From Candidatus Falkowbacteria bacterium RIFOXYC2_FULL_47_12 (GTDB taxonomy: Bacteria; Patescibacteriota; Patescibacteriia; Patescibacteriales; XYC2-FULL-47-12), in contig MFGL01000020.1 of the NCBI GenBank assembly GCA_001778285.1, forward strand, positions 36,881 to 79,157: a stretch of DNA of 42,277 nt, written 5' to 3'. The notes beneath the pieces are model-generated. The model did not search any database. It had not been told where the DNA came from and worked only from the letters and a program-made list of their open reading frames with translations. The translations under genes were made by a program, and so were the position numbers. Below, piece after piece: positions 1 to 42,277 of this stretch. Numbering within the stretch: the first letter of the stretch is position 1; every line of letters starts with the position of its first letter.

Positions 1-440
1 AAAATAGTCTCCAGATGCCCCAACTTCTGCTTTAGCAAATGTCCCCAGCTTGACGCCAAGGTAGCTTGAAACAGTTCATTCCGAGTTTGTTCCTCATAGT
101 CGGTATTGATTTTTATCTGAATGTAAGAAAAGACGGCCAGCACGATTGCCTTTCCAATAAACATAGCGCAAATAAAAAGCAATAAATATACCAGGTTAAA
201 ATCAACGTGCGCTATAGCAAAAGCTTTGCGAATGACGCGAGAGATGAAATCACTGCCCTGCTCGCCGCCGGTGATGAACGAAAACAGAGGAATGATGGCG
301 TTGATGCCTACGCCTTCCAAAAGACCGCCGACAAAGCCAAGCAGCGTTAAAACAACTATTTGCCAGCGGTAGCAGCCAAACGCGCGCCGGGAAAGGCTGA
401 TAATGTCATGAATTCTATTATCGGTAATGATAATTCGCAT
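1..440 (-). CDS. ABC exporter, N-terminal transmembrane domain (partial; the 3' end runs off the left edge)
   Basis: My own minus-strand translation from ATG 438-440 reads MRIIITDNRIHDIISLSRRAFGCYRWQIVVLTLLGFVGGLLEGVGINAIIP... and stays open to position 1. The N-terminus resembles MsbA-type ABC membrane domains. It is absent from the ORF track because it is truncated. Confidence 0.55.
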   Translation of the reverse strand, partial: MRIIITDNRIHDIISLSRRAFGCYRWQIVVLTLLGFVGGLLEGVGINAIIPLFSFITGGEQGSDFISRVIRKAFAIAHVDFNLVYLLLFICAMFIGKAIVLAVFSYIQIKINTDYEEQTRNELFQATLASSWGHLLKQKLGHLETI

Positions 441-452
441 AGTCTGTATTTA

Positions 453-2033
453 TTACCAAGAAGCGTCCCAATCACCGACTATATCGGTTACATCAATAAA
501 TTTATAACGGGTCTTATTGGCGGAAACGGAGTCAGAGAAATAATTCCTGTCTTCGAGCAACGGCAAATTTGTTCCGAAGTATGTATTGAAAATAACCCGA
601 AACGAATTGACCGGCGTCATGGTATCATAGAGATGGCTGTCGCCGCCATTGGGCAAATAAAGCGCGTTAAAATTACGCATCCGTTCGCTATAAAGATGAT
701 TATTGGCGGTATCTTCGCCGGCGGTTGACCAGGAGCCATGATCGCTCTGGATTATAATAATCGGCGGCGTTTTTGACTTGGCTAAAATCTGATTTACGGT
801 AACTTCCACTTTTTTATTAAGAAAAGTTACCTGATCCGCATAGCGCTGTTTTATGTCCGGCCCCCAGCCACCAATATCCTCTGGCTTGAGGCGAAAAGCG
901 GTACCAGCTACATTTTCGCCATTAGGACCGAAGATAAAAGGCGGATGGGGCGAAAGTATATGGGCAAAAACAAATTTCGGCCCAACGATTTTATTAAATT
1001 CCGGCATATTACCCAACTGGTCAAATGTGTAAAGTATCCGCTCGCGGTAATCCCCTAATATATAAGAATGAATTGGTGGGTACAAAAGTCCGACGCGCAA
1101 CAACGAACTGTTAACAATTAGCATGGTAAGTTCGTTAAATTTTCCGCCTTGTAGCTGGACATCAGCGTACGGGTTTGAACTGGTCGCTCCCCAGATTGAC
1201 CGGAAAGTAATATACTTATAACCTTGGCTGCGTAAAAACTGCCAGACCTTATTGTTTTCAATCAGTTGGGTAGTGGGTTCAAAATCTTTATCCTGGCTCG
1301 CCGGTTCATCTGCCAAATAATTTAAATACTCCATATTGAGCGATGAGGCCAATGACAGTTGGGTAAATGCAAAATTACTAGTACTTTTATCAACTAAATA
1401 AAAACCTTTACCATGAAGATAGGAAAGAAAGGCACTGTTATCATAGTTAAATAGATTTTGCAGAGTATGGAAATTAGCATAGCCATCTAAAATAATATAA
1501 TAAATATCCGGCTTGGCGGCGGCCAATTTATCAGGGGAAACTTCCGCTGTCGGCGGCAAATTGGCTGGCTGGCCATTATCATTAAAAACATGAGGCACTA
1601 CGGTTATGGCTGACGTAAGTACCAGTACCAGCGCCACCATATTTAAAAACTGCTGCAATGCTTTTAAGGGGCGGCGAGTAAAAAATATGAAAGCCGTGCC
1701 GGCTAAAAATACAACAACATATTCCGATAAAAGATAACGGGCCCGGCCAATTTCTATATTCCAAACAAAAACGCCGACTAATGCATCATAAATATAACCA
1801 TAAGACCAGAAAAGCAACAAGCAGAATGATGTCATAATTGCGGCTTTGACTGTGCTTTTGCACAAAATCCGCATTAATAGAAGAATAACGGCCGTGGCTG
1901 AAATTGTCAGGCCGAGTGGTGCAAAAATATCAGATACCTTGAGTTCCGTCGGATTTTGCGCCAAAAAAAACATGAATGGAAAAATCGCCAATAATACAGG
2001 GTGGAAAATTTTGGTTAACCGGGTAAAAATCAT
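453..2033 (-). CDS. Membrane-anchored sulfatase/LtaS-type enzyme (alkaline phosphatase superfamily)
   Basis: 526 aa. A multi-span hydrophobic N-terminus is followed by a sulfatase-like domain (IYYIILDGY, IIIIQSDHGSW). ATG 2031-2033 overlaps the upstream stop (ATGA). Confidence 0.7.
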   Translation of the reverse strand: MIFTRLTKIFHPVLLAIFPFMFFLAQNPTELKVSDIFAPLGLTISATAVILLLMRILCKSTVKAAIMTSFCLLLFWSYGYIYDALVGVFVWNIEIGRARYLLSEYVVVFLAGTAFIFFTRRPLKALQQFLNMVALVLVLTSAITVVPHVFNDNGQPANLPPTAEVSPDKLAAAKPDIYYIILDGYANFHTLQNLFNYDNSAFLSYLHGKGFYLVDKSTSNFAFTQLSLASSLNMEYLNYLADEPASQDKDFEPTTQLIENNKVWQFLRSQGYKYITFRSIWGATSSNPYADVQLQGGKFNELTMLIVNSSLLRVGLLYPPIHSYILGDYRERILYTFDQLGNMPEFNKIVGPKFVFAHILSPHPPFIFGPNGENVAGTAFRLKPEDIGGWGPDIKQRYADQVTFLNKKVEVTVNQILAKSKTPPIIIIQSDHGSWSTAGEDTANNHLYSERMRNFNALYLPNGGDSHLYDTMTPVNSFRVIFNTYFGTNLPLLEDRNYFSDSVSANKTRYKFIDVTDIVGDWDASW

Positions 2034-3415
2034 AGTCTTTGCATTAAATAAAGCGTTCGCTCGGAACCAACAATAGATTCCTGCGCCGCAATAGTAAAAT
2101 AATTTTTAAACTCCCGTTCAAACGCGTTTTTGTTGTAATCGGGAAATATATCCGGCCGAGTAACAAGCAGCTTTTGCGCTTGGGAGTCTGATTTTGGGAC
2201 AAATTCAATAATCAGCTGTCTGGCAATTTTACTAAAAAATGAGGCAATGTGGCCAAGCGGCAAATTATTGGAAATAGCCAAGTGATGTACTAGCGCCAGC
2301 GCCAGCGCGCAATCAGCCGGGCCACGCTTGATGAGAGAGTCACGCTCTTCATTGCTCCAGCCGAAATTCGGACTAGGGTTGGTGATATCAATGAGTAAGG
2401 GCAGAAGATGCTTGGTCTGGTCGTGCCGCAGACGCAGATAATTTTTTTCCACTGACGCTGGGTCATAATCAAACGAGACAGTAAGCCGACCGCTGCCACT
2501 GGCTAAACGGCTGAAAGTGCCGTCGTTGGCGCCCACATCCCAAACTTTTTTAGCTCCACTTTTCTCTAAAAATTCTGTAACCAGACGCTTCTTATGCGCA
2601 AAAGATTCATCTGAATAATTTGTAGCCGTGTAATATTCAGCCCATTCAGTGCCGGCTGGCTGCCAGCGCAAACGCCGCACCAGGGACTCTAAATTATCAA
2701 TCAAGCCCAAAAGCGAGGTCTTGCCCATTGAATAACGAGCTATGTTGGCTGATTTACCGGCAAAGTGCGCTTGGCTTTTCGCGTGCAAATGAATATGCGA
2801 AAGCAATCCGAATGAAGCGTAGGTGCGAACAGGCAAAAGCTTACTGGCTAAATTCAAAGGAATGCCGTCTATATAAATTCTAAACCACTGATTAAGACGT
2901 ATATCCACATAACTCATGATAGCCAAAGGAGCCAAAAAATGCTGGCAAAATTGGCGATAAGCGATCCAAGGCGTTCCGGGAATATATTGTTCAAACGAAA
3001 GCGTATCAATCATAATGGGTTGGCCGTCCAGAAATTGAATATTGTAGGCACTGGCATCTTTGAGTATTAAACCGTGCTCCAGTGCGCTTTTTTGAATAGA
3101 CAGCGTCAATAGAGCCGCGTCCTTTAACTGACTAAAACTCCATTCAAAAGGGTAGGAAATAAAAGGAACCATGTTTGGCTGAATGACTTTGTATGTACTG
3201 TCCTGTTGTAATGATTCTGTCAGCGGCAATTCTTTATGTTCAATCAGCCGTCCGGAGGAAACGAGTACGTTGTACAAACCAGACGTCATGAGCGCATCGT
3301 AATGTTTTTGATAAATTTTATTTACCTGGCGACGCAATTGTCCGCTTTCCTGGTCAATATACATAAATCCGCTCGGATCACGGAACGAACTGGAATGGAT
3401 GCTAAAACTACGCAT
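2030..3415 (-). CDS. Class I SAM-dependent methyltransferase with an N-terminal accessory domain (NoeA-like)
   Basis: 461 aa with SAM motif I VWDVGANDGTFS. The N-terminal FRDPSGF region resembles NoeA-type methyltransferases. ATG at 3413-3415. Confidence 0.65.
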   Translation of the reverse strand: MRSFSIHSSSFRDPSGFMYIDQESGQLRRQVNKIYQKHYDALMTSGLYNVLVSSGRLIEHKELPLTESLQQDSTYKVIQPNMVPFISYPFEWSFSQLKDAALLTLSIQKSALEHGLILKDASAYNIQFLDGQPIMIDTLSFEQYIPGTPWIAYRQFCQHFLAPLAIMSYVDIRLNQWFRIYIDGIPLNLASKLLPVRTYASFGLLSHIHLHAKSQAHFAGKSANIARYSMGKTSLLGLIDNLESLVRRLRWQPAGTEWAEYYTATNYSDESFAHKKRLVTEFLEKSGAKKVWDVGANDGTFSRLASGSGRLTVSFDYDPASVEKNYLRLRHDQTKHLLPLLIDITNPSPNFGWSNEERDSLIKRGPADCALALALVHHLAISNNLPLGHIASFFSKIARQLIIEFVPKSDSQAQKLLVTRPDIFPDYNKNAFEREFKNYFTIAAQESIVGSERTLYLMQRL

Positions 3416-3439
3416 GCAAATAGTGATAATAATAAGTAT

Positions 3440-3703
3440 CTATTTCTGCTCTAAAGACTTTTCGGATTCTTCGGCTGCCGACGGCGTTGGCGCAATTTTT
3501 GCCTTACGGCCGCGGCTCAACATTAATCGCAGGCGCTGCCAATATACCTTAACCATAAAAATGCCGCCAGCGATAAATGCAATCGCAAGCTGGATAAGAT
3601 AGCTGCCGGTACCGGCGTCCAAATACGCATAAACGTTATGAGGAACAGCCAGGGCATATACGACTATAATCAGAATAAAAACGTAAACGTTGTAACTTGC
3701 CAT
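3440..3703 (-). CDS. Small membrane protein (hypothetical)
   Basis: 87 aa with two hydrophobic segments flanking a YLDAGTGSY motif and a basic C-terminal tail. It fills an otherwise empty 330-nt gap and starts at an ATG, but I saw no clear SD. Confidence 0.45.
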   Translation of the reverse strand: MASYNVYVFILIIVVYALAVPHNVYAYLDAGTGSYLIQLAIAFIAGGIFMVKVYWQRLRLMLSRGRKAKIAPTPSAAEESEKSLEQK

Positions 3704-3747
3704 ACGAAATATATTAATAAGTAAAGGGCGGACTGTCTGCTATTATA

Positions 3748-4497
3748 TCATATTGCCGCAAAACCGTTATTGTTTCGGGTAATCATGCGCTCGGCAATGG
3801 CACGCTCATCGGGCGTGTCAATTTCCACCCACTGCGGATAGCCCAGATCTACCATGGCGACAGCGCCGCGACGGGCGGCATACGCCAAAATCGCTTCTTC
3901 CACGTGCGTCTGTTGCGGGTTGCCCTGTGCAAGAACCTCGGTAGCGCTGGCAAAAAATGCCGGTACGATTTTTTCCGGGCAGTACAATATGCTGTTGAAA
4001 TAGTACTCATAATCCGTCAGCCCCTTGGCCATAGCAACTAGATGATTGTGCTGGTCAACTTTTACCACCATATCAAGCTGTACGTCATCCGATTCGTCGT
4101 CAGTACCGAATATTTTTATCTGATCGTCAAGGTGCCCTCTGATTTTTTTAGCAATATCTGCGTGGTAAATATAGTCGCCGTCGTATGAAAGAAAGCCGCC
4201 GGTAATTTCCGGCTGCGCTTTCATTAAGCTTACCATGCGCTGCGTCGTACGGTACTCCCTGTTTTCAACCATCACGACTTTTTTATCAATGGCAATAACC
4301 GCAGCGGCCAGCTGGTCAAACAAATAACCTCCCACTACCACGATTTTTGCCGGATTCAGCGCGCGCGCAAATGCCAATGAATACTCAATAATCGGCTTGC
4401 CTGCCACCAACGTCAGGGCTTTTGGCTGATCTTTTGTTAAATCACCTAAGCGCGTACCCATACCGGCGGCTAAAATTATTACGGTTAATTCTTTCAT
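3748..4497 (-). CDS. Nucleotidyltransferase (LicC / IPCT / sugar-1-phosphate NTase-like)
   Basis: 249 aa with the N-terminal signature VIILAAGMGTRLG...PKAL of GT-A fold NTP transferases. Confidence 0.8.
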   Translation of the reverse strand: MKELTVIILAAGMGTRLGDLTKDQPKALTLVAGKPIIEYSLAFARALNPAKIVVVGGYLFDQLAAAVIAIDKKVVMVENREYRTTQRMVSLMKAQPEITGGFLSYDGDYIYHADIAKKIRGHLDDQIKIFGTDDESDDVQLDMVVKVDQHNHLVAMAKGLTDYEYYFNSILYCPEKIVPAFFASATEVLAQGNPQQTHVEEAILAYAARRGAVAMVDLGYPQWVEIDTPDERAIAERMITRNNNGFAAI

Positions 4498-4513
4498 ATT
4501 GATTACTTGATGC

Positions 4514-6382
4514 TTAGTAGCTAAGTTCTAAGGCACGGCTAATTAATTCCGGAGGACACGGAATGCCGAATTCGCCCTTGATTTTCCAAACCCTCCCTAT
4601 ATACTCTAACAATACCATTCTCATGTCAGTGGTCCGGGTTTTTTTGTTATAACGCAAAGATTCTAAAATCACATCACGTCCTATGGTCGGTGGAATCTGA
4701 TACGGTAGATTATATTTTTTAAAAATATCTTCATGCGCCTTGACCGTTTCCGGCGGCGTTACTTGCATGAGATGCGCTAACTCCGCAGAAACGCGCATAC
4801 CAATAGCAATGGCCTGGCCGTGAGTATATTGAAAGTTAGATAAAAACTCAATTGCATGGCCAACTTCATGACCGTATTGCAAAATCATCGCCCGCTGGTC
4901 TTCAAACATGTCTTCGTGCATTAACTCTATTTTTAATTTTATAGTATCGGAAATAACTCGGGTAATAAAACCAACATCCTGCAGATTACCGTCGTAACCC
5001 AGCAAATAATTAAACAGTTCTTTACTCTGGCCAACGGCGTGTTTTATAGCCTCTGCCAAACCATCACGCACCAGCGCATCCGGCATAGGAATTGCCGGGT
5101 CAATGACTACCATTAATGGCTGGTAGTAACTGCCGACTAGATTCTTGCCCTTTTGTCCGTTGATTCCTTGTTTCAAACTAACGGACACGTCCAGCATGCT
5201 CATTAATGTTGTCGGCAAGTGAATCAAGCCGATGCCGCGATATAGGGTAGATGCCAAAAAACCCGACAGATTAGCCACCACTCCCCCTCCTAAGGCAAAA
5301 ATAATTGATTGTTCGTCAATGCCCAAGGCGATGATTTTTTCGGCTAAATTATTATAAACTTCCATGCTTTTGGCTGACTCATCGGCCGGCACTACCAATT
5401 TTGTTACTTTATAACCGGCTTCTTTTAACTGCGCCTCCACGGCTTCGCCTAAAATAACATTAACGTTGGCATCGGTAATGAGAATATGATGGGAAGCGGT
5501 GCGCTCCGGCGCCATTAATCTAATCCGGGAAAGTTTACTAATGATGCCCGGCTCAAAAATAATATCGGTTGTTTGCTCCCGGCGATATCTAAAAGCAAAA
5601 GCAGGGGCGACTGATTTGAGATTTCCGACCTGGACATTAGTGTGTCGCCTCGACAAATGCTGGCTGCGCAAAAACATCTCCGCCCGCATTAATGTCACCG
5701 GAGTATTAATGTCAAACCAAGTTGTTTCCGGCATCTGGGTCAACCGAATAAAACCTCGTTTGTTTAAATGATCCAAGATTTCCGCAAATGACATTTCAGC
5801 AGACGCACCCTGCAAGACATCGGCTAATTTGGCTAAACCGGCCTTGGTAAAATAATACACGCCGGCGTTGAAAGCGTTATAATCAGGCATGTCCTCGCCT
5901 CCAAAAACAGCCTGACCGAATACGCTGGTTTTGACCGTCATACCGGCGCCGCAAAATCTGTTAGCGGCGATATTTTTGTCTATCATAACCTCAATGTCAT
6001 CTTTTTTAGTGAACCACTTGAAAGGATTGTCTTGAAAAATCAAATCGCAGGAAGTAAGAAAGCAATCGTCAGCCACCGCTTCCACAACCGCTTGCAATGA
6101 ATTGACTAAACTAAAGCCGGTGCCACGCCTGTCTATGAAAATTAATTCCGCGCTGCTCATGTTTTGCAGAACGCTTTTCACTTCAGATGCGTAATTATCA
6201 ACCGCGATATAGATTTTGGTTACCCCTGCTTCCAACAGCCTCTCAATTTGGTACATAATTAACTGTTTGCCAAACGCCAAAACTAACGGCTTAGCAACGT
6301 TAAGCTGATTCAGCCTCTGCCCCTTTCCGCCGGCTAATATCACGCCGACCGTTGTTTGATTGGAATACGATGCGCTTGACAT
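4514..6382 (-). CDS. Fusion protein: N-terminal nucleotidyltransferase + C-terminal 3-dehydroquinate-synthase-family sugar phosphate cyclase
   Basis: 622 aa. The N-terminus carries GVILAGGKGQRL. The C-terminus carries DHQS-family motifs: LGGGVVANLSGF, HLPTTLMSMLDVSVSLKQGIN, GKNLVGSYYQP, GLAEAIKHA, RAMILQYGHEVGHAIE, HGQAIAIGM and YNKK. Confidence 0.85.
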   Translation of the reverse strand: MSSASYSNQTTVGVILAGGKGQRLNQLNVAKPLVLAFGKQLIMYQIERLLEAGVTKIYIAVDNYASEVKSVLQNMSSAELIFIDRRGTGFSLVNSLQAVVEAVADDCFLTSCDLIFQDNPFKWFTKKDDIEVMIDKNIAANRFCGAGMTVKTSVFGQAVFGGEDMPDYNAFNAGVYYFTKAGLAKLADVLQGASAEMSFAEILDHLNKRGFIRLTQMPETTWFDINTPVTLMRAEMFLRSQHLSRRHTNVQVGNLKSVAPAFAFRYRREQTTDIIFEPGIISKLSRIRLMAPERTASHHILITDANVNVILGEAVEAQLKEAGYKVTKLVVPADESAKSMEVYNNLAEKIIALGIDEQSIIFALGGGVVANLSGFLASTLYRGIGLIHLPTTLMSMLDVSVSLKQGINGQKGKNLVGSYYQPLMVVIDPAIPMPDALVRDGLAEAIKHAVGQSKELFNYLLGYDGNLQDVGFITRVISDTIKLKIELMHEDMFEDQRAMILQYGHEVGHAIEFLSNFQYTHGQAIAIGMRVSAELAHLMQVTPPETVKAHEDIFKKYNLPYQIPPTIGRDVILESLRYNKKTRTTDMRMVLLEYIGRVWKIKGEFGIPCPPELISRALELSY

Positions 6383-6387
6383 AAAAA

Positions 6388-7146
6388 TTAAGATAATATT
6401 GTTTGCTCAAAACGTTTGGTTAAACCGCTGACATACAATACCTGCCGGACAAAATGGAACGAAAATATGAAACAAAATCCGGCCATGAACAGCCACACAA
6501 AAACATCCAGACGGTTAAATAATGCGCACAGCAGTAAGGGAAACACCATGCCAACCGAACTGAAAATGTTACGATTAATGAAAAAAGATAACCGTCGCCG
6601 CCAGGTCTGTCGGACTTGCGGCCGGGATGCGCCAGCTGAGGACATTGCCGGTTCCAGTCCCAAATACTGCTTTAACCCTAAAAAACGGAATTCTAAAAAC
6701 CTAATCCATAGCTTAAAAATAGTGGCGAAATAGCCGACGTAGATAATAGACGCGCCGTATCCGGCTCTACATAAGCCAATGGTTAAGGGGATGAAAAGCA
6801 AGCCGTACTGAATGTCGTGGCTGACCGGCTCCACGTACGCGCCGGCACGGGTTTTGTTGCCCTTTAAACGCGCGATTTCTCCATCGCAGGCGTCAAAAAT
6901 AATAGAGAAATAAATAAGCGCCACGCCCGCCAAATTGAACCAGTAATCGTTAAAAATAAACAAAGAAATGCCGCTGATAAAAATCAAAACGCTGATAACG
7001 GTAATCTGATTAGGCGTGAGCGGTGTTCGTGCCAAAACGCGCGTCAGGTAAATTGACCAAAAGCGCACGGTACGGCCGACGTACGTTTCGTGTCCGCCTT
7101 CCGGCGCGCTTGCCTGCAACTTTTGTCGCCACTCCCTAGTGCTCAT
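6388..7146 (-). CDS. CDP-alcohol phosphatidyltransferase family membrane protein
   Basis: Motif FDACDGEIARLKGNKTRAGAYVEPVSHD in a polytopic protein. I chose the start MSTREW (ATG 7144-7146) because of the AGGTGA SD at 7154-7159 with a 7-nt spacer. The ORF-track extension to 7251 overlaps the kinase gene. Confidence 0.85.
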   Translation of the reverse strand: MSTREWRQKLQASAPEGGHETYVGRTVRFWSIYLTRVLARTPLTPNQITVISVLIFISGISLFIFNDYWFNLAGVALIYFSIIFDACDGEIARLKGNKTRAGAYVEPVSHDIQYGLLFIPLTIGLCRAGYGASIIYVGYFATIFKLWIRFLEFRFLGLKQYLGLEPAMSSAGASRPQVRQTWRRRLSFFINRNIFSSVGMVFPLLLCALFNRLDVFVWLFMAGFCFIFSFHFVRQVLYVSGLTKRFEQTILS

Positions 7147-7153
7147 GCTGGTA

Positions 7154-8092
7154 TCACCTGTCATATGTATTAAATAATTGATAAAAATGCGACGGAGATA
7201 TTTTTTTGAAATCTTGGTACACTTGATAGAAGTTAGTGGTGATAAAATCAAAATATTTTTTTGACGTCCTTCCGTTCACGTACATGTAAAAATCCATAAA
7301 GATATGACTTAAAAAAGCAAACCCAACAACTTGGTACAGCTCACCTTGTTCACGTGGAGAAAGGGAACGATTTGCAACATACCCATTATAAACTTCCCGC
7401 GCTGTTCGTATGTTAAAGTCCTTTCCCTGCGCTCCAAACCAAACCATACTCTTTGCCAAATCAAGTAACCAGGGGCCGACATATGCATTGTCAAAGTCAA
7501 TCACGCCGCTTAAATTTCCTTTCTCAAATAATACATTACTCGGTTTAACGTCAACATGGATTGGGCCGGTTGGCAGCTTGGAGCTTACTTGATGATCTAA
7601 AATTTCTTCTTTTATTTGTAGTAACAGTGCCGGCCGCGGCGTTTTTTTTGCCAGACAAAAATTATACACTCTCTTAATTTTGACAGTTGGGAAATCGTAG
7701 AACTTTTCTCTTGCGCCAGAAAAACGAAATCCCCCGCCCTGTGCATGAAACTTGGCCAGAAACTCCCCTACCTGAAATAACTGCCGACGGTTAAAAATTT
7801 TTAAATTTCTGCCGGGAATGTACTGATAAATAATAGCGTACTTTCCGTCTATCCTAAAAATCATCTTGCCATTGTACGTCATTATATTGGGTACCGGCAA
7901 TGTCTTAATATAATCCAACAAGGCTATATCGGCTTTTATCTGTTGCAAAGGTTTACGGCGATATATTCTTAGAATAGATGTCCCATCTCGGGTGTCTACC
8001 CGGTAACTTTCATTAACCGCCCCGCCGCGGTATTTTTTTATCTTTACCGGCTGGCTGCCTGGCCACCATTTTTTTATTTCTGCTGTGTGCAT
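7154..8092 (-). CDS. APH / choline-kinase / homoserine-kinase-II fold small-molecule kinase
   Basis: Catalytic loop IHVDVKPSNVLF and metal-binding motif VIDFDNA. ATG 8090-8092 (MHTAEIKK) lies just after the upstream stop at 8095. Confidence 0.8.
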   Translation of the reverse strand: MHTAEIKKWWPGSQPVKIKKYRGGAVNESYRVDTRDGTSILRIYRRKPLQQIKADIALLDYIKTLPVPNIMTYNGKMIFRIDGKYAIIYQYIPGRNLKIFNRRQLFQVGEFLAKFHAQGGGFRFSGAREKFYDFPTVKIKRVYNFCLAKKTPRPALLLQIKEEILDHQVSSKLPTGPIHVDVKPSNVLFEKGNLSGVIDFDNAYVGPWLLDLAKSMVWFGAQGKDFNIRTAREVYNGYVANRSLSPREQGELYQVVGFAFLSHIFMDFYMYVNGRTSKKYFDFITTNFYQVYQDFKKISPSHFYQLFNTYDR

Positions 8093-8094
8093 AT

Positions 8095-9123
8095 TTATCG
8101 CTCCATTACCACCACGCTTTTTAAAACCTCCCCCGACCAACTGGCGGCAAATGCTTGTTCAATTTCAGCCAGAGGATAAATATGTTCAGGTGAAATAAAC
8201 TCCCCCGCGTTAAGCTTGCCCTGTTCAATCAAAGCGATAATATCGTCGTGCACTGAAGCCTCATCGTAGTGTTCGCCACTATAAAAAGAAAAATCACCTT
8301 TCACCAACGAGGTATTGATATGGTAGTCCAAAACATTATCCAGACCGTAAACGCCTAGCTTAACACCGCTTTTTGTTAACGGCAAAACTTTGTTCAGGGA
8401 ACTGCTATCGCCAATGGCGTCAATCACCACATCGGCACTTCCCCATCCCAACGCTTTCATTGCAGCCGGCTGGTTCACTTCCCGGTAAGACACAAAGCTG
8501 TTAGCGCCGCTCCGCCTAAAATGTTCACTGCGTTTGGGACTGCCAATAACCAATGTCTCCACACCCAAGTTGTGGCTATGTTTGACAAATGCCAAAGCGT
8601 TTGCGCCGGAACCAATAATAACAACTTTGTCTGTTGCGGCTACCTGCAGACGCTTTAAAAATGAATGCGTCTCACGCCAGGTGATAATCAGAGTACTTTC
8701 CGCCGGCGAAAAATGCGTTGGTAATACGCGCTGAACGGTATAGCGGCGCCACTCGGTCTCCGGTAAGCCATCGGCGCGCATGGCCTGCCAGTCTGTCGCC
8801 ACGCCTTTTTGCGCAAACCCGCCCCAGTGCAAATGAATGCCTGAATCTTCTGGTAGCTTATTAAAAATGCGGGTGACCAGATCGCCAATGTTTAAATTTT
8901 TTACTTTGGGGCCGCAGGCAGTCACACGGCCAATGGCTTCGTGGCCCAAAATTGTGGGAAACTGTACTTTAAAGTATGGATCGTTATGAAACAGATGCCG
9001 ATCGGTGCCGCTACATACGGAGCAGGCCAAAATATCGCACAGCACGTCATAACCCCCGACGACTGGGTCGGGAACTTCACGGACAACTATTTTTCGTGGT
9101 GTTTCTAAAACGGCGGCTTTCAT
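8095..9123 (-). CDS. Zn-dependent medium-chain dehydrogenase/reductase
   Basis: ACSVCSGTDRH and GHEAIGRV catalytic-Zn motifs plus a GSGANA Rossmann motif. There is no structural-Zn Cys loop. ATG 9121-9123 overlaps the GT4 stop (ATGA). The track start at 9132 is a TTG. Confidence 0.85.
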   Translation of the reverse strand: MKAAVLETPRKIVVREVPDPVVGGYDVLCDILACSVCSGTDRHLFHNDPYFKVQFPTILGHEAIGRVTACGPKVKNLNIGDLVTRIFNKLPEDSGIHLHWGGFAQKGVATDWQAMRADGLPETEWRRYTVQRVLPTHFSPAESTLIITWRETHSFLKRLQVAATDKVVIIGSGANALAFVKHSHNLGVETLVIGSPKRSEHFRRSGANSFVSYREVNQPAAMKALGWGSADVVIDAIGDSSSLNKVLPLTKSGVKLGVYGLDNVLDYHINTSLVKGDFSFYSGEHYDEASVHDDIIALIEQGKLNAGEFISPEHIYPLAEIEQAFAASWSGEVLKSVVVMER

Positions 9124-10283
9124 GCTTGACAATTTAATAGTAAAGAACTATCACCATCAATAAATTTAACAATCTTTTTTGCGCGTTCCTGCCAGTCGTA
9201 ACCGCGCGCTTGCCCAGACACCGCCTGCGCCAGCGTGCGGGCAAGAACTCGGTTATTTAAAAGCATATTTATTTTCTCCGCCAAATCCGCCGAATTATCC
9301 GGCTCGCATAACAACGCGTTTTCGTTATTTTTTAAATACCCCTGAAAACTCTCTACATTGCTCGCCACAATCGGCACATTGCTGGCCATATACTCAAACA
9401 ATTTTATCGGCGTCGTATACTTGGCCGAACGCTCTTCTCGCGCGGTATTGGGCAAAACCAGCACGTCAGCTGATTTTATAAACTTGATAATTTCAGCATG
9501 CGGGATAAATTCATGAACGCGCACGTTGGTCAGTTTTTTTTCTAAAATGTAACTTTCAACTTTTTGTCTGTCCTGTGGTATGCCGCCGATTAAAATAATC
9601 ATGCCTTTGATAAATTTCGCCGCATCAAGCAATGTGTAGACTCCCTTCCAGGCGTAGAAATGGCCAACATAAAGCACCGCCGGCTCATCCGGTTTGAAGC
9701 CAAATGTATCTGTCCATACATTTTTATCGGCAGAAACATTTGCAAAGGCCTCAATATCCACGCCGTTGGGAGCTACGATATATGAATGTGCGTCTACGCC
9801 TTCCCTCTGATACAGATTTTCCAAAGCCTGCGCCACAATCACTTTTTTTGGAATTGTTTTGATAAACCAACGATACAGCCAACGCCAGCGTTTTTTAGGC
9901 TCATGATCTTCAAAAATGATATTTTTACCAACCAATGAAAGCCAAAAACAAATGGTGATATCGCGTGAATAAATGGCATCAGCCCGACTAAACAATACGT
10001 AAGCAAACGCCAGAAATCCGAAAGTCAGGCGCTGTAGAATAAAGTATGCGTGCTGCCAGTACGTTTCCAACCAGCCACAAACATTGGGAATGTACGTTAT
10101 CTCAAGAGGTACGGCAAGGTTATAATAATTCTCCAGAGAATCGGTAATGGTATTGCGCCGGCGAGGGGCGACCAATGTTATCTCTACCCCCTGTTTTTGC
10201 AACGCCTCAATGGTTTTGATAATTTGCCAGCCGTGAGCTTTTTCAGTAGGCAGGCGCGAATTGGCAAGATACAAGAGGCGCAT
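9120..10283 (-). CDS. GT4-family (GT-B) glycosyltransferase
   Basis: The likely start is MRLLYLANS (ATG 10281-10283), 1 nt after the stop of the HTH gene. The C-terminal part has ...TPIKLFEYMASNVPIVAS, typical of GT4. Confidence 0.85.
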   Translation of the reverse strand: MRLLYLANSRLPTEKAHGWQIIKTIEALQKQGVEITLVAPRRRNTITDSLENYYNLAVPLEITYIPNVCGWLETYWQHAYFILQRLTFGFLAFAYVLFSRADAIYSRDITICFWLSLVGKNIIFEDHEPKKRWRWLYRWFIKTIPKKVIVAQALENLYQREGVDAHSYIVAPNGVDIEAFANVSADKNVWTDTFGFKPDEPAVLYVGHFYAWKGVYTLLDAAKFIKGMIILIGGIPQDRQKVESYILEKKLTNVRVHEFIPHAEIIKFIKSADVLVLPNTAREERSAKYTTPIKLFEYMASNVPIVASNVESFQGYLKNNENALLCEPDNSADLAEKINMLLNNRVLARTLAQAVSGQARGYDWQERAKKIVKFIDGDSSLLLNCQA

Positions 10284-10284
10284 A

Positions 10285-10545
10285 CTAAACGGGCCATTTA
10301 TTAATAACATCAACCGCTCGTTTTTTTATTTTCAAGTACATTTTTTCTGATTTTTTCTCAAGTTCAGGGGAAATAAGGCGCAATATTTCCTTACCCATAA
10401 TGCGGTATTGTCCTCCGACTTTATTTGCTTTGAGAATGCCTCTTTTAAGCAACCGTTTTATAGTACTTTCGCTAATTTTAAGCAAATTTTGAGCCTCGGC
10501 AGTCGTATATACAGCATTCTCTTTTATTTCTTCAGACATGTGCAT
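10285..10545 (-). CDS. Excisionase/MerR-type helix-turn-helix (HTH_17-like) DNA-binding protein
   Basis: 86 aa. YTTAEAQNLLKISESTIKRLLKRGILKANKVGGQYRI matches the excisionase-family HTH pattern. ATG at 10543-10545, with an alternative at 10537-10539. Confidence 0.7.
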   Translation of the reverse strand: MHMSEEIKENAVYTTAEAQNLLKISESTIKRLLKRGILKANKVGGQYRIMGKEILRLISPELEKKSEKMYLKIKKRAVDVINKWPV

Positions 10546-10567
10546 AACGCAAATAGATTACATGTAT

Positions 10568-10596
10568 ATTGTACCAAAGGTATCAAAAGGTGTCAA
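10568..10596 (-). promoter_or_regulatory. Sigma70-like promoter for the HTH gene and downstream genes
   Basis: On the minus strand there is TTGACA (plus 10591-10596), an exact 17-nt spacer, then TACAAT (plus 10568-10573). This sits 22 nt upstream of the ATG at 10545. Confidence 0.55.
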
Positions 10597-10608
10597 AAGG
10601 TGTCAAAA
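10579..10608. repeat. Three tandem 10-bp direct repeats (GGTATCAAAA GGTGTCAAAA GGTGTCAAAA)
   Basis: Read directly from the sequence. The repeats are spaced one helical turn apart, and each carries a -35-like TTGACA or TTGATA on the minus strand. Confidence 0.9.
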
Positions 10609-10613
10609 CAAAA

Positions 10614-11792
10614 TTACCAGGCTATTTCTGCCGGAGTCGTTTGATGGTCAGCTACTTTTTTCGCAAGCTCTTCCTGCATTTCGTTACAATTTTTAAATAT
10701 GCCCTCGGGACACGTTTCTTTCCATACATCCATAAGCATGAGGGCTACTCCGGTTTCGGTTGGGTGTTCACCGTCCAGCATATACACATCTTGTATGCCT
10801 ACAGACTTTAAATCGGAAAAATCAAAATAGTGAATATCATGGCTTGCAAATACCACGGCAACGTTTTGTTTGAATGACTGCAAAAAAGACGCATAGTGAG
10901 AATTACTCATAGCCGCATACACTTCGGTTGAAAACGGTGGGGCAATACCGACAACGGTAATACCGCGCGCCCGGGCGAGGGTTAAAAATTCATCCAAAAT
11001 AGCCGGCCCAGCCTCTGCAAACGAGCTGCCAAACGAAAACGGATCATACCCTTCACGCACCCGCTCAATAATCGGCGGCACTTCCCTGTCCACGTAGGTC
11101 ATATCACGGCGCATCTCTGAAATGTAGCCCGCGTATTGCCGGCTGCCGTCATTGCGGAAACCGTTGCCGTGTTCTATGGCATCAATACCTACCGCCCTTC
11201 CCCCGCCAAAAGGATCAATTCCTTTGATAAGGGTAAAAGCGTATGTGGGATGTTTAATGAGCCGGGACAAAACGTAGCGGCTGGCGTACAAATAGGCCCT
11301 CCAATTGTATACTTCTTCCGGTGCGGATAATGCGTCCGTAAATCCCCGATGCCGTAGATACTGGACATCAAACCACCACGTATCAATGCCGACTATTATA
11401 ACTTCCGGAGCGTATTCTTGAGGCAATGCATTTACAAAATCAACCAAATCCATAAGACTGCTGGCCATGCTGCCCGCATTATAAAAGACGCTGCCCTTGC
11501 CAAACATTTCTTTTCTTAATTCCAAAACGCGTGATGAACCAACCGCCAAAATCTCCGGCCGCTGCCGCATAACGCTTAAGTACTTGTACTTAACCGTCTC
11601 GCGTTCAATGATTTGGCGGGCAAAAACATATTCAGCACCGCCTTCGGCCTGTTTATCAACGACTCGTCTAAGCGGCTGGATTTCCCCCGCGTACACGGCG
11701 AAAAATATGGCCACGCCCGTTAACACGGCTACCGGCACTAAAAATAAAGAAAAAATTTTTACAAACATTTTAATGTCTGTGGAATATTTCAT
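10614..11792 (-). CDS. Membrane-anchored DltD/AlgJ-like SGNH-type O-acyltransferase partner
   Basis: 392 aa with an N-terminal TM anchor, a VGSSRV Ser motif near residue 85 and a LDGEHPT (D-x-x-H) motif near the C-terminus. It lies immediately downstream of the MBOAT gene. Confidence 0.55.
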   Translation of the reverse strand: MKYSTDIKMFVKIFSLFLVPVAVLTGVAIFFAVYAGEIQPLRRVVDKQAEGGAEYVFARQIIERETVKYKYLSVMRQRPEILAVGSSRVLELRKEMFGKGSVFYNAGSMASSLMDLVDFVNALPQEYAPEVIIVGIDTWWFDVQYLRHRGFTDALSAPEEVYNWRAYLYASRYVLSRLIKHPTYAFTLIKGIDPFGGGRAVGIDAIEHGNGFRNDGSRQYAGYISEMRRDMTYVDREVPPIIERVREGYDPFSFGSSFAEAGPAILDEFLTLARARGITVVGIAPPFSTEVYAAMSNSHYASFLQSFKQNVAVVFASHDIHYFDFSDLKSVGIQDVYMLDGEHPTETGVALMLMDVWKETCPEGIFKNCNEMQEELAKKVADHQTTPAEIAW

Positions 11793-11803
11793 GCCTTTAT
11801 CGC

Positions 11804-13237
11804 TTAAAATTGAAAATAAATAAACGGGTGATAGCTAAAATTTCCAAAAAATAATATTATGGCTAACAGTATGTAGTATGCCAGCCAACGCCCCCACCGC
11901 GGAATATTTTCAAGGTGCAAAGGGTGCGGCTGGCGACGCTGCCGCCACTCCACGACAAGCAAGCCCGCCACAATGGCCGTCTTTTTGACAAATACCGGTG
12001 AAAAAAAGATAGCCGCATTCGCAAATGATATGTTCTGAAAAATAGTCTGCAAAATATGTAAGGATTCTGTTAAAGATTGAGAGCGAAAAAATACCCAGCC
12101 TACGAGCACTAAAAGAAACGTGAGAATTATATTATGCGCATCGTGCCACTGCGCTTCTTCATGCGTAGCGGCTTTTTTTTCCTGCCTTCTGGCACTCAAA
12201 ATAGTAGGGATAAAACACAAACCGTGCATTGCCCCCCACGCTACGAAAGTCCAGTTTGCTCCGTGCCACAATCCACTGACAACAAAGGTAATAAAAATAT
12301 TTCTAAAATAGAGCCATTTGCTCTGCACGCGGCTCCCGCCCAGCGGAATGAATACATAGTCCCTGAACCAGGACGAGAGCGTGATGTGCCACCGCCGCCA
12401 AAACTCCGGAATGCTGCGGGCAAAATACGGGTAGCGGAAATTTTGACTCAAGCGGATGCCGAATAATTTTGCCGTACCGATGGCGATATCTGAGTAACCG
12501 GAAAAATCGCAATATATTTGAAACGCGAAAAAAAATGTTGCTGCGAAGAGCTGCGGACCGGAAGCAATAGCGGCATTGCCATAAACATATTGAACAATTT
12601 CTGCCAAATTGTCGGCAATAACAATTTTTTTAAAAAGGCCCCACAACATTTGGCGCATCCCATCGTAAGCGTCGGATAACACGAAGGTGCGTGCGCAGCG
12701 AAACTGGACCAGCAAATCGGAAGCCCGTTCGATAGGTCCGGCAACCAGCTGTGGAAAAAAAGAAACAAACGTGAAGAATTCGACAATATTACGCGTGGGC
12801 TGTATTTTACCTTGGTACACTTCTATGGTGTAACTCATCGTCTGGAACGTATAAAAACTGATGCCCACCGGCAGAATAATATACAACGTACCTAGTGAAA
12901 CTTCGGGCACACCAAAAAAAATAAGCGCGTCCTGCAACGAACTTGCAAAAAAATTAAAGTATTTAAACAATCCCAAAATTGACAAATTAATGCCAATGCT
13001 CAACCACAGCCAATGCTTTTTATGTCGTAACTGGCTCGCAGAACTGATTTTTTGGCCAATAATGTAATCAGCCAGACTGGAAATAAAAATGAGTGACAAA
13101 AAACGCCAATCCCACCACCCATAGAAAACGTAACTGCAAAAGAGCAGAAACACATTCTGCCCTTTCTTTGATAATCTCCAGTAGATGAGAAACGTGAGCG
13201 CGAGAAAAATGAGGAAGGTGGGAGAATTGAAGATCAC
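11804..13237 (-). CDS. MBOAT-family membrane-bound O-acyltransferase (AlgI/DltB-like)
   Basis: Conserved WRRWHITLSSWFRDYVFIPLGGSR His motif in a polytopic protein. The start is uncertain. I favour GTG 13235-13237 (giving MIFNSPTFLIF), which lies downstream of the aminotransferase stop at 13249. Confidence 0.8.
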   Translation of the reverse strand: MIFNSPTFLIFLALTFLIYWRLSKKGQNVFLLFCSYVFYGWWDWRFLSLIFISSLADYIIGQKISSASQLRHKKHWLWLSIGINLSILGLFKYFNFFASSLQDALIFFGVPEVSLGTLYIILPVGISFYTFQTMSYTIEVYQGKIQPTRNIVEFFTFVSFFPQLVAGPIERASDLLVQFRCARTFVLSDAYDGMRQMLWGLFKKIVIADNLAEIVQYVYGNAAIASGPQLFAATFFFAFQIYCDFSGYSDIAIGTAKLFGIRLSQNFRYPYFARSIPEFWRRWHITLSSWFRDYVFIPLGGSRVQSKWLYFRNIFITFVVSGLWHGANWTFVAWGAMHGLCFIPTILSARRQEKKAATHEEAQWHDAHNIILTFLLVLVGWVFFRSQSLTESLHILQTIFQNISFANAAIFFSPVFVKKTAIVAGLLVVEWRQRRQPHPLHLENIPRWGRWLAYYILLAIILFFGNFSYHPFIYFQF

Positions 13238-13248
13238 GACAGTAAAAT

Positions 13249-14355
13249 TTAAAGACGATAAGCGTTGCAGGCCGCGGCAATGTAGTTGGCTTGTTCCAAG
13301 GTCATAGTCGGATATATCGGCAGGCTGATAACGCTGGCATGCAACGCCTCGCTGACGGGGTAAATCTGCGTATCCCAATCAGAAAACGCCTCTTGCTTAT
13401 GCGGCGCAACCGGGTAATGAATAACGGTTTGAATTTCGCGGTCTTGTAAGTATTGCTGAAAATGATCGCGATTTTCGGTGCGAACCACAAACAAATGCCA
13501 CACGTGCGATTCGCGATGCAATGCCGGTTGAGGCAAGACAAGCGCGGCATTGGTAATGTGCTGCAAATAAAACTCCGCCACTGTCCGGCGTTTTTCATTT
13601 TCTCCATCCAAATATTTCAACTTTACGGATAGCACTGCCGCTTGCAAGGCATCCAGGCGGCTGTTAACGCCCTGGTATTGGTTATAATATTTTTTGTGAC
13701 TGCCGTAGTTGCGCAATGCCCGGACTATCTCGGCCAAAGCCGGATCATTGGTAGTTACGGCTCCGCCATCGCCCAGAGCGCCGAGATTTTTACCAGGGTA
13801 AAAGCTAAATCCGCCGGCGTCTCCGAGTGAGCCAGTTCTTTTGTCTTGCAATATTGCCCCATGCGCTTGGGCGCAATCTTCAATGATTTTTAAGCCATGT
13901 GCGTTAGCAATTTTCTGCATTCTCTGTGAATACCCCACCTGCCCGTAGAGATGAACCACCATGATCGCCTTTGTTTTTACAGTGATAATATCCTCCAGTC
14001 TATTCACGTCTATGTTATAGGTGCTGGTGTCCGGTTCAACCAGTACCGGTTTTAAACGATTTTCAGTAATAGCTAAGATGGTAGCGATATACGTGTTGGC
14101 CGGAACTAAAATCTCATCACCCTCATGAAGTATATCCAACTCTTTGTAGGCGCGAATAATTAATGTCAGCGCGTCCAAACCGTTGCCGCTACCTATGGCG
14201 TGCTTAACGCCGCAGTAACGCGTGAACTCGGCTTCAAACTGTTCCACTTCTTTTCCCAGTATATATTGGCCGGAATCAAACACACGCGTTATAGCCGCCA
14301 TAATTTCCTCGCGGTGCGCGGCGTTAATAGCGCGCAAGTCTAAAAAAGGAATCAT
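13249..14355 (-). CDS. DegT/DnrJ/EryC1/StrS-family PLP-dependent sugar aminotransferase
   Basis: [18 protein letters not shown]...[16 protein letters not shown] and [16 protein letters not shown] (PLP lysine). ATG at 14353-14355. Confidence 0.9.
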
Positions 14356-14360
14356 ATATT

Positions 14361-15626
14361 CTACATTTCTATCACCTTGCACTCCGGCAAGGGCAAAACA
14401 AATTTGGATTTAATGCCTTTGTCTCGCCAATTTTTCATAATGTAATCAGCGTAATGCCAGGCTAAAATAACTATGTAGTCCGGCTTTTCTTCCAAAATAA
14501 TCTTATTGTCTATAATGGGAATGTGCGTACCGGGCAGGTATTTGCCTACTTTTTCGGAATTAGGCAGCTGTGCGATATAAGGCAGGAGCGTGTGGTCAAG
14601 TCCGTAGTAGTTCACGAGTACCGCGCCGCGTCCCGGACAGGAATCAGCCACAAAGCGTAAGCCTTTCTCTTTGGCTTCGTACGCCAGCTCCATAAAACGG
14701 AGGCGATTACGTGTAACGCGTCCCCGCCATGCGGCCCAGGTTTCGGGCTTGAACAATCCTTTTTGCTCTTCCAATGCGAGTAATTCCCCTACGCGCGCAC
14801 TAACCGGATGTGTACCTTTTCGCGCCGCGTAAGCGCGAATGTTGCCGCCGTATCGCGATGCGCGCTGTACGTCAAACACTTCCAAATTGTAGTACGGGAA
14901 AAGCGTTACCAATGATTTAAAACTGTACGTACGGATGTGTTCGTGATAAATACCTTCAAACTGGTTGTTCTCCAGTACGTCCAAAAGGTACTGGCTTTCG
15001 GTGATAAATATGCCGTCCTTGTCCAAAAGCTGGCAGAGACCGCGCATAACCTCACCTAAGGGAGCCATGTGGGCGAATACGTTCGTCATGGTTGCTACTT
15101 TGGCAGGACCATACTCATGCACGATATTTCGTGCCACCTCTTCGGTAAAAAAACTCTGGATGGTTTCAATATTATTTTCAATTCTCGCGATTTTGGCGAT
15201 GTTTGTCGGCTCTACGCCGAGTGTTCGCATACCTAGATCACGAAAGCCGGTCAAAAGCGTGCCGTCGTTACTGCCGATGTCAACACAGAGTGAACCGGGG
15301 GCTACCCGGAACTGCTGCAAAACGTCGCCGGCAAAAGTGCGCTGGTAGACGCGCAATGGTTCGGAAATGCCGCTGCGGTAAGGATAATCCGCCGGGTAAA
15401 TGGTTGCCCCGTCCACTATGTAGTCCAGCTGTGCCAATCCAGAATCAGGACACATCATGAGACGCAATGGATACGTAACTTCGGGCTGACGGAGCATTTC
15501 TTTGCTCAAAAGCGCGTCGCAGGGCGGCTGATGGCCCAGGTCAATGATTTCAAACAGGTTGGTGGAGCCGGTTATCTGGCAGCGTTCAAGTTTTCCCGGG
15601 GCAACATCGTGTCCAAGTAACTGCAT
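14361..15626 (-). CDS. TylCIII-like NDP-hexose C-methyltransferase (class I SAM MT with an N-terminal Cys-containing domain)
   Basis: The N-terminus has [22 protein letters not shown]. The SAM motif is [14 protein letters not shown]-terminal extension is typical of sugar C-methyltransferases. ATG at 15624-15626; the track start is a TTG. Confidence 0.7.
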
Positions 15627-15661
15627 AGTGTAAGGTTGCAAAGTAGATTAACTGATGCACA

Positions 15662-16408
15662 CTAAGTATCTCTAGATTGGCTGTGTTTGTCAAACTTCTT
15701 GCCCCATCCCAGCATTAGTTCCAGCCACAAAAAAATAAGTTGCCAGAGAGTGCCGGCGACGCGGCGAAAGCTGAAAAACTGGGACTTGCCGTAGGTGCGC
15801 TCATAGTGATGCACACCAACTTCAGTGAAACGAAAACCGGCTAGTTGGATTTTTTTCACCATCTCAATAATAACCGTGCCCGTGCTCCTAGTCAGCGCAA
15901 TCTTGTCAAATACCGAACGGCGAATCAGACGAAAATCGCAGTCCGGGTCCCGGATAGGCAACTGAAACGCAAAATTCATGACGCGCTGGTAAAGTTTACC
16001 GATAAGCACACGATGCCACGGATCATGACGTTTTAGTTTATAGCCGTTCACCACGTCAACATCATCGTGCATTTTTTCCCACAGCAACGGCAGCTCTTTC
16101 ACATCATACTGCCCGTCTCCGTCAGTGTAAAATACCAGTTCCTTGTTCGCCGCCTTAAAACCGTCCTGCAACACCGCGCCATAGCCCTGATTCTTTTCAT
16201 GAAATATTAATCTTAAATACGCAGTTTTTTCCTGCAGTTCTCGTAACGCTTCGCGGCTGCCGTCCGTTGAACCGTCGTCAATGACAATCACCTCATAACT
16301 ATCCGTTAGTTTCTCTGCCGTATCTTTGGCTTTAACAACCAACATGGCTATCGTTCCCTTATCATTGTAGCAAGGAAAAAAAATGGAGAGGCTCGGCTGA
16401 TGATTCAT
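15662..16408 (-). CDS. GT2 polyprenol-phosphate glycosyltransferase (Dpm1/ArnC/GtrB-like)
   Basis: LSIFFPCYND, VIVIDDGSTDGS and YTDGDGQYD (DxD) motifs in a 248-aa protein. Confidence 0.8.
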   Translation of the reverse strand: MNHQPSLSIFFPCYNDKGTIAMLVVKAKDTAEKLTDSYEVIVIDDGSTDGSREALRELQEKTAYLRLIFHEKNQGYGAVLQDGFKAANKELVFYTDGDGQYDVKELPLLWEKMHDDVDVVNGYKLKRHDPWHRVLIGKLYQRVMNFAFQLPIRDPDCDFRLIRRSVFDKIALTRSTGTVIIEMVKKIQLAGFRFTEVGVHHYERTYGKSQFFSFRRVAGTLWQLIFLWLELMLGWGKKFDKHSQSRDT

Positions 16409-16415
16409 AATAGTA

Positions 16416-17030
16416 TTATTTTACCAAAAATACATAATAACCGCTCGTTTGCTTGCTGTTGACCTTATGAAATAGCTTGTCCAGCGCCCCTGCCAGATGT
16501 TTCAATACGGCATACGTGCCCAGCGGATTGATGTGCAGCCAGGTTGCCAGCGCGCCGCGCACATTTTGCATTTCCACGCGGGAAAAATCTTTGCTTAGAT
16601 AACGCAGAGCATCTTCGCTAAACCGCCAGTAGTCTTTATAGTAACCGACTTCAGCGTGGTAGTAAAATAAAAAAGGCACGTACACGAGGCAGTACCCGCC
16701 GGGCTTAAGCACGCGATATAGCTCTTGATAGGCTTGTATTGGGTTTTCAACGTGCTCTAAAATTGCTAGGCATAAAATGGCTTCCTGACTGTTATCGACA
16801 AACGGCAGTGCGTGAATGTCGCCAATAATATCAGGGTAGAAATCCGGCACGGGGTCTAAAATTTTGTAATCAACTTTTTTCACGTACGGCAAAACCCACT
16901 GCCGATTTTTATCATAGCGGTTGCCCCTGTCTTTCAGGACGCGCAAACCGCCGCCGATGTCAACAATACTTTGGCATTCCGTAAAAATTTTGATAATTTT
17001 TTCTTTGAAAAATTGATCCCAAGGGGTCAT
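16416..17030 (-). CDS. Class I SAM-dependent methyltransferase
   Basis: 204 aa with VDIGGG and LKPGGYCLV motifs (Methyltransf_11-like). Confidence 0.75.
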   Translation of the reverse strand: MTPWDQFFKEKIIKIFTECQSIVDIGGGLRVLKDRGNRYDKNRQWVLPYVKKVDYKILDPVPDFYPDIIGDIHALPFVDNSQEAILCLAILEHVENPIQAYQELYRVLKPGGYCLVYVPFLFYYHAEVGYYKDYWRFSEDALRYLSKDFSRVEMQNVRGALATWLHINPLGTYAVLKHLAGALDKLFHKVNSKQTSGYYVFLVK

Positions 17031-17049
17031 GCGTTTACATTTTTAACAG

Positions 17050-17868
17050 TTAATGAAAAATCTGCCTAAAACGATAGTAGCTGATGATTACGTGATAACG
17101 TACATACCGCCACACGTGTTGAGGCGGCAAGCTGTAGCGAAAACCGTGTCGACAATATACTTTCAGGGATTTGTACACAACATTGCCTGCCCGCAAAAAA
17201 TTGCGTAACGATGCGGAAACAAGGACCATTTTTGCCGTCCGTGACGCGCCAGGCGCAAACATTTTTTGCCGCGTCAAGAAAAGGTAATAATTGTCTTTTT
17301 TGACAGCTTCGCGGTACGAAGGGATGAAGTAGCTGTAGCAAGGCTGCGTTAGCTTAACTATTTTCACATCGTCAGGCAAATACAACTTCTCATGCACCAT
17401 TTTTGAGCCTTTCCAAGCCGCTCCGCTTTGCATATTATACAGGCGCAAAATATAGGAGGATTCATGAAAACTGTGCTCTATAATCCTATTACCCATGATG
17501 ACTTTTTTGACGACATAGTAGGCGGTCTTTACGTCCGGATTGGCGTTTAAAACACTGCGGACTTCCGCCACAAAACCTGCGGATAGATATTCGTCAGAAT
17601 CAACTAGCAAAAGCCAGTCATGTTTTCGCAAACTGTCCGCCTTCTTTCTCATCTCGGTAAAATCTTTAATGCGCACATTCTTTTCATCGGTATCGTACTG
17701 TTTATAAACCGGCACGTCAAACTCTTGAGCGATAGCTATGGTGTCGTCCGTGCTGTTGCCATCAAGAATATACACGTCATCAAAATCCTTAACGCTTTCC
17801 AGACAGCGGCGCAAGTTTTTGCCCGAATTTAAGGTAAGGATAGAAATGGAACAAGGAATTTTATTCAT
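17050..17868 (-). CDS. GT2-family glycosyltransferase
   Basis: SISILTLNSGKNLRRCLESV, YILDGNSTDDT and LLVDSDE motifs. The ATG overlaps the upstream stop (ATGA). Confidence 0.8.
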   Translation of the reverse strand: MNKIPCSISILTLNSGKNLRRCLESVKDFDDVYILDGNSTDDTIAIAQEFDVPVYKQYDTDEKNVRIKDFTEMRKKADSLRKHDWLLLVDSDEYLSAGFVAEVRSVLNANPDVKTAYYVVKKVIMGNRIIEHSFHESSYILRLYNMQSGAAWKGSKMVHEKLYLPDDVKIVKLTQPCYSYFIPSYREAVKKDNYYLFLTRQKMFAPGASRTAKMVLVSASLRNFLRAGNVVYKSLKVYCRHGFRYSLPPQHVWRYVRYHVIISYYRFRQIFH

Positions 17869-18455
17869 ATATTCAGACTGCGTTTTGCCGCCGCGACTGC
17901 TTGAGCATCAAACTTTTTTAAAAATTTTGCCGGAATGCCTGCATACACCGTCCACGCTTCGTACACGCCGCCGCGAGCCAGCGCGTGAGCGCCCAGCACG
18001 ACTCCCTCGCTCAAGATTGCTCCGGGCAGGAGGGTGCATTGCGTTCCGAGCCAGCAATAGGCGCCGATGCGGATAGGCCCGTGCTCTTCCGGGTACAGCG
18101 CGTCCATGATGGCATTCTTTTTGCCCGGTCCGGAGCTCGTGAGCAGTAGGCTGCGATGCGCGATAACCGCGTAATCCTCTATGTGTATCTCACCGCCGGT
18201 AGCTTCACCGAAAACTCCGTAAGAAAGCCAGCATTCTTGGCCGATAGTCACCGGTTGCGCCACTGCTGGCGAGTATAAACGGACGTTCACGCCGATTTTT
18301 GAGCCATTCCCCACTGCCACATTTTTGAGCTGAACGCCGTCACCGATAATAACGCTGTCACCCAAGACGACATTTTCCAAACTGCAAAATTCGCTTATCG
18401 TACAATCAGCGCCTTGCGTAACGTTTATTTTTTTAAAAAAACCGGACAGATCCAT
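17865..18455 (-). CDS. Left-handed beta-helix (hexapeptide repeat) sugar acetyltransferase, WbpD/WlbB-like
   Basis: 196 aa with hexapeptide-type periodicity (VVLGDSVIIGDGVQLKNVAVGNGSKIGVNV...). Confidence 0.8.
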   Translation of the reverse strand: MDLSGFFKKINVTQGADCTISEFCSLENVVLGDSVIIGDGVQLKNVAVGNGSKIGVNVRLYSPAVAQPVTIGQECWLSYGVFGEATGGEIHIEDYAVIAHRSLLLTSSGPGKKNAIMDALYPEEHGPIRIGAYCWLGTQCTLLPGAILSEGVVLGAHALARGGVYEAWTVYAGIPAKFLKKFDAQAVAAAKRSLNI

Positions 18456-18481
18456 ATGTTAAATAGAAATGTGTTTGTTAA

Positions 18482-19900
18482 TTATAATCCGCACCCTTCA
18501 CGGTACATCGCCCGAATTGCGCCGACAATGTAATCTAAATGGCTAGGCTGTAAACCTTGATGAACGGGGAAAAAAATGGCGTTATTGTGGTAATAGTTGC
18601 CGCATTCTACGCCAAACTTCCTGACAAACGCGCTGATTTCCCGCATGCGGGCGTCACTTTCAACTTTGAGCACAAACGCGCCCGGCGCTTCATCCGGCCG
18701 CAGCGTAAAAAAACTTTTCTCCCTGCCCACCAAATTTTCCACCGAGCGGTAGTTTTCTGCCCTTTGTTGGGCATATTCATTTTCATGAGGCAAAAAACCG
18801 GCAAGCTCTTTTAAAATTTTTTCTTCTTTGCCGGCGTCAGCGCAGCCAAACGTATCCCACATATACCGGTAGTCAAATTGCTTGCCGACTAAAAAGCCGC
18901 CGAACTGCAAGGGGAAAAATTTCGTGAGGGAGTAAATAACGTAATCTCCAAAACTGCCCGCCCGGCCGCTGCGCCACGCGTAGGCGCAATCTTCCACGAG
19001 CGTGAGCCCGTTGTCTCGGCAATATTTCTGCAATGCCGCGGTCCGGCCGTTGAAAAAACCGAATTCGTGTATGACAAAGATTGCCTTGGTGCGTGGCGTA
19101 ATTTCCCGGCGCCACGCGCAAGTCTGTTCAATCGCGCTCGTGACGCAGCTGCTGACGTAGGGTGAGTTTGAAGTCGTGTCAATGCACACTTCATCGCTAT
19201 CGGTAAGAACGCCCTGCAACTTCAGCCATTTGCACAGCGCGTAAATCGCGTACATGCCGCGCGGAAAAAATGTATATTCACGGCCGTTGAATTTCTGGTT
19301 TAAAAATTGCGCGACGTCAAAATTTTGATTCGGCTCACCAGCCAAAGCGGCGGCGTCAAACGGCGCAATGGCAATCTGCGGCCGGTACTCCGGCGGCCGA
19401 AGTATGACCGGGTAGCGCTCAGTAGCCCAACCGCTAAAATATTTTTGTAACGCTGGTTTGTACGACGCCCCAATGTCTAAATACGTATATTTTGAATTAT
19501 GAAACGTCTCTACGATATGCCAGATTAAAAGGCTGGAAATTTGTTTTCTACGTCCCTCTTCCGTAACGGCATGAAAATGCAAAAACAGGTGGCCGTCAAC
19601 TTCTGTAACAATGGTGCCACCGGCAACTACATCGTTAAGATAGGCAAAAAACATCCATTGTCTGCTGGCGTTAAGATCAACAGGCAAATCCTCGCGATTC
19701 GGCGGGCAAAATTGATAGAACATTTTGACGTTTTCCGCGTTCCCGGCAACCTGTTTGACAACCGGATTATAGGAGCGCGCTTTTCTGATGGCCGTACGCA
19801 TCCGCTTATCTATTTTTCCCCATGATTTATCTTTATCAAGCGCCAACGAACTTCCCCAAATGACGTAATCTTTGGAAATATAGTTCTGGTATTGCGACAT
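18482..19900 (-). CDS. Fusion protein: N-terminal GNAT/FemAB-like acyltransferase domain + C-terminal shortened DegT-like PLP-fold domain
   Basis: 472 aa. The N-terminal ~180 aa look GNAT/FemAB-like (LFLHFHAVTEEGRRKQISSLLIWH). The C-terminus has FFPRGMYAIYAL, LVEDCAYAW and YSLTKFFPLQFGG (candidate PLP lysine). Confidence 0.55.
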   Translation of the reverse strand: MSQYQNYISKDYVIWGSSLALDKDKSWGKIDKRMRTAIRKARSYNPVVKQVAGNAENVKMFYQFCPPNREDLPVDLNASRQWMFFAYLNDVVAGGTIVTEVDGHLFLHFHAVTEEGRRKQISSLLIWHIVETFHNSKYTYLDIGASYKPALQKYFSGWATERYPVILRPPEYRPQIAIAPFDAAALAGEPNQNFDVAQFLNQKFNGREYTFFPRGMYAIYALCKWLKLQGVLTDSDEVCIDTTSNSPYVSSCVTSAIEQTCAWRREITPRTKAIFVIHEFGFFNGRTAALQKYCRDNGLTLVEDCAYAWRSGRAGSFGDYVIYSLTKFFPLQFGGFLVGKQFDYRYMWDTFGCADAGKEEKILKELAGFLPHENEYAQQRAENYRSVENLVGREKSFFTLRPDEAPGAFVLKVESDARMREISAFVRKFGVECGNYYHNNAIFFPVHQGLQPSHLDYIVGAIRAMYREGCGL

Positions 19901-19904
19901 AGCG

Positions 19905-20924
19905 TCAGCTCAATTCTATAACACGGCCGGAACGCATACTGCTGTCGGCGGCTTCAAGGATACGCACGACCGCCAGACCAGCGCTCGCGTCCACGAACGG
20001 CTCCTCCTCGCCGCGAACACAACGGATAAAGTGCCGCGCTTCGCGCAGGAGCGCTTCTTCAGATTCAAGCTGTGGAATGAAGGCGTCGCCGCTGCGATAC
20101 ACCGGCGTCATAGATGTTTCCTGTAAAAAATCAACGGTAACGCCTCTATCGTACACTTTTACCTTTTCCGAAGGATGAATGTCATCATATACGATCATCT
20201 TCTTACTGCCGCCGATAAGCATTTTACGAATCTTTACGGGTGAAAGCCAGCTGACATGGATATGTCCGACAATGCCCCGATCAAATTGCATGGTGAGATG
20301 CGCCATTTCACAGGCGTTGCGGCTGACATGCCTGGTGCCGGTGGCAAAGACTGAAACCGGACGCAAACCCTCAAAAATATGGTTCATGATTGAGATATCG
20401 TGCGGCGCCAAATCCCACAATACGTTCACGTCCGGCTGAATAAGTCCGAGGTTGATGCGCTCGGAATCAAAGTAGTAGAGTTCGCCGAGCTCGCCGGCGC
20501 GCACGAGCGAACGAATTTTGCGCACGGCGCCGGTGTAGAGGAACGTGTGGTCAATCATAAGCACGCGGTTGCGCTGCGCGGCCAGCGCGCGCAGTTCTTC
20601 GCACTCGCGCACCGTCGCCGCCATTGGTTTTTCCAGCAAAACGTGTTTGCCGGCTTCCAGCGCCTGTTGCGCCAGATTGAAGTGCGTAAATACCGGCGTA
20701 GCGATAAGCACGGCATCAAGCGCGCTGTCGGAAAAAAGATCTTGAACTTGTGTTGTTGTAATAATACCCGGATACTGGCGCGCCAGCGGCGCGAGCCGCG
20801 CTTCGTTGACATCGCAGGCGTATTTTACGCGGCAGTCGCTAAGCAAAGAAAAATTCCGGATAAGATTCGGCCCCCAGTAACCGGCGCCGATGACGCCGAT
20901 GGCAATTGGTTGGTTATTTTCCAT
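19905..20924 (-). CDS. Gfo/Idh/MocA-family NAD(P) oxidoreductase (WbpB/WlbA-like)
   Basis: IGVIGAGYWGPN Rossmann motif and LLEKPMA motif. ATG at 20922-20924 (MENNQP); the track start at 20945 is a TTG. It overlaps the upstream stop by 11 nt. Confidence 0.85.
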   Translation of the reverse strand: MENNQPIAIGVIGAGYWGPNLIRNFSLLSDCRVKYACDVNEARLAPLARQYPGIITTTQVQDLFSDSALDAVLIATPVFTHFNLAQQALEAGKHVLLEKPMAATVRECEELRALAAQRNRVLMIDHTFLYTGAVRKIRSLVRAGELGELYYFDSERINLGLIQPDVNVLWDLAPHDISIMNHIFEGLRPVSVFATGTRHVSRNACEMAHLTMQFDRGIVGHIHVSWLSPVKIRKMLIGGSKKMIVYDDIHPSEKVKVYDRGVTVDFLQETSMTPVYRSGDAFIPQLESEEALLREARHFIRCVRGEEEPFVDASAGLAVVRILEAADSSMRSGRVIELS

Positions 20925-21687
20925 ACGTTTCTTTTTTGCGGGCAATAATAATATTTGTATCCCGCGCGCCGGGCAGCGCGTAGGCGCACAGGCGAAAAAA
21001 ATTCACGTACCACGACCGCGGACTCGCGGCAGTAACCCGCGGCCGCAGGCTCTGCAAATTGCGCGCAGCTATGATTTCAAAATCTAACCAGCGCATCATC
21101 CCTGCCAGCTCCGCCAGCGTATACTCGCGCCAGTGCCCTGCAAAATCTTCTCCCCGCGCAAACCACTGCTTGAGGTGCGCGGACAGGGGCGAGCGGCCGA
21201 AACAAAACCTGACGCGATTCAACAGGTGGCTTAGATTGGGGGTGGCGATATATACCAGTCCGCCCGGCCGCACCGCGCGTTGTATGTTTTCTAAAAATTT
21301 TTTTGGGTCTTTTTGGTGCTCAATGGTGGCAATGCTGATAACGGCGCCATAACGCTCCGCTATATCATCGCGCAAAATGTCTTGAGGCTGAATAGCCAAG
21401 CCCTGCGCATCCCAAATGCGCCGCAAACCATTAATATCATCAATACTAAAGCTATTATTGTCTTTAAAAACGTATTTGTCTATACCCGCTACTTTGTAAC
21501 CGAGCAAAGCCAAGGCCATGTCCAAAATGCCAATTCCGCAACCGACGTCTAATATGCCGGCTGTTTTGGGTATATATCTCGTAATAAAGCGCAGATGCAC
21601 TAAATTGTTATTAAACTCCCAGCGCTGTTTATCACTGTACGGCGCAAGCAGCGCATAAGCTTGTTGCAGGGCTTGGGTGTTGGTCAT
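20914..21687 (-). CDS. Class I SAM-dependent methyltransferase
   Basis: ILDVGCGIGILDMALALLGYKVAGIDK and VRPGGLVYI motifs. The ATG overlaps the upstream stop (ATGA). Confidence 0.8.
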   Translation of the reverse strand: MTNTQALQQAYALLAPYSDKQRWEFNNNLVHLRFITRYIPKTAGILDVGCGIGILDMALALLGYKVAGIDKYVFKDNNSFSIDDINGLRRIWDAQGLAIQPQDILRDDIAERYGAVISIATIEHQKDPKKFLENIQRAVRPGGLVYIATPNLSHLLNRVRFCFGRSPLSAHLKQWFARGEDFAGHWREYTLAELAGMMRWLDFEIIAARNLQSLRPRVTAASPRSWYVNFFRLCAYALPGARDTNIIIARKKETYGK

Positions 21688-22472
21688 ACGGTTACTTTCA
21701 TGCCGAGTTCAGCAAACAAAAATTGCTTTTTACCGCACAAATAGCGTTTGACAGTCTTGCGATTCTCCGGGTTGGTATGGACTACTAATACTGTTTTAAC
21801 ATTTGCGGCCTGCGCGAGTTCTTCAACCTGTGCCATGGAAAAATGATTGGGCGAGCGATGTTTAACCCAACTTCCTTCAATCATTAAAAGATCGACTCCT
21901 TTTAGCTTGTCAACTAAATCGGCAAACGGATGACTTGAACCGATATCGCCGGTGTATACTAAACGCTTGCCTTGGTGCGTGATAATAAAGCCGACCGAAT
22001 CAAAGTATGGAACATGCGCAACCGGAAACGTGGTAATGGAAATCGGTCCGATTTTTGACGTGCCAATTCCTTCCCGCCACGCAACCGGATACTGCTCGTT
22101 TGGTTCGAGCCAAAAAATCTTGCGCCATGCTTCAAAACGCCTCTCAAGCGTTTTGGGGCCAATCATTACCAAGTGTTTGTGGCGCAGACGTTGCAGACTC
22201 CCATTCCGCGCAAACGTCCGGTGCTGGTCATCAACCAGCCGCACGTTAATGAGGCCGAAGGCTTCGCCGGCATGGTCGCCGTGAAAATGCGTTACGCACA
22301 CCGCGTCAATGGACTGCAAATCTATGCCCAATTCAGCCATGCGGCGCATAGCGCCGTAGCCGCAGTCAAGCAAAATGCGCTTACCTCCTGCTTCCAATAA
22401 AAAAGCCGAGGGGTTGGTTTTTTTTGTGGGCACCATGCCGCCAGTGCCGATAATTGTTAATTTCATTGCCAT
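21684..22472 (-). CDS. Metallo-beta-lactamase-fold hydrolase
   Basis: HFHGDHAG (HxHxDH) motif in a 262-aa protein. The AGGAAAG SD sits at 22474-22480. The start could be ATG 22472 or ATG 22466. Confidence 0.8.
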   Translation of the reverse strand: MAMKLTIIGTGGMVPTKKTNPSAFLLEAGGKRILLDCGYGAMRRMAELGIDLQSIDAVCVTHFHGDHAGEAFGLINVRLVDDQHRTFARNGSLQRLRHKHLVMIGPKTLERRFEAWRKIFWLEPNEQYPVAWREGIGTSKIGPISITTFPVAHVPYFDSVGFIITHQGKRLVYTGDIGSSHPFADLVDKLKGVDLLMIEGSWVKHRSPNHFSMAQVEELAQAANVKTVLVVHTNPENRKTVKRYLCGKKQFLFAELGMKVTV

Positions 22473-22500
22473 ACTTTCCTATCATAGCATAAAGAATGAA

Positions 22501-22536
22501 TATGAAAAGCCCGTTGTCTTTAATGAAACAACGGGC
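22501..22536 (-). terminator. Rho-independent terminator after the orphan gene
   Basis: On the minus strand: GCCCGTTGT (plus 22528-22536), a 10-nt loop, ACAACGGGC (plus 22509-22517), then TTTTCATATTC. It begins 11 nt after the TAA at 22548-22550. Confidence 0.7.
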
Positions 22537-22547
22537 TTCGGCTTGCG

Positions 22548-23855
22548 TTAGGAGGATGCGAGCATATATAACCTCTTAATATACTCGCAAAAAATATCAA
22601 GGATGCCGTGCGGGTCGCATCTACTGCCAATCTTTTGCATGACTGGCGAGGCTACCTCCCGCACGCCGATACACTCGGCATACTCTGGCGAAATTCTACT
22701 TTGAAATTCCACCAAAGCGCGCGCCGCGTGCACGGGCGTAGTTATAATAATCACTCGTGCCGGGCGGCCCAGTGTTTCCACGAGTGCTGGCAGATGACTT
22801 GCCACGGTTGCGGCGTTACCAACCGTGTCAATTGCCTCTCCACCAGGGAATATAATATCCCAAAGTTGAGCCGGCGGACACTCGGACAACGGACAACGCA
22901 TGCCGGGCAAATTCCAAAAATTGTCCGGGTACTGGTCGCACAAACATGCTGCGACTATCTCCTCGGCCTCGGTATGCCGCGGAACCACGACTCCCAACTC
23001 CTTTACATCGTGCGGCTGTTGAAAGCCAGATGGACAAATAAACGCATCAGGGAACACCACCAACAGACAACGGGCTTCCCAGCCTAGCCGAAAATCATAA
23101 TGTGCGATAGGGGCAATGACGTCAACGCCGCCCCAATCTCGCTTCAATTGTTCCATTGAAACGAGGCTGCCCGGATGCCCTGCAGGTAACCGGAGTTCTT
23201 CCAGCGCTTGTTCAAGCGTACTAGACAACTCCTGAAACTCTCCTGAAACCGGATATTCTTGGTACATCCGGTCTCGCTCCCGGGATAATTGGATACGCCG
23301 GCTATTAGAAACCGACTCATCCAAATTCAGCAGGGAGAGTTCCTGCGCCCTTTCCCGAACCGCCACGGGCAAGTGACGATTCAAGCGCTCAATCACGGCA
23401 CCGAGCAAAATGTCCGGCACCGACAGTGAGCTAGGGCACTCGTGTTCCGGTGGATTTTTCTGACTGAAGCGGTGGATCTTCAATCCGCAAAAAATTCTCT
23501 GCGCTTCAAGATATAAATTTTCATAGTCTATATCCGAAGCGCCGTTGAGGATATTCACAACGGCTTTAAAATCCACCTCCGGACCAAGAAAATCTGCAAC
23601 AGCGTCTTGTCCGGTCCGGGGCCAAAAATCCATAAGGTTCAACACCTTTGCAAAGGCGTTGAACCGAAATCCCCACCGCCTGGCAAGCTCCTGCCTGCGC
23701 GTTAGCGCAGTAACTTCCCTAAGCGGTTTGACTTTGTTGATAGGCCGGTGGTGCGCCACTGCCACCAGCTTATCAAACCTGTCTTGAATAACCTCTCGGC
23801 ACCACGCCTGCAGTGCCGATTGGTTGAGTTTCAACCACGTTTCCAGCTTCTGCAT
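22548..23855 (-). CDS. Hypothetical Cys-rich cytoplasmic protein: unrecognised N-terminal ~230 aa + DUF218 (YdcF/SanA/ElyC)-like C-terminus
   Basis: 435 aa. ATG 23853-23855 is preceded by AGGAGG (23865-23870, 9-nt spacing). The C-terminal GEAIDTVGNAATVASHL...ARVIIITTPVHAARALVEF resembles the DUF218 pattern (E..nT.eNa ... lVTs.yHm.Ra). I saw no TM segment. Confidence 0.6.
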   Translation of the reverse strand: MQKLETWLKLNQSALQAWCREVIQDRFDKLVAVAHHRPINKVKPLREVTALTRRQELARRWGFRFNAFAKVLNLMDFWPRTGQDAVADFLGPEVDFKAVVNILNGASDIDYENLYLEAQRIFCGLKIHRFSQKNPPEHECPSSLSVPDILLGAVIERLNRHLPVAVRERAQELSLLNLDESVSNSRRIQLSRERDRMYQEYPVSGEFQELSSTLEQALEELRLPAGHPGSLVSMEQLKRDWGGVDVIAPIAHYDFRLGWEARCLLVVFPDAFICPSGFQQPHDVKELGVVVPRHTEAEEIVAACLCDQYPDNFWNLPGMRCPLSECPPAQLWDIIFPGGEAIDTVGNAATVASHLPALVETLGRPARVIIITTPVHAARALVEFQSRISPEYAECIGVREVASPVMQKIGSRCDPHGILDIFCEYIKRLYMLASS

Positions 23856-23906
23856 GGCTGGATGCCTCCTTTATTTTTTTATTTAAAGAACCGCTTGTAA
23901 CCGAAA

Positions 23907-23935
23907 ACTCTAACACGTATCACAAAAAAAGTCAA
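23907..23935 (-). promoter_or_regulatory. Candidate promoter of the orphan gene
   Basis: On the minus strand: TTGACT (plus 23930-23935), a 17-nt spacer, then TAGAGT (plus 23907-23912). Confidence 0.5.
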
Positions 23936-23946
23936 CGATTGTTGAC
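23931..23946. repeat. Perfect palindrome GTCAAC-GATT-GTTGAC spanning both divergent -35 boxes
   Basis: Read directly from the sequence. The 6-bp arms are separated by 4 bp. Confidence 0.9.
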
Positions 23947-23970
23947 ATTTTTGTAATTTTGCAGTATTAT
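23942..23970 (+). promoter_or_regulatory. Near-consensus promoter of the DMT transporter gene
   Basis: TTGACA (23942-23947), an exact 17-nt spacer, then TATTAT (23965-23970). The AAGGGGA SD at 24004-24010 lies 5 nt before ATG 24016. Confidence 0.6.
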
Positions 23971-24015
23971 TGCTGGTCATTCTTTGACAATTGAATCTGA
24001 ATAAAGGGGAACGCC

Positions 24016-24891
24016 ATGATCATATTTGTTGTTCTTTTCTGTCTTTACCATTATGGCGTAGTCTCTGTCGCCATAAAAAAAATCGGCGCTAAGGCAGGTT
24101 CCCGGACGAGAAAGCTCGTCTGGCAGTACTTTTTCGCCGCCGCCTTAGCTTTTATTATGGCGATTGTTAGCGGACAGCTAGAGTTGAGCTGGTCGGTTGC
24201 AATCGTCGCAGCCATTGGCGCTGCCAACGCTTTTGGCTGCTACTGCCAATGGCGGGCTTATGACATTTCGTTGGCCCGCGCCGCAGTCATGTCAAATTTA
24301 GATGACTTGATCGCGGTGTCCCTTGGCTACGCCCTGCTGGGAGAGCTGGGCGTACTGACTCCGACACTTCTCGGCGGGATCGTCGTGTCTATTATTAGCA
24401 CGGCGATCTTTGCGCGAAGTAGATACATTCGCGCCGCCGCAGAACAATCTCCCGGCCGGCTCATCGGCTGGGTTTTGGGCTACAGCCTGATTTGGGGCGT
24501 AGCCATATTCTCCATGCGCTTGTTTTCTTTGCAGGGAATGAGCGTGCCGACCTTTGTCGCCGCTTGGTACGGCGGAGCCTGGGTGGGAGCCCTGCTGATC
24601 TTTATGGCTATGGGGCCAGGAGAAGCGGGTCTATCCCTCACCAGCGTACAAAAAGGAAAAATATTGTTGTTAGCCGTCCTAATTTGGACGGCGCAAATGT
24701 ATGCTAATTGGCTGCGAGGACAGCTACCCCTGACAGTCCTTCAGCCAATTTTATTGGTGGCGGAGATGAGCCTCTGCGCCCTGGTTGGCATGATATTTTT
24801 TGAAGAGACAAAAAAAATGTCTCTTCAAGAAATCATTACTATTATAGTTGCTCTTATGGGAGTAACTATAATAGCAGCTATCAGCCTATAA
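24016..24891 (+). CDS. DMT-superfamily (EamA-like) polytopic membrane transporter
   Basis: 291 aa with about 10 hydrophobic segments and a two-halves architecture. It is the only credible plus-strand gene in the window. Confidence 0.7.
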   Translation: MIIFVVLFCLYHYGVVSVAIKKIGAKAGSRTRKLVWQYFFAAALAFIMAIVSGQLELSWSVAIVAAIGAANAFGCYCQWRAYDISLARAAVMSNLDDLIAVSLGYALLGELGVLTPTLLGGIVVSIISTAIFARSRYIRAAAEQSPGRLIGWVLGYSLIWGVAIFSMRLFSLQGMSVPTFVAAWYGGAWVGALLIFMAMGPGEAGLSLTSVQKGKILLLAVLIWTAQMYANWLRGQLPLTVLQPILLVAEMSLCALVGMIFFEETKKMSLQEIITIIVALMGVTIIAAISL

Positions 24892-24928
24892 CCCCCGTGA
24901 TTGCATAGTTATGTCAATTACTGGGGTT

Positions 24929-26158
24929 TTATTTTTTCTCTAAATACTCCCTTATAATGTCGGCGACTCTCTTAGCATTCTTTCCATCCACCGGATACTC
25001 CTGCTCCATTTTTTCCCGCAGTGAATGATTCAATGGACTGTTTGTATTAAGAAGCTGGGGTAGCACTGCAACCAATTCGTCCATGTGGTTAATGCCAACA
25101 CTAGCTCCGATTCTCACCGGCACAAGCGGCGGGTCATATCCTGCGTTGATGGAAAAATCGCGGTCCGTAATGTGCGCGGTTGGCTTGCGACGGTAAATCC
25201 CGTTTAAACCCTCCGTAGACCATGATGTTAGTACCACGTCAGAAGCGGCGCCAATTTCATCACTGGTAAAATCTTGCATATTGATGATTTTAACGCCTGC
25301 GTCAATAAACATCCGTTCGTACGTTTCATAACGGATATTGTCACGGGGATGGGGCCGAAAAACAAAATAAAAATCGCCGCCTGCTTTTTGCAATGCTTCA
25401 GCCATTTTTTTTATTTTTGCAGGCTCATCCAGAGCCGCCATAAAAGAAATTATTTTATCTTCCGGCTGCAAATGTAATCTCTGCTTAACTTCCCGGGATA
25501 TTTTTTGCGTATCTTCATGAGCGAATCTATCAAAGGCCGGCTGGCCGGTGACTACAATTCTGTCCTCAAGCTCCGGAAATTTGTTCGTAATAAGCTCCTT
25601 GGCGCCCTTGTCTATAACGCATATTTTTTCCGGTAGCGGCAAATCCCTCTCTTTGAGAGCCGATAAATACTCTATAGAGTTGGCGTAATAATCTTCAACC
25701 AAAATTTTTAGAACCCCCGGGAATGTAGCGGCCGCGTACGTATCAATACCCATCTCACTGGACCTATCCATTAAAATAACGTCGGGGATTCCAGTAACGT
25801 TACTGGCTTTCAAAACCATGTCTGGGGGAGTAATATCTTCAGTTAAAAAATTTTTTTGGATGATCTCTTGAGCGCGCCCGTCGGTTACGACATAAATTTC
25901 TATTTCCTCATCGTCGATCAATTCTTTCAATACCGGCTCTAACGCGCTGCCGCTGCCGGGATCGCGCGTCGCCACTAAAAGTTTTTTTTCGTTTCCGGTT
26001 ACCGCTCCTTCCCGCTGAAGGCGAAAAATTTTCGTTTCAAATAATTCCGGCCTTCCTTCATTATAAGGTATTTTTGCCATTCTCTTTTGATAACCAGCAG
26101 CTTCTTCTGCTAATCGTTTTTGCGCTTCCGGAGAAAACGCTTCAAATTTTTTGGTCAT
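24929..26158 (-). CDS. GT-B-fold transferase-like protein, family unresolved (LpxB/TagF/capsule-synthesis-like features)
   Basis: 409 aa. LLVATRDPGSGSALEPVLKEL is an N-domain glycine-rich loop. FRPHPRD and AASDVVLTSWSTEGLNGIYRRKP form a C-domain pattern as in GT-B enzymes. Confidence 0.45.
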   Translation of the reverse strand: MTKKFEAFSPEAQKRLAEEAAGYQKRMAKIPYNEGRPELFETKIFRLQREGAVTGNEKKLLVATRDPGSGSALEPVLKELIDDEEIEIYVVTDGRAQEIIQKNFLTEDITPPDMVLKASNVTGIPDVILMDRSSEMGIDTYAAATFPGVLKILVEDYYANSIEYLSALKERDLPLPEKICVIDKGAKELITNKFPELEDRIVVTGQPAFDRFAHEDTQKISREVKQRLHLQPEDKIISFMAALDEPAKIKKMAEALQKAGGDFYFVFRPHPRDNIRYETYERMFIDAGVKIINMQDFTSDEIGAASDVVLTSWSTEGLNGIYRRKPTAHITDRDFSINAGYDPPLVPVRIGASVGINHMDELVAVLPQLLNTNSPLNHSLREKMEQEYPVDGKNAKRVADIIREYLEKK

Positions 26159-26162
26159 ACAT

Positions 26163-27362
26163 TTATAATATATTATTTAACCCGTGTTGTATAATTTCAT
26201 TTAATTTATTTTGAGAGAACAACTCTCGGCTTTGGCGCATCGCCCTACGCGACAACTTTTTTTTTAATTCCCCGTCTTGCAATCGTAGAATTTGCTCCAC
26301 AAATTCCCCTTTGGTTTTGGCTAACAGCAAATGCTCCTCGTCTTGAAAGGAATAGCCGACCAATCCGCGCGGCGAAGTTACGGTCGGAATTCCCAAACAC
26401 AATGGCTCAAAAATTTTCTGCTGCATACCGGCACCCATTAAAGAAGGGACTAAAGCGATGTCTATTTTATTTAAAAATTCTGCCAAATTTTCAATAAAAC
26501 CCTCTACTTTTATATTACCCACGCAAAGCCGCGCCAAATCAGAGGGCAATTTTTTGCCGACAAGGTGAAAAATAAATTTGCCTGGCGCTTTTCTGGTTAC
26601 CGCCGGCGCTATTTTTTTAATGATAAATTCAGCCGCCTTCCGGCTATGGTGCACGTTGTATGAGGCGCCCATAAAAAATAAATGTAAAACTTTTTTATCA
26701 ACAATTTCCCGTTTATCCGCAAGCAAAAGCGGCAAACTACGCAAAGGCAAGGTGGCGATATTTTTTGCGCCCAGTTTTCGGTAAAGTTGCTCTTCTTTTG
26801 GGGTAATGGCAAAAAGATAATCGCTCTGCCCGATAACTTTCAACTCCGACAAAAACTTGGGCAGAAATTTCAGAATATTTAAAAAGCTGATACCGTCTTC
26901 CTGCAAAAAATGCGTTGGCTCAAAGTTGATGGAACGGGTGACGATAGGAATTTTTTTCTTTTGAAAAATTTTATACAGGGGCCAAAGATACGTATAATCA
27001 AACCAGGCAATATCCGGCTGAAACTCCTCTACTAGCCTGGCAACGGCTGATTGCATCGCGGGCAAACCATATTCATAAGCCGCGCCGTCCCAATATTTCG
27101 GCTGCATTATTCTTTTTATTTTTGCCCGCCAATTTTTATTTTTAATAAATTCATAATCTACCAAATCAACGGCGATGCCGCTATCTTTACTCCACTGGTT
27201 AATTTCGTTTTTATCCTGCCAATTGAACGCTCGCGCCACTATCCGCACTTCCCAGCCCAGCCGCTGCAACTGTAAAATTCCGGCCAGCCGCTCCTGTTCG
27301 CAGGCGCCGGTGGTGGGGATGGGAAATTTGGGGGTAATAACTAAAATTTTTTTCATAATCAT
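26163..27362 (-). CDS. GT-B glycosyltransferase (GT1/GT4-like)
   Basis: KILVITPKFPIPTTGACEQ at the N-terminus and VPSLMGAGMQQKIFEPLCLGIPTVTS in the C-domain. Confidence 0.75.
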   Translation of the reverse strand: MIMKKILVITPKFPIPTTGACEQERLAGILQLQRLGWEVRIVARAFNWQDKNEINQWSKDSGIAVDLVDYEFIKNKNWRAKIKRIMQPKYWDGAAYEYGLPAMQSAVARLVEEFQPDIAWFDYTYLWPLYKIFQKKKIPIVTRSINFEPTHFLQEDGISFLNILKFLPKFLSELKVIGQSDYLFAITPKEEQLYRKLGAKNIATLPLRSLPLLLADKREIVDKKVLHLFFMGASYNVHHSRKAAEFIIKKIAPAVTRKAPGKFIFHLVGKKLPSDLARLCVGNIKVEGFIENLAEFLNKIDIALVPSLMGAGMQQKIFEPLCLGIPTVTSPRGLVGYSFQDEEHLLLAKTKGEFVEQILRLQDGELKKKLSRRAMRQSRELFSQNKLNEIIQHGLNNIL

Positions 27363-29242
27363 TTATTCATAAATTGCCGATACCACAACTGAAACGTCAT
27401 CGCTGACCAAAGCGTATTTAACGCGTACTGTTTTTTACTAATATGGTCATCCAACATTTTTTGCAACGCCGCAAAATTAAACATATCTTTCGTGCCAGCG
27501 CAAAAAGCAGGTGACAGCGCTTCTCGCATTAGCGGCTGCAGGGGCCCGCGCAGCCATTTCGCGGCCGGTGAAAACCAGCCCCACTTGGGTTGGCTTAAAA
27601 CAAAATACGGCAAGTATTCCCGCATTGCTTCGCGTAAAATTATTTTTCCTTCATAGTGTTTGCCGATACTGCCAAACATCGCTCCCTTGCGGCCAATTTT
27701 GTACCGCACGGGAATGCGGTCCGCCAACTCAACTAATCTATGGTCCAAAAATGGCACGCGTTGTTCCAAACCAGCCGCCATGGACATCTTATCTGAACGC
27801 GCGAGCGATTCATCCGGCAACCAGCTCATAATATCCGTGCGCATAAACTGCCGCGTAAAATCCGCCTCGTCCACCTCTGAAAAATACTGTTTTGATAAAA
27901 ATTCCGGCAATACTTCCGGCCGGCTGACTTCATCAGAAAGAAATGACGAAATTATCCTTTCCTTTTGGCTAAAAAAACTCAAATAACGGGCAACGCCCGG
28001 CGCGGTGTTTATTTTTTCGTACCAGCCGCTTTTGCCCGCCGCGGAGAAAAACAACTTTGCGGCCGCGCTTTTACGCAGCACGCGCGGCAACCGGTTAAAC
28101 CTGTCAATCAACGCGCTATAATAGTAACGTTCATAGCCGCCGAAGAGTTCATCCCCGCCGTCGCCGCCCAAAACAACTTTGGCTATTTTGGTTGTCTGCC
28201 GCGCTAGCAGCATATTTACGGCCTGAACATGGTTGGAAATCGGCTCATCCATATGGTAAATTGCGGCCGGAAGGTTAGCCAAAACATCTTGGGCGGATAA
28301 AATATATTCATGATGGCTGGTATTAAAATGCGCGGCAGTCCGGCGGGCGATTAAAAAATCATTATTATATTTCGCCGCTTCCTCGGTATCCTCAAAACCG
28401 ACGGAAAAAGTGTTAACTTTGTCCGAAAGCCGGCTCATGATGCCGGTGATAATAGTTGAATCAATGCCGCCGCTTAAAAATACGCCCACTGGACGGTCTG
28501 ACATAAGTTGTTTTTTTACCGAATCGTGCAACAGCCGGGAAATCTCTTCTTTAATCTGCTCTTTGTCCGATAATAGCGAGGAATCATTAAACTGCCAATA
28601 TTTAGTAATTTTTATATCACCCGTTTTATTAACCACAGCGTAGCTTGCCGGAGGCAATTTATAAATATTTTGCCAGATAGTCAAAGGCGAGGGCACGTAA
28701 AGCAGGCGAAAATAAATATTTAACGCTTCATAATCAAGCGGCGCGTCAATTTTGTGCTCTAAAATAGCTTTGGCTTCTGACGAAAAGATAACTTTTTTAT
28801 CTTTATGATAATAATACAACGGCTTAATGCCTACCCTGTCCCGAGCAAAAAATAATTCTTCCGTTTCAGTATTCAAAATCGCCAGTGCGAACATACCGTT
28901 GAATTTTTGCAAACACGCGCTGCCCCACTCCTGATAGGCATATAAAATAACTTCGGTATCTGTTTTTGATTTGAATTTATACCCCAAAGCCTCAAGCTCT
29001 TTTTTAATTTCCAAAAAATTATATATTTCGCCGTTAAAGATAATGGCGAATTTTTTGTCCGCGCTTAGCATCGGCTGATGCCCGGTGCTGCTTAAATCAA
29101 TAATTGAAAGCCGGTTGTGCCCGAGCGACCAACGGGAAGACAAAAAAACGCCCGAGTCATCCGGGCCGCGGTGCTTTGTTATTTCGTTCATTCGTTTGAT
29201 TAATCCTTCGTCCTGAAAATTAAAGCCGTTGATGCTGCACAT
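27359..29242 (-). CDS. Asparagine synthase (glutamine-hydrolysing)-family amidotransferase (WbpS-like)
   Basis: The N-terminal MCS... carries the Cys2 nucleophile and FLSGGIDST is the PP-loop. 627 aa. Confidence 0.85.
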   Translation of the reverse strand: MCSINGFNFQDEGLIKRMNEITKHRGPDDSGVFLSSRWSLGHNRLSIIDLSSTGHQPMLSADKKFAIIFNGEIYNFLEIKKELEALGYKFKSKTDTEVILYAYQEWGSACLQKFNGMFALAILNTETEELFFARDRVGIKPLYYYHKDKKVIFSSEAKAILEHKIDAPLDYEALNIYFRLLYVPSPLTIWQNIYKLPPASYAVVNKTGDIKITKYWQFNDSSLLSDKEQIKEEISRLLHDSVKKQLMSDRPVGVFLSGGIDSTIITGIMSRLSDKVNTFSVGFEDTEEAAKYNNDFLIARRTAAHFNTSHHEYILSAQDVLANLPAAIYHMDEPISNHVQAVNMLLARQTTKIAKVVLGGDGGDELFGGYERYYYSALIDRFNRLPRVLRKSAAAKLFFSAAGKSGWYEKINTAPGVARYLSFFSQKERIISSFLSDEVSRPEVLPEFLSKQYFSEVDEADFTRQFMRTDIMSWLPDESLARSDKMSMAAGLEQRVPFLDHRLVELADRIPVRYKIGRKGAMFGSIGKHYEGKIILREAMREYLPYFVLSQPKWGWFSPAAKWLRGPLQPLMREALSPAFCAGTKDMFNFAALQKMLDDHISKKQYALNTLWSAMTFQLWYRQFMNK

Positions 29243-29255
29243 AATTATTTCTCTG

Positions 29256-29996
29256 CTATTTCTTTTTCGCCACGCACATGATTGATAGGCCGTAGGGAAA
29301 CTGTATGTATGGTATCAGCGCAGCCTCCAAAGAGAGACATTTCTCAAACATATCGTTCACCAACCAATGAGAATGGAATGTTTTGCTGATGATATTTTTC
29401 GATACATATATATGCTCCGACAATCTCTTCGCTACCGCCAGAGGGAATAGAAAAAAATTAAGGTAGGAAACTTTTAATGGCTTAAAACCAGCCGCGCCCA
29501 CGGCGCTGACCAATTCTTTTTTATAGTAGCGTTTCTTTGTCCAAACCAGTTTATCTTGATGGCCGCGCAACCAATTATAGGCTGGCTCTCTAATAACCAA
29601 AAGCCCTCCTTGTTTTAATACTCTTTGAAACTCCCTCAGTGTTTGCCAATCATTACCCGCCCGCTGATGGTATAACACGTCCAAACAAAACACCATGTCA
29701 AAGGTGTTGTCGGCAAACGGCAACTTGGCTATTGACCCTACGAACAGTTGCCGAGCGATTCCCTTTCGTTGCGCATAATCTATGGCCTGATTTGACTTGT
29801 CTATGCCATAAATCGCGCCGTACGAAGACAGGAGCTCAAACATACCGCCCGTACCGCAGCCGGCGTCCAAAATCACATTATCCTGCCGCTGAGGCGCATA
29901 GCTCGCCAATACCGCGGCGATAATTTTTCGCATTCCGACATGCCACCAGAAAGTACTCTCTCGCTCATTCATGATGGTATAAATTTCAGTCTCCAT
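29256..29996 (-). CDS. Class I SAM-dependent methyltransferase
   Basis: ILDAGCGTGGMFELL and LKQGGLLVI motifs. Confidence 0.8.
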   Translation of the reverse strand: METEIYTIMNERESTFWWHVGMRKIIAAVLASYAPQRQDNVILDAGCGTGGMFELLSSYGAIYGIDKSNQAIDYAQRKGIARQLFVGSIAKLPFADNTFDMVFCLDVLYHQRAGNDWQTLREFQRVLKQGGLLVIREPAYNWLRGHQDKLVWTKKRYYKKELVSAVGAAGFKPLKVSYLNFFLFPLAVAKRLSEHIYVSKNIISKTFHSHWLVNDMFEKCLSLEAALIPYIQFPYGLSIMCVAKKK

Positions 29997-29997
29997 C

Positions 29998-31734
29998 TTA
30001 TCTATTTTTAAATTTATATATAGCTATTTGATTTTGTCGGTACACTTCTTCAAGTTCATCGTAGTTATCCAAATTCCACTCAGGGGAAACATCTCTGTCC
30101 CAAATAATATAATCCAGTCGGTAACGCCGCAATAAGCTGATGTTCCATCCTTCGCTTTTTAATTCTGACAAAACTGCCTGCACTTTAACCAATTCCCGCT
30201 CCAACGTATACTGTTTGTCAGAAGTGATATGGAAGAAATCAGGCACGCGTTGTACGTTTCGTTCAATCATCGCTGGCTGAGTCCACAACATTCGCGCCAC
30301 CTCGTTCATACCAAAATTATTAGCGACAAACTCGTCAATATCAAAAAAATGGGAAAGAAGCGTTCTTTCAACTGCCTCGGTGTCGCTTAAAAGTAAATAA
30401 TACATGCTCTCGCTGTAATAAACATTGGCATGAGTATATACCGGTACGAGACGCAGTAAAGCGGGGTGGGAAAAAATAACGTCATCAACTGCCGTATTGG
30501 CGTTTATCCAGTCAAAAACATACATATAGTGCTGTTGTCTTTCCTCAACTGCGGGCTGTGCCAGACCGCGTTGATAGGGAGGAAAGTTGAAACTTTGCAA
30601 GCGCCAAGCCGGCACGACCAGCATCACTGCTATCAAAACTACTAAAGCCATATCAAGTCTAGTGCGTTTTCCATCAGTCTTTTTGAGTATGGTAAAAAAC
30701 CAGTAGTGTGCAACAAATATGTATAAAAACACCGGCATAAACGACCAGTGGGTGGCGTTCTCAATAGTTACTCCCGTTATCACCTGGTGGTTGGGATAGA
30801 TGACATTGGACGTCAACAATGCGAGCAAGACGTATATACGGTTATCGTTGCTGAGTTTATAGCGGCGCGTCAAAAATACAAAAACTCCAAGCCAAGATAG
30901 CGCAACGCCGAGTCGCGGAAATGTCTCTGGCCAGTGCGTGGCGAACACCCCCATGCGCACAGCCATCGCGTCATAGAACGGCGTATCAACACCGGCTATA
31001 ATGCGTAACAAATACGGCGCAGCAATGACCAGCGCGATAACGATGAGGGTTGCGTGATATTTGCACTGTGTGTAGTCTTTACGCCACAACAGAGACAAAG
31101 TATACAGACCCAACACCACTACCAAAAACGACCAATGAAAAAAATAAGTCAAAAATAATAACCCCAACACAATGCCTCCGAGTATGGCATGCAGCCACTG
31201 GCGCTCCGTTTTAAACACGAGCTGAAACCAGCACCACAAAAAAAATAAAAATAGCGGAAACGACACACCAGGATGAATCGGCTTGGTCATGCCGCCAGTG
31301 ACGACGGTAAAAAACGCTAACGAAAGCACGAACGCGCTGGCGCGATTTTGATATAGGGACATGAGCAATACATACAGCAACGCAGCCATGAAAGCGGGCA
31401 AAATGAACGTCAGCGCAATTTGTAGCGTCGGAATAGCAACCCGCAACATCGGCGCCAGCCATGCTAACAATAATTCGCCACCGATGGCTTGGGGATACGT
31501 GTCCAGTTTGTGTTCAAACAAATACGGATTGTTCATATCCGGATGTCCGTCTCTAACCTCGTGCGCCCGCGCCAAATAAAAATTAGCGTCAGAATTAAAC
31601 TGTGGCCAGATTCCCTGGAAATTAGCCCCCATTCGCTGTAATGACAAAATAACAGGCAAAACGCTGAATAAACCAACCAGAAACGCTAAGAGTACAGCCG
31701 GCCAATATTTTTGTAATAGTGTCATTGATTTCAT
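29998..31734 (-). CDS. Large polytopic membrane protein, GT-C-like glycosyltransferase or polymerase candidate
   Basis: 578 aa. I count at least 10 hydrophobic segments, then a soluble C-terminal ~170 aa. There is an acidic first loop (NSDANFYLARAHEVRDG). No specific family motif was recognised. Confidence 0.45.
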   Translation of the reverse strand: MKSMTLLQKYWPAVLLAFLVGLFSVLPVILSLQRMGANFQGIWPQFNSDANFYLARAHEVRDGHPDMNNPYLFEHKLDTYPQAIGGELLLAWLAPMLRVAIPTLQIALTFILPAFMAALLYVLLMSLYQNRASAFVLSLAFFTVVTGGMTKPIHPGVSFPLFLFFLWCWFQLVFKTERQWLHAILGGIVLGLLFLTYFFHWSFLVVVLGLYTLSLLWRKDYTQCKYHATLIVIALVIAAPYLLRIIAGVDTPFYDAMAVRMGVFATHWPETFPRLGVALSWLGVFVFLTRRYKLSNDNRIYVLLALLTSNVIYPNHQVITGVTIENATHWSFMPVFLYIFVAHYWFFTILKKTDGKRTRLDMALVVLIAVMLVVPAWRLQSFNFPPYQRGLAQPAVEERQQHYMYVFDWINANTAVDDVIFSHPALLRLVPVYTHANVYYSESMYYLLLSDTEAVERTLLSHFFDIDEFVANNFGMNEVARMLWTQPAMIERNVQRVPDFFHITSDKQYTLERELVKVQAVLSELKSEGWNISLLRRYRLDYIIWDRDVSPEWNLDNYDELEEVYRQNQIAIYKFKNR

Positions 31735-31736
31735 GT

Positions 31737-32795
31737 TTATAATACTTTTTTAATACTATCTACAATTCTTTTTGACGTTTTGCCATCCCAGTAGGGAATT
31801 GCTGTTTTCTTTTTGGTCAAATCCTTGGCGCGATACGCTTGCAGAATAGACACCTTGGTCACCCCGCCGATGGTGTTCGTGCCATGCGTAACGGTAACCG
31901 GCCGTTCGGTTTCGGTGCGAAGAGTAATGCAAGGAGTGCCAAGGTAGCTGGTTTCTTCTTGGATGCCGCCCGAGTCGGTCAAGACCAGCCGCGCATTTTT
32001 TTGGTAATAGAGAGATTCCTGATAGCCTAAAGGTTCTAAAAGGTGCACAGACGTACGCAATCGCTCAAGCAAACCGTATGCCTGCGCCATTTTTTTGGTG
32101 CGCGGATGCAGTGGAAGGTAAATAATAGCATCACGGGCAATCTCCGCCAGCGCTTGCACGATTTCACTTAAAATCGCCGGACTGTCAACATTTTCAGCGC
32201 GATGCAATGTGCAAAAATAAAATATCTCATTAGTTTTTTTAACCTGTGGCAAAAACATTTCCAACGTATCAATCATGATATTTCCCACTGGGTGCACATT
32301 TTCAGTAACGCCTTCTTTACGCAAATTTGCTATTGCTTCGTCAGATGATGTAAACAACATACTGGAAAGCCTGTCGGTTATGACACGATTTATTTCTTCG
32401 GGCATTTGATTATTATACGCGCGTAGACCGGCTTCTACATGGACGAGCGGAATGTTCATTTTATACGCTGTCAGAGCACCGGCCAGCGTGGAATTTACAT
32501 CACCCACGACCACGACCAAAGAAAAATGTTCCCGCAAAAAAATCTCTTCCAAGCCAACCATAATATCAGCAAACTGGCGGATTATGGAATTATGCGAGGG
32601 GTGCAAATTATAATGCGGCTGTAAATGAAACTCTTTGAAGAAACTTCCTGACATATCGGCGTTAAAATGCTGGCCAGTATTTATCAACCGGTACGCTATT
32701 TTTTGCTTTTCCAACTCACGGCACAGGGGCGAAACTTTCATAAAATTCGGCCGCGCGCCGGCAATAATAGCAATTGGTTCATTATCTGGATTCAT
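31737..32795 (-). CDS. wecB: UDP-N-acetylglucosamine 2-epimerase (non-hydrolysing) family
   Basis: IAIIAGARPNFMKVSPL, VVVGDVNSTLAGAL, HVEAGLRAYN...PEEINR and DSGGIQEE motifs. Confidence 0.85.
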   Translation of the reverse strand: MNPDNEPIAIIAGARPNFMKVSPLCRELEKQKIAYRLINTGQHFNADMSGSFFKEFHLQPHYNLHPSHNSIIRQFADIMVGLEEIFLREHFSLVVVVGDVNSTLAGALTAYKMNIPLVHVEAGLRAYNNQMPEEINRVITDRLSSMLFTSSDEAIANLRKEGVTENVHPVGNIMIDTLEMFLPQVKKTNEIFYFCTLHRAENVDSPAILSEIVQALAEIARDAIIYLPLHPRTKKMAQAYGLLERLRTSVHLLEPLGYQESLYYQKNARLVLTDSGGIQEETSYLGTPCITLRTETERPVTVTHGTNTIGGVTKVSILQAYRAKDLTKKKTAIPYWDGKTSKRIVDSIKKVL

Positions 32796-32798
32796 AAT

Positions 32799-33824
32799 TT
32801 AATTTCCCGGAATTATGTAATTATTCATCTGTTGAATTAAAGATTCCAAACTATGCCGTTCTTTAACGATATTTTGCAAAAAAACCGCGTTATGCTTTTT
32901 CCAGTCCCCGTCCAAAATAAAAGCCGCGATTTCCTTGGGGTCGTCATTATTAATTGCGATTGGCAAGCCAATGGCCTGGCTATTGCCTCTGGTCGTAATT
33001 GGATAAACGCCAAACAGCATAGCTTCAAGCATGGTCTTATCAATAGTCTCTGACGCCATGTTAACCATTAAACGGTATTGGCCATAAATATTTTTGAGCT
33101 GGCTCATTGGCACTGGACCCATAAATTTCACCCTGTCCTCCAAATTTTCCTGTGTGACCAATTTATGCAGTTCACGGACATAATCCTTTTCCACATCTCG
33201 GCCATAGACTGTCAGCGTGTATGCGGCAGGTAAATATTTTAAAGCCAGAATAACAAGCTCCGACCGCTTAGAACGGCACAGGCGATGCACGGTTAAAAGT
33301 CTTTGTGGTGCATTTTGATTTTCGCCCGCTGGGATAGCGTCTAACCAAAAATCTATATCAATACCATGACCGGTAATTACTTTCTTGGGACTGCCCTTGT
33401 ATTGAGGTAGGCTCTGTTTGGTGGCCGCGAACATCCTTTGGCAAAACCAGCCTGCTAGTCGCATATGGATATGCATTTTATAATGGGTGTACCACAGATA
33501 CATTGGTTTGCGCGTCAAAACCCAGTACCAACCTCCCAAGGTAAAATACTCTGGATTCATATGCACAAATACGCGGTCGTAACGGAGGGTGGTGATAAAT
33601 TTTAAAAATCGCAATGTGCGACGCAACTTGCCGTACCCTTTTTCCTTACCTAACGAGTACACGGGAAATGAATCATTGAAATCCTTTTTTTCCAGACAAA
33701 TCACCTGCACGTCAACTCCCTGCCGGATAAATTCGCGTATCCATAAAATAACAAAAGCTAAGTCATCGTCATTTTGATGAATTTTTTGAGTGATGAAAAG
33801 TAGCGTTGTTCGGTGAGGGTCCAT
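32799..33824 (-). CDS. GT-B-fold glycosyltransferase (GT4-like)
   Basis: 341 aa with a two-Rossmann-domain layout. The C-domain has ETIDKTMLEAMLFGVYPITT. Confidence 0.6.
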   Translation of the reverse strand: MDPHRTTLLFITQKIHQNDDDLAFVILWIREFIRQGVDVQVICLEKKDFNDSFPVYSLGKEKGYGKLRRTLRFLKFITTLRYDRVFVHMNPEYFTLGGWYWVLTRKPMYLWYTHYKMHIHMRLAGWFCQRMFAATKQSLPQYKGSPKKVITGHGIDIDFWLDAIPAGENQNAPQRLLTVHRLCRSKRSELVILALKYLPAAYTLTVYGRDVEKDYVRELHKLVTQENLEDRVKFMGPVPMSQLKNIYGQYRLMVNMASETIDKTMLEAMLFGVYPITTRGNSQAIGLPIAINNDDPKEIAAFILDGDWKKHNAVFLQNIVKERHSLESLIQQMNNYIIPGN

Positions 33825-34529
33825 TTATCTGTCGAGGGCGCCTTTTTCCGCTGTCAAAACGACGTGGGTAAAAGCATCCTTAATCCCAAAATAATAATCC
33901 ACCATAACAAAGCCGTCTTTTTCTAACATTTTCTGGCCGTGCTTTTTGGATTGAATCCTGGTCACTTCGTCGGGATGTAGTTTAATATTTTTTTTCAAAA
34001 TGTTATTTAGGATAAAATTAACTATTTTCATAAATGAAACACTAAGGCCGAACTCGGGCGGCCAAAATAGCAAAACCCGCCCGCGTGGCTTCAAAACCCG
34101 GTAAAACTCCCTTAAGATAGCACTAATTTCCTCTTCGGTAAAATGCTCCATCACGCCTAAATTATAAACACCGTCCACGGAGTTATCCGGCAGGGAAATT
34201 TCAAAAATACTTCCCTTCAGAGTTTGCGCATATGAACCATTTAACGCCTGATAGCGATCCAGAGCCAATTGCGATATGTCCAGTGCCGTAACCCTGGCAT
34301 AATGAATGGCGTCAGTATCGACTTGCCCTCCGCCGCACCCCGCGTGCAGCAATATCGCGCCCGGCGCGAATGTTTTTTTAATAAACCTGTTTAGTGTGCT
34401 CTTAATTATATGCTTTCTGTAAAAAACCGCGATGGTGTCATAAAGCATATTGCCTTTTTTATTCTTATTTGCCCAATAATAATTCCACTCCTGTTCAGCT
34501 TGGTTATGTTTGAAAATATTTTCGCTCAT
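33825..34529 (-). CDS. Class I SAM-dependent methyltransferase
   Basis: LLHAGCGGGQVD and LKPRGRVLLF motifs. Confidence 0.8.
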   Translation of the reverse strand: MSENIFKHNQAEQEWNYYWANKNKKGNMLYDTIAVFYRKHIIKSTLNRFIKKTFAPGAILLHAGCGGGQVDTDAIHYARVTALDISQLALDRYQALNGSYAQTLKGSIFEISLPDNSVDGVYNLGVMEHFTEEEISAILREFYRVLKPRGRVLLFWPPEFGLSVSFMKIVNFILNNILKKNIKLHPDEVTRIQSKKHGQKMLEKDGFVMVDYYFGIKDAFTHVVLTAEKGALDR

Positions 34530-34560
34530 AGTGTCTGCTCTCTTTCTTAATTAAGATGAA

Positions 34561-35532
34561 TTACGGCTGTAACTTCTTGACATCGGCGTGAACCATAATT
34601 TTAACCAGTTCCTGAAAAGTAACTTTTGGCTGCCATGCTAAAATTGTTTTGGCTTTGGCAATATCGCCGACCAATAAGTCAACCTCGGCCGGTCTCCTTA
34701 AGTGTTTATCAATGATAATATGGTCTTGCCAGTTTAGGTCGGCCTCATTGAACGCCGTGACAACAAATTCTTCAACACTGTGTGTCTCACCTGTTGCAAT
34801 CACGTAGTCGTCCGGCTCGTTTTGCTGCAGCATCCGCCACATCGCTTCCACGTACTCCGGCGCGTAGCCCCAGTCGCGGCGCGCGTCCAGATTGCCCAAA
34901 TACAATTTGTCTTGTGCACCGGCCTTGATGGCGGCAACCCCGCTGGTTATCTTTCTGGTCACAAACTCCATACCGCGCCGCTCGGATTCGTGGTTGAACA
35001 AAATGCCGCTGCAGCAGAACATGCCGTAGGCCTCGCGGTAGTTGCGCGTGATGTCAAAACCGGCAACTTTGGAAATACCGTAAGGTGAGCGGGGATGAAA
35101 CGGCGTTTGCTCATTCTGCGGCGTCTCGCGTACCTTACCGAACATTTCGCTTGAGCCGGCAAAGTAAAAACGACATTGCAGCGTTTTCTCTTTCAAAGCC
35201 GACAAAGTATGCAACGTTCCGTTAATATTAGTGTCAAAAGTGGAGAATTGGTCTTCAAAAGAATAGCTGACAAAACTTTGCGCCGCCAGATGGTAACACT
35301 CGTCCGGCCTAACTTTTTCCACGATGCTAAAAATACTCGCGTAGCTTTCCAATGAGCCTGAATGCAGCGTTATTTTATCCAAAATATGCCGTAGCCTCCA
35401 CAGCCGCTGCGCCGGATCCTCAATGGCGACATGGCGCACCAAACCATGCACCTCGTAGCCTTTCTGCAACAGCAGTTCCGCTAAATATGAACCGTCTTGC
35501 CCGGTAATGCCGGTAATCAATGCCTTTTTCAT
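34561..35532 (-). CDS. gmd: GDP-mannose 4,6-dehydratase
   Basis: MKKALITGITGQDGSYLAELLLQKGYEVHGLVR, SSEMFG, YGISK and ILFNHESERRG are classic Gmd motifs. Confidence 0.9.
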   Translation of the reverse strand: MKKALITGITGQDGSYLAELLLQKGYEVHGLVRHVAIEDPAQRLWRLRHILDKITLHSGSLESYASIFSIVEKVRPDECYHLAAQSFVSYSFEDQFSTFDTNINGTLHTLSALKEKTLQCRFYFAGSSEMFGKVRETPQNEQTPFHPRSPYGISKVAGFDITRNYREAYGMFCCSGILFNHESERRGMEFVTRKITSGVAAIKAGAQDKLYLGNLDARRDWGYAPEYVEAMWRMLQQNEPDDYVIATGETHSVEEFVVTAFNEADLNWQDHIIIDKHLRRPAEVDLLVGDIAKAKTILAWQPKVTFQELVKIMVHADVKKLQP

Positions 35533-36653
35533 ATTTTCTGATTTTTATTTTTTAAAGCTAATTCCCAAGATTTTTTATATAATGCGAACGTCTCTTCTTT
35601 GCTCGGCAATGTCTTAATAGCTTTACGCGCGCCTTCGCCCAACTTTTTACGCAAACCAGAATCTTCAATTATTTTTATCATTGCTTCTACCAACGCTTTT
35701 CGGTCGCCGACCGGAATCACTATTCCACTTTCTCCATTCTTAATCACTTCACCAGCTAAACCAACGTCAGTCATAATTATCGGCAAACCATGCGCCGCTG
35801 CTTCAACGACCGCCAATCCCCAACCTTCGTTATTTGATGTCAATAAAAGACAATCAGCTTGCTTATAAAATTTTTCTAAATCATTTTGCCAACCAAAAAA
35901 TTTAATTTGATTTTTAATTTTTAATTTCTGATTTTTGATTTCTAAATATTGACGTTCAACACCGTCCCCCACAATCCATAATTCCACCTGCAGAAATTTT
36001 TTCGTAATCTCCGCCAGCGCGTCAATTTGCATCGCAACGTTTTTCACCGGCACCAATCTGCCAACTGTTAGAAAAATAAACGTACTATTGTCATTGCGAG
36101 CGAACGAAGTGGGCGTGCCTGCCCGCCTCTGGAGGGGCAATCCCGTCTTTAATACAATGTCTATATAGATAGGGACTGTGGTAATCCTGTCTTCTTGAAC
36201 GCCAAAATCTCGCATCACCTCTCGCTTCAGCCGCTGGCTCACCACCCGCACCGCATTCGCTTTTTTCAAAACTCTTTTCGCCAGCAATTTTCTCACGCCG
36301 CTGAATTTTTCAAAACCGTGCACCTGCACCTCCAAGCCGAGATGAAATTTTTTGGCTAATTTCAGAGCCATCCAACCTATGAAGTACGTATCCTGCACGG
36401 TGATAATATCATATTTTTCAGAATTTAAAACCCTTGCGGCTTTTCTTTTTAATTTTAATAAATCAAAAAATTTGTTGCTTTTTTTTACCGACACAACCTT
36501 GACGTTGCCCGATAAATTAAATTCTCTGTTTTCGTCAGCCAAAACAAAAATCGTAAATTTATCAGCCAGCTGGCCATAATCAACCATCCGTTTGGCAACG
36601 GCTGCATTTGAATCTAATACATTTTTATCCAAACTGATGTTTAAAATTTTCAT
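35529..36653 (-). CDS. GT4-family glycosyltransferase
   Basis: LTVGRLVPVKN and NEGWGLAVVEAAAHGLPIIMTDVG motifs. The ATG overlaps the upstream stop (ATGA). Confidence 0.85.
   Translation of the reverse strand: MKILNISLDKNVLDSNAAVAKRMVDYGQLADKFTIFVLADENREFNLSGNVKVVSVKKSNKFFDLLKLKRKAARVLNSEKYDIITVQDTYFIGWMALKLAKKFHLGLEVQVHGFEKFSGVRKLLAKRVLKKANAVRVVSQRLKREVMRDFGVQEDRITTVPIYIDIVLKTGLPLQRRAGTPTSFARNDNSTFIFLTVGRLVPVKNVAMQIDALAEITKKFLQVELWIVGDGVERQYLEIKNQKLKIKNQIKFFGWQNDLEKFYKQADCLLLTSNNEGWGLAVVEAAAHGLPIIMTDVGLAGEVIKNGESGIVIPVGDRKALVEAMIKIIEDSGLRKKLGEGARKAIKTLPSKEETFALYKKSWELALKNKNQKI
35909..35943. repeat. Degenerate heptanucleotide tandem array (RATTTYT x5) inside a GT4 gene
   Basis: GATTTTT AATTTTT AATTTCT GATTTTT GATTTCT, read directly from the sequence. 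It encodes ...EIKNQKLKIKNQ... Confidence 0.8.
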
Positions 36654-38320
36654 TGCCGTAAAATAGTTATCAGCCCTTCAATCATTGCCGGCATACTGAA
36701 CTTCTCCAAATTCTTGCCGGCGTTGCGCCGCAACGTTTCCCGCAACATCTCATCACGCAACAGCGTCAGAATCGCTTGCTTCAATTGCGTGGCATCATTA
36801 TAGGCGACCAATAACCCGTTGACGTTATGTTCAATCAGCTCCGCGTTGCCGCCGACGTTCGTCGTCACGATCGGCGTTTGCAAAGACAATGCCTCCAAAA
36901 GCAAATGCGACAGCCCTTCGTAGCCGGTATTGAGCGCGAACACGTCTGCTGTTTTTATGTAGGCAAGAGTTTCAATGTGAGAGATTCTTCCTTTCAGTAC
37001 AACACTATTTTGTAATTCTAAATTCTTAATTCTAAATTCTAAATTACTACGTTCCGGTCCGTCCCCGATAATTTTTAATTTCAAATTTGGTTCATGTTGC
37101 AATAACAGGGGCATAATTTCAATCAGCATATCCATCCCCTTCCACGGCACTAAACGCCCGACTGAAACCAGCCATTTTTCACCTGGATTTTTAGGTTTCC
37201 GAAACCTGGTTGAGGTTTCGGAAACCTTGGGCGCAACCGCCGCCAAATCAACCGCGTTATAAATAATCGTGATTTTATCTTCAGCAATCCCCCATTGTTT
37301 TACAATTTTTTTTAAATACCAGCTCGGTACAATAATTTTATCCGCGTTTCGCGCCACTCGCCTCTCAATCTTTCGCTTGCGTTCCGTTGTAGAGTCAAAC
37401 GATTTATGTTGAAACTCATCCAAAGTAACAAAATTTTGTTTTGTTGTTTTTTTGTTTTGTTGTTTTTTTGATACGTTCATTTGTTCCCACGCGTAATCCC
37501 CCACTACTTTCAACATGTATTTTCGGCCGCGCAACCTGCACGCCCAGTATACCGGCAGACCCTCACTCACCGGCCCCTGCGCGTACACCACGTTCGCCCA
37601 ATTTAGGAGATTCAAAACTCTCCAAAAATATTTAAAGTAGCGCAATAGTTTGCTTTGTTTGCGACTTATCCGGACAATGCATTCTGAATTTTGCCTGCCT
37701 GCCGGTAGGCATGGCATTTTGCATTCTGCATTTGACAGATCGCTGTACGTAATAACCTTCACGTTAAAGCCGTGTTTCGGCAATTCTTCCTCCAAAGTTT
37801 TAACGTACGTCGCCGGCCCGCCAATGTCGGGCGGATAGATGCCGGTCGCAAGCAAAATATTTTTGCCGTGCTTGTTCTCGTGGCGAAACGTTACGGTTTT
37901 ATTGAGGATAAAATTCAGCAGAGCGAGTCCGCCCATAATCACAAACTGGGCCGCCATGTACCACAAGTGCAGGAAATCAACGGCAACATACAAAAGCAGT
38001 ATGTCCAATCCCAGATTCAGCAGCGCGAGTACCGTAAAAAAAACAAACTGCTTTCTGATGCGCTGCCAGGAATTTTCCCGAAACGTCCAGAATTTGTGCA
38101 ACAAAAAACTGGTCAAGAGAGAACAAACGAACGCAATCGCCCCTGAAAACAAATACCACAACCCGGCAATTTCGGTCAACACAAATAACAACCCCAGGTC
38201 AACCGCAGCCGCGGTGCCGCCGGAAATTATGTACTTGATGCCGATTTTGTACTTTTCTGCCAGCCGAGCAACGCTATCGGGCGCGACGCGTTTAAATAAT
38301 TTTTTAAAAAGTTGATACAT
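36650..38320 (-). CDS. Fusion protein: N-terminal GtrA-like 4-TM domain + C-terminal GT4 glycosyltransferase
   Basis: 556 aa. The N-terminus has ISGGTAAAVDLGLLFVLTE...LHKFWTFRE (GtrA pattern). This is followed by ILLATGIYPPDIGGPATY, VGRLVPWKGMD and YEGLSHLLLEALSLQTPIVTTNVGG. Confidence 0.8.
   Translation of the reverse strand: MYQLFKKLFKRVAPDSVARLAEKYKIGIKYIISGGTAAAVDLGLLFVLTEIAGLWYLFSGAIAFVCSLLTSFLLHKFWTFRENSWQRIRKQFVFFTVLALLNLGLDILLLYVAVDFLHLWYMAAQFVIMGGLALLNFILNKTVTFRHENKHGKNILLATGIYPPDIGGPATYVKTLEEELPKHGFNVKVITYSDLSNAECKMPCLPAGRQNSECIVRISRKQSKLLRYFKYFWRVLNLLNWANVVYAQGPVSEGLPVYWACRLRGRKYMLKVVGDYAWEQMNVSKKQQNKKTTKQNFVTLDEFQHKSFDSTTERKRKIERRVARNADKIIVPSWYLKKIVKQWGIAEDKITIIYNAVDLAAVAPKVSETSTRFRKPKNPGEKWLVSVGRLVPWKGMDMLIEIMPLLLQHEPNLKLKIIGDGPERSNLEFRIKNLELQNSVVLKGRISHIETLAYIKTADVFALNTGYEGLSHLLLEALSLQTPIVTTNVGGNAELIEHNVNGLLVAYNDATQLKQAILTLLRDEMLRETLRRNAGKNLEKFSMPAMIEGLITILRQ
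37014..37046. repeat. Heptanucleotide tandem repeat (AATTCTA x4, one variant unit) inside the GtrA-GT4 gene
   Basis: AATTCTA AATTCTT AATTCTA AATTCTA AATTA, read directly from the sequence. It encodes SNLEFRIKNLEL. Confidence 0.9.
37193..37227. repeat. 35-bp inverted repeat AGGTTTCCGAAACCT-ggttg-AGGTTTCGGAAACCT (coding copy)
   Basis: Perfect 15-bp arms, in frame within the GtrA-GT4 gene (encoding KVSETSTRFRKP). The arms are identical to those at 39501-39534. Confidence 0.9.
37678..37728. repeat. 9-bp direct repeats (TGCATTCTG) flanking a GC-rich hairpin, in frame inside the GtrA-GT4 gene
   Basis: The direct repeats lie at 37678-37686 and 37720-37728. The hairpin TGCCTGCCT-GCCGGT-AGGCA(T)GGCA lies at 37692-37716. 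The repeat-to-repeat distance is 42 nt, i.e. 14 codons. Confidence 0.85.
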
Positions 38321-38334
38321 TTTTCTGACAGTAT

Positions 38335-39486
38335 TTATGAGAGTTTCATAAAAATATTTTTTATTTGTATGGCAATCGTATCCCAGTTATATTTTTCCCA
38401 AACCATTCGTTTGGCATTGTCGGTAACTTTTTTAACCTCGGCTTTATTTTTTTCATCCAAAATATATTTTACTTTTTCAGCAATACTTTCTGGGTTTTTA
38501 ACTTTGCAAAACCAGCCGGTTTTACCGTCTTCCAAAAAATCAGGAATGCCGCCAACCGGCGTCGCCACCACCGGCACGCCCGCGCTCATCGCTTCCAAAA
38601 AAGAATTTCCCAAGCCTTCGGAAAGCGACGGCCGGCAGAATACATCGGCAATCGCATAAAATTTTGGCAACTCCTCCGGCTTTACAAAACCAACAAAACT
38701 TATTTTATCTTCTAATTTCAAATTTTTTGTTTTAAATTTTAGACTTTTTAATTCAACGCCAGTCCCACAAATAATTAGTTTAATATCTAATATTTTTATC
38801 GCTTCAATCAAATCTTCAATGCCATTTTTTTTCACGAGCCGCGAAGTAGTTAAAATAATTTTTTCATCATCCTTAATCCTCAAATCTTTTTTGAAATTGA
38901 GTATTTGAGTTTTGATATTTGTTTGATATTTGATATTTGATATTTGATATTTTTGAAAATCAACGCCGTTTGGCGCCACTTCCACCGGACATGTCGCTTT
39001 CATCTCTCTCGCCCACTTCGCCAAATAATTTGAAATGCACTGAATATAGTCAGCGCGCGTAAAAATCTGCTTAAACCAATGCTTCACAAAAAAAACTTTG
39101 CGTTCTATTTGTTTCAAATCATCGCCCTCTTGCAGAGTCAGCAAGAATTTCACATTGGGATTTTTTTTCTTAAAAAACAACGCGGCAAAACCGGAAAAGC
39201 TTGCCATAATTGACCAAATAACGTCGTAGTGATTTTTCTGATGCAAATGCTGCGCCAGCCGCGCGGCGCGAAACGGAAAGAGTAATTTATCAATTCTGCC
39301 AATTCTCCAGCCAATTCTGTAAACCGTTACGTTGCCAATTTTTTCCTGCGGCAAATCTTTTGCACTCAAACGAACCGTAATCATGTCAAACTCAACATCA
39401 CGGATTCTCTCGGTGATTTCTTTTACCGCCACTTCAGCCCCGCCGACGTACGGAAAATATGCAGTGGAAAAAATTAATATTCTCAT
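38335..39486 (-). CDS. GT4-family glycosyltransferase
   Basis: MRILIFSTAYFPYVGGAEV, TSRLVKKNGIED and SEGLGNSFLEAMSAGVPVVATPVGG motifs. Confidence 0.85.
   Translation of the reverse strand: MRILIFSTAYFPYVGGAEVAVKEITERIRDVEFDMITVRLSAKDLPQEKIGNVTVYRIGWRIGRIDKLLFPFRAARLAQHLHQKNHYDVIWSIMASFSGFAALFFKKKNPNVKFLLTLQEGDDLKQIERKVFFVKHWFKQIFTRADYIQCISNYLAKWAREMKATCPVEVAPNGVDFQKYQISNIKYQTNIKTQILNFKKDLRIKDDEKIILTTSRLVKKNGIEDLIEAIKILDIKLIICGTGVELKSLKFKTKNLKLEDKISFVGFVKPEELPKFYAIADVFCRPSLSEGLGNSFLEAMSAGVPVVATPVGGIPDFLEDGKTGWFCKVKNPESIAEKVKYILDEKNKAEVKKVTDNAKRMVWEKYNWDTIAIQIKNIFMKLS
38922..38952. repeat. Perfect heptanucleotide tandem repeat (TGATATT x4) inside a GT4 gene
   Basis: The units are 38924-38930, 38931-38937, 38938-38944 and 38945-38951. 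An extra copy lies at 38913-38919, with degenerate copies back to about 38897. The tract encodes QKYQISNIKYQTNIK. Confidence 0.9.
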
Positions 39487-39500
39487 GCAAAATTTTCACA

Positions 39501-39534
39501 AGGTTTCCGAAACCTTACGAGGTTTCGGAAACCT
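39501..39534. repeat. 34-bp inverted repeat AGGTTTCCGAAACCT-tacg-AGGTTTCGGAAACCT (intergenic copy)
   Basis: Perfect 15-bp arms in the 55-nt spacer between the uxs stop (39542) and the GT4 start (39486). Confidence 0.9.
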
Positions 39535-39541
39535 ACTCTTG

Positions 39542-40474
39542 CTAATGTAACTTTTGCTTAAAATAATCAATGGTTCTTAATAAACCTTCTTTTAATTGAG
39601 TAGTCGGCTGCCAATGCAACTTTTCCTGTGCCAGAGAAATTTCGGGCTTTCGTTGTTTGGGGTCGTCTGTGGGCAACTGCTCATAAACAATTCGCGCCGT
39701 TGCGCCGGTAAGCTGAATAATTTTTGCCGCCAATTCTTTAATTGTAAACTCTGCAGGATTTCCCAAATTGACCGGCCCGACAAAATCACCGTCCTGATCC
39801 ATCATCGCAATCAAGCCGTCCACCAGGTCGTCAACGTAGCAAAAACTTCTGGTTTGTTCACCCCGGCCATATATGGTAATGTCTTGTCCGCGCAAGGCCT
39901 GCACGATAAAATTTGAGACCACGCGGCCGTCGTGTTCGGCCATGCGCGGCCCGTAGGTATTGAAAATCCGCACCACCCTGATGTCCACGCCGCACTCGCG
40001 GTGATAGTCAAAAAAGAGCGTTTCGGCGCAGCGCTTGCCCTCGTCGTAACACGCGCGAGGGCCTATCGGATTCACGTTACCGTTATAGGTTTCCGCCTGC
40101 GGGTGCACTTGCGGGTCGCCGTACACCTCCGACGTTGAGGCCTGCAGCACGCGGCACCGTCTTTTTTTTGCCAGTTCCAAAGCGCTTATGGCTCCCAGCA
40201 CGCTCGTGCGTACGGTTTTTACCGGGTCTTTTTGGTACCACACCGGCGCGGCCGGACAGGCCAAGTTGTAGATTTGGTCAACGGCAAACTCGTACGACCG
40301 TTCCACATCGTGCTCCACTAACGCAAAATTTTTATTATCAAACAGGTGCGCAATATTTTTTTTAGAACCGGTAAAAAGATTATCTAAACAAACCACTTCG
40401 TTATTTTGCGCTAAAAGCTTTTCGCACAAATGAGAACCGATGAAACCCGCCCCGCCGGTGACTAAAATTTTCAT
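39542..40474 (-). CDS. uxs: UDP-glucuronate decarboxylase (UDP-xylose synthase)
   Basis: [37 protein letters not shown] and YDEGKRCAE motifs. 310 aa. Confidence 0.85.
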
Positions 40475-40504
40475 ACTTATAGCATAATCCTAATCTGCGA
40501 ATTC

Positions 40505-40577
40505 ATCCGAATGCTCCGAATGGCTTCGTAGAAAAGTTTTCTAAGTCATCCGGAGCATTCGGATAAAACATTCGGAT
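40505..40577. repeat. Compound inverted-repeat element in the SDR-uxs intergenic spacer
   Basis: A 14-bp perfect inverted repeat: ATCCGAATGCTCCG (40505-40518) pairs with CGGAGCATTCGGAT (40551-40564). The motif TCCGAATG occurs twice forward and CATTCGGAT twice in reverse (40556-64 and 40569-77). A central palindrome AGAAAAGTTTTCT lies at 40530-40542. Confidence 0.9.
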
Positions 40578-40586
40578 AAATTAGAA

Positions 40587-41486
40587 TTATATCTTTAACT
40601 GTTTTTTATATTCGGGAATCCATCGGTCAAGTTCCATTTCCGGCTCCCAGCCCAATAATGTTTTAGCCAGCGAATTGTCACACAAGTTGCGGCGCGGCTC
40701 AAGACGCGGCGGGATGTTGACGGTTGGCCCGCCGATAAGAGCGGCGATTTGGTTGACACTGTACTCCGAAGACTGGCCGGCGTTGATGGCCCGGCCGTCG
40801 CTGATATCGCTTGCCGCCGCCAGCAGATTCGCCCTGACAATGTCTTTCACGTACGTATAGGTGCGCAATTGCTCCCCGTCGCCGACAATGGTGAGCGGCT
40901 TGCCCTGTTGGCGCAAATGGCCGAATATGCCGATAACTGATGCGTATGCTCCCTCCAAAACCATTCGGGGACCGTACACATTAAAGTAGCGCAGGCAGAC
41001 TGTCGGCAATTTGTAAACGCAGCTAAACAGGCGGCAGTACTCTTCGCCGATGTACTTTTGCAAACCGTACGGGCTAAGGGGATTGGCAGGCAAATCTTCG
41101 GTCAGAGGCATTTTTTTTTGGTCGCCGTACGCGGAAGACGAAGCGGCATAGATGACTTTTTTCACACCGGCGTCTTTGGCCGCTACCAGCACGTTCAGCG
41201 TGCCGTTGACATTCGTATCGTTATACGTTACCGGATCTTCAATGGAGGGTTGCACGCGCGCGAGCGCGGCTTCATGAAAAACGTAATCCACGCCGGCAAA
41301 GTGCGGCTTGATTTTCTCCAAATCCCGCAAGTCAGCTTCCACAAACGTTGCTTGCCCGTTCAGATTCTCTCTTTTTCCCGTTGATAAATTGTCCAAAATA
41401 ATTACCTCATCGCCACGTTCAATGAGCGCGTCAACCAAGTTTGAACCGATGAAGCCGGCGCCGCCGGTCACTAGAATTTTCGCCAT
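40587..41486 (-). CDS. Extended-SDR NAD-dependent nucleotide-sugar epimerase (GalE/WbpP-like)
   Basis: [28 protein letters not shown] and YGLQK (YxxxK) motifs. Confidence 0.8.
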   Translation of the reverse strand: MAKILVTGGAGFIGSNLVDALIERGDEVIILDNLSTGKRENLNGQATFVEADLRDLEKIKPHFAGVDYVFHEAALARVQPSIEDPVTYNDTNVNGTLNVLVAAKDAGVKKVIYAASSSAYGDQKKMPLTEDLPANPLSPYGLQKYIGEEYCRLFSCVYKLPTVCLRYFNVYGPRMVLEGAYASVIGIFGHLRQQGKPLTIVGDGEQLRTYTYVKDIVRANLLAAASDISDGRAINAGQSSEYSVNQIAALIGGPTVNIPPRLEPRRNLCDNSLAKTLLGWEPEMELDRWIPEYKKQLKI

Positions 41487-41495
41487 AAATATTCG

Positions 41496-42277
41496 TTATT
41501 TATTAATCACATCTTCTCCATACACTCCACGCAGTAAATCTAAATCTTTCTTACTCTTTATCAGCAGGTCAATGTTTTTATCCTGCGCGCCTTTCAAAAA
41601 TTGCACGCCTGCCGTATCACCGACGTGTTCCTCGTACAGTCTGGCCAGGGACGCGAAATCTTTGATAAAACAACCGCCGCCTGCGCCGCGTCCGCTTTTG
41701 TGTAAAGGCTTTGCGTACCGATTGCAGATATAGGGGTCTGCTTCCAGTGCCTGCTGAATGTGCGCCCAGTCAGCCCCGCGCGCCGCCGCCAAATCATAGA
41801 GCGCGTTAAAGAGCACAATTTGCACGTACCCGCTCATATTGTGCGAGTACTTTATCAGTTCCGCCTCGGTGCTTGAACAAATATGGCTAAACGGCGCGGA
41901 CGGCAATACCGCCAAAACTTCCCGCGCGGCAACGCGGTGCGCCTCGTCATCCACTGACAGCCCCATGATATTTGAGAATGGATGCGCCGCGTCATGAGCC
42001 GCCGTGGCTTCAGACAAAAACTCCGGCGCGTACAGAATGGTAATGTTTGGATTCTCTTTTTGAAAACGCTCGGTTGTGCCGGGAAGTATTGTTGACTTTA
42101 TCACGGCGATATGGCCATCGCCCACCAAGCTCAGCGCTTCAGCGACAATGCTTGAATCAAAACCCTTCGGCGTGGTCGGCGTTGGCACGGCGATAAGCAC
42201 GATATCGCAATCTTTTATTTTTTCTTTATTCTGCCGGTACGGTTCCTCAAGCGCGTAGCGCACCGTCTCATGGTCGC
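41496..42277 (-). CDS. ugd: UDP-glucose 6-dehydrogenase family (partial; the N-terminus runs off the right edge)
   Basis: IVLIAVPTPT, TEAELIKYSHN and GRGAGGGCFIKD (compare GGSCFPKD). The frame stays open from 42263 to the window end; the track's 'M' at 42263 is a GTG. Confidence 0.8.
   Translation of the reverse strand, partial: DHETVRYALEEPYRQNKEKIKDCDIVLIAVPTPTTPKGFDSSIVAEALSLVGDGHIAVIKSTILPGTTERFQKENPNITILYAPEFLSEATAAHDAAHPFSNIMGLSVDDEAHRVAAREVLAVLPSAPFSHICSSTEAELIKYSHNMSGYVQIVLFNALYDLAAARGADWAHIQQALEADPYICNRYAKPLHKSGRGAGGGCFIKDFASLARLYEEHVGDTAGVQFLKGAQDKNIDLLIKSKKDLDLLRGVYGEDVINK

Follow-up and report, generated by a model that had tools for sequence, protein, structure and literature searches.

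Six packed genes within a longer block

Six closely packed open reading frames (ORFs) on the minus strand occupy positions 3748-10283 of the window, the whole 42,277-nt stretch of Candidatus Falkowbacteria DNA that was analysed. One encodes a nucleotidyltransferase (NTase) joined to a sugar-phosphate cyclase (SPC) of the DHQS-like kind, another a second, stand-alone NTase, and the other four a CDP-alcohol phosphotransferase, an APH-fold kinase, a Zn medium-chain dehydrogenase and a GT4 glycosyltransferase (Table 1). An earlier note had described six tightly coupled genes with these domains and had proposed HMM searches as a check; all six ORFs were found at the coordinates it gave, and the searches returned Pfam matches for every domain named. 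The mechanically called ORFs start at upstream TTG codons, and the long overlaps between them vanish with internal ATG starts, which leave an ATGA overlap of the dehydrogenase start with the GT4 stop and gaps of 2, 5 and 16 nt before the kinase, fusion and stand-alone NTase genes, respectively.

Table 1 Features of the module and its flanks in the window, with the ORF as called mechanically and the position from the ATG start or of the domain or site
Feature	Mechanical ORF	Position	Strand	Evidence
Membrane protein, 526 aa, N-terminal TM helices + alkaline-phosphatase-superfamily domain		453..2033	-	AF2 model, pLDDT 86
Protein of 461 aa, C-terminal half class I SAM methyltransferase		2030..3415	-	AF2 model, pLDDT 85
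Small protein, 87 aa, two predicted transmembrane segments		3440..3703	-	Hydropathy analysis
Stand-alone NTase, 249 aa, LicC/PntC/IPCT-like	3748-4497	3748..4497	-	Pfam NTP_transf_3 1.5e-10
NTase::SPC fusion, 622 aa	4514-6382	4514..6382	-	Pfam, see domains
SPC domain, aa 276-600 of fusion		4583..5557	-	DHQ_synthase 2.7e-30 + DHQS_C 9.4e-28 (Pfam matches at aa 329-581)
NTase domain, aa 13-245 of fusion		5648..6346	-	Pfam NTP_transferase 9.9e-14 (aa 13-240)
Membrane CDP-alcohol phosphotransferase, ~258 aa	6388-7251	6388..7164 (ATG at 7164 or 7146)	-	Pfam PF01066 (CDP-OH_P_transf), 41.4 bits (cut-off 22), 2.5e-10
APH-fold small-molecule kinase, 312 aa	7154-8140	7154..8092	-	Pfam APH 2.2e-29
Zn medium-chain dehydrogenase/reductase, 342 aa	8095-9132	8095..9123	-	Pfam ADH_N 2.4e-10 + ADH_zinc_N
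GT4 glycosyltransferase, 387 aa	9120-10313	9120..10283	-	Glycos_transf_1 1.1e-25 + Glyco_transf_4
Small HTH_17 DNA-binding protein, 86 aa	 	10285..10545	-	Pfam HTH_17 7e-12; 1 nt upstream of GT4 gene
Promoter-like site, TTGACA-17-TACAAT + extended TG		10568..10596	-	Sigma-70-like consensus match only

The six genes of the module are thus present, but the packed block or operon extends beyond them both upstream and downstream. Upstream, the promoter-like site matches the consensus at 11 of 12 positions, the best among 34 consensus matches in positions 1-14500, and lies inside a 68-nt gap that is the only sizeable one upstream of the block; it is a candidate start of the transcription unit. In L003 and L172 (L numbers denote the loci compared) an orthologue of the HTH_17 gene is placed as in the window, and in L089 one heads the cluster. 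Downstream, three further ORFs continue the block. The 87-aa protein is kept in the corresponding place in L003, where L172 has a similarly sized ORF of no recorded family. The 461-aa protein had no match in Pfam or NCBIfam; the best PDB fold for its AF2 model is the kinase-methyltransferase WbdD, over only ~200 columns, and homologues of at least 59% identity are spread across phyla. The 526-aa protein, a member of a very large family, has an EptA/MCR-1-like architecture, with EptC, MCR-1, EptA and sulfatases as best PDB folds; the DHG motif is present and the C/S-x-P-x-R sulfatase motif is not. Apart from the window, only L003 and L172 have these two proteins beside the module. In the window, the surroundings of the module form a 40-kb glycan cluster.

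The cyclase domain belongs to a new clade

Homologues of the cyclase carry the name '3-dehydroquinate synthase' in public annotations, and aroB is its best-scoring NCBIfam model, as would be expected if a shikimate AroB and an ordinary phospholipid synthase were neighbours by chance. Score, residues and tree argue otherwise. The score against the aroB model TIGR01357 is 265 bits, below the cut-off of 305, and Arg264, which binds the DAHP carboxylate, is replaced by Ala and Asn268 by Gln. Both positions are altered in all 65 clade members, whereas the 20 DHQS aligned with them, of which 7 are named references and 13 are AroB-type database hits, all keep both. In the tree the cyclase falls in a separate clade with 98% bootstrap. 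We therefore reject an AroB identity, which the earlier note had named, for a genome with a complete shikimate pathway, as a finding that would undo its proposed pathway. Since the transferase is also far below the pgsA and pssA cut-offs (22 bits against 109, and 24 against 107), PgsA and PssA identities, against which the note had likewise warned, are rejected as well. With the gene set kept in twelve loci, a chance neighbourhood of housekeeping genes is scarcely credible.

The fingerprint of the cyclase matched none of the seven known SPC classes with which it was compared. Judged by fingerprint and tree, it is a previously unrecognised class of sugar-phosphate cyclase, which we call the 'Gln268' clade. 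None of the Zn ligands (E194, H271, H287) or phosphate-binding residues (R130, K152, N162, H275, K356) has been lost. The clade is sister to the 2-deoxy-scyllo-inosose synthases (DOIS) of 2-deoxystreptamine aminoglycosides (BtrC, KanA, NemA, GntB, TbmA) with 72% bootstrap, and among PDB entries BtrC matches the cyclase best (6.7e-43). Two of its traits, GGGxxxN and S-L-K-Q, occur otherwise only in DOIS, which also have a small residue in place of Arg264. Because of this sister grouping, the DOIS-only traits, the retained Zn and phosphate residues and the loss of Arg264, we read the domain as a cyclase of the glucose 6-phosphate type; its substrate and product are guesses drawn from the sister group. 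In contrast to DOIS, it has Gln268 (DOIS Glu) and Lys356 (DOIS Asn), forms its own clade and is fused to an NTase; the conserved core holds no DOI aminotransferase, and the clade hosts are not antibiotic producers. Position 268 corresponds to Glu243 of DOIS, a residue implicated in phosphate elimination, so that the chemistry of the Gln268 cyclase may differ.

Conservation and variation of the module

The conserved core comprises the transferase, the NTase::SPC fusion, a reductase (SDR or Zn-ADH), the APH kinase and the second NTase. Twelve divergent loci share this core at 35-60% identity; it was retrieved from either anchor, cyclase or transferase, and is kept in six of the seven loci found with the transferase as sole anchor. 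The same genes in the same order are repeated in unrelated metagenomes, which argues that the arrangement is more than chance; the gene-neighbourhood comparison thus bears out the co-conservation on which the earlier note had made its proposal depend. The host organisms of the clade are Patescibacteria, one Spirochaetes MAG, Bradymonadales and one Myxococcales MAG. Bradymonas and Myxococcales have a three-gene version (NTase::SPC, SDR, PfkB kinase). The three-gene loci, including L170, hold exactly the cyclase, reductase, kinase and NTase activities and no transferase.

The redox and kinase genes vary within this frame. The Zn-dehydrogenase (motifs CSVCSGTD and GHE), a putative ketocyclitol reductase, has orthologues in L003, L172, L093 and L171. 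The Zn-ADH named in the note holds for the window, but in most loci an SDR is found instead (eight other module loci, with a fusion to NTase::SPC in L092). The kinase carries HVDVKPSN and IDFD motifs, and its best family match, type II homoserine kinase, reaches 109 bits against a cut-off of 271; we propose a cyclitol kinase. It is present in 12/12 full modules, with a PfkB kinase in its place in L001, L007 and L170. The stand-alone NTase also occurs in all twelve; in L003 and L087 it is part of a fusion with a methyltransferase. The GT4, counted among the six genes by the note, is a frequent member but not a universal one: in L003, L172, L091, L092 and L099 an orthologue lies inside the block, in L095 and L088 it is located 1-3 kb upstream of the transferase, and in L087, L089, L093 and L097 (4/12 loci) none adjoins the module.

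The module might instead supply this GT4 with an NDP-carbasugar, leaving the transferase to another substrate. Its cyclase, redox enzyme, cyclitol kinase and cyclitol-phosphate NTase parallel the GDP-valienol route of validamycin and acarbose (EEVS, Zn-ADH AcbL, kinases ValC/AcbM/AcbU, NTase ValB/AcbR), and cyclase-kinase-NTase mirrors EEVS, AcbU/ValC and AcbR/ValB in particular (PMC9200736). In the three-gene loci, moreover, an NDP-cyclitol must have a consumer other than the transferase. However, the cyclase lies outside the C7 clade of EEVS, DDGS and EVS, the kinase is from a different family, no OtsA- or GlgA-type pseudo-glycosyltransferase is present, and the CDP-alcohol phosphotransferase, a further difference from that route, is co-conserved with the fusion gene as tightly as any other module member. 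Saturated cyclitols make poor donors for pseudo-glycosyl transfer, and the known pseudo-glycosyltransferases are, to our knowledge, GT20- or GT5-like and not GT4. We regard such a pseudo-sugar donor as highly improbable.

The transferase, its partner NTase and the acceptor

The transferase has DACDGEIAR and PNQIT motifs and hydrophobic segments, and its signature is a variant, D-x2-D-G-x2-A-R ... G-x3-E-x3-H, in which the fourth Asp is His in 5/5 aligned orthologues. That Asp is the proposed catalytic base, and its mutation to Asn abolishes PIP synthase activity (PMC4634129); the His may stand in as the catalytic residue. The closest solved relatives are Af2299 (1.2e-14) and IPCT/DIPPS (2.8e-8), followed by PIP synthases. 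Af2299 and DIPPS use soluble CDP-alcohol donors (CDP-glycerol, CDP-inositol) and process no lipids (PMC4634129), and since the acceptors of these two are soluble as well, the homology does not imply that the acceptor is a glycan or a lipid.

The IPCT/DIPPS equivalog model covers the entire fused NTase domain (2.4e-14, NCBIfam), in which K31, D113 and D224 are unchanged across 32 homologues. Both NTases carry a GxGxR motif and align with the IPCT domain of IPCT/DIPPS. Among the NTases adjoining distant transferase relatives, 33 of 36 score higher against the fused type than the stand-alone type. This and the resemblance to the IPCT domain point to the fused NTase as the partner of the transferase, and we propose that it is a cyclitol-phosphate cytidylyltransferase. 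The best PDB matches of the stand-alone NTase are LicC (3.8e-11) and PntC (4.4e-10).

One candidate product is a phosphatidylinositol-like lipoglycan anchor, made from CDP-cyclitol and diacylglycerol or from CDP-diacylglycerol and cyclitol phosphate, whose head group the GT4 would glycosylate as PimA does with phosphatidylinositol. In L091, L092 and L099 the genes for the GT4 and the transferase are immediate neighbours, and in L003, L172 and the window they share a block, an arrangement reminiscent of the mycobacterial pgsA1-pimA operon. Archaetidylinositol-phosphate (AIP) and PIP synthases are the top NCBIfam matches of the transferase (1.9e-13 and 4.1e-10), but its scores of 40-51 bits are far under cut-offs of 170-180, and the best solved relatives are the non-lipid enzymes named above. 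EptA/MCR-1-like enzymes, one of which follows the module in the window, L003 and L172, take lipid phospho-head groups; this gene and its partner are, however, a widespread pair found far beyond the module. If CDP-diacylglycerol were the donor, the fused NTase would have no purpose. A lipid anchor therefore seems unlikely to us.

The soluble chemistry of DIPPS and Af2299 suggests another product, a phosphodiester of the di-inositol-phosphate type formed from CDP-cyclitol and an alcohol phosphate (cyclitol-P or glycerol-P), which would serve as an osmolyte or be re-activated by the second NTase for another transferase. This would account for two IPCT-like NTases beside one kinase, and in L172, L087 and the window the module has TagF-like or BFO_1060-like transferases adjacent or close by. 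Yet we know of no precedent for the re-activation step, no phosphatase gene lies within the module, and the full modules are all in surface-glycan clusters, none in stress-response loci. The hosts, judged from record names only, are non-thermophilic environmental bacteria, in which such solutes are unexpected. We consider a soluble phosphodiester quite improbable.

A proposed route to an envelope cyclitol phosphate

The six genes are, on balance, probably the core of an operon whose enzymes would form a carbocyclic polyol phosphate, activate it with a nucleotide and pass it by a membrane transferase to the cell envelope. We infer each chemical step from the protein families, the residues and the gene context. 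The SPC domain would convert a hexose 6-phosphate, most likely glucose 6-phosphate, to a deoxy-inosose and phosphate; the Zn-dehydrogenase (an SDR in most relatives) would reduce the ketone to a deoxy-inositol; the kinase would yield cyclitol-P; and the N-terminal NTase domain of the fusion would form CDP-cyclitol or another NDP-cyclitol. At the cytoplasmic membrane face the transferase would then move the cyclitol phosphate to a hydroxyl acceptor and release CMP. The GT4 may glycosylate the cyclitol or its carrier, and the final product would join the surface glycoconjugate of the surrounding cluster. The stand-alone NTase might provide another activated substrate, either an NDP-sugar that the GT4 would use or a further CDP-alcohol that would go to a TagF-like transferase.

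We favour this envelope pathway because all domains are present with catalytic motifs, because the function survives non-orthologous replacement (Zn-ADH/SDR; APH/PfkB), and because the three-gene loci are the minimum set for making an NDP-cyclitol. CDP-cyclitol transfer is indicated by the co-conservation of transferase and fusion gene and by the soluble CDP-alcohols of Af2299 and DIPPS. The envelope destination is suggested by the context, every full module having glycosyltransferases, flippases, priming transferases or genes for nonulosonates around it. Against the pathway stand Gln268 in place of the DOIS Glu243, the missing fourth Asp, two active-looking NTases for a single kinase, and the GT4-less loci.

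Like IPCT/DIPPS, the proposed system would pair CDP-cyclitol synthesis by an NTase with cyclitol phosphate transfer by a six-TM-type CDP-alcohol phosphotransferase, AfDIPPS and Af2299 being the transferase's best solved relatives. Here, however, the cyclitol would come from a DHQS-type cyclase, reductase and kinase rather than from myo-inositol-1-phosphate synthase; the fusion partner of the NTase is the cyclase rather than the transferase; the His, the surface-glycan context and the second NTase are further differences. In CDP-ribitol synthesis by TarI/TarJ and Bcs1, a reductase (Zn-MDR in TarJ, SDR in Bcs1) is paired with a cytidylyltransferase. These systems and the LicA/LicC phosphocholine pathway, whose LicC is the best PDB match of the stand-alone NTase, likewise join a reductase or kinase to an NTase, the CDP-alcohol so formed serving to decorate the envelope. 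The window differs in an alcohol that is proposed to be carbocyclic and cyclase-made, and in a transfer enzyme of the CDP-alcohol phosphotransferase family, not TagF or LicD. The ebo cluster also couples a non-shikimate C6 sugar-phosphate cyclase to an integral-membrane transferase (reviewed in PMC12904256), but EboD has a different fingerprint (H250, S264, D268, R356) and clade, and ebo lacks the kinase, NTase and CDP-alcohol chemistry. The literature searched contained no description of this system, in line with the earlier note, which knew of no characterised pathway with these genes. The Falkowbacteria operon would thus represent a gene combination not yet described, using a new class of sugar-phosphate cyclase.

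Gene organisation of the module

The Pfam content of the six consecutive minus-strand ORFs is exactly the list of domains that the earlier note had named, including a 622-aa protein in which an N-terminal nucleotidyltransferase (NTase) domain precedes a DHQS-like sugar-phosphate cyclase (SPC) domain. This fusion protein shows 100% identity to one encoded by Candidatus Falkowbacteria bacterium RIFOXYC2_FULL_47_12 (Patescibacteria/CPR), the source of the window. Taking internal ATG starts, the genes are spaced by -4 to +16 nt. Catalytic motifs were found in the kinase, the dehydrogenase, both NTases and the transferase, and the GC content of the module is uniform with that of its flanks. A single large surface-glycan cluster occupies the remainder of the window, with genes for DegT aminotransferases, a C-methyltransferase, GT2 and GT4 enzymes, AsnB, a UDP-GlcNAc 2-epimerase, sugar dehydratases and epimerases, an MBOAT protein and a TagF-like protein. 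The HTH_17 ORF keeps its position next to the GT4 gene in comparison loci L003 and L172, and the strongest sigma-70-like match in the first 14.5 kb, a candidate site, lies just upstream of it. Downstream of the module, three more genes follow with gaps of -4 to 44 nt. Upstream, the window carries an MBOAT gene and a gene for a conserved membrane protein; their counterparts in L003 precede ACP-type genes, which points to acylation of the same glycan.

Coordinates of features in the window and in comparison loci (L numbers) from other genomes and metagenomes
Locus	Position	Strand	Feature	Remark
Window	453-2033		526-aa protein	downstream gene
Window	2030-3415		461-aa protein	downstream gene
Window			small protein with two transmembrane segments	downstream gene
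Window	3748-10283	minus	NTase; NTase + DHQ_synthase/DHQS_C fusion; CDP-OH_P_transf; APH kinase; ADH_N/ADH_zinc_N dehydrogenase; GT4	six ORFs, Pfam
Window	6388-7164		CDP-alcohol phosphotransferase
Window	10285-10545		HTH_17 ORF	1 nt upstream of GT4
Window	10614-13378		MBOAT (DltB/AlgI-like); conserved 392-aa single-pass membrane protein	upstream of module
Window	24929-26158		TagF-like/BFO_1060-like putative phospho-alcohol transferase	same cluster
L172	15818-17197		TagF-like/BFO_1060-like putative phospho-alcohol transferase	three genes past stand-alone NTase
L087	14243-15643		TagF-like/BFO_1060-like putative phospho-alcohol transferase	directly past NTase::methyltransferase gene
L001	10001-13688		NTase::cyclase, SDR, PfkB kinase	Bradymonas sediminis
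L007	10004-13451		NTase::cyclase, SDR, PfkB kinase	Myxococcales MAG
L170	8001-11489		NTase::cyclase, SDR, PfkB kinase	flanked by two-component sensor genes
L005	8001-10096		unfused Gln268-type cyclase, adjacent SDR	R. palustris BisB18; inside ABC-transporter O-antigen cluster
L006	8001-11270		unfused Gln268-type cyclase, SDR one gene away	Pandoraea sp. SD6-2; inside ABC-transporter O-antigen cluster
L089	12507-18186		three B12-binding radical SAM enzymes, DegT-family aminotransferase	directly past transferase
L003	28-5798		MBOAT and 392-aa protein counterparts, then ACP, ACP synthase, dehydratase, ketoreductase
L110	581-3818		NTase and long ORF, no cyclase	soil metagenome
L120	7477-10729		NTase and long ORF, no cyclase	soil metagenome

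A cyclase clade next to DOIS

The cyclase domain belongs to the DHQS superfamily, scoring 104.8 bits against the Pfam cut-off of 24.2 for DHQ_synthase and 97.4 against 27.6 for DHQS_C. A glycerol-1-phosphate dehydrogenase or Fe-ADH identity was rejected, as the G1PDH model gives 22 bits against 265 for aroB. We aligned the domain with the DHQS, aminoDHQS, DOIS (the synthase of 2-deoxy-scyllo-inosose), EEVS, EVS, DDGS and EboD sequences in the supplement of PMC4426668, rebuilt the class fingerprints from these references and read active-site positions in A. nidulans DHQS numbering. The metal ligands E194, H271 and H287 and the phosphate-binding residues R130, K152, N162, H275 and K356 are kept in all 65 members of the clade, the window protein included.

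The earlier note had allowed that this might be an ordinary AroB, and several observations speak against it. The score with the AroB equivalog model TIGR01357 (265 bits) lies under the curated cut-off of 305. At the position of the DAHP-carboxylate arginine the window cyclase has Ala264, together with Gln268, whereas the 20 DHQS aligned with it, 7 of them named references and 13 AroB-type hits from databases, all have Arg264 and Asn268. Across the clade position 264 is A, G, S or E, small (A/G/S) in most members, while Gln268 is found in 63 of 65 and Lys250 and Lys356 are retained. The clade, which we call the Gln268 clade, is recovered with a bootstrap of 98%.

Nor does the active site correspond to another known class. 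The DOIS fingerprint (Gly264, Glu268, equivalent to BtrC E243, and Asn356) is not matched, position 268 being Gln and 356 Lys, and none of the EEVS, DDGS, EVS and EboD fingerprints at positions 250, 264, 267, 268, 275 and 356 fits; these four classes are also placed elsewhere in the tree. The clade's combination of active-site residues is found in no known SPC class. In the neighbour-joining tree, the only kind built for the cyclase, the Gln268 clade is sister to DOIS (72% bootstrap) and not nested inside it, the DOIS clade itself having 100%. The best solved relative is the DOIS BtrC (6.7e-43), and two traits are common to the clade and DOIS only: Asn for Asp in the GGGxxxD NAD loop, and S-L-K-Q for G-G-K-T before the catalytic Lys152 region.

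Because its sister group is DOIS, the cyclase would act on a hexose-6-phosphate, probably glucose-6-P, with a C6 deoxy-inosose as the predicted product. Gln at the position of BtrC Glu243 may mean that the chemistry has changed. We also considered that its own NTase domain might supply the cyclase with an NDP-sugar as substrate, and rejected this reading because the aldol step of the DHQS mechanism requires a free anomeric carbonyl.

Within the clade, two sub-fingerprints are seen at positions 260/264/267, E-[A/G]-L and D-E-P, which set L088, L091, L092, L097 and L099 against the E-[A/G]-L set of the window, L003, L087, L089 and L095; the split may correspond to different substrates or products. 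Public databases label the clade proteins '3-dehydroquinate synthase' or '2-deoxy-scyllo-inosose synthase'. Seven further multidomain proteins of 670 to 2653 aa (P0107, P0126, P0141, P0158, P0162, P0170 and P0176) carry an internal or C-terminal cyclase domain related to the clade.

A CDP-alcohol phosphotransferase with an altered signature

The transferase scores 41.4 bits with PF01066, against a gathering cut-off of 22, and has the P(D/N)xx(T/S) motif as PNQIT at aa 51. The family signature D1xxD2GxxAR...GxxxD3xxxD4 comprises eight 'absolutely conserved' residues, of which D4 is the likely catalytic base (PMC4634129). Only six of the eight are present in the window protein, so the full signature is lacking. 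D4 is His in all five aligned sequences (the window and four orthologues) and D3 is Glu in four of them, on which grounds the predicted enzyme is placed in a distinct subfamily of CDP-alcohol phosphotransferases. In the window protein the two residues are His116 (D4) and Glu112 (D3).

The earlier note had raised the possibility of an ordinary PgsA or PssA phospholipid synthase. The protein is far under both curated NCBIfam cut-offs (22 against 109 bits for pgsA and 24 against 107 for pssA), and it also misses those for PIPSynth (40 against 170) and archin_ph_syn (51 against 180). Its best solved relatives are Af2299 (1.2e-14) and an IPCT/DIPPS enzyme (2.8e-8), which use soluble CDP-alcohol donors with no lipid processing (PMC4634129).

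Nucleotidyltransferases, kinase and reductase

The NTase and transferase domains align with the IPCT/DIPPS model at 2.4e-14, 6.5e-10 and 4.7e-9, all far under its cut-off of 580, and no MIPS-family match was obtained among the window proteins scanned. We would assign the CDP-cyclitol step to the fused NTase domain for two reasons. The NTases found beside distant transferase relatives in soil metagenomes prefer the fused-type profile over the stand-alone type in 33 of 36 cases (mean 152 against 118 bits), and the three-gene loci described below carry the fused NTase only, with no second one. Many soil-metagenome loci (L100-L169) pair an NTase with a long ORF (~800 aa from stop to stop) that matches the distantly related CDP-alcohol transferase, and have no cyclase; these pairs look like an IPCT/DIPPS-like system of their own, which is abundant and seems not to have been characterised.

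The stand-alone NTase has LicC and the phosphonate cytidylyltransferase PntC as its best solved relatives and the glucose-1-P uridylyltransferase AglF as its best NCBIfam model; in L003 and L087 it forms a fusion with a methyltransferase. Candidate roles are the supply of an NDP-sugar for the GT4, the re-activation of a DIPP-like intermediate, or the synthesis of a second CDP-alcohol, of which the TagF-like/BFO_1060-like proteins in the window, L172 and L087 are candidate consumers.

The APH kinase scores 103.4 bits against a Pfam cut-off of 23.2 and has both HVDVKPSN (the HxDxxxxN loop) and IDFD (the DF[DG] metal site); it misses the cut-offs for type II homoserine kinase (ThrB_alt), with 109 against 271 and 82 against 256 bits. 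PDB searches with the kinase, dehydrogenase and GT4, and NCBIfam searches with the SDR and PfkB partners of related loci, returned generic matches from which no substrate can be deduced.

Conservation and variants of the module

Homologues of the fusion protein form about 53 full-length clusters at 90% identity. In a set of 1.84 billion proteins, 50% identity leaves 18 representatives that are full-length, next to about 50 representative clusters of unfused cyclases. Named sources are Falkowbacteria, the Parcubacteria and Patescibacteria groups, a Spirochaetes MAG, Bradymonas sediminis and Lujinxingia litoralis; unfused clade members occur in a Taylorbacteria genome (CPR), Pandoraea sp. SD6-2 and R. 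palustris. In a genome scan for further relatives, the peptide patterns used also occur in ordinary AroB, and 77 of the 80 loci proved to be housekeeping aroB, leaving L007-L009 as relevant.

In five loci anchored on the fusion gene (L003, L172, L087, L088 and L089; 37-59% identity to the window protein), the transferase, a reductase, an APH kinase and a second NTase all lie beside it. As an independent test, metagenome contigs were searched with the transferase alignment alone and the matches were annotated with profiles of our own. Six of the seven orthologous loci with enough flank (L091, L092, L093, L095, L097 and L099) carry the module, in the identical order transferase, NTase::cyclase, reductase, APH, NTase; in the seventh, L096, a GT4 alone adjoins the transferase. 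The Gln268 fingerprint is present in every new cyclase domain of the transferase-anchored loci. With 12 full modules, the window included, the core of the gene set that the earlier note had read as a candidate pathway is co-conserved in relatives.

Four full modules (the window, L003, L172 and L093) have a Zn-ADH as their reductase; the remaining eight have an SDR, which in L092 is joined to NTase::cyclase in one protein. In 8 of the 12, a GT4 is found either inside the block or, further out, 1-3 kb upstream of the transferase. The Spirochaetes contig L171 has APH, Zn-ADH and NTase genes together with the fusion gene, and then ends. In L089, the enzymes encoded directly past the transferase suggest C-methylation and amination of the cyclitol, i.e. 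an aminocyclitol variant.

Simpler forms also exist. A three-gene form, in which the kinase is of the PfkB family, is found outside glycan clusters and without a CDP-alcohol transferase. In R. palustris BisB18 and Pandoraea sp. SD6-2, cyclases annotated '2-deoxy-scyllo-inosose synthase' are accompanied by an SDR; no kinase gene was found in these 17-kb loci, and the only NTase genes lie several kb off and resemble ordinary sugar-nucleotide genes. Their O-antigen clusters suggest that the O antigen of these two strains could contain a cyclitol, as a constituent or as a cap.

The 461-aa and 526-aa proteins gave no matches in PDB sequence searches and were studied by AlphaFold models followed by Foldseek. 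The 526-aa model (pLDDT 86) combines an N-terminal helical membrane domain with an alkaline-phosphatase-superfamily domain; in the PDB it matches best the phosphoethanolamine transferases EptC, MCR-1 and EptA and sulfatases, and the protein has no sulfatase C/S-x-P-x-R motif. The 461-aa model (pLDDT 85) ends in a class I methyltransferase domain, for which the best match is the methyltransferase part only of WbdD, a kinase-methyltransferase that terminates O-antigen chains. Kinase-like motifs can be seen by eye in its N-terminal half (LKDASAYNIQF ... IDTLSF), and the protein is unusually conserved (at least 59% identity across phyla, >8000 hits). The two genes are paired on many unrelated contigs, among them Anaerolineales, Actinobacteria, Margulisbacteria and Bacteroidales. 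Beside the module they occur in the three closest loci only, are missing from the other nine full modules and belong to a far more widespread pair. We therefore rejected them as general members and regard them as neighbours that may act on the module product.

Discussion

Four activities persist through non-orthologous replacement: a cyclase, a ketoreductase, a small-molecule kinase and an NTase. Together they are the minimum set for converting a sugar phosphate to an NDP-cyclitol. In the proposed mechanism, the cyclase would take the phosphate off the sugar phosphate, the SDR or Zn-ADH would remove the ketone, the APH or PfkB kinase would put a phosphate back, and the NTase would activate the resulting cyclitol phosphate as an NDP-cyclitol. 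In loci of the Patescibacteria type, the added membrane CDP-alcohol phosphotransferase would then pass on the cyclitol phosphate; its presence argues that the nucleotide is CDP and the transferred group a cyclitol phosphate. We consider it rather probable that a CDP-cyclitol is made and its cyclitol phosphate handed to a membrane transferase in this way.

As to the acceptor, the modules are accompanied by a Wzx-type flippase gene (inside the L172 block), a priming transferase gene (L087) and nonulosonate genes (L088 and L089), and such surroundings speak for a lipid-linked glycan. The nearest solved relatives of the transferase, on the other hand, use soluble acceptors, and a soluble acceptor would be in keeping with them. 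A serious alternative to the glycan-linked cyclitol phosphate is a PI/PIM-like lipid as the product. Our fullest proposal encompasses both glycan and lipid: an eighth SPC class, of the 'Gln268' type and sister to DOIS, would work with a reductase, a kinase, an NTase domain and a His-variant transferase to decorate envelope glycans or lipids of Patescibacteria with a carbocyclic phosphate of the deoxy-inositol type. We put this forward tentatively, its chances being slightly short of even.

Among known systems, IPCT/DIPPS is closest in function; the module differs in having a DHQS-fold cyclase, a reductase and a kinase in place of MIPS, and also in its fusion pattern and transferase signature. 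The order cyclase, kinase, NTase is common to the module and the GDP-valienol route (PMC9200736), but the module has a different cyclase class and no pseudo-glycosyltransferase. To the CDP-ribitol and LicA/LicC routes the likeness is that of a source of phospho-alcohol for the envelope. In full-text literature searches, neither the NTase::cyclase fusion nor this combination of genes was found described. In a review of cyclitol biosynthesis from 2026 (PMC12904256), EboD is the newest cyclase class listed, and the Gln268-type cyclase does not appear. We regard the module as a predicted CDP-alcohol pathway with two new components, a cyclase class and a transferase subfamily.

To our knowledge, DHQS-type cyclases beyond the shikimate pathway have been found almost only in antibiotic, sunscreen and ebo pathways. 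If the proposal is true, the module would be a new cyclitol route in primary metabolism, in which a DHQS-type cyclase makes a cell-envelope building block in an uncultured lineage with reduced genomes, and would provide a modification that resembles teichoic acid or PI but owes its polyol to a DHQS-fold enzyme instead of MIPS. The NDP-cyclitol module of Bradymonadales and Myxococcales and the cyclase/SDR pair of proteobacterial O-antigen clusters would be simpler versions of it. It would also add a cyclase class definable by a simple sequence fingerprint and a CDP-alcohol phosphotransferase subfamily that breaks an 'absolutely conserved' signature. The prediction would be directly testable, since related modules occur in bacteria that are in culture: Bradymonas sediminis, Lujinxingia litoralis, Rhodopseudomonas palustris BisB18 and Pandoraea sp. 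SD6-2.

What the first reader, a model, noticed from the sequence alone, without database searches (positions are those of the whole stretch)
4514..6382. Nucleotidyltransferase fused to a DHQS-family sugar phosphate cyclase
A single 622-aa ORF joins a GxGxRL NTase domain (GVILAGGKGQRL) to a domain that aligns motif by motif with 3-dehydroquinate synthase. The matches are GGGVVANLSGF vs GGGVVGDLTGF, PTTLMSMLDVSVSLKQGIN vs PTTLLSQVDSSVGGKTAVN, GKNLVGSYYQP vs GKNMIGAFYQP, GLAEAIKHA vs GLAEVIKYG, RAMILQYGHEVGHAIE vs RALLNLGHTFGHAIE, and HGQAIAIGM vs HGEAVAAGM. The metal and phosphate ligands appear retained. Two positions differ from AroB as I recall it: LN-x-GH becomes LQ-x-GH, and GD becomes AN in the glycine loop. 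That is the kind of change that separates EEVS, DOIS and DDGS-type cyclases from true DHQS. A covalent cyclase-NTase pair suggests channelling of a cyclised product, after phosphorylation, into a nucleotide-activated form.
Basis: partly seen in the sequence, partly recalled or inferred. Interest (0 to 1): 0.7.

Follow-up and report, generated by a model that had tools for sequence, protein, structure and literature searches.

The report
Cyclitol synthase fused to nucleotidyltransferase
A candidate-phylum bacterium encodes a real, recurrent two-domain enzyme that probably builds a six-carbon ring sugar-alcohol (cyclitol) with one half and, after help from a neighbouring reductase and kinase, attaches a nucleotide handle with the other, apparently to decorate the cell surface.

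Summary
Window 4514-6382, on the minus strand, is one uninterrupted 622-aa ORF with an N-terminal NTP-transferase domain and a C-terminal dehydroquinate-synthase-fold domain. It is not an artefact. The identical protein occurs in two Falkowbacteria MAGs, and the same fusion occurs in 50 other species genomes (Patescibacteria, Myxococcota/Bradymonadia, a few others) at 33-59% identity.

The cyclase is not AroB:
- It scores below the NCBIfam aroB cut-off.
- It lacks the DAHP-carboxylate arginine (AnDHQS R264 becomes A/G/S/E).
- It has a near-invariant Gln where DHQS has N268, DOIS has Glu, EEVS has Asp and DDGS has Ala.
- It forms its own clade (99% bootstrap) next to 2-deoxy-scyllo-inosose synthases (96%).

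Among the 27 fused loci with at least 3 kb of flank on both sides, a kinase (APH or PfkB) is adjacent in 27/27 and a reductase (Zn-ADH or SDR) in 23/27. The figure is 0/11 for canonical aroB loci. Triple fusions carrying the SDR or the APH kinase also exist.

Best reading: cyclise a hexose-6-phosphate, reduce, phosphorylate, then make an NDP-cyclitol. In this window a DIPPS/AF2299-like CDP-alcohol phosphotransferase and an EptA-like membrane transferase would then pass it to a surface glycan. This is an uncharacterised variant of known cyclitol and polyol-phosphate activation pathways. Substrate, nucleotide and acceptor are inferred.

The parts
4514..6382 (-). 622-aa bifunctional ORF (NTase plus sugar phosphate cyclase). 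It equals OGF27354.1/OGF40618.1, 'hypothetical protein A2477_03900', from Candidatus Falkowbacteria.
   Evidence: AF2 model has mean pLDDT 91.9.
5663..6346 (-). N-terminal nucleotidyltransferase domain (aa 13-240). It carries the GxGxRL loop and the two conserved Mg-binding Asp residues (D113, D224).
   Evidence: Pfam PF00483/PF12804. Best solved relatives are LicC, RmlA, CobY and 4jd0. A17, G19, K31, D113 and D224 are at least 90% conserved in 51 homologues.
5600..5662 (-). Inter-domain linker (aa about 241-261).
   Evidence: pLDDT dips here (73-84) between two confident domains. The linker is continuous in all homologues.
4523..5599 (-). C-terminal DHQS-fold sugar phosphate cyclase domain (aa 262-620) of the 'Q-clade'.
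   Evidence: Pfam PF01761 plus PF24621. The HMM envelope is aa 262-620. Foldseek top hit is DOIS 2gru, about level with DHQS.
4877..4891 (-). Codons A498 to Q502 (AMILQ). These are the equivalents of AnDHQS R264 to N268 and form the diagnostic fingerprint.
6388..7251 (-). CDP-alcohol phosphotransferase, a membrane protein. The likely start is the Met at 7164. It ends 5 nt before the fusion ORF starts.
   Evidence: Pfam PF01066, E 2.5e-10. NCBIfam best hits are archaetidylinositol-P synthase, PIP synthase and DIPPS. PDB best hits are AF2299 (9e-15) and IPCT/DIPPS 4mnd. The motif DACDGEIAR...G...E....D and the TM segments are shown. A homologue lies within 3 kb of the fusion in 11/27 complete-flank fused loci.
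7154..8140 (-). APH-fold small-molecule kinase, the inferred cyclitol kinase.
   Evidence: Pfam PF01636, E 2e-29. PDB best hit is homoserine kinase 2ppq. A kinase is adjacent in 27/27 complete-flank fused loci, as APH or PfkB. It is fused to the NTase-cyclase in P0109.
8095..9132 (-). Zn-dependent medium-chain dehydrogenase/reductase, the inferred ketocyclitol reductase.
   Evidence: Pfam ADH_N/ADH_zinc_N. NCBIfam gives weak hits, including scyllo-inosose 3-dehydrogenase IolM. PDB hits are generic ADHs. A reductase (Zn-ADH or SDR) is adjacent in 23/27 loci. An SDR is fused in P0043/P0044.
9120..10313 (-). GT4 glycosyltransferase at the head of the cassette.
   Evidence: Pfam. It occupies the same position in Parcubacteria locus L003.
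10285..10545 (-). HTH_17 DNA-binding protein preceding the cassette. It is syntenic in L003.
3748..4497 (-). Second, stand-alone NTP-transferase (NT2), 23% identical to the fused NTase domain. Its substrate is unknown.
   Evidence: It co-occurs in 13/27 complete-flank fused loci. It is fused to a methyltransferase in L003 and L005.
3440..3703 (-). 87-aa protein with two TM helices, syntenic in related cassettes.
2030..3415 (-). 461-aa protein with a weak SAM-methyltransferase-like C-terminal part, syntenic in related cassettes. Its function is unknown.
453..2033 (-). 526-aa membrane protein with 5 N-terminal TM helices and an extracytoplasmic alkaline-phosphatase-superfamily domain. This is the EptA/MCR-1/LtaS-type architecture. 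It is the inferred phospho-alcohol transferase acting outside the membrane.
   Evidence: TM segments. Homologues carry PF00884 and are named 'sulfatase-like hydrolase/transferase'. AF2 pLDDT is 86.7. Foldseek top hits are EptC, MCR-1 and EptA. D183, S227/S230/S231, H358, H363, D431 and H432 are invariant. It is syntenic in L003.

Best explanation
The ORF encodes a bifunctional enzyme that catalyses the first and last steps of a four-step route to a nucleotide-activated carbocyclic polyol (NDP-cyclitol).

Inferred steps:
1. The C-terminal domain is a NAD+/metal-dependent sugar phosphate cyclase of a previously uncharacterised clade, sister to 2-deoxy-scyllo-inosose synthase. It converts a sugar phosphate lacking the DAHP carboxylate into a deoxy-inosose-type ketocyclitol and releases phosphate. 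The substrate is most likely an aldohexose 6-phosphate such as glucose-6-P.
2. The neighbouring reductase (Zn-ADH here, SDR in most other genomes) reduces the ketone to a deoxy-inositol.
3. The neighbouring kinase (APH-fold here, PfkB in Myxococcota) re-phosphorylates it.
4. The N-terminal NTase domain condenses the cyclitol phosphate with an NTP to give the NDP-cyclitol. CTP is the likeliest nucleotide, by analogy with IPCT and LicC.

In this Falkowbacteria locus, the adjacent DIPPS/AF2299-like CDP-alcohol phosphotransferase then moves the cyclitol phosphate onto an alcohol acceptor, a lipid or a glycan. The EptA-like membrane enzyme at the end of the cassette may relay it to the surface glycopolymer made by the rest of the 42-kb locus.

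Shown by the evidence: the fusion, the fingerprint, the clade and the conserved gene partnership. Inferred: substrate, stereochemistry, nucleotide, acceptor and step order.
For: The fusion is real and recurrent.

The cyclase keeps every metal- and phosphate-binding residue needed for DHQS-type chemistry. It differs as follows:
- It has A/G/S/E at R264 and Q at N268. Q occurs in 45/50 fused loci, and in the alignment the clade of 67 proteins (fused plus stand-alone relatives) has Q at 96%.
- This combination is seen in none of DHQS, aDHQS, EVS, EEVS, DDGS, DOIS or EboD.
- A small residue at position 264 is shared only with the aldohexose-6-P cyclases DOIS and EboD.

Phylogeny and scores:
- In a neighbour-joining tree with 100 bootstraps, the family is monophyletic at 99% and groups with DOIS at 96%.
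- The aroB equivalog model scores 265, below its cut-off of 305.
- The best PDB sequence and fold hit is DOIS.

Partnership:
- Among 27 fused loci with at least 3 kb of flank, a kinase is within 3 kb in 27 and a reductase in 23. The figure is 0/11 for both at canonical aroB loci from the same scan.
- Kinase and reductase are each supplied by two unrelated families: APH or PfkB, and Zn-ADH or SDR.
- Triple fusions exist: NTase-cyclase-SDR (P0043/P0044) and NTase-cyclase-APH (P0109).

NTase domain: the catalytic Asp residues and the Gly loop are conserved.

Downstream transferase: the CDP-alcohol transferase's closest characterised relatives all handle inositol phosphate.

Precedents: GDP-valienol from an SPC plus kinase plus cyclitol NTase (PMC9200736), and the proposed CDP-inositol Kennedy-type route (PMC9246714).
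Against: - There is no biochemical data for any member.
- The fused domains catalyse non-consecutive steps, which is unusual.
- Type-B cassettes, including this one, contain a second NTase. The APH kinase plus NT2 could therefore be a LicA/LicC-like pair serving a different alcohol, which would leave the cyclitol kinase unidentified here.
- BtrC Glu243, from my memory of the literature, assists phosphate elimination. A Gln at that site may mean different chemistry.
- K356 is retained as in DHQS, whereas DOIS has Asn there.
- Four of the 27 complete-flank loci showed no reductase with my two query families.
- The tree is distance-based and has a limited reference set.
- The Myxococcota cassettes lack any adjacent transferase.
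Confidence: 0.6

Rival explanations
1. The cyclase uses sedoheptulose 7-phosphate and makes a C7 valiolone-type carbasugar. The NDP-carbasugar would then be a pseudo-glycosyl donor for the adjacent GT4, as GDP-valienol is for VldE and AcbS.
For: The same overall logic (SPC plus kinase plus reductase plus NTase) is proven for GDP-valienol. A GT4 heads the cassette here and in L003. K250, H275 and K356-type residues resemble EVS and DHQS more than EEVS.
Against: In the alignment EEVS (ValA, S. bottropensis) and EVS carry Arg at AnDHQS position 264. DDGS aligns with Asp there and has the Arg one residue later. The Q-clade never has Arg at 264, and this family groups with the G6P-using DOIS at 96%. 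The GT4 is adjacent in only 2/56 fused loci. The CDP-alcohol phosphotransferase points to phospho-transfer rather than glycosyl transfer.
Confidence: 0.15
2. The fused NTase does not activate the cyclitol. The cyclitol or cyclitol phosphate is instead the ACCEPTOR for the CDP-alcohol transferase, which would act like a PIP synthase using CDP-diacylglycerol. The NTase domains would make an unrelated NDP-sugar or CDP-alcohol for the same glycan.
For: PIP and archaetidylinositol-P synthases are among the best matches of the transferase. Two NTases are present in the cassette. The NTase substrate cannot be read from sequence.
Against: The NTase is covalently fused to the cyclase in more than 50 species. 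In Myxococcota the only partners are a reductase and a kinase, with no CDP-alcohol transferase and no second NTase, so the NTase has no other obvious substrate there. Triple fusions tie kinase, reductase and NTase to the cyclase.
Confidence: 0.15
3. It is an ordinary 3-dehydroquinate synthase (AroB) of the shikimate pathway that happens to be fused to a sugar nucleotidyltransferase.
For: TIGR01357 aroB is the top NCBIfam hit (E 1e-78). Some databases label homologues '3-dehydroquinate synthase'. All metal and phosphate ligands are kept.
Against: The score is below the equivalog cut-off (265 against 305). R264 is absent and N268 is Q, whereas all 38 DHQS sequences in the call-32/59 alignment (7 references and 31 AroB-like database hits) have R and N. 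The family lies outside the AroB clade. There are no shikimate genes in the 42-kb window, which is a glycan locus. Canonical aroB loci lack the kinase and reductase partners (0/11).
Confidence: 0.03
4. The ORF is an assembly chimera or two genes merged by a frameshift error.
For: The window derives from a metagenome-assembled genome. One relative (Taylorbacteria P0023) is annotated as a 388-aa stand-alone protein.
Against: The identical protein occurs in two MAGs and on 6 contigs from different sources, and two further full-length 622-aa cluster members come from separate ENA assemblies. About 50 species carry the same 610-650-aa architecture at 33-59% identity with a conserved linker. The AF2 model is confident across both domains. 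In the Taylorbacteria locus the stop-to-stop ORF also spans both domains (L007).
Confidence: 0.01

Closest known systems
[quoted passage not shown]
   Same: Same fold. It is the best PDB hit by both sequence and structure and the nearest clade (96% bootstrap). It shares a small residue in place of R264. The Gly loop is xN rather than GD.
   Different: DOIS has Glu at the N268 position and Asn at K356. This family has Gln and Lys. DOIS enzymes are stand-alone and feed aminoglycoside antibiotic pathways through an aminotransferase. They are not fused to an NTase and not partnered with a kinase.
3-dehydroquinate synthase (AroB), EC 4.2.3.4
   Same: Same Pfam domains. The metal ligands (E194/H271/H287) and the phosphate pocket (R130, K152, N162, H275, K356) are identical, and K250 is also kept.
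   Different: The carboxylate-binding R264 is missing and N268 is Q. The protein scores below the aroB model cut-off, lies outside the AroB clade and has no shikimate gene context.
GDP-valienol pathway of validamycin and acarbose (ValA/AcbC EEVS; ValC/AcbM/AcbU kinases; AcbL/AcbN; VldB/AcbR cyclitol nucleotidyltransferase)
   Same: Same logic: an SPC makes a ketocyclitol, tailoring and kinase steps give a cyclitol 1-phosphate, and an NTase gives an NDP-cyclitol used as a donor (PMC9200736).
   Different: That pathway uses a C7 EEVS cyclase with a D/P fingerprint and a GlgC-like NTase. All its enzymes are separate, it belongs to actinomycete secondary metabolism, and its acceptor step is a pseudoglycosyltransferase. 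Here the cyclase is DOIS-like, the NTase is RmlA/LicC/IPCT-like and fused, and the context is cell-surface glycan synthesis with a CDP-alcohol phosphotransferase.
IPCT/DIPPS (CTP:inositol-1-phosphate cytidylyltransferase fused to di-myo-inositol-phosphate-phosphate synthase), AF2299, and the proposed Bacteroides/Prevotella CDP-inositol cluster
   Same: An NTase of the same superfamily works with a CDP-alcohol phosphotransferase that handles a cyclitol phosphate. The window's transferase is most similar to AF2299 and IPCT/DIPPS, and the NTase domain hits the IPCT/DIPPS model. The Kennedy-type CDP-inositol route is described in PMC9246714.
   Different: In those systems the ring comes from myo-inositol-1-phosphate synthase, which retains the phosphate, so no kinase or reductase is needed. 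There the NTase is fused to the transferase. Here it is fused to the ring-forming enzyme.
CDP-ribitol, CDP-glycerol and CDP-choline systems of teichoic acids and capsules (TarI/TarJ and the Bcs1 reductase-cytidylyltransferase fusion; LicA/LicC). This comparison is from general knowledge and was not tested here.
   Same: A reductase and/or kinase plus a cytidylyltransferase produces a CDP-polyol that decorates or polymerises on surface glycans. Fusions between the NTase and the preceding enzyme occur in these systems.
   Different: The polyol is acyclic or is choline, and no carbocycle-forming enzyme is involved.
EptA/MCR-1/EptC phosphoethanolamine transferases and LtaS (compared with ORF 453-2033)
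   Same: Five N-terminal TM helices plus an extracytoplasmic alkaline-phosphatase-fold domain with conserved metal and nucleophile residues.
   Different: There is no significant sequence match to any solved structure and TM-scores are only 0.35-0.41. The donor and acceptor are unknown.

Membership tests
Sugar phosphate cyclase (DHQS-fold) superfamily | DHQ_synthase N-terminal plus DHQS_C domains above the Pfam gathering thresholds, and the DHQS fold | tested here: met
   PF01761 scores 104.8 bits (GA 24.2) and PF24621 scores 97.4 bits (GA 27.6). Foldseek gives E 2e-30 and target-normalised TM 0.88 to DOIS and DHQS.
Sugar phosphate cyclase (DHQS-fold) superfamily | Metal ligands (AnDHQS E194, H271, H287) and phosphate-pocket residues (R130, K152, N162, H275, K356) | tested here: met
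   All are present (E444, H505, H521, R382, K404, N414, H509, K580) and invariant in 51 fused homologues.
3-dehydroquinate synthase (AroB) | Score at or above the NCBIfam TIGR01357 equivalog cut-off | tested here: not met
   265 bits against a cut-off of 305.
3-dehydroquinate synthase (AroB) | DAHP-carboxylate-binding Arg (AnDHQS R264) and Asn268 | tested here: not met
   Position 264 is Ala498 (A/G/S/E across the family) and position 268 is Gln502. All 38 DHQS sequences in the alignment (7 references and 31 AroB-like hits) have R and N.
3-dehydroquinate synthase (AroB) | Phylogenetic placement inside the AroB clade | tested here: not met
   The family is separated with DOIS from all DHQS, aDHQS and EVS sequences at 96% bootstrap in an NJ tree.
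3-dehydroquinate synthase (AroB) | Catalysis of DAHP to 3-dehydroquinate | not testable with these tools
   This needs an enzyme assay or aroB complementation.
[quoted passage not shown] | Glu at the BtrC E243 position (AnDHQS 268) and Asn at the K356 position | tested here: not met
   This family has Gln and Lys. All four reference DOIS sequences, P0076 and Streptomyces locus L080 have Glu, and the five proteins in the table also have Asn at the K356 position.
[quoted passage not shown] | Small residue replacing R264 | tested here: met
   Ala here and A/G in most of the family. The four reference DOIS sequences have Gly and P0076 has Ala.
[quoted passage not shown] | Membership of the DOIS clade | tested here: not met
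   DOIS plus P0076 form a 100% clade that excludes this family. The two clades are neighbours.
[quoted passage not shown] | Glucose-6-phosphate converted to 2-deoxy-scyllo-inosose | not testable with these tools
   This needs an enzyme assay.
EEVS / DDGS (sedoheptulose-7-P cyclases) | Asp (EEVS) or Ala (DDGS) at position 268, Pro at position 275, Met at position 250 | tested here: not met
   This protein has Q, H and K at those positions.
[quoted passage not shown] | Asp at position 268, His at position 250, Arg at position 356 (as in Npun_5231 and its relatives P0097 and P0101) | tested here: not met
   This protein has Q, K and K at those positions.
NTP_transferase (sugar/polyol-phosphate nucleotidylyltransferase) family | Pfam PF00483 above the gathering threshold, the G-x-G-x-R-L loop, and two Mg-binding Asp residues | tested here: met
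   51.9 bits (GA 21.2). The loop is GGKGQRL. D113 and D224 are at least 90% conserved and align to the RmlA GDNIF and W-x-D motifs.
NTP_transferase (sugar/polyol-phosphate nucleotidylyltransferase) family | Identity of the NTP and of the phosphorylated substrate | not testable with these tools
   The best relatives use CTP (LicC, IPCT), dTTP (RmlA) or GTP (CobY), so specificity cannot be inferred.
Cyclitol-nucleotide pathway (validamycin/acarbose type) | Co-localised SPC, cyclitol kinase and cyclitol NTase | tested here: met
   A kinase is adjacent in 27/27 complete-flank loci, and the NTase is fused.
Cyclitol-nucleotide pathway (validamycin/acarbose type) | EEVS-type cyclase, GlgC-like NTase, pseudoglycosyltransferase (VldE/AcbS) | tested here: not met
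   The cyclase fingerprint is not EEVS. The NTase's best hits are LicC, RmlA and IPCT, with the GlgC match only marginal. The neighbouring transferases are a GT4 and a CDP-alcohol phosphotransferase.
CDP-inositol / DIPP-type system (IPCT plus CDP-alcohol phosphotransferase) | NTase plus CDP-alcohol phosphotransferase encoded together | tested here: met
   The two genes are adjacent with a 5-nt gap. A homologue of the transferase lies within 3 kb in 11/27 complete-flank fused loci, all of them type-B cassettes.
CDP-inositol / DIPP-type system (IPCT plus CDP-alcohol phosphotransferase) | Ring supplied by myo-inositol-1-phosphate synthase | tested here: not met
   No MIPS is present in the cassette. 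A DHQS-fold cyclase, reductase and kinase take its place.

The most novel reading that the evidence does not exclude
The Q-clade is a new functional class of sugar phosphate cyclase devoted to cell-envelope biosynthesis rather than to the shikimate pathway or to secondary metabolites. Fused to its own nucleotidyltransferase, it gives Patescibacteria and Myxococcota/Bradymonadia a route to a CDP-activated deoxy-inositol that does not depend on myo-inositol-phosphate synthase. In Patescibacteria a Kennedy-type CDP-alcohol phosphotransferase and an EptA-like enzyme then install it. The result would be a cyclitol-phosphate lipid head group or a teichoic-acid-like decoration, a type of surface molecule not yet described.
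Probability: 0.35. Interest if true: 0.75.

Novelty: new variant of a known kind. Interest (0 to 1): 0.6.

Why it matters
According to a 2026 review (PMC12904256), DHQS-fold sugar phosphate cyclases are known from the shikimate pathway, aminoglycosides, C7N-aminocyclitols, mycosporine/gadusol sunscreens and the cryptic ebo pathway.

A distinct clade with its own active-site fingerprint, hard-wired to a nucleotidyltransferase and embedded in surface-glycan loci, would extend the superfamily into envelope biogenesis. It would also predict a new class of carbocyclic polyol-phosphate surface structure. The organisms that would carry it are the ultra-small, largely uncultured Patescibacteria and predatory Bradymonadia and Myxococcota.

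The hypothesis can be tested directly. The proteins are soluble-type enzymes, and Bradymonas sediminis and Lujinxingia are cultured.

The enzymes could also serve as biocatalysts for nucleotide-activated carbasugars.

Tried and rejected
- Plus-strand reading of the coordinates: it is full of stops, and the gene is on the minus strand.
- Canonical AroB: rejected on model score, fingerprint, tree and context.
- Artefact: rejected on recurrence.
- Key SPC papers were not held. These were Kean 2014 (PMC4095911), Wu 2007 (PMC3127856) and Tanoeyadi 2024 (PMC11567786). Reference SPC sequences were taken instead from the eLife 2015 source data. The 14 fingerprint positions come from my memory of Kean et al.; I checked that each AnDHQS residue has the expected identity.
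- Literature searches for this fusion, for DOIS-like enzymes in Patescibacteria or Bradymonas, and for Glu243 found nothing relevant.
- Searching for clade-specific columns besides 264 and 268 found only F/Y167.
- PDB, Pfam and NCBIfam sequence searches on ORFs 453-2033, 2030-3415 and 10614-11792 gave nothing significant. Only the structure prediction and the homologue annotations placed ORF 453-2033.
- PDB hits for the Zn-ADH and the APH kinase were generic and gave no substrate clue.
- The NTase nucleotide specificity could not be inferred.
- The neighbourhoods of stand-alone Q-clade cyclases in Rhodopseudomonas and Paraburkholderia showed polysaccharide loci but no characterised pathway to anchor function.

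Full report
**1. The observation**

Window 4514-6382 holds a single 622-codon ORF, but on the minus strand. The plus-strand frame is riddled with stops.

Pfam finds three domains, all well above their thresholds:
- NTP_transferase, aa 13-240.
- DHQ_synthase N-terminal domain, aa 329-430.
- DHQS_C, aa 441-581.

The AroB strings it recalled match the true E. coli AroB sequence.

The ORF starts 5 nt after the stop of the upstream gene and ends 16 nt before the next start. It therefore sits in a tightly packed minus-strand operon.

**2. Not an artefact**

The protein is identical to 'hypothetical protein A2477_03900' of Candidatus Falkowbacteria bacterium RIFOXYC2_FULL_47_12. It is also identical to a protein of a second Falkowbacteria MAG. 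It was seen on six contigs from several sources, and two further full-length 622-aa cluster members come from separate ENA assemblies.

A word-indexed search of 5.8 billion proteins found more than 50 clusters with the same two-domain architecture, 610-650 aa long and 33-59% identical. An exhaustive HMMER scan of 1.84 billion 50%-identity representatives found only about 20 full-length fused representatives, so the family is real but small.

A scan of one genome per GTDB species returned 50 loci in which one ORF carries both domains. They come from:
- Patescibacteria (Taylor-, Magasanik-, Sacchari- and Parcubacteria).
- Myxococcota/Bradymonadia (Lujinxingia, Persicimonas, Polyangia, Kofleriaceae, Haliangiales).
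- A few Gammaproteobacteria and Cytophagia MAGs.

An AlphaFold2 model built on 51 homologues is confident over both domains (mean pLDDT 91.9), with a dip only at the linker. No solved structure covers both halves (query-normalised TM about 0.52).

**3. What kind of cyclase**

I took reference sequences for DHQS, aminoDHQS, DOIS, EEVS, EVS, DDGS and EboD from the source data of Osborn et al., eLife 2015. I aligned their cyclase domains with the 101 database hits.

The 14 A. nidulans DHQS active-site positions are recalled from Kean et al. 2014. I checked the residue identities. At these positions the fused family, together with nine stand-alone relatives, behaves as follows:
- It keeps all metal ligands and all phosphate-pocket residues. 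These are invariant in the 51 fused sequences.
- Position 264, the DAHP-carboxylate arginine, is A, G, S or E and never R.
- Position 268 is Gln in 96% of the clade.

States at positions 264 / 268 / 275 in the characterised families:

| Family | 264 | 268 | 275 | Other |
|---|---|---|---|---|
| DHQS, aminoDHQS, EVS | R | N | H | |
| EEVS (ValA, S. bottropensis) | R | D | P | |
| DDGS | D | A | P | Arg one residue after 264 |
| DOIS | G | E | H | N at 356 |
| EboD | S | D | H | H at 250 |
| This family | A/G/S/E | Q | H | |

All 31 genuine AroB hits from the same search have R and N. N268Q is essentially the only column that cleanly separates the clade from DHQS.

The multiple alignment shows this is one residue out of register, and that arginine is not conserved in the family.

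Further evidence against AroB:
- The aroB equivalog model scores 265 bits against a cut-off of 305.
- In a neighbour-joining tree (355 columns, 100 bootstraps) the family is monophyletic at 99%. It shares a 96% bipartition with DOIS against everything else. DOIS itself, with P0076, forms a 100% clade that excludes the family.
- DOIS is also the top PDB hit by sequence and by fold, though only just ahead of DHQS.

So the cyclase is a distinct, uncharacterised clade next to DOIS, which I call the 'Q-clade'.

A small residue at position 264 is otherwise seen only in the aldohexose-6-phosphate cyclases DOIS and EboD. I therefore infer a hexose-6-phosphate substrate and a deoxy-inosose product, but this is inference.

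**4. Gene partnership**

Reading 5' to 3' on the minus strand, the fusion sits in this cassette:
1. HTH_17 protein.
2. GT4.
3. Zn-ADH.
4. APH-fold kinase.
5. CDP-alcohol phosphotransferase.
6. The fusion ORF.
7. Second NTase (NT2).
8. 87-aa TM protein.
9. 461-aa methyltransferase-like protein.
10. 526-aa membrane protein.

The same order recurs in a Parcubacteria genome (L003).

In Bradymonas sediminis and Lujinxingia litoralis the fusion is followed only by an SDR and a PfkB kinase. Other loci mix APH with SDR.

I searched all ORFs of the fetched loci with the window's and Bradymonas' proteins. Among the 27 fused loci with at least 3 kb on both flanks:
- A kinase lies within 3 kb in 27 (13 APH, 14 PfkB).
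- A reductase lies within 3 kb in 23.
- Eleven canonical aroB loci retrieved by the same scan have neither (0/11 for each).

Each activity is thus supplied by two unrelated protein families. This argues that the function is what is conserved, not a hitch-hiking gene.

Rosetta-stone fusions confirm it. All carry the xQYGH signature:
- P0043 and P0044 are NTase-cyclase-SDR.
- P0109 is NTase-cyclase-APH.
- P0139 is GHMP-kinase-cyclase.

**5. Mechanistic reading**

DHQS-fold cyclases expel the substrate's phosphate and leave a ring ketone. A reductase and a kinase are therefore exactly what is needed to turn the product into a cyclitol phosphate that an NTase can accept.

The NTase domain has the Gly-rich loop and both Mg-binding aspartates conserved. 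Its nearest characterised relatives include CTP:phosphocholine cytidylyltransferase LicC, RmlA and the inositol-1-phosphate cytidylyltransferase model.

The inferred route is: hexose-6-P, then deoxy-inosose, then deoxy-inositol, then deoxy-inositol phosphate, then NDP-deoxy-inositol (probably the CDP form).

The fused domains perform the first and last steps, so direct channelling between them is unlikely. A multi-enzyme complex is possible, and the triple fusions hint at one.

**6. Fate of the product in this window**

The adjacent membrane protein is a CDP-alcohol phosphotransferase. Its best NCBIfam matches are archaetidylinositol-phosphate synthase, PIP synthase and DIPPS. Its best solved relatives are AF2299 and the IPCT/DIPPS fusion. 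All of these handle cyclitol phosphates.

The last gene of the cassette (453-2033) has:
- Five N-terminal TM helices.
- Homologues annotated as sulfatase-like hydrolase/transferase.
- A confident AF2 model whose best structural matches are EptC, full-length MCR-1 and EptA.
- Invariant putative metal and nucleophile residues.

By analogy with the relays phosphatidylethanolamine to EptA and phosphatidylglycerol to LtaS, I propose two steps. First, the CDP-cyclitol is condensed with a lipid alcohol. Second, the phospho-cyclitol is passed outside the membrane to the glycan built by the remaining 30 kb of the window. That region is a continuous minus-strand glycan locus with many glycosyltransferases and sugar-nucleotide tailoring enzymes. 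This last part is the least secure.

The second NTase and the methyltransferase-like genes are unexplained. The Myxococcota cassettes have no adjacent transferase.

**7. Comparison with what is known**

The logic 'SPC plus kinase (plus reductase) plus cyclitol NTase gives an NDP-cyclitol' is established for GDP-valienol in validamycin and acarbose biosynthesis (PMC9200736). There, however, the cyclase is an EEVS, the NTase is GlgC-like, the enzymes are separate and the acceptor step is a pseudoglycosyltransferase.

The logic 'NTase plus CDP-alcohol phosphotransferase acting on a cyclitol phosphate' is established for di-myo-inositol phosphate and proposed for Bacteroides/Prevotella inositol lipids (PMC9246714). 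There the ring comes from MIPS.

A 2026 review lists DHQS, DOIS, EEVS, EVS, DDGS and DEIS (EboD), besides MIPS, as the cyclitol-forming cyclases (PMC12904256). AminoDHQS is listed among the SPC families in the 2015 eLife paper. None of the literature searches found this fusion or this clade described.

I therefore class it as a new variant of a known kind: a new SPC clade and a new domain architecture within the familiar theme of polyol-phosphate nucleotide activation.

**8. Verdict**

- Observation: confirmed.
The gene is on the minus strand, R264 is lost, a reductase step is needed, and channelling is doubtful.
- Confidence in the NDP-cyclitol pathway reading: about 0.6.
- Confidence in the hexose-6-P substrate: lower.
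- Confidence in the surface-decoration end-point: lower still.
- Interest: 0.6. For a specialist the finding is moderately surprising. It is directly testable, because Bradymonas and Lujinxingia are culturable.

Noticed in passing
P0043/P0044, P0109, P0139, P0142, P0149/P0159, P0125 (database proteins, not in the window): Q-clade or related cyclases occur with other fusion partners. These are an SDR (NTase-cyclase-SDR), an APH kinase (NTase-cyclase-APH), a GHMP kinase, ThuA, a periplasmic-binding/LacI-like domain (these have V or L at the 268 position), and an unknown 440-aa N-terminal region.
   Followed up: partly
L067 (Rhodopseudomonas palustris BisB18) 7986-9143; L061 (Paraburkholderia atlantica) 7884-9128; also L062, L065, L059: Stand-alone Q-clade cyclases with the signature E-T-[IL]-K-Q-Y-G-H sit beside an SDR inside glycosyltransferase-rich polysaccharide loci of Alpha- and Betaproteobacteria. 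They have no kinase or NTase nearby. This may be a carbocyclic sugar component of an O-antigen or exopolysaccharide.
   Followed up: partly
window 453-2033 (-): A 526-aa protein gives no Pfam, NCBIfam or PDB sequence hit. Its predicted fold is EptA/MCR-1-like (5 TM helices plus an alkaline-phosphatase-superfamily domain), and it has more than 5000 database relatives.
   Followed up: yes
window 3748-4497, 3440-3703, 2030-3415 (-); L003 9832-13003; L005 11549-14643: A conserved sub-module consists of a second NTase (fused to a TylF-type or class-I methyltransferase in other genomes), a small two-TM protein and a roughly 465-aa methyltransferase-like protein. Its function is unknown.
   Followed up: partly
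window 10614-42263: Almost the whole window is one minus-strand surface-glycan locus. It includes an MBOAT (11804-13378), two DegT-type aminotransferases (13249-14382, and 18482-19900 with a GNAT part), a sugar C-methyltransferase (14361-15641), an AsnB-like amidotransferase (27359-29242), UDP-GlcNAc 2-epimerase (31737-32795), GDP-mannose 4,6-dehydratase (34561-35532), a GtrA-GT4 fusion (36650-38320) and several GT2/GT4 enzymes and methyltransferases.
   Followed up: partly
window 21684-22472 (-): A metallo-beta-lactamase-fold protein has an N-terminal match to the anti-Pycsar Apyc1 model that falls below threshold (41 bits against a cut-off of 50). It is probably just a generic MBL hydrolase.
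   Followed up: no
window 22548-23855, 24016-24891 (+), 24929-26158, 29998-31734, 10614-11792: Five sizeable ORFs have no Pfam hit. The ORF at 24016-24891 is the only long plus-strand gene in the window.
   Followed up: no
P0076 (547 aa, JGI metagenome); L080 (Streptomyces pulveraceus): Both proteins have Glu at the AnDHQS 268 position (ILEYGH in P0076, LVLEYGH in L080). P0076 also has Ala at 264 and Asn at 356, carries about 190 extra N-terminal residues, and groups with DOIS at 100% bootstrap. L080 has a Zn-ADH nearby, as expected of an aminoglycoside cluster.
   Followed up: no
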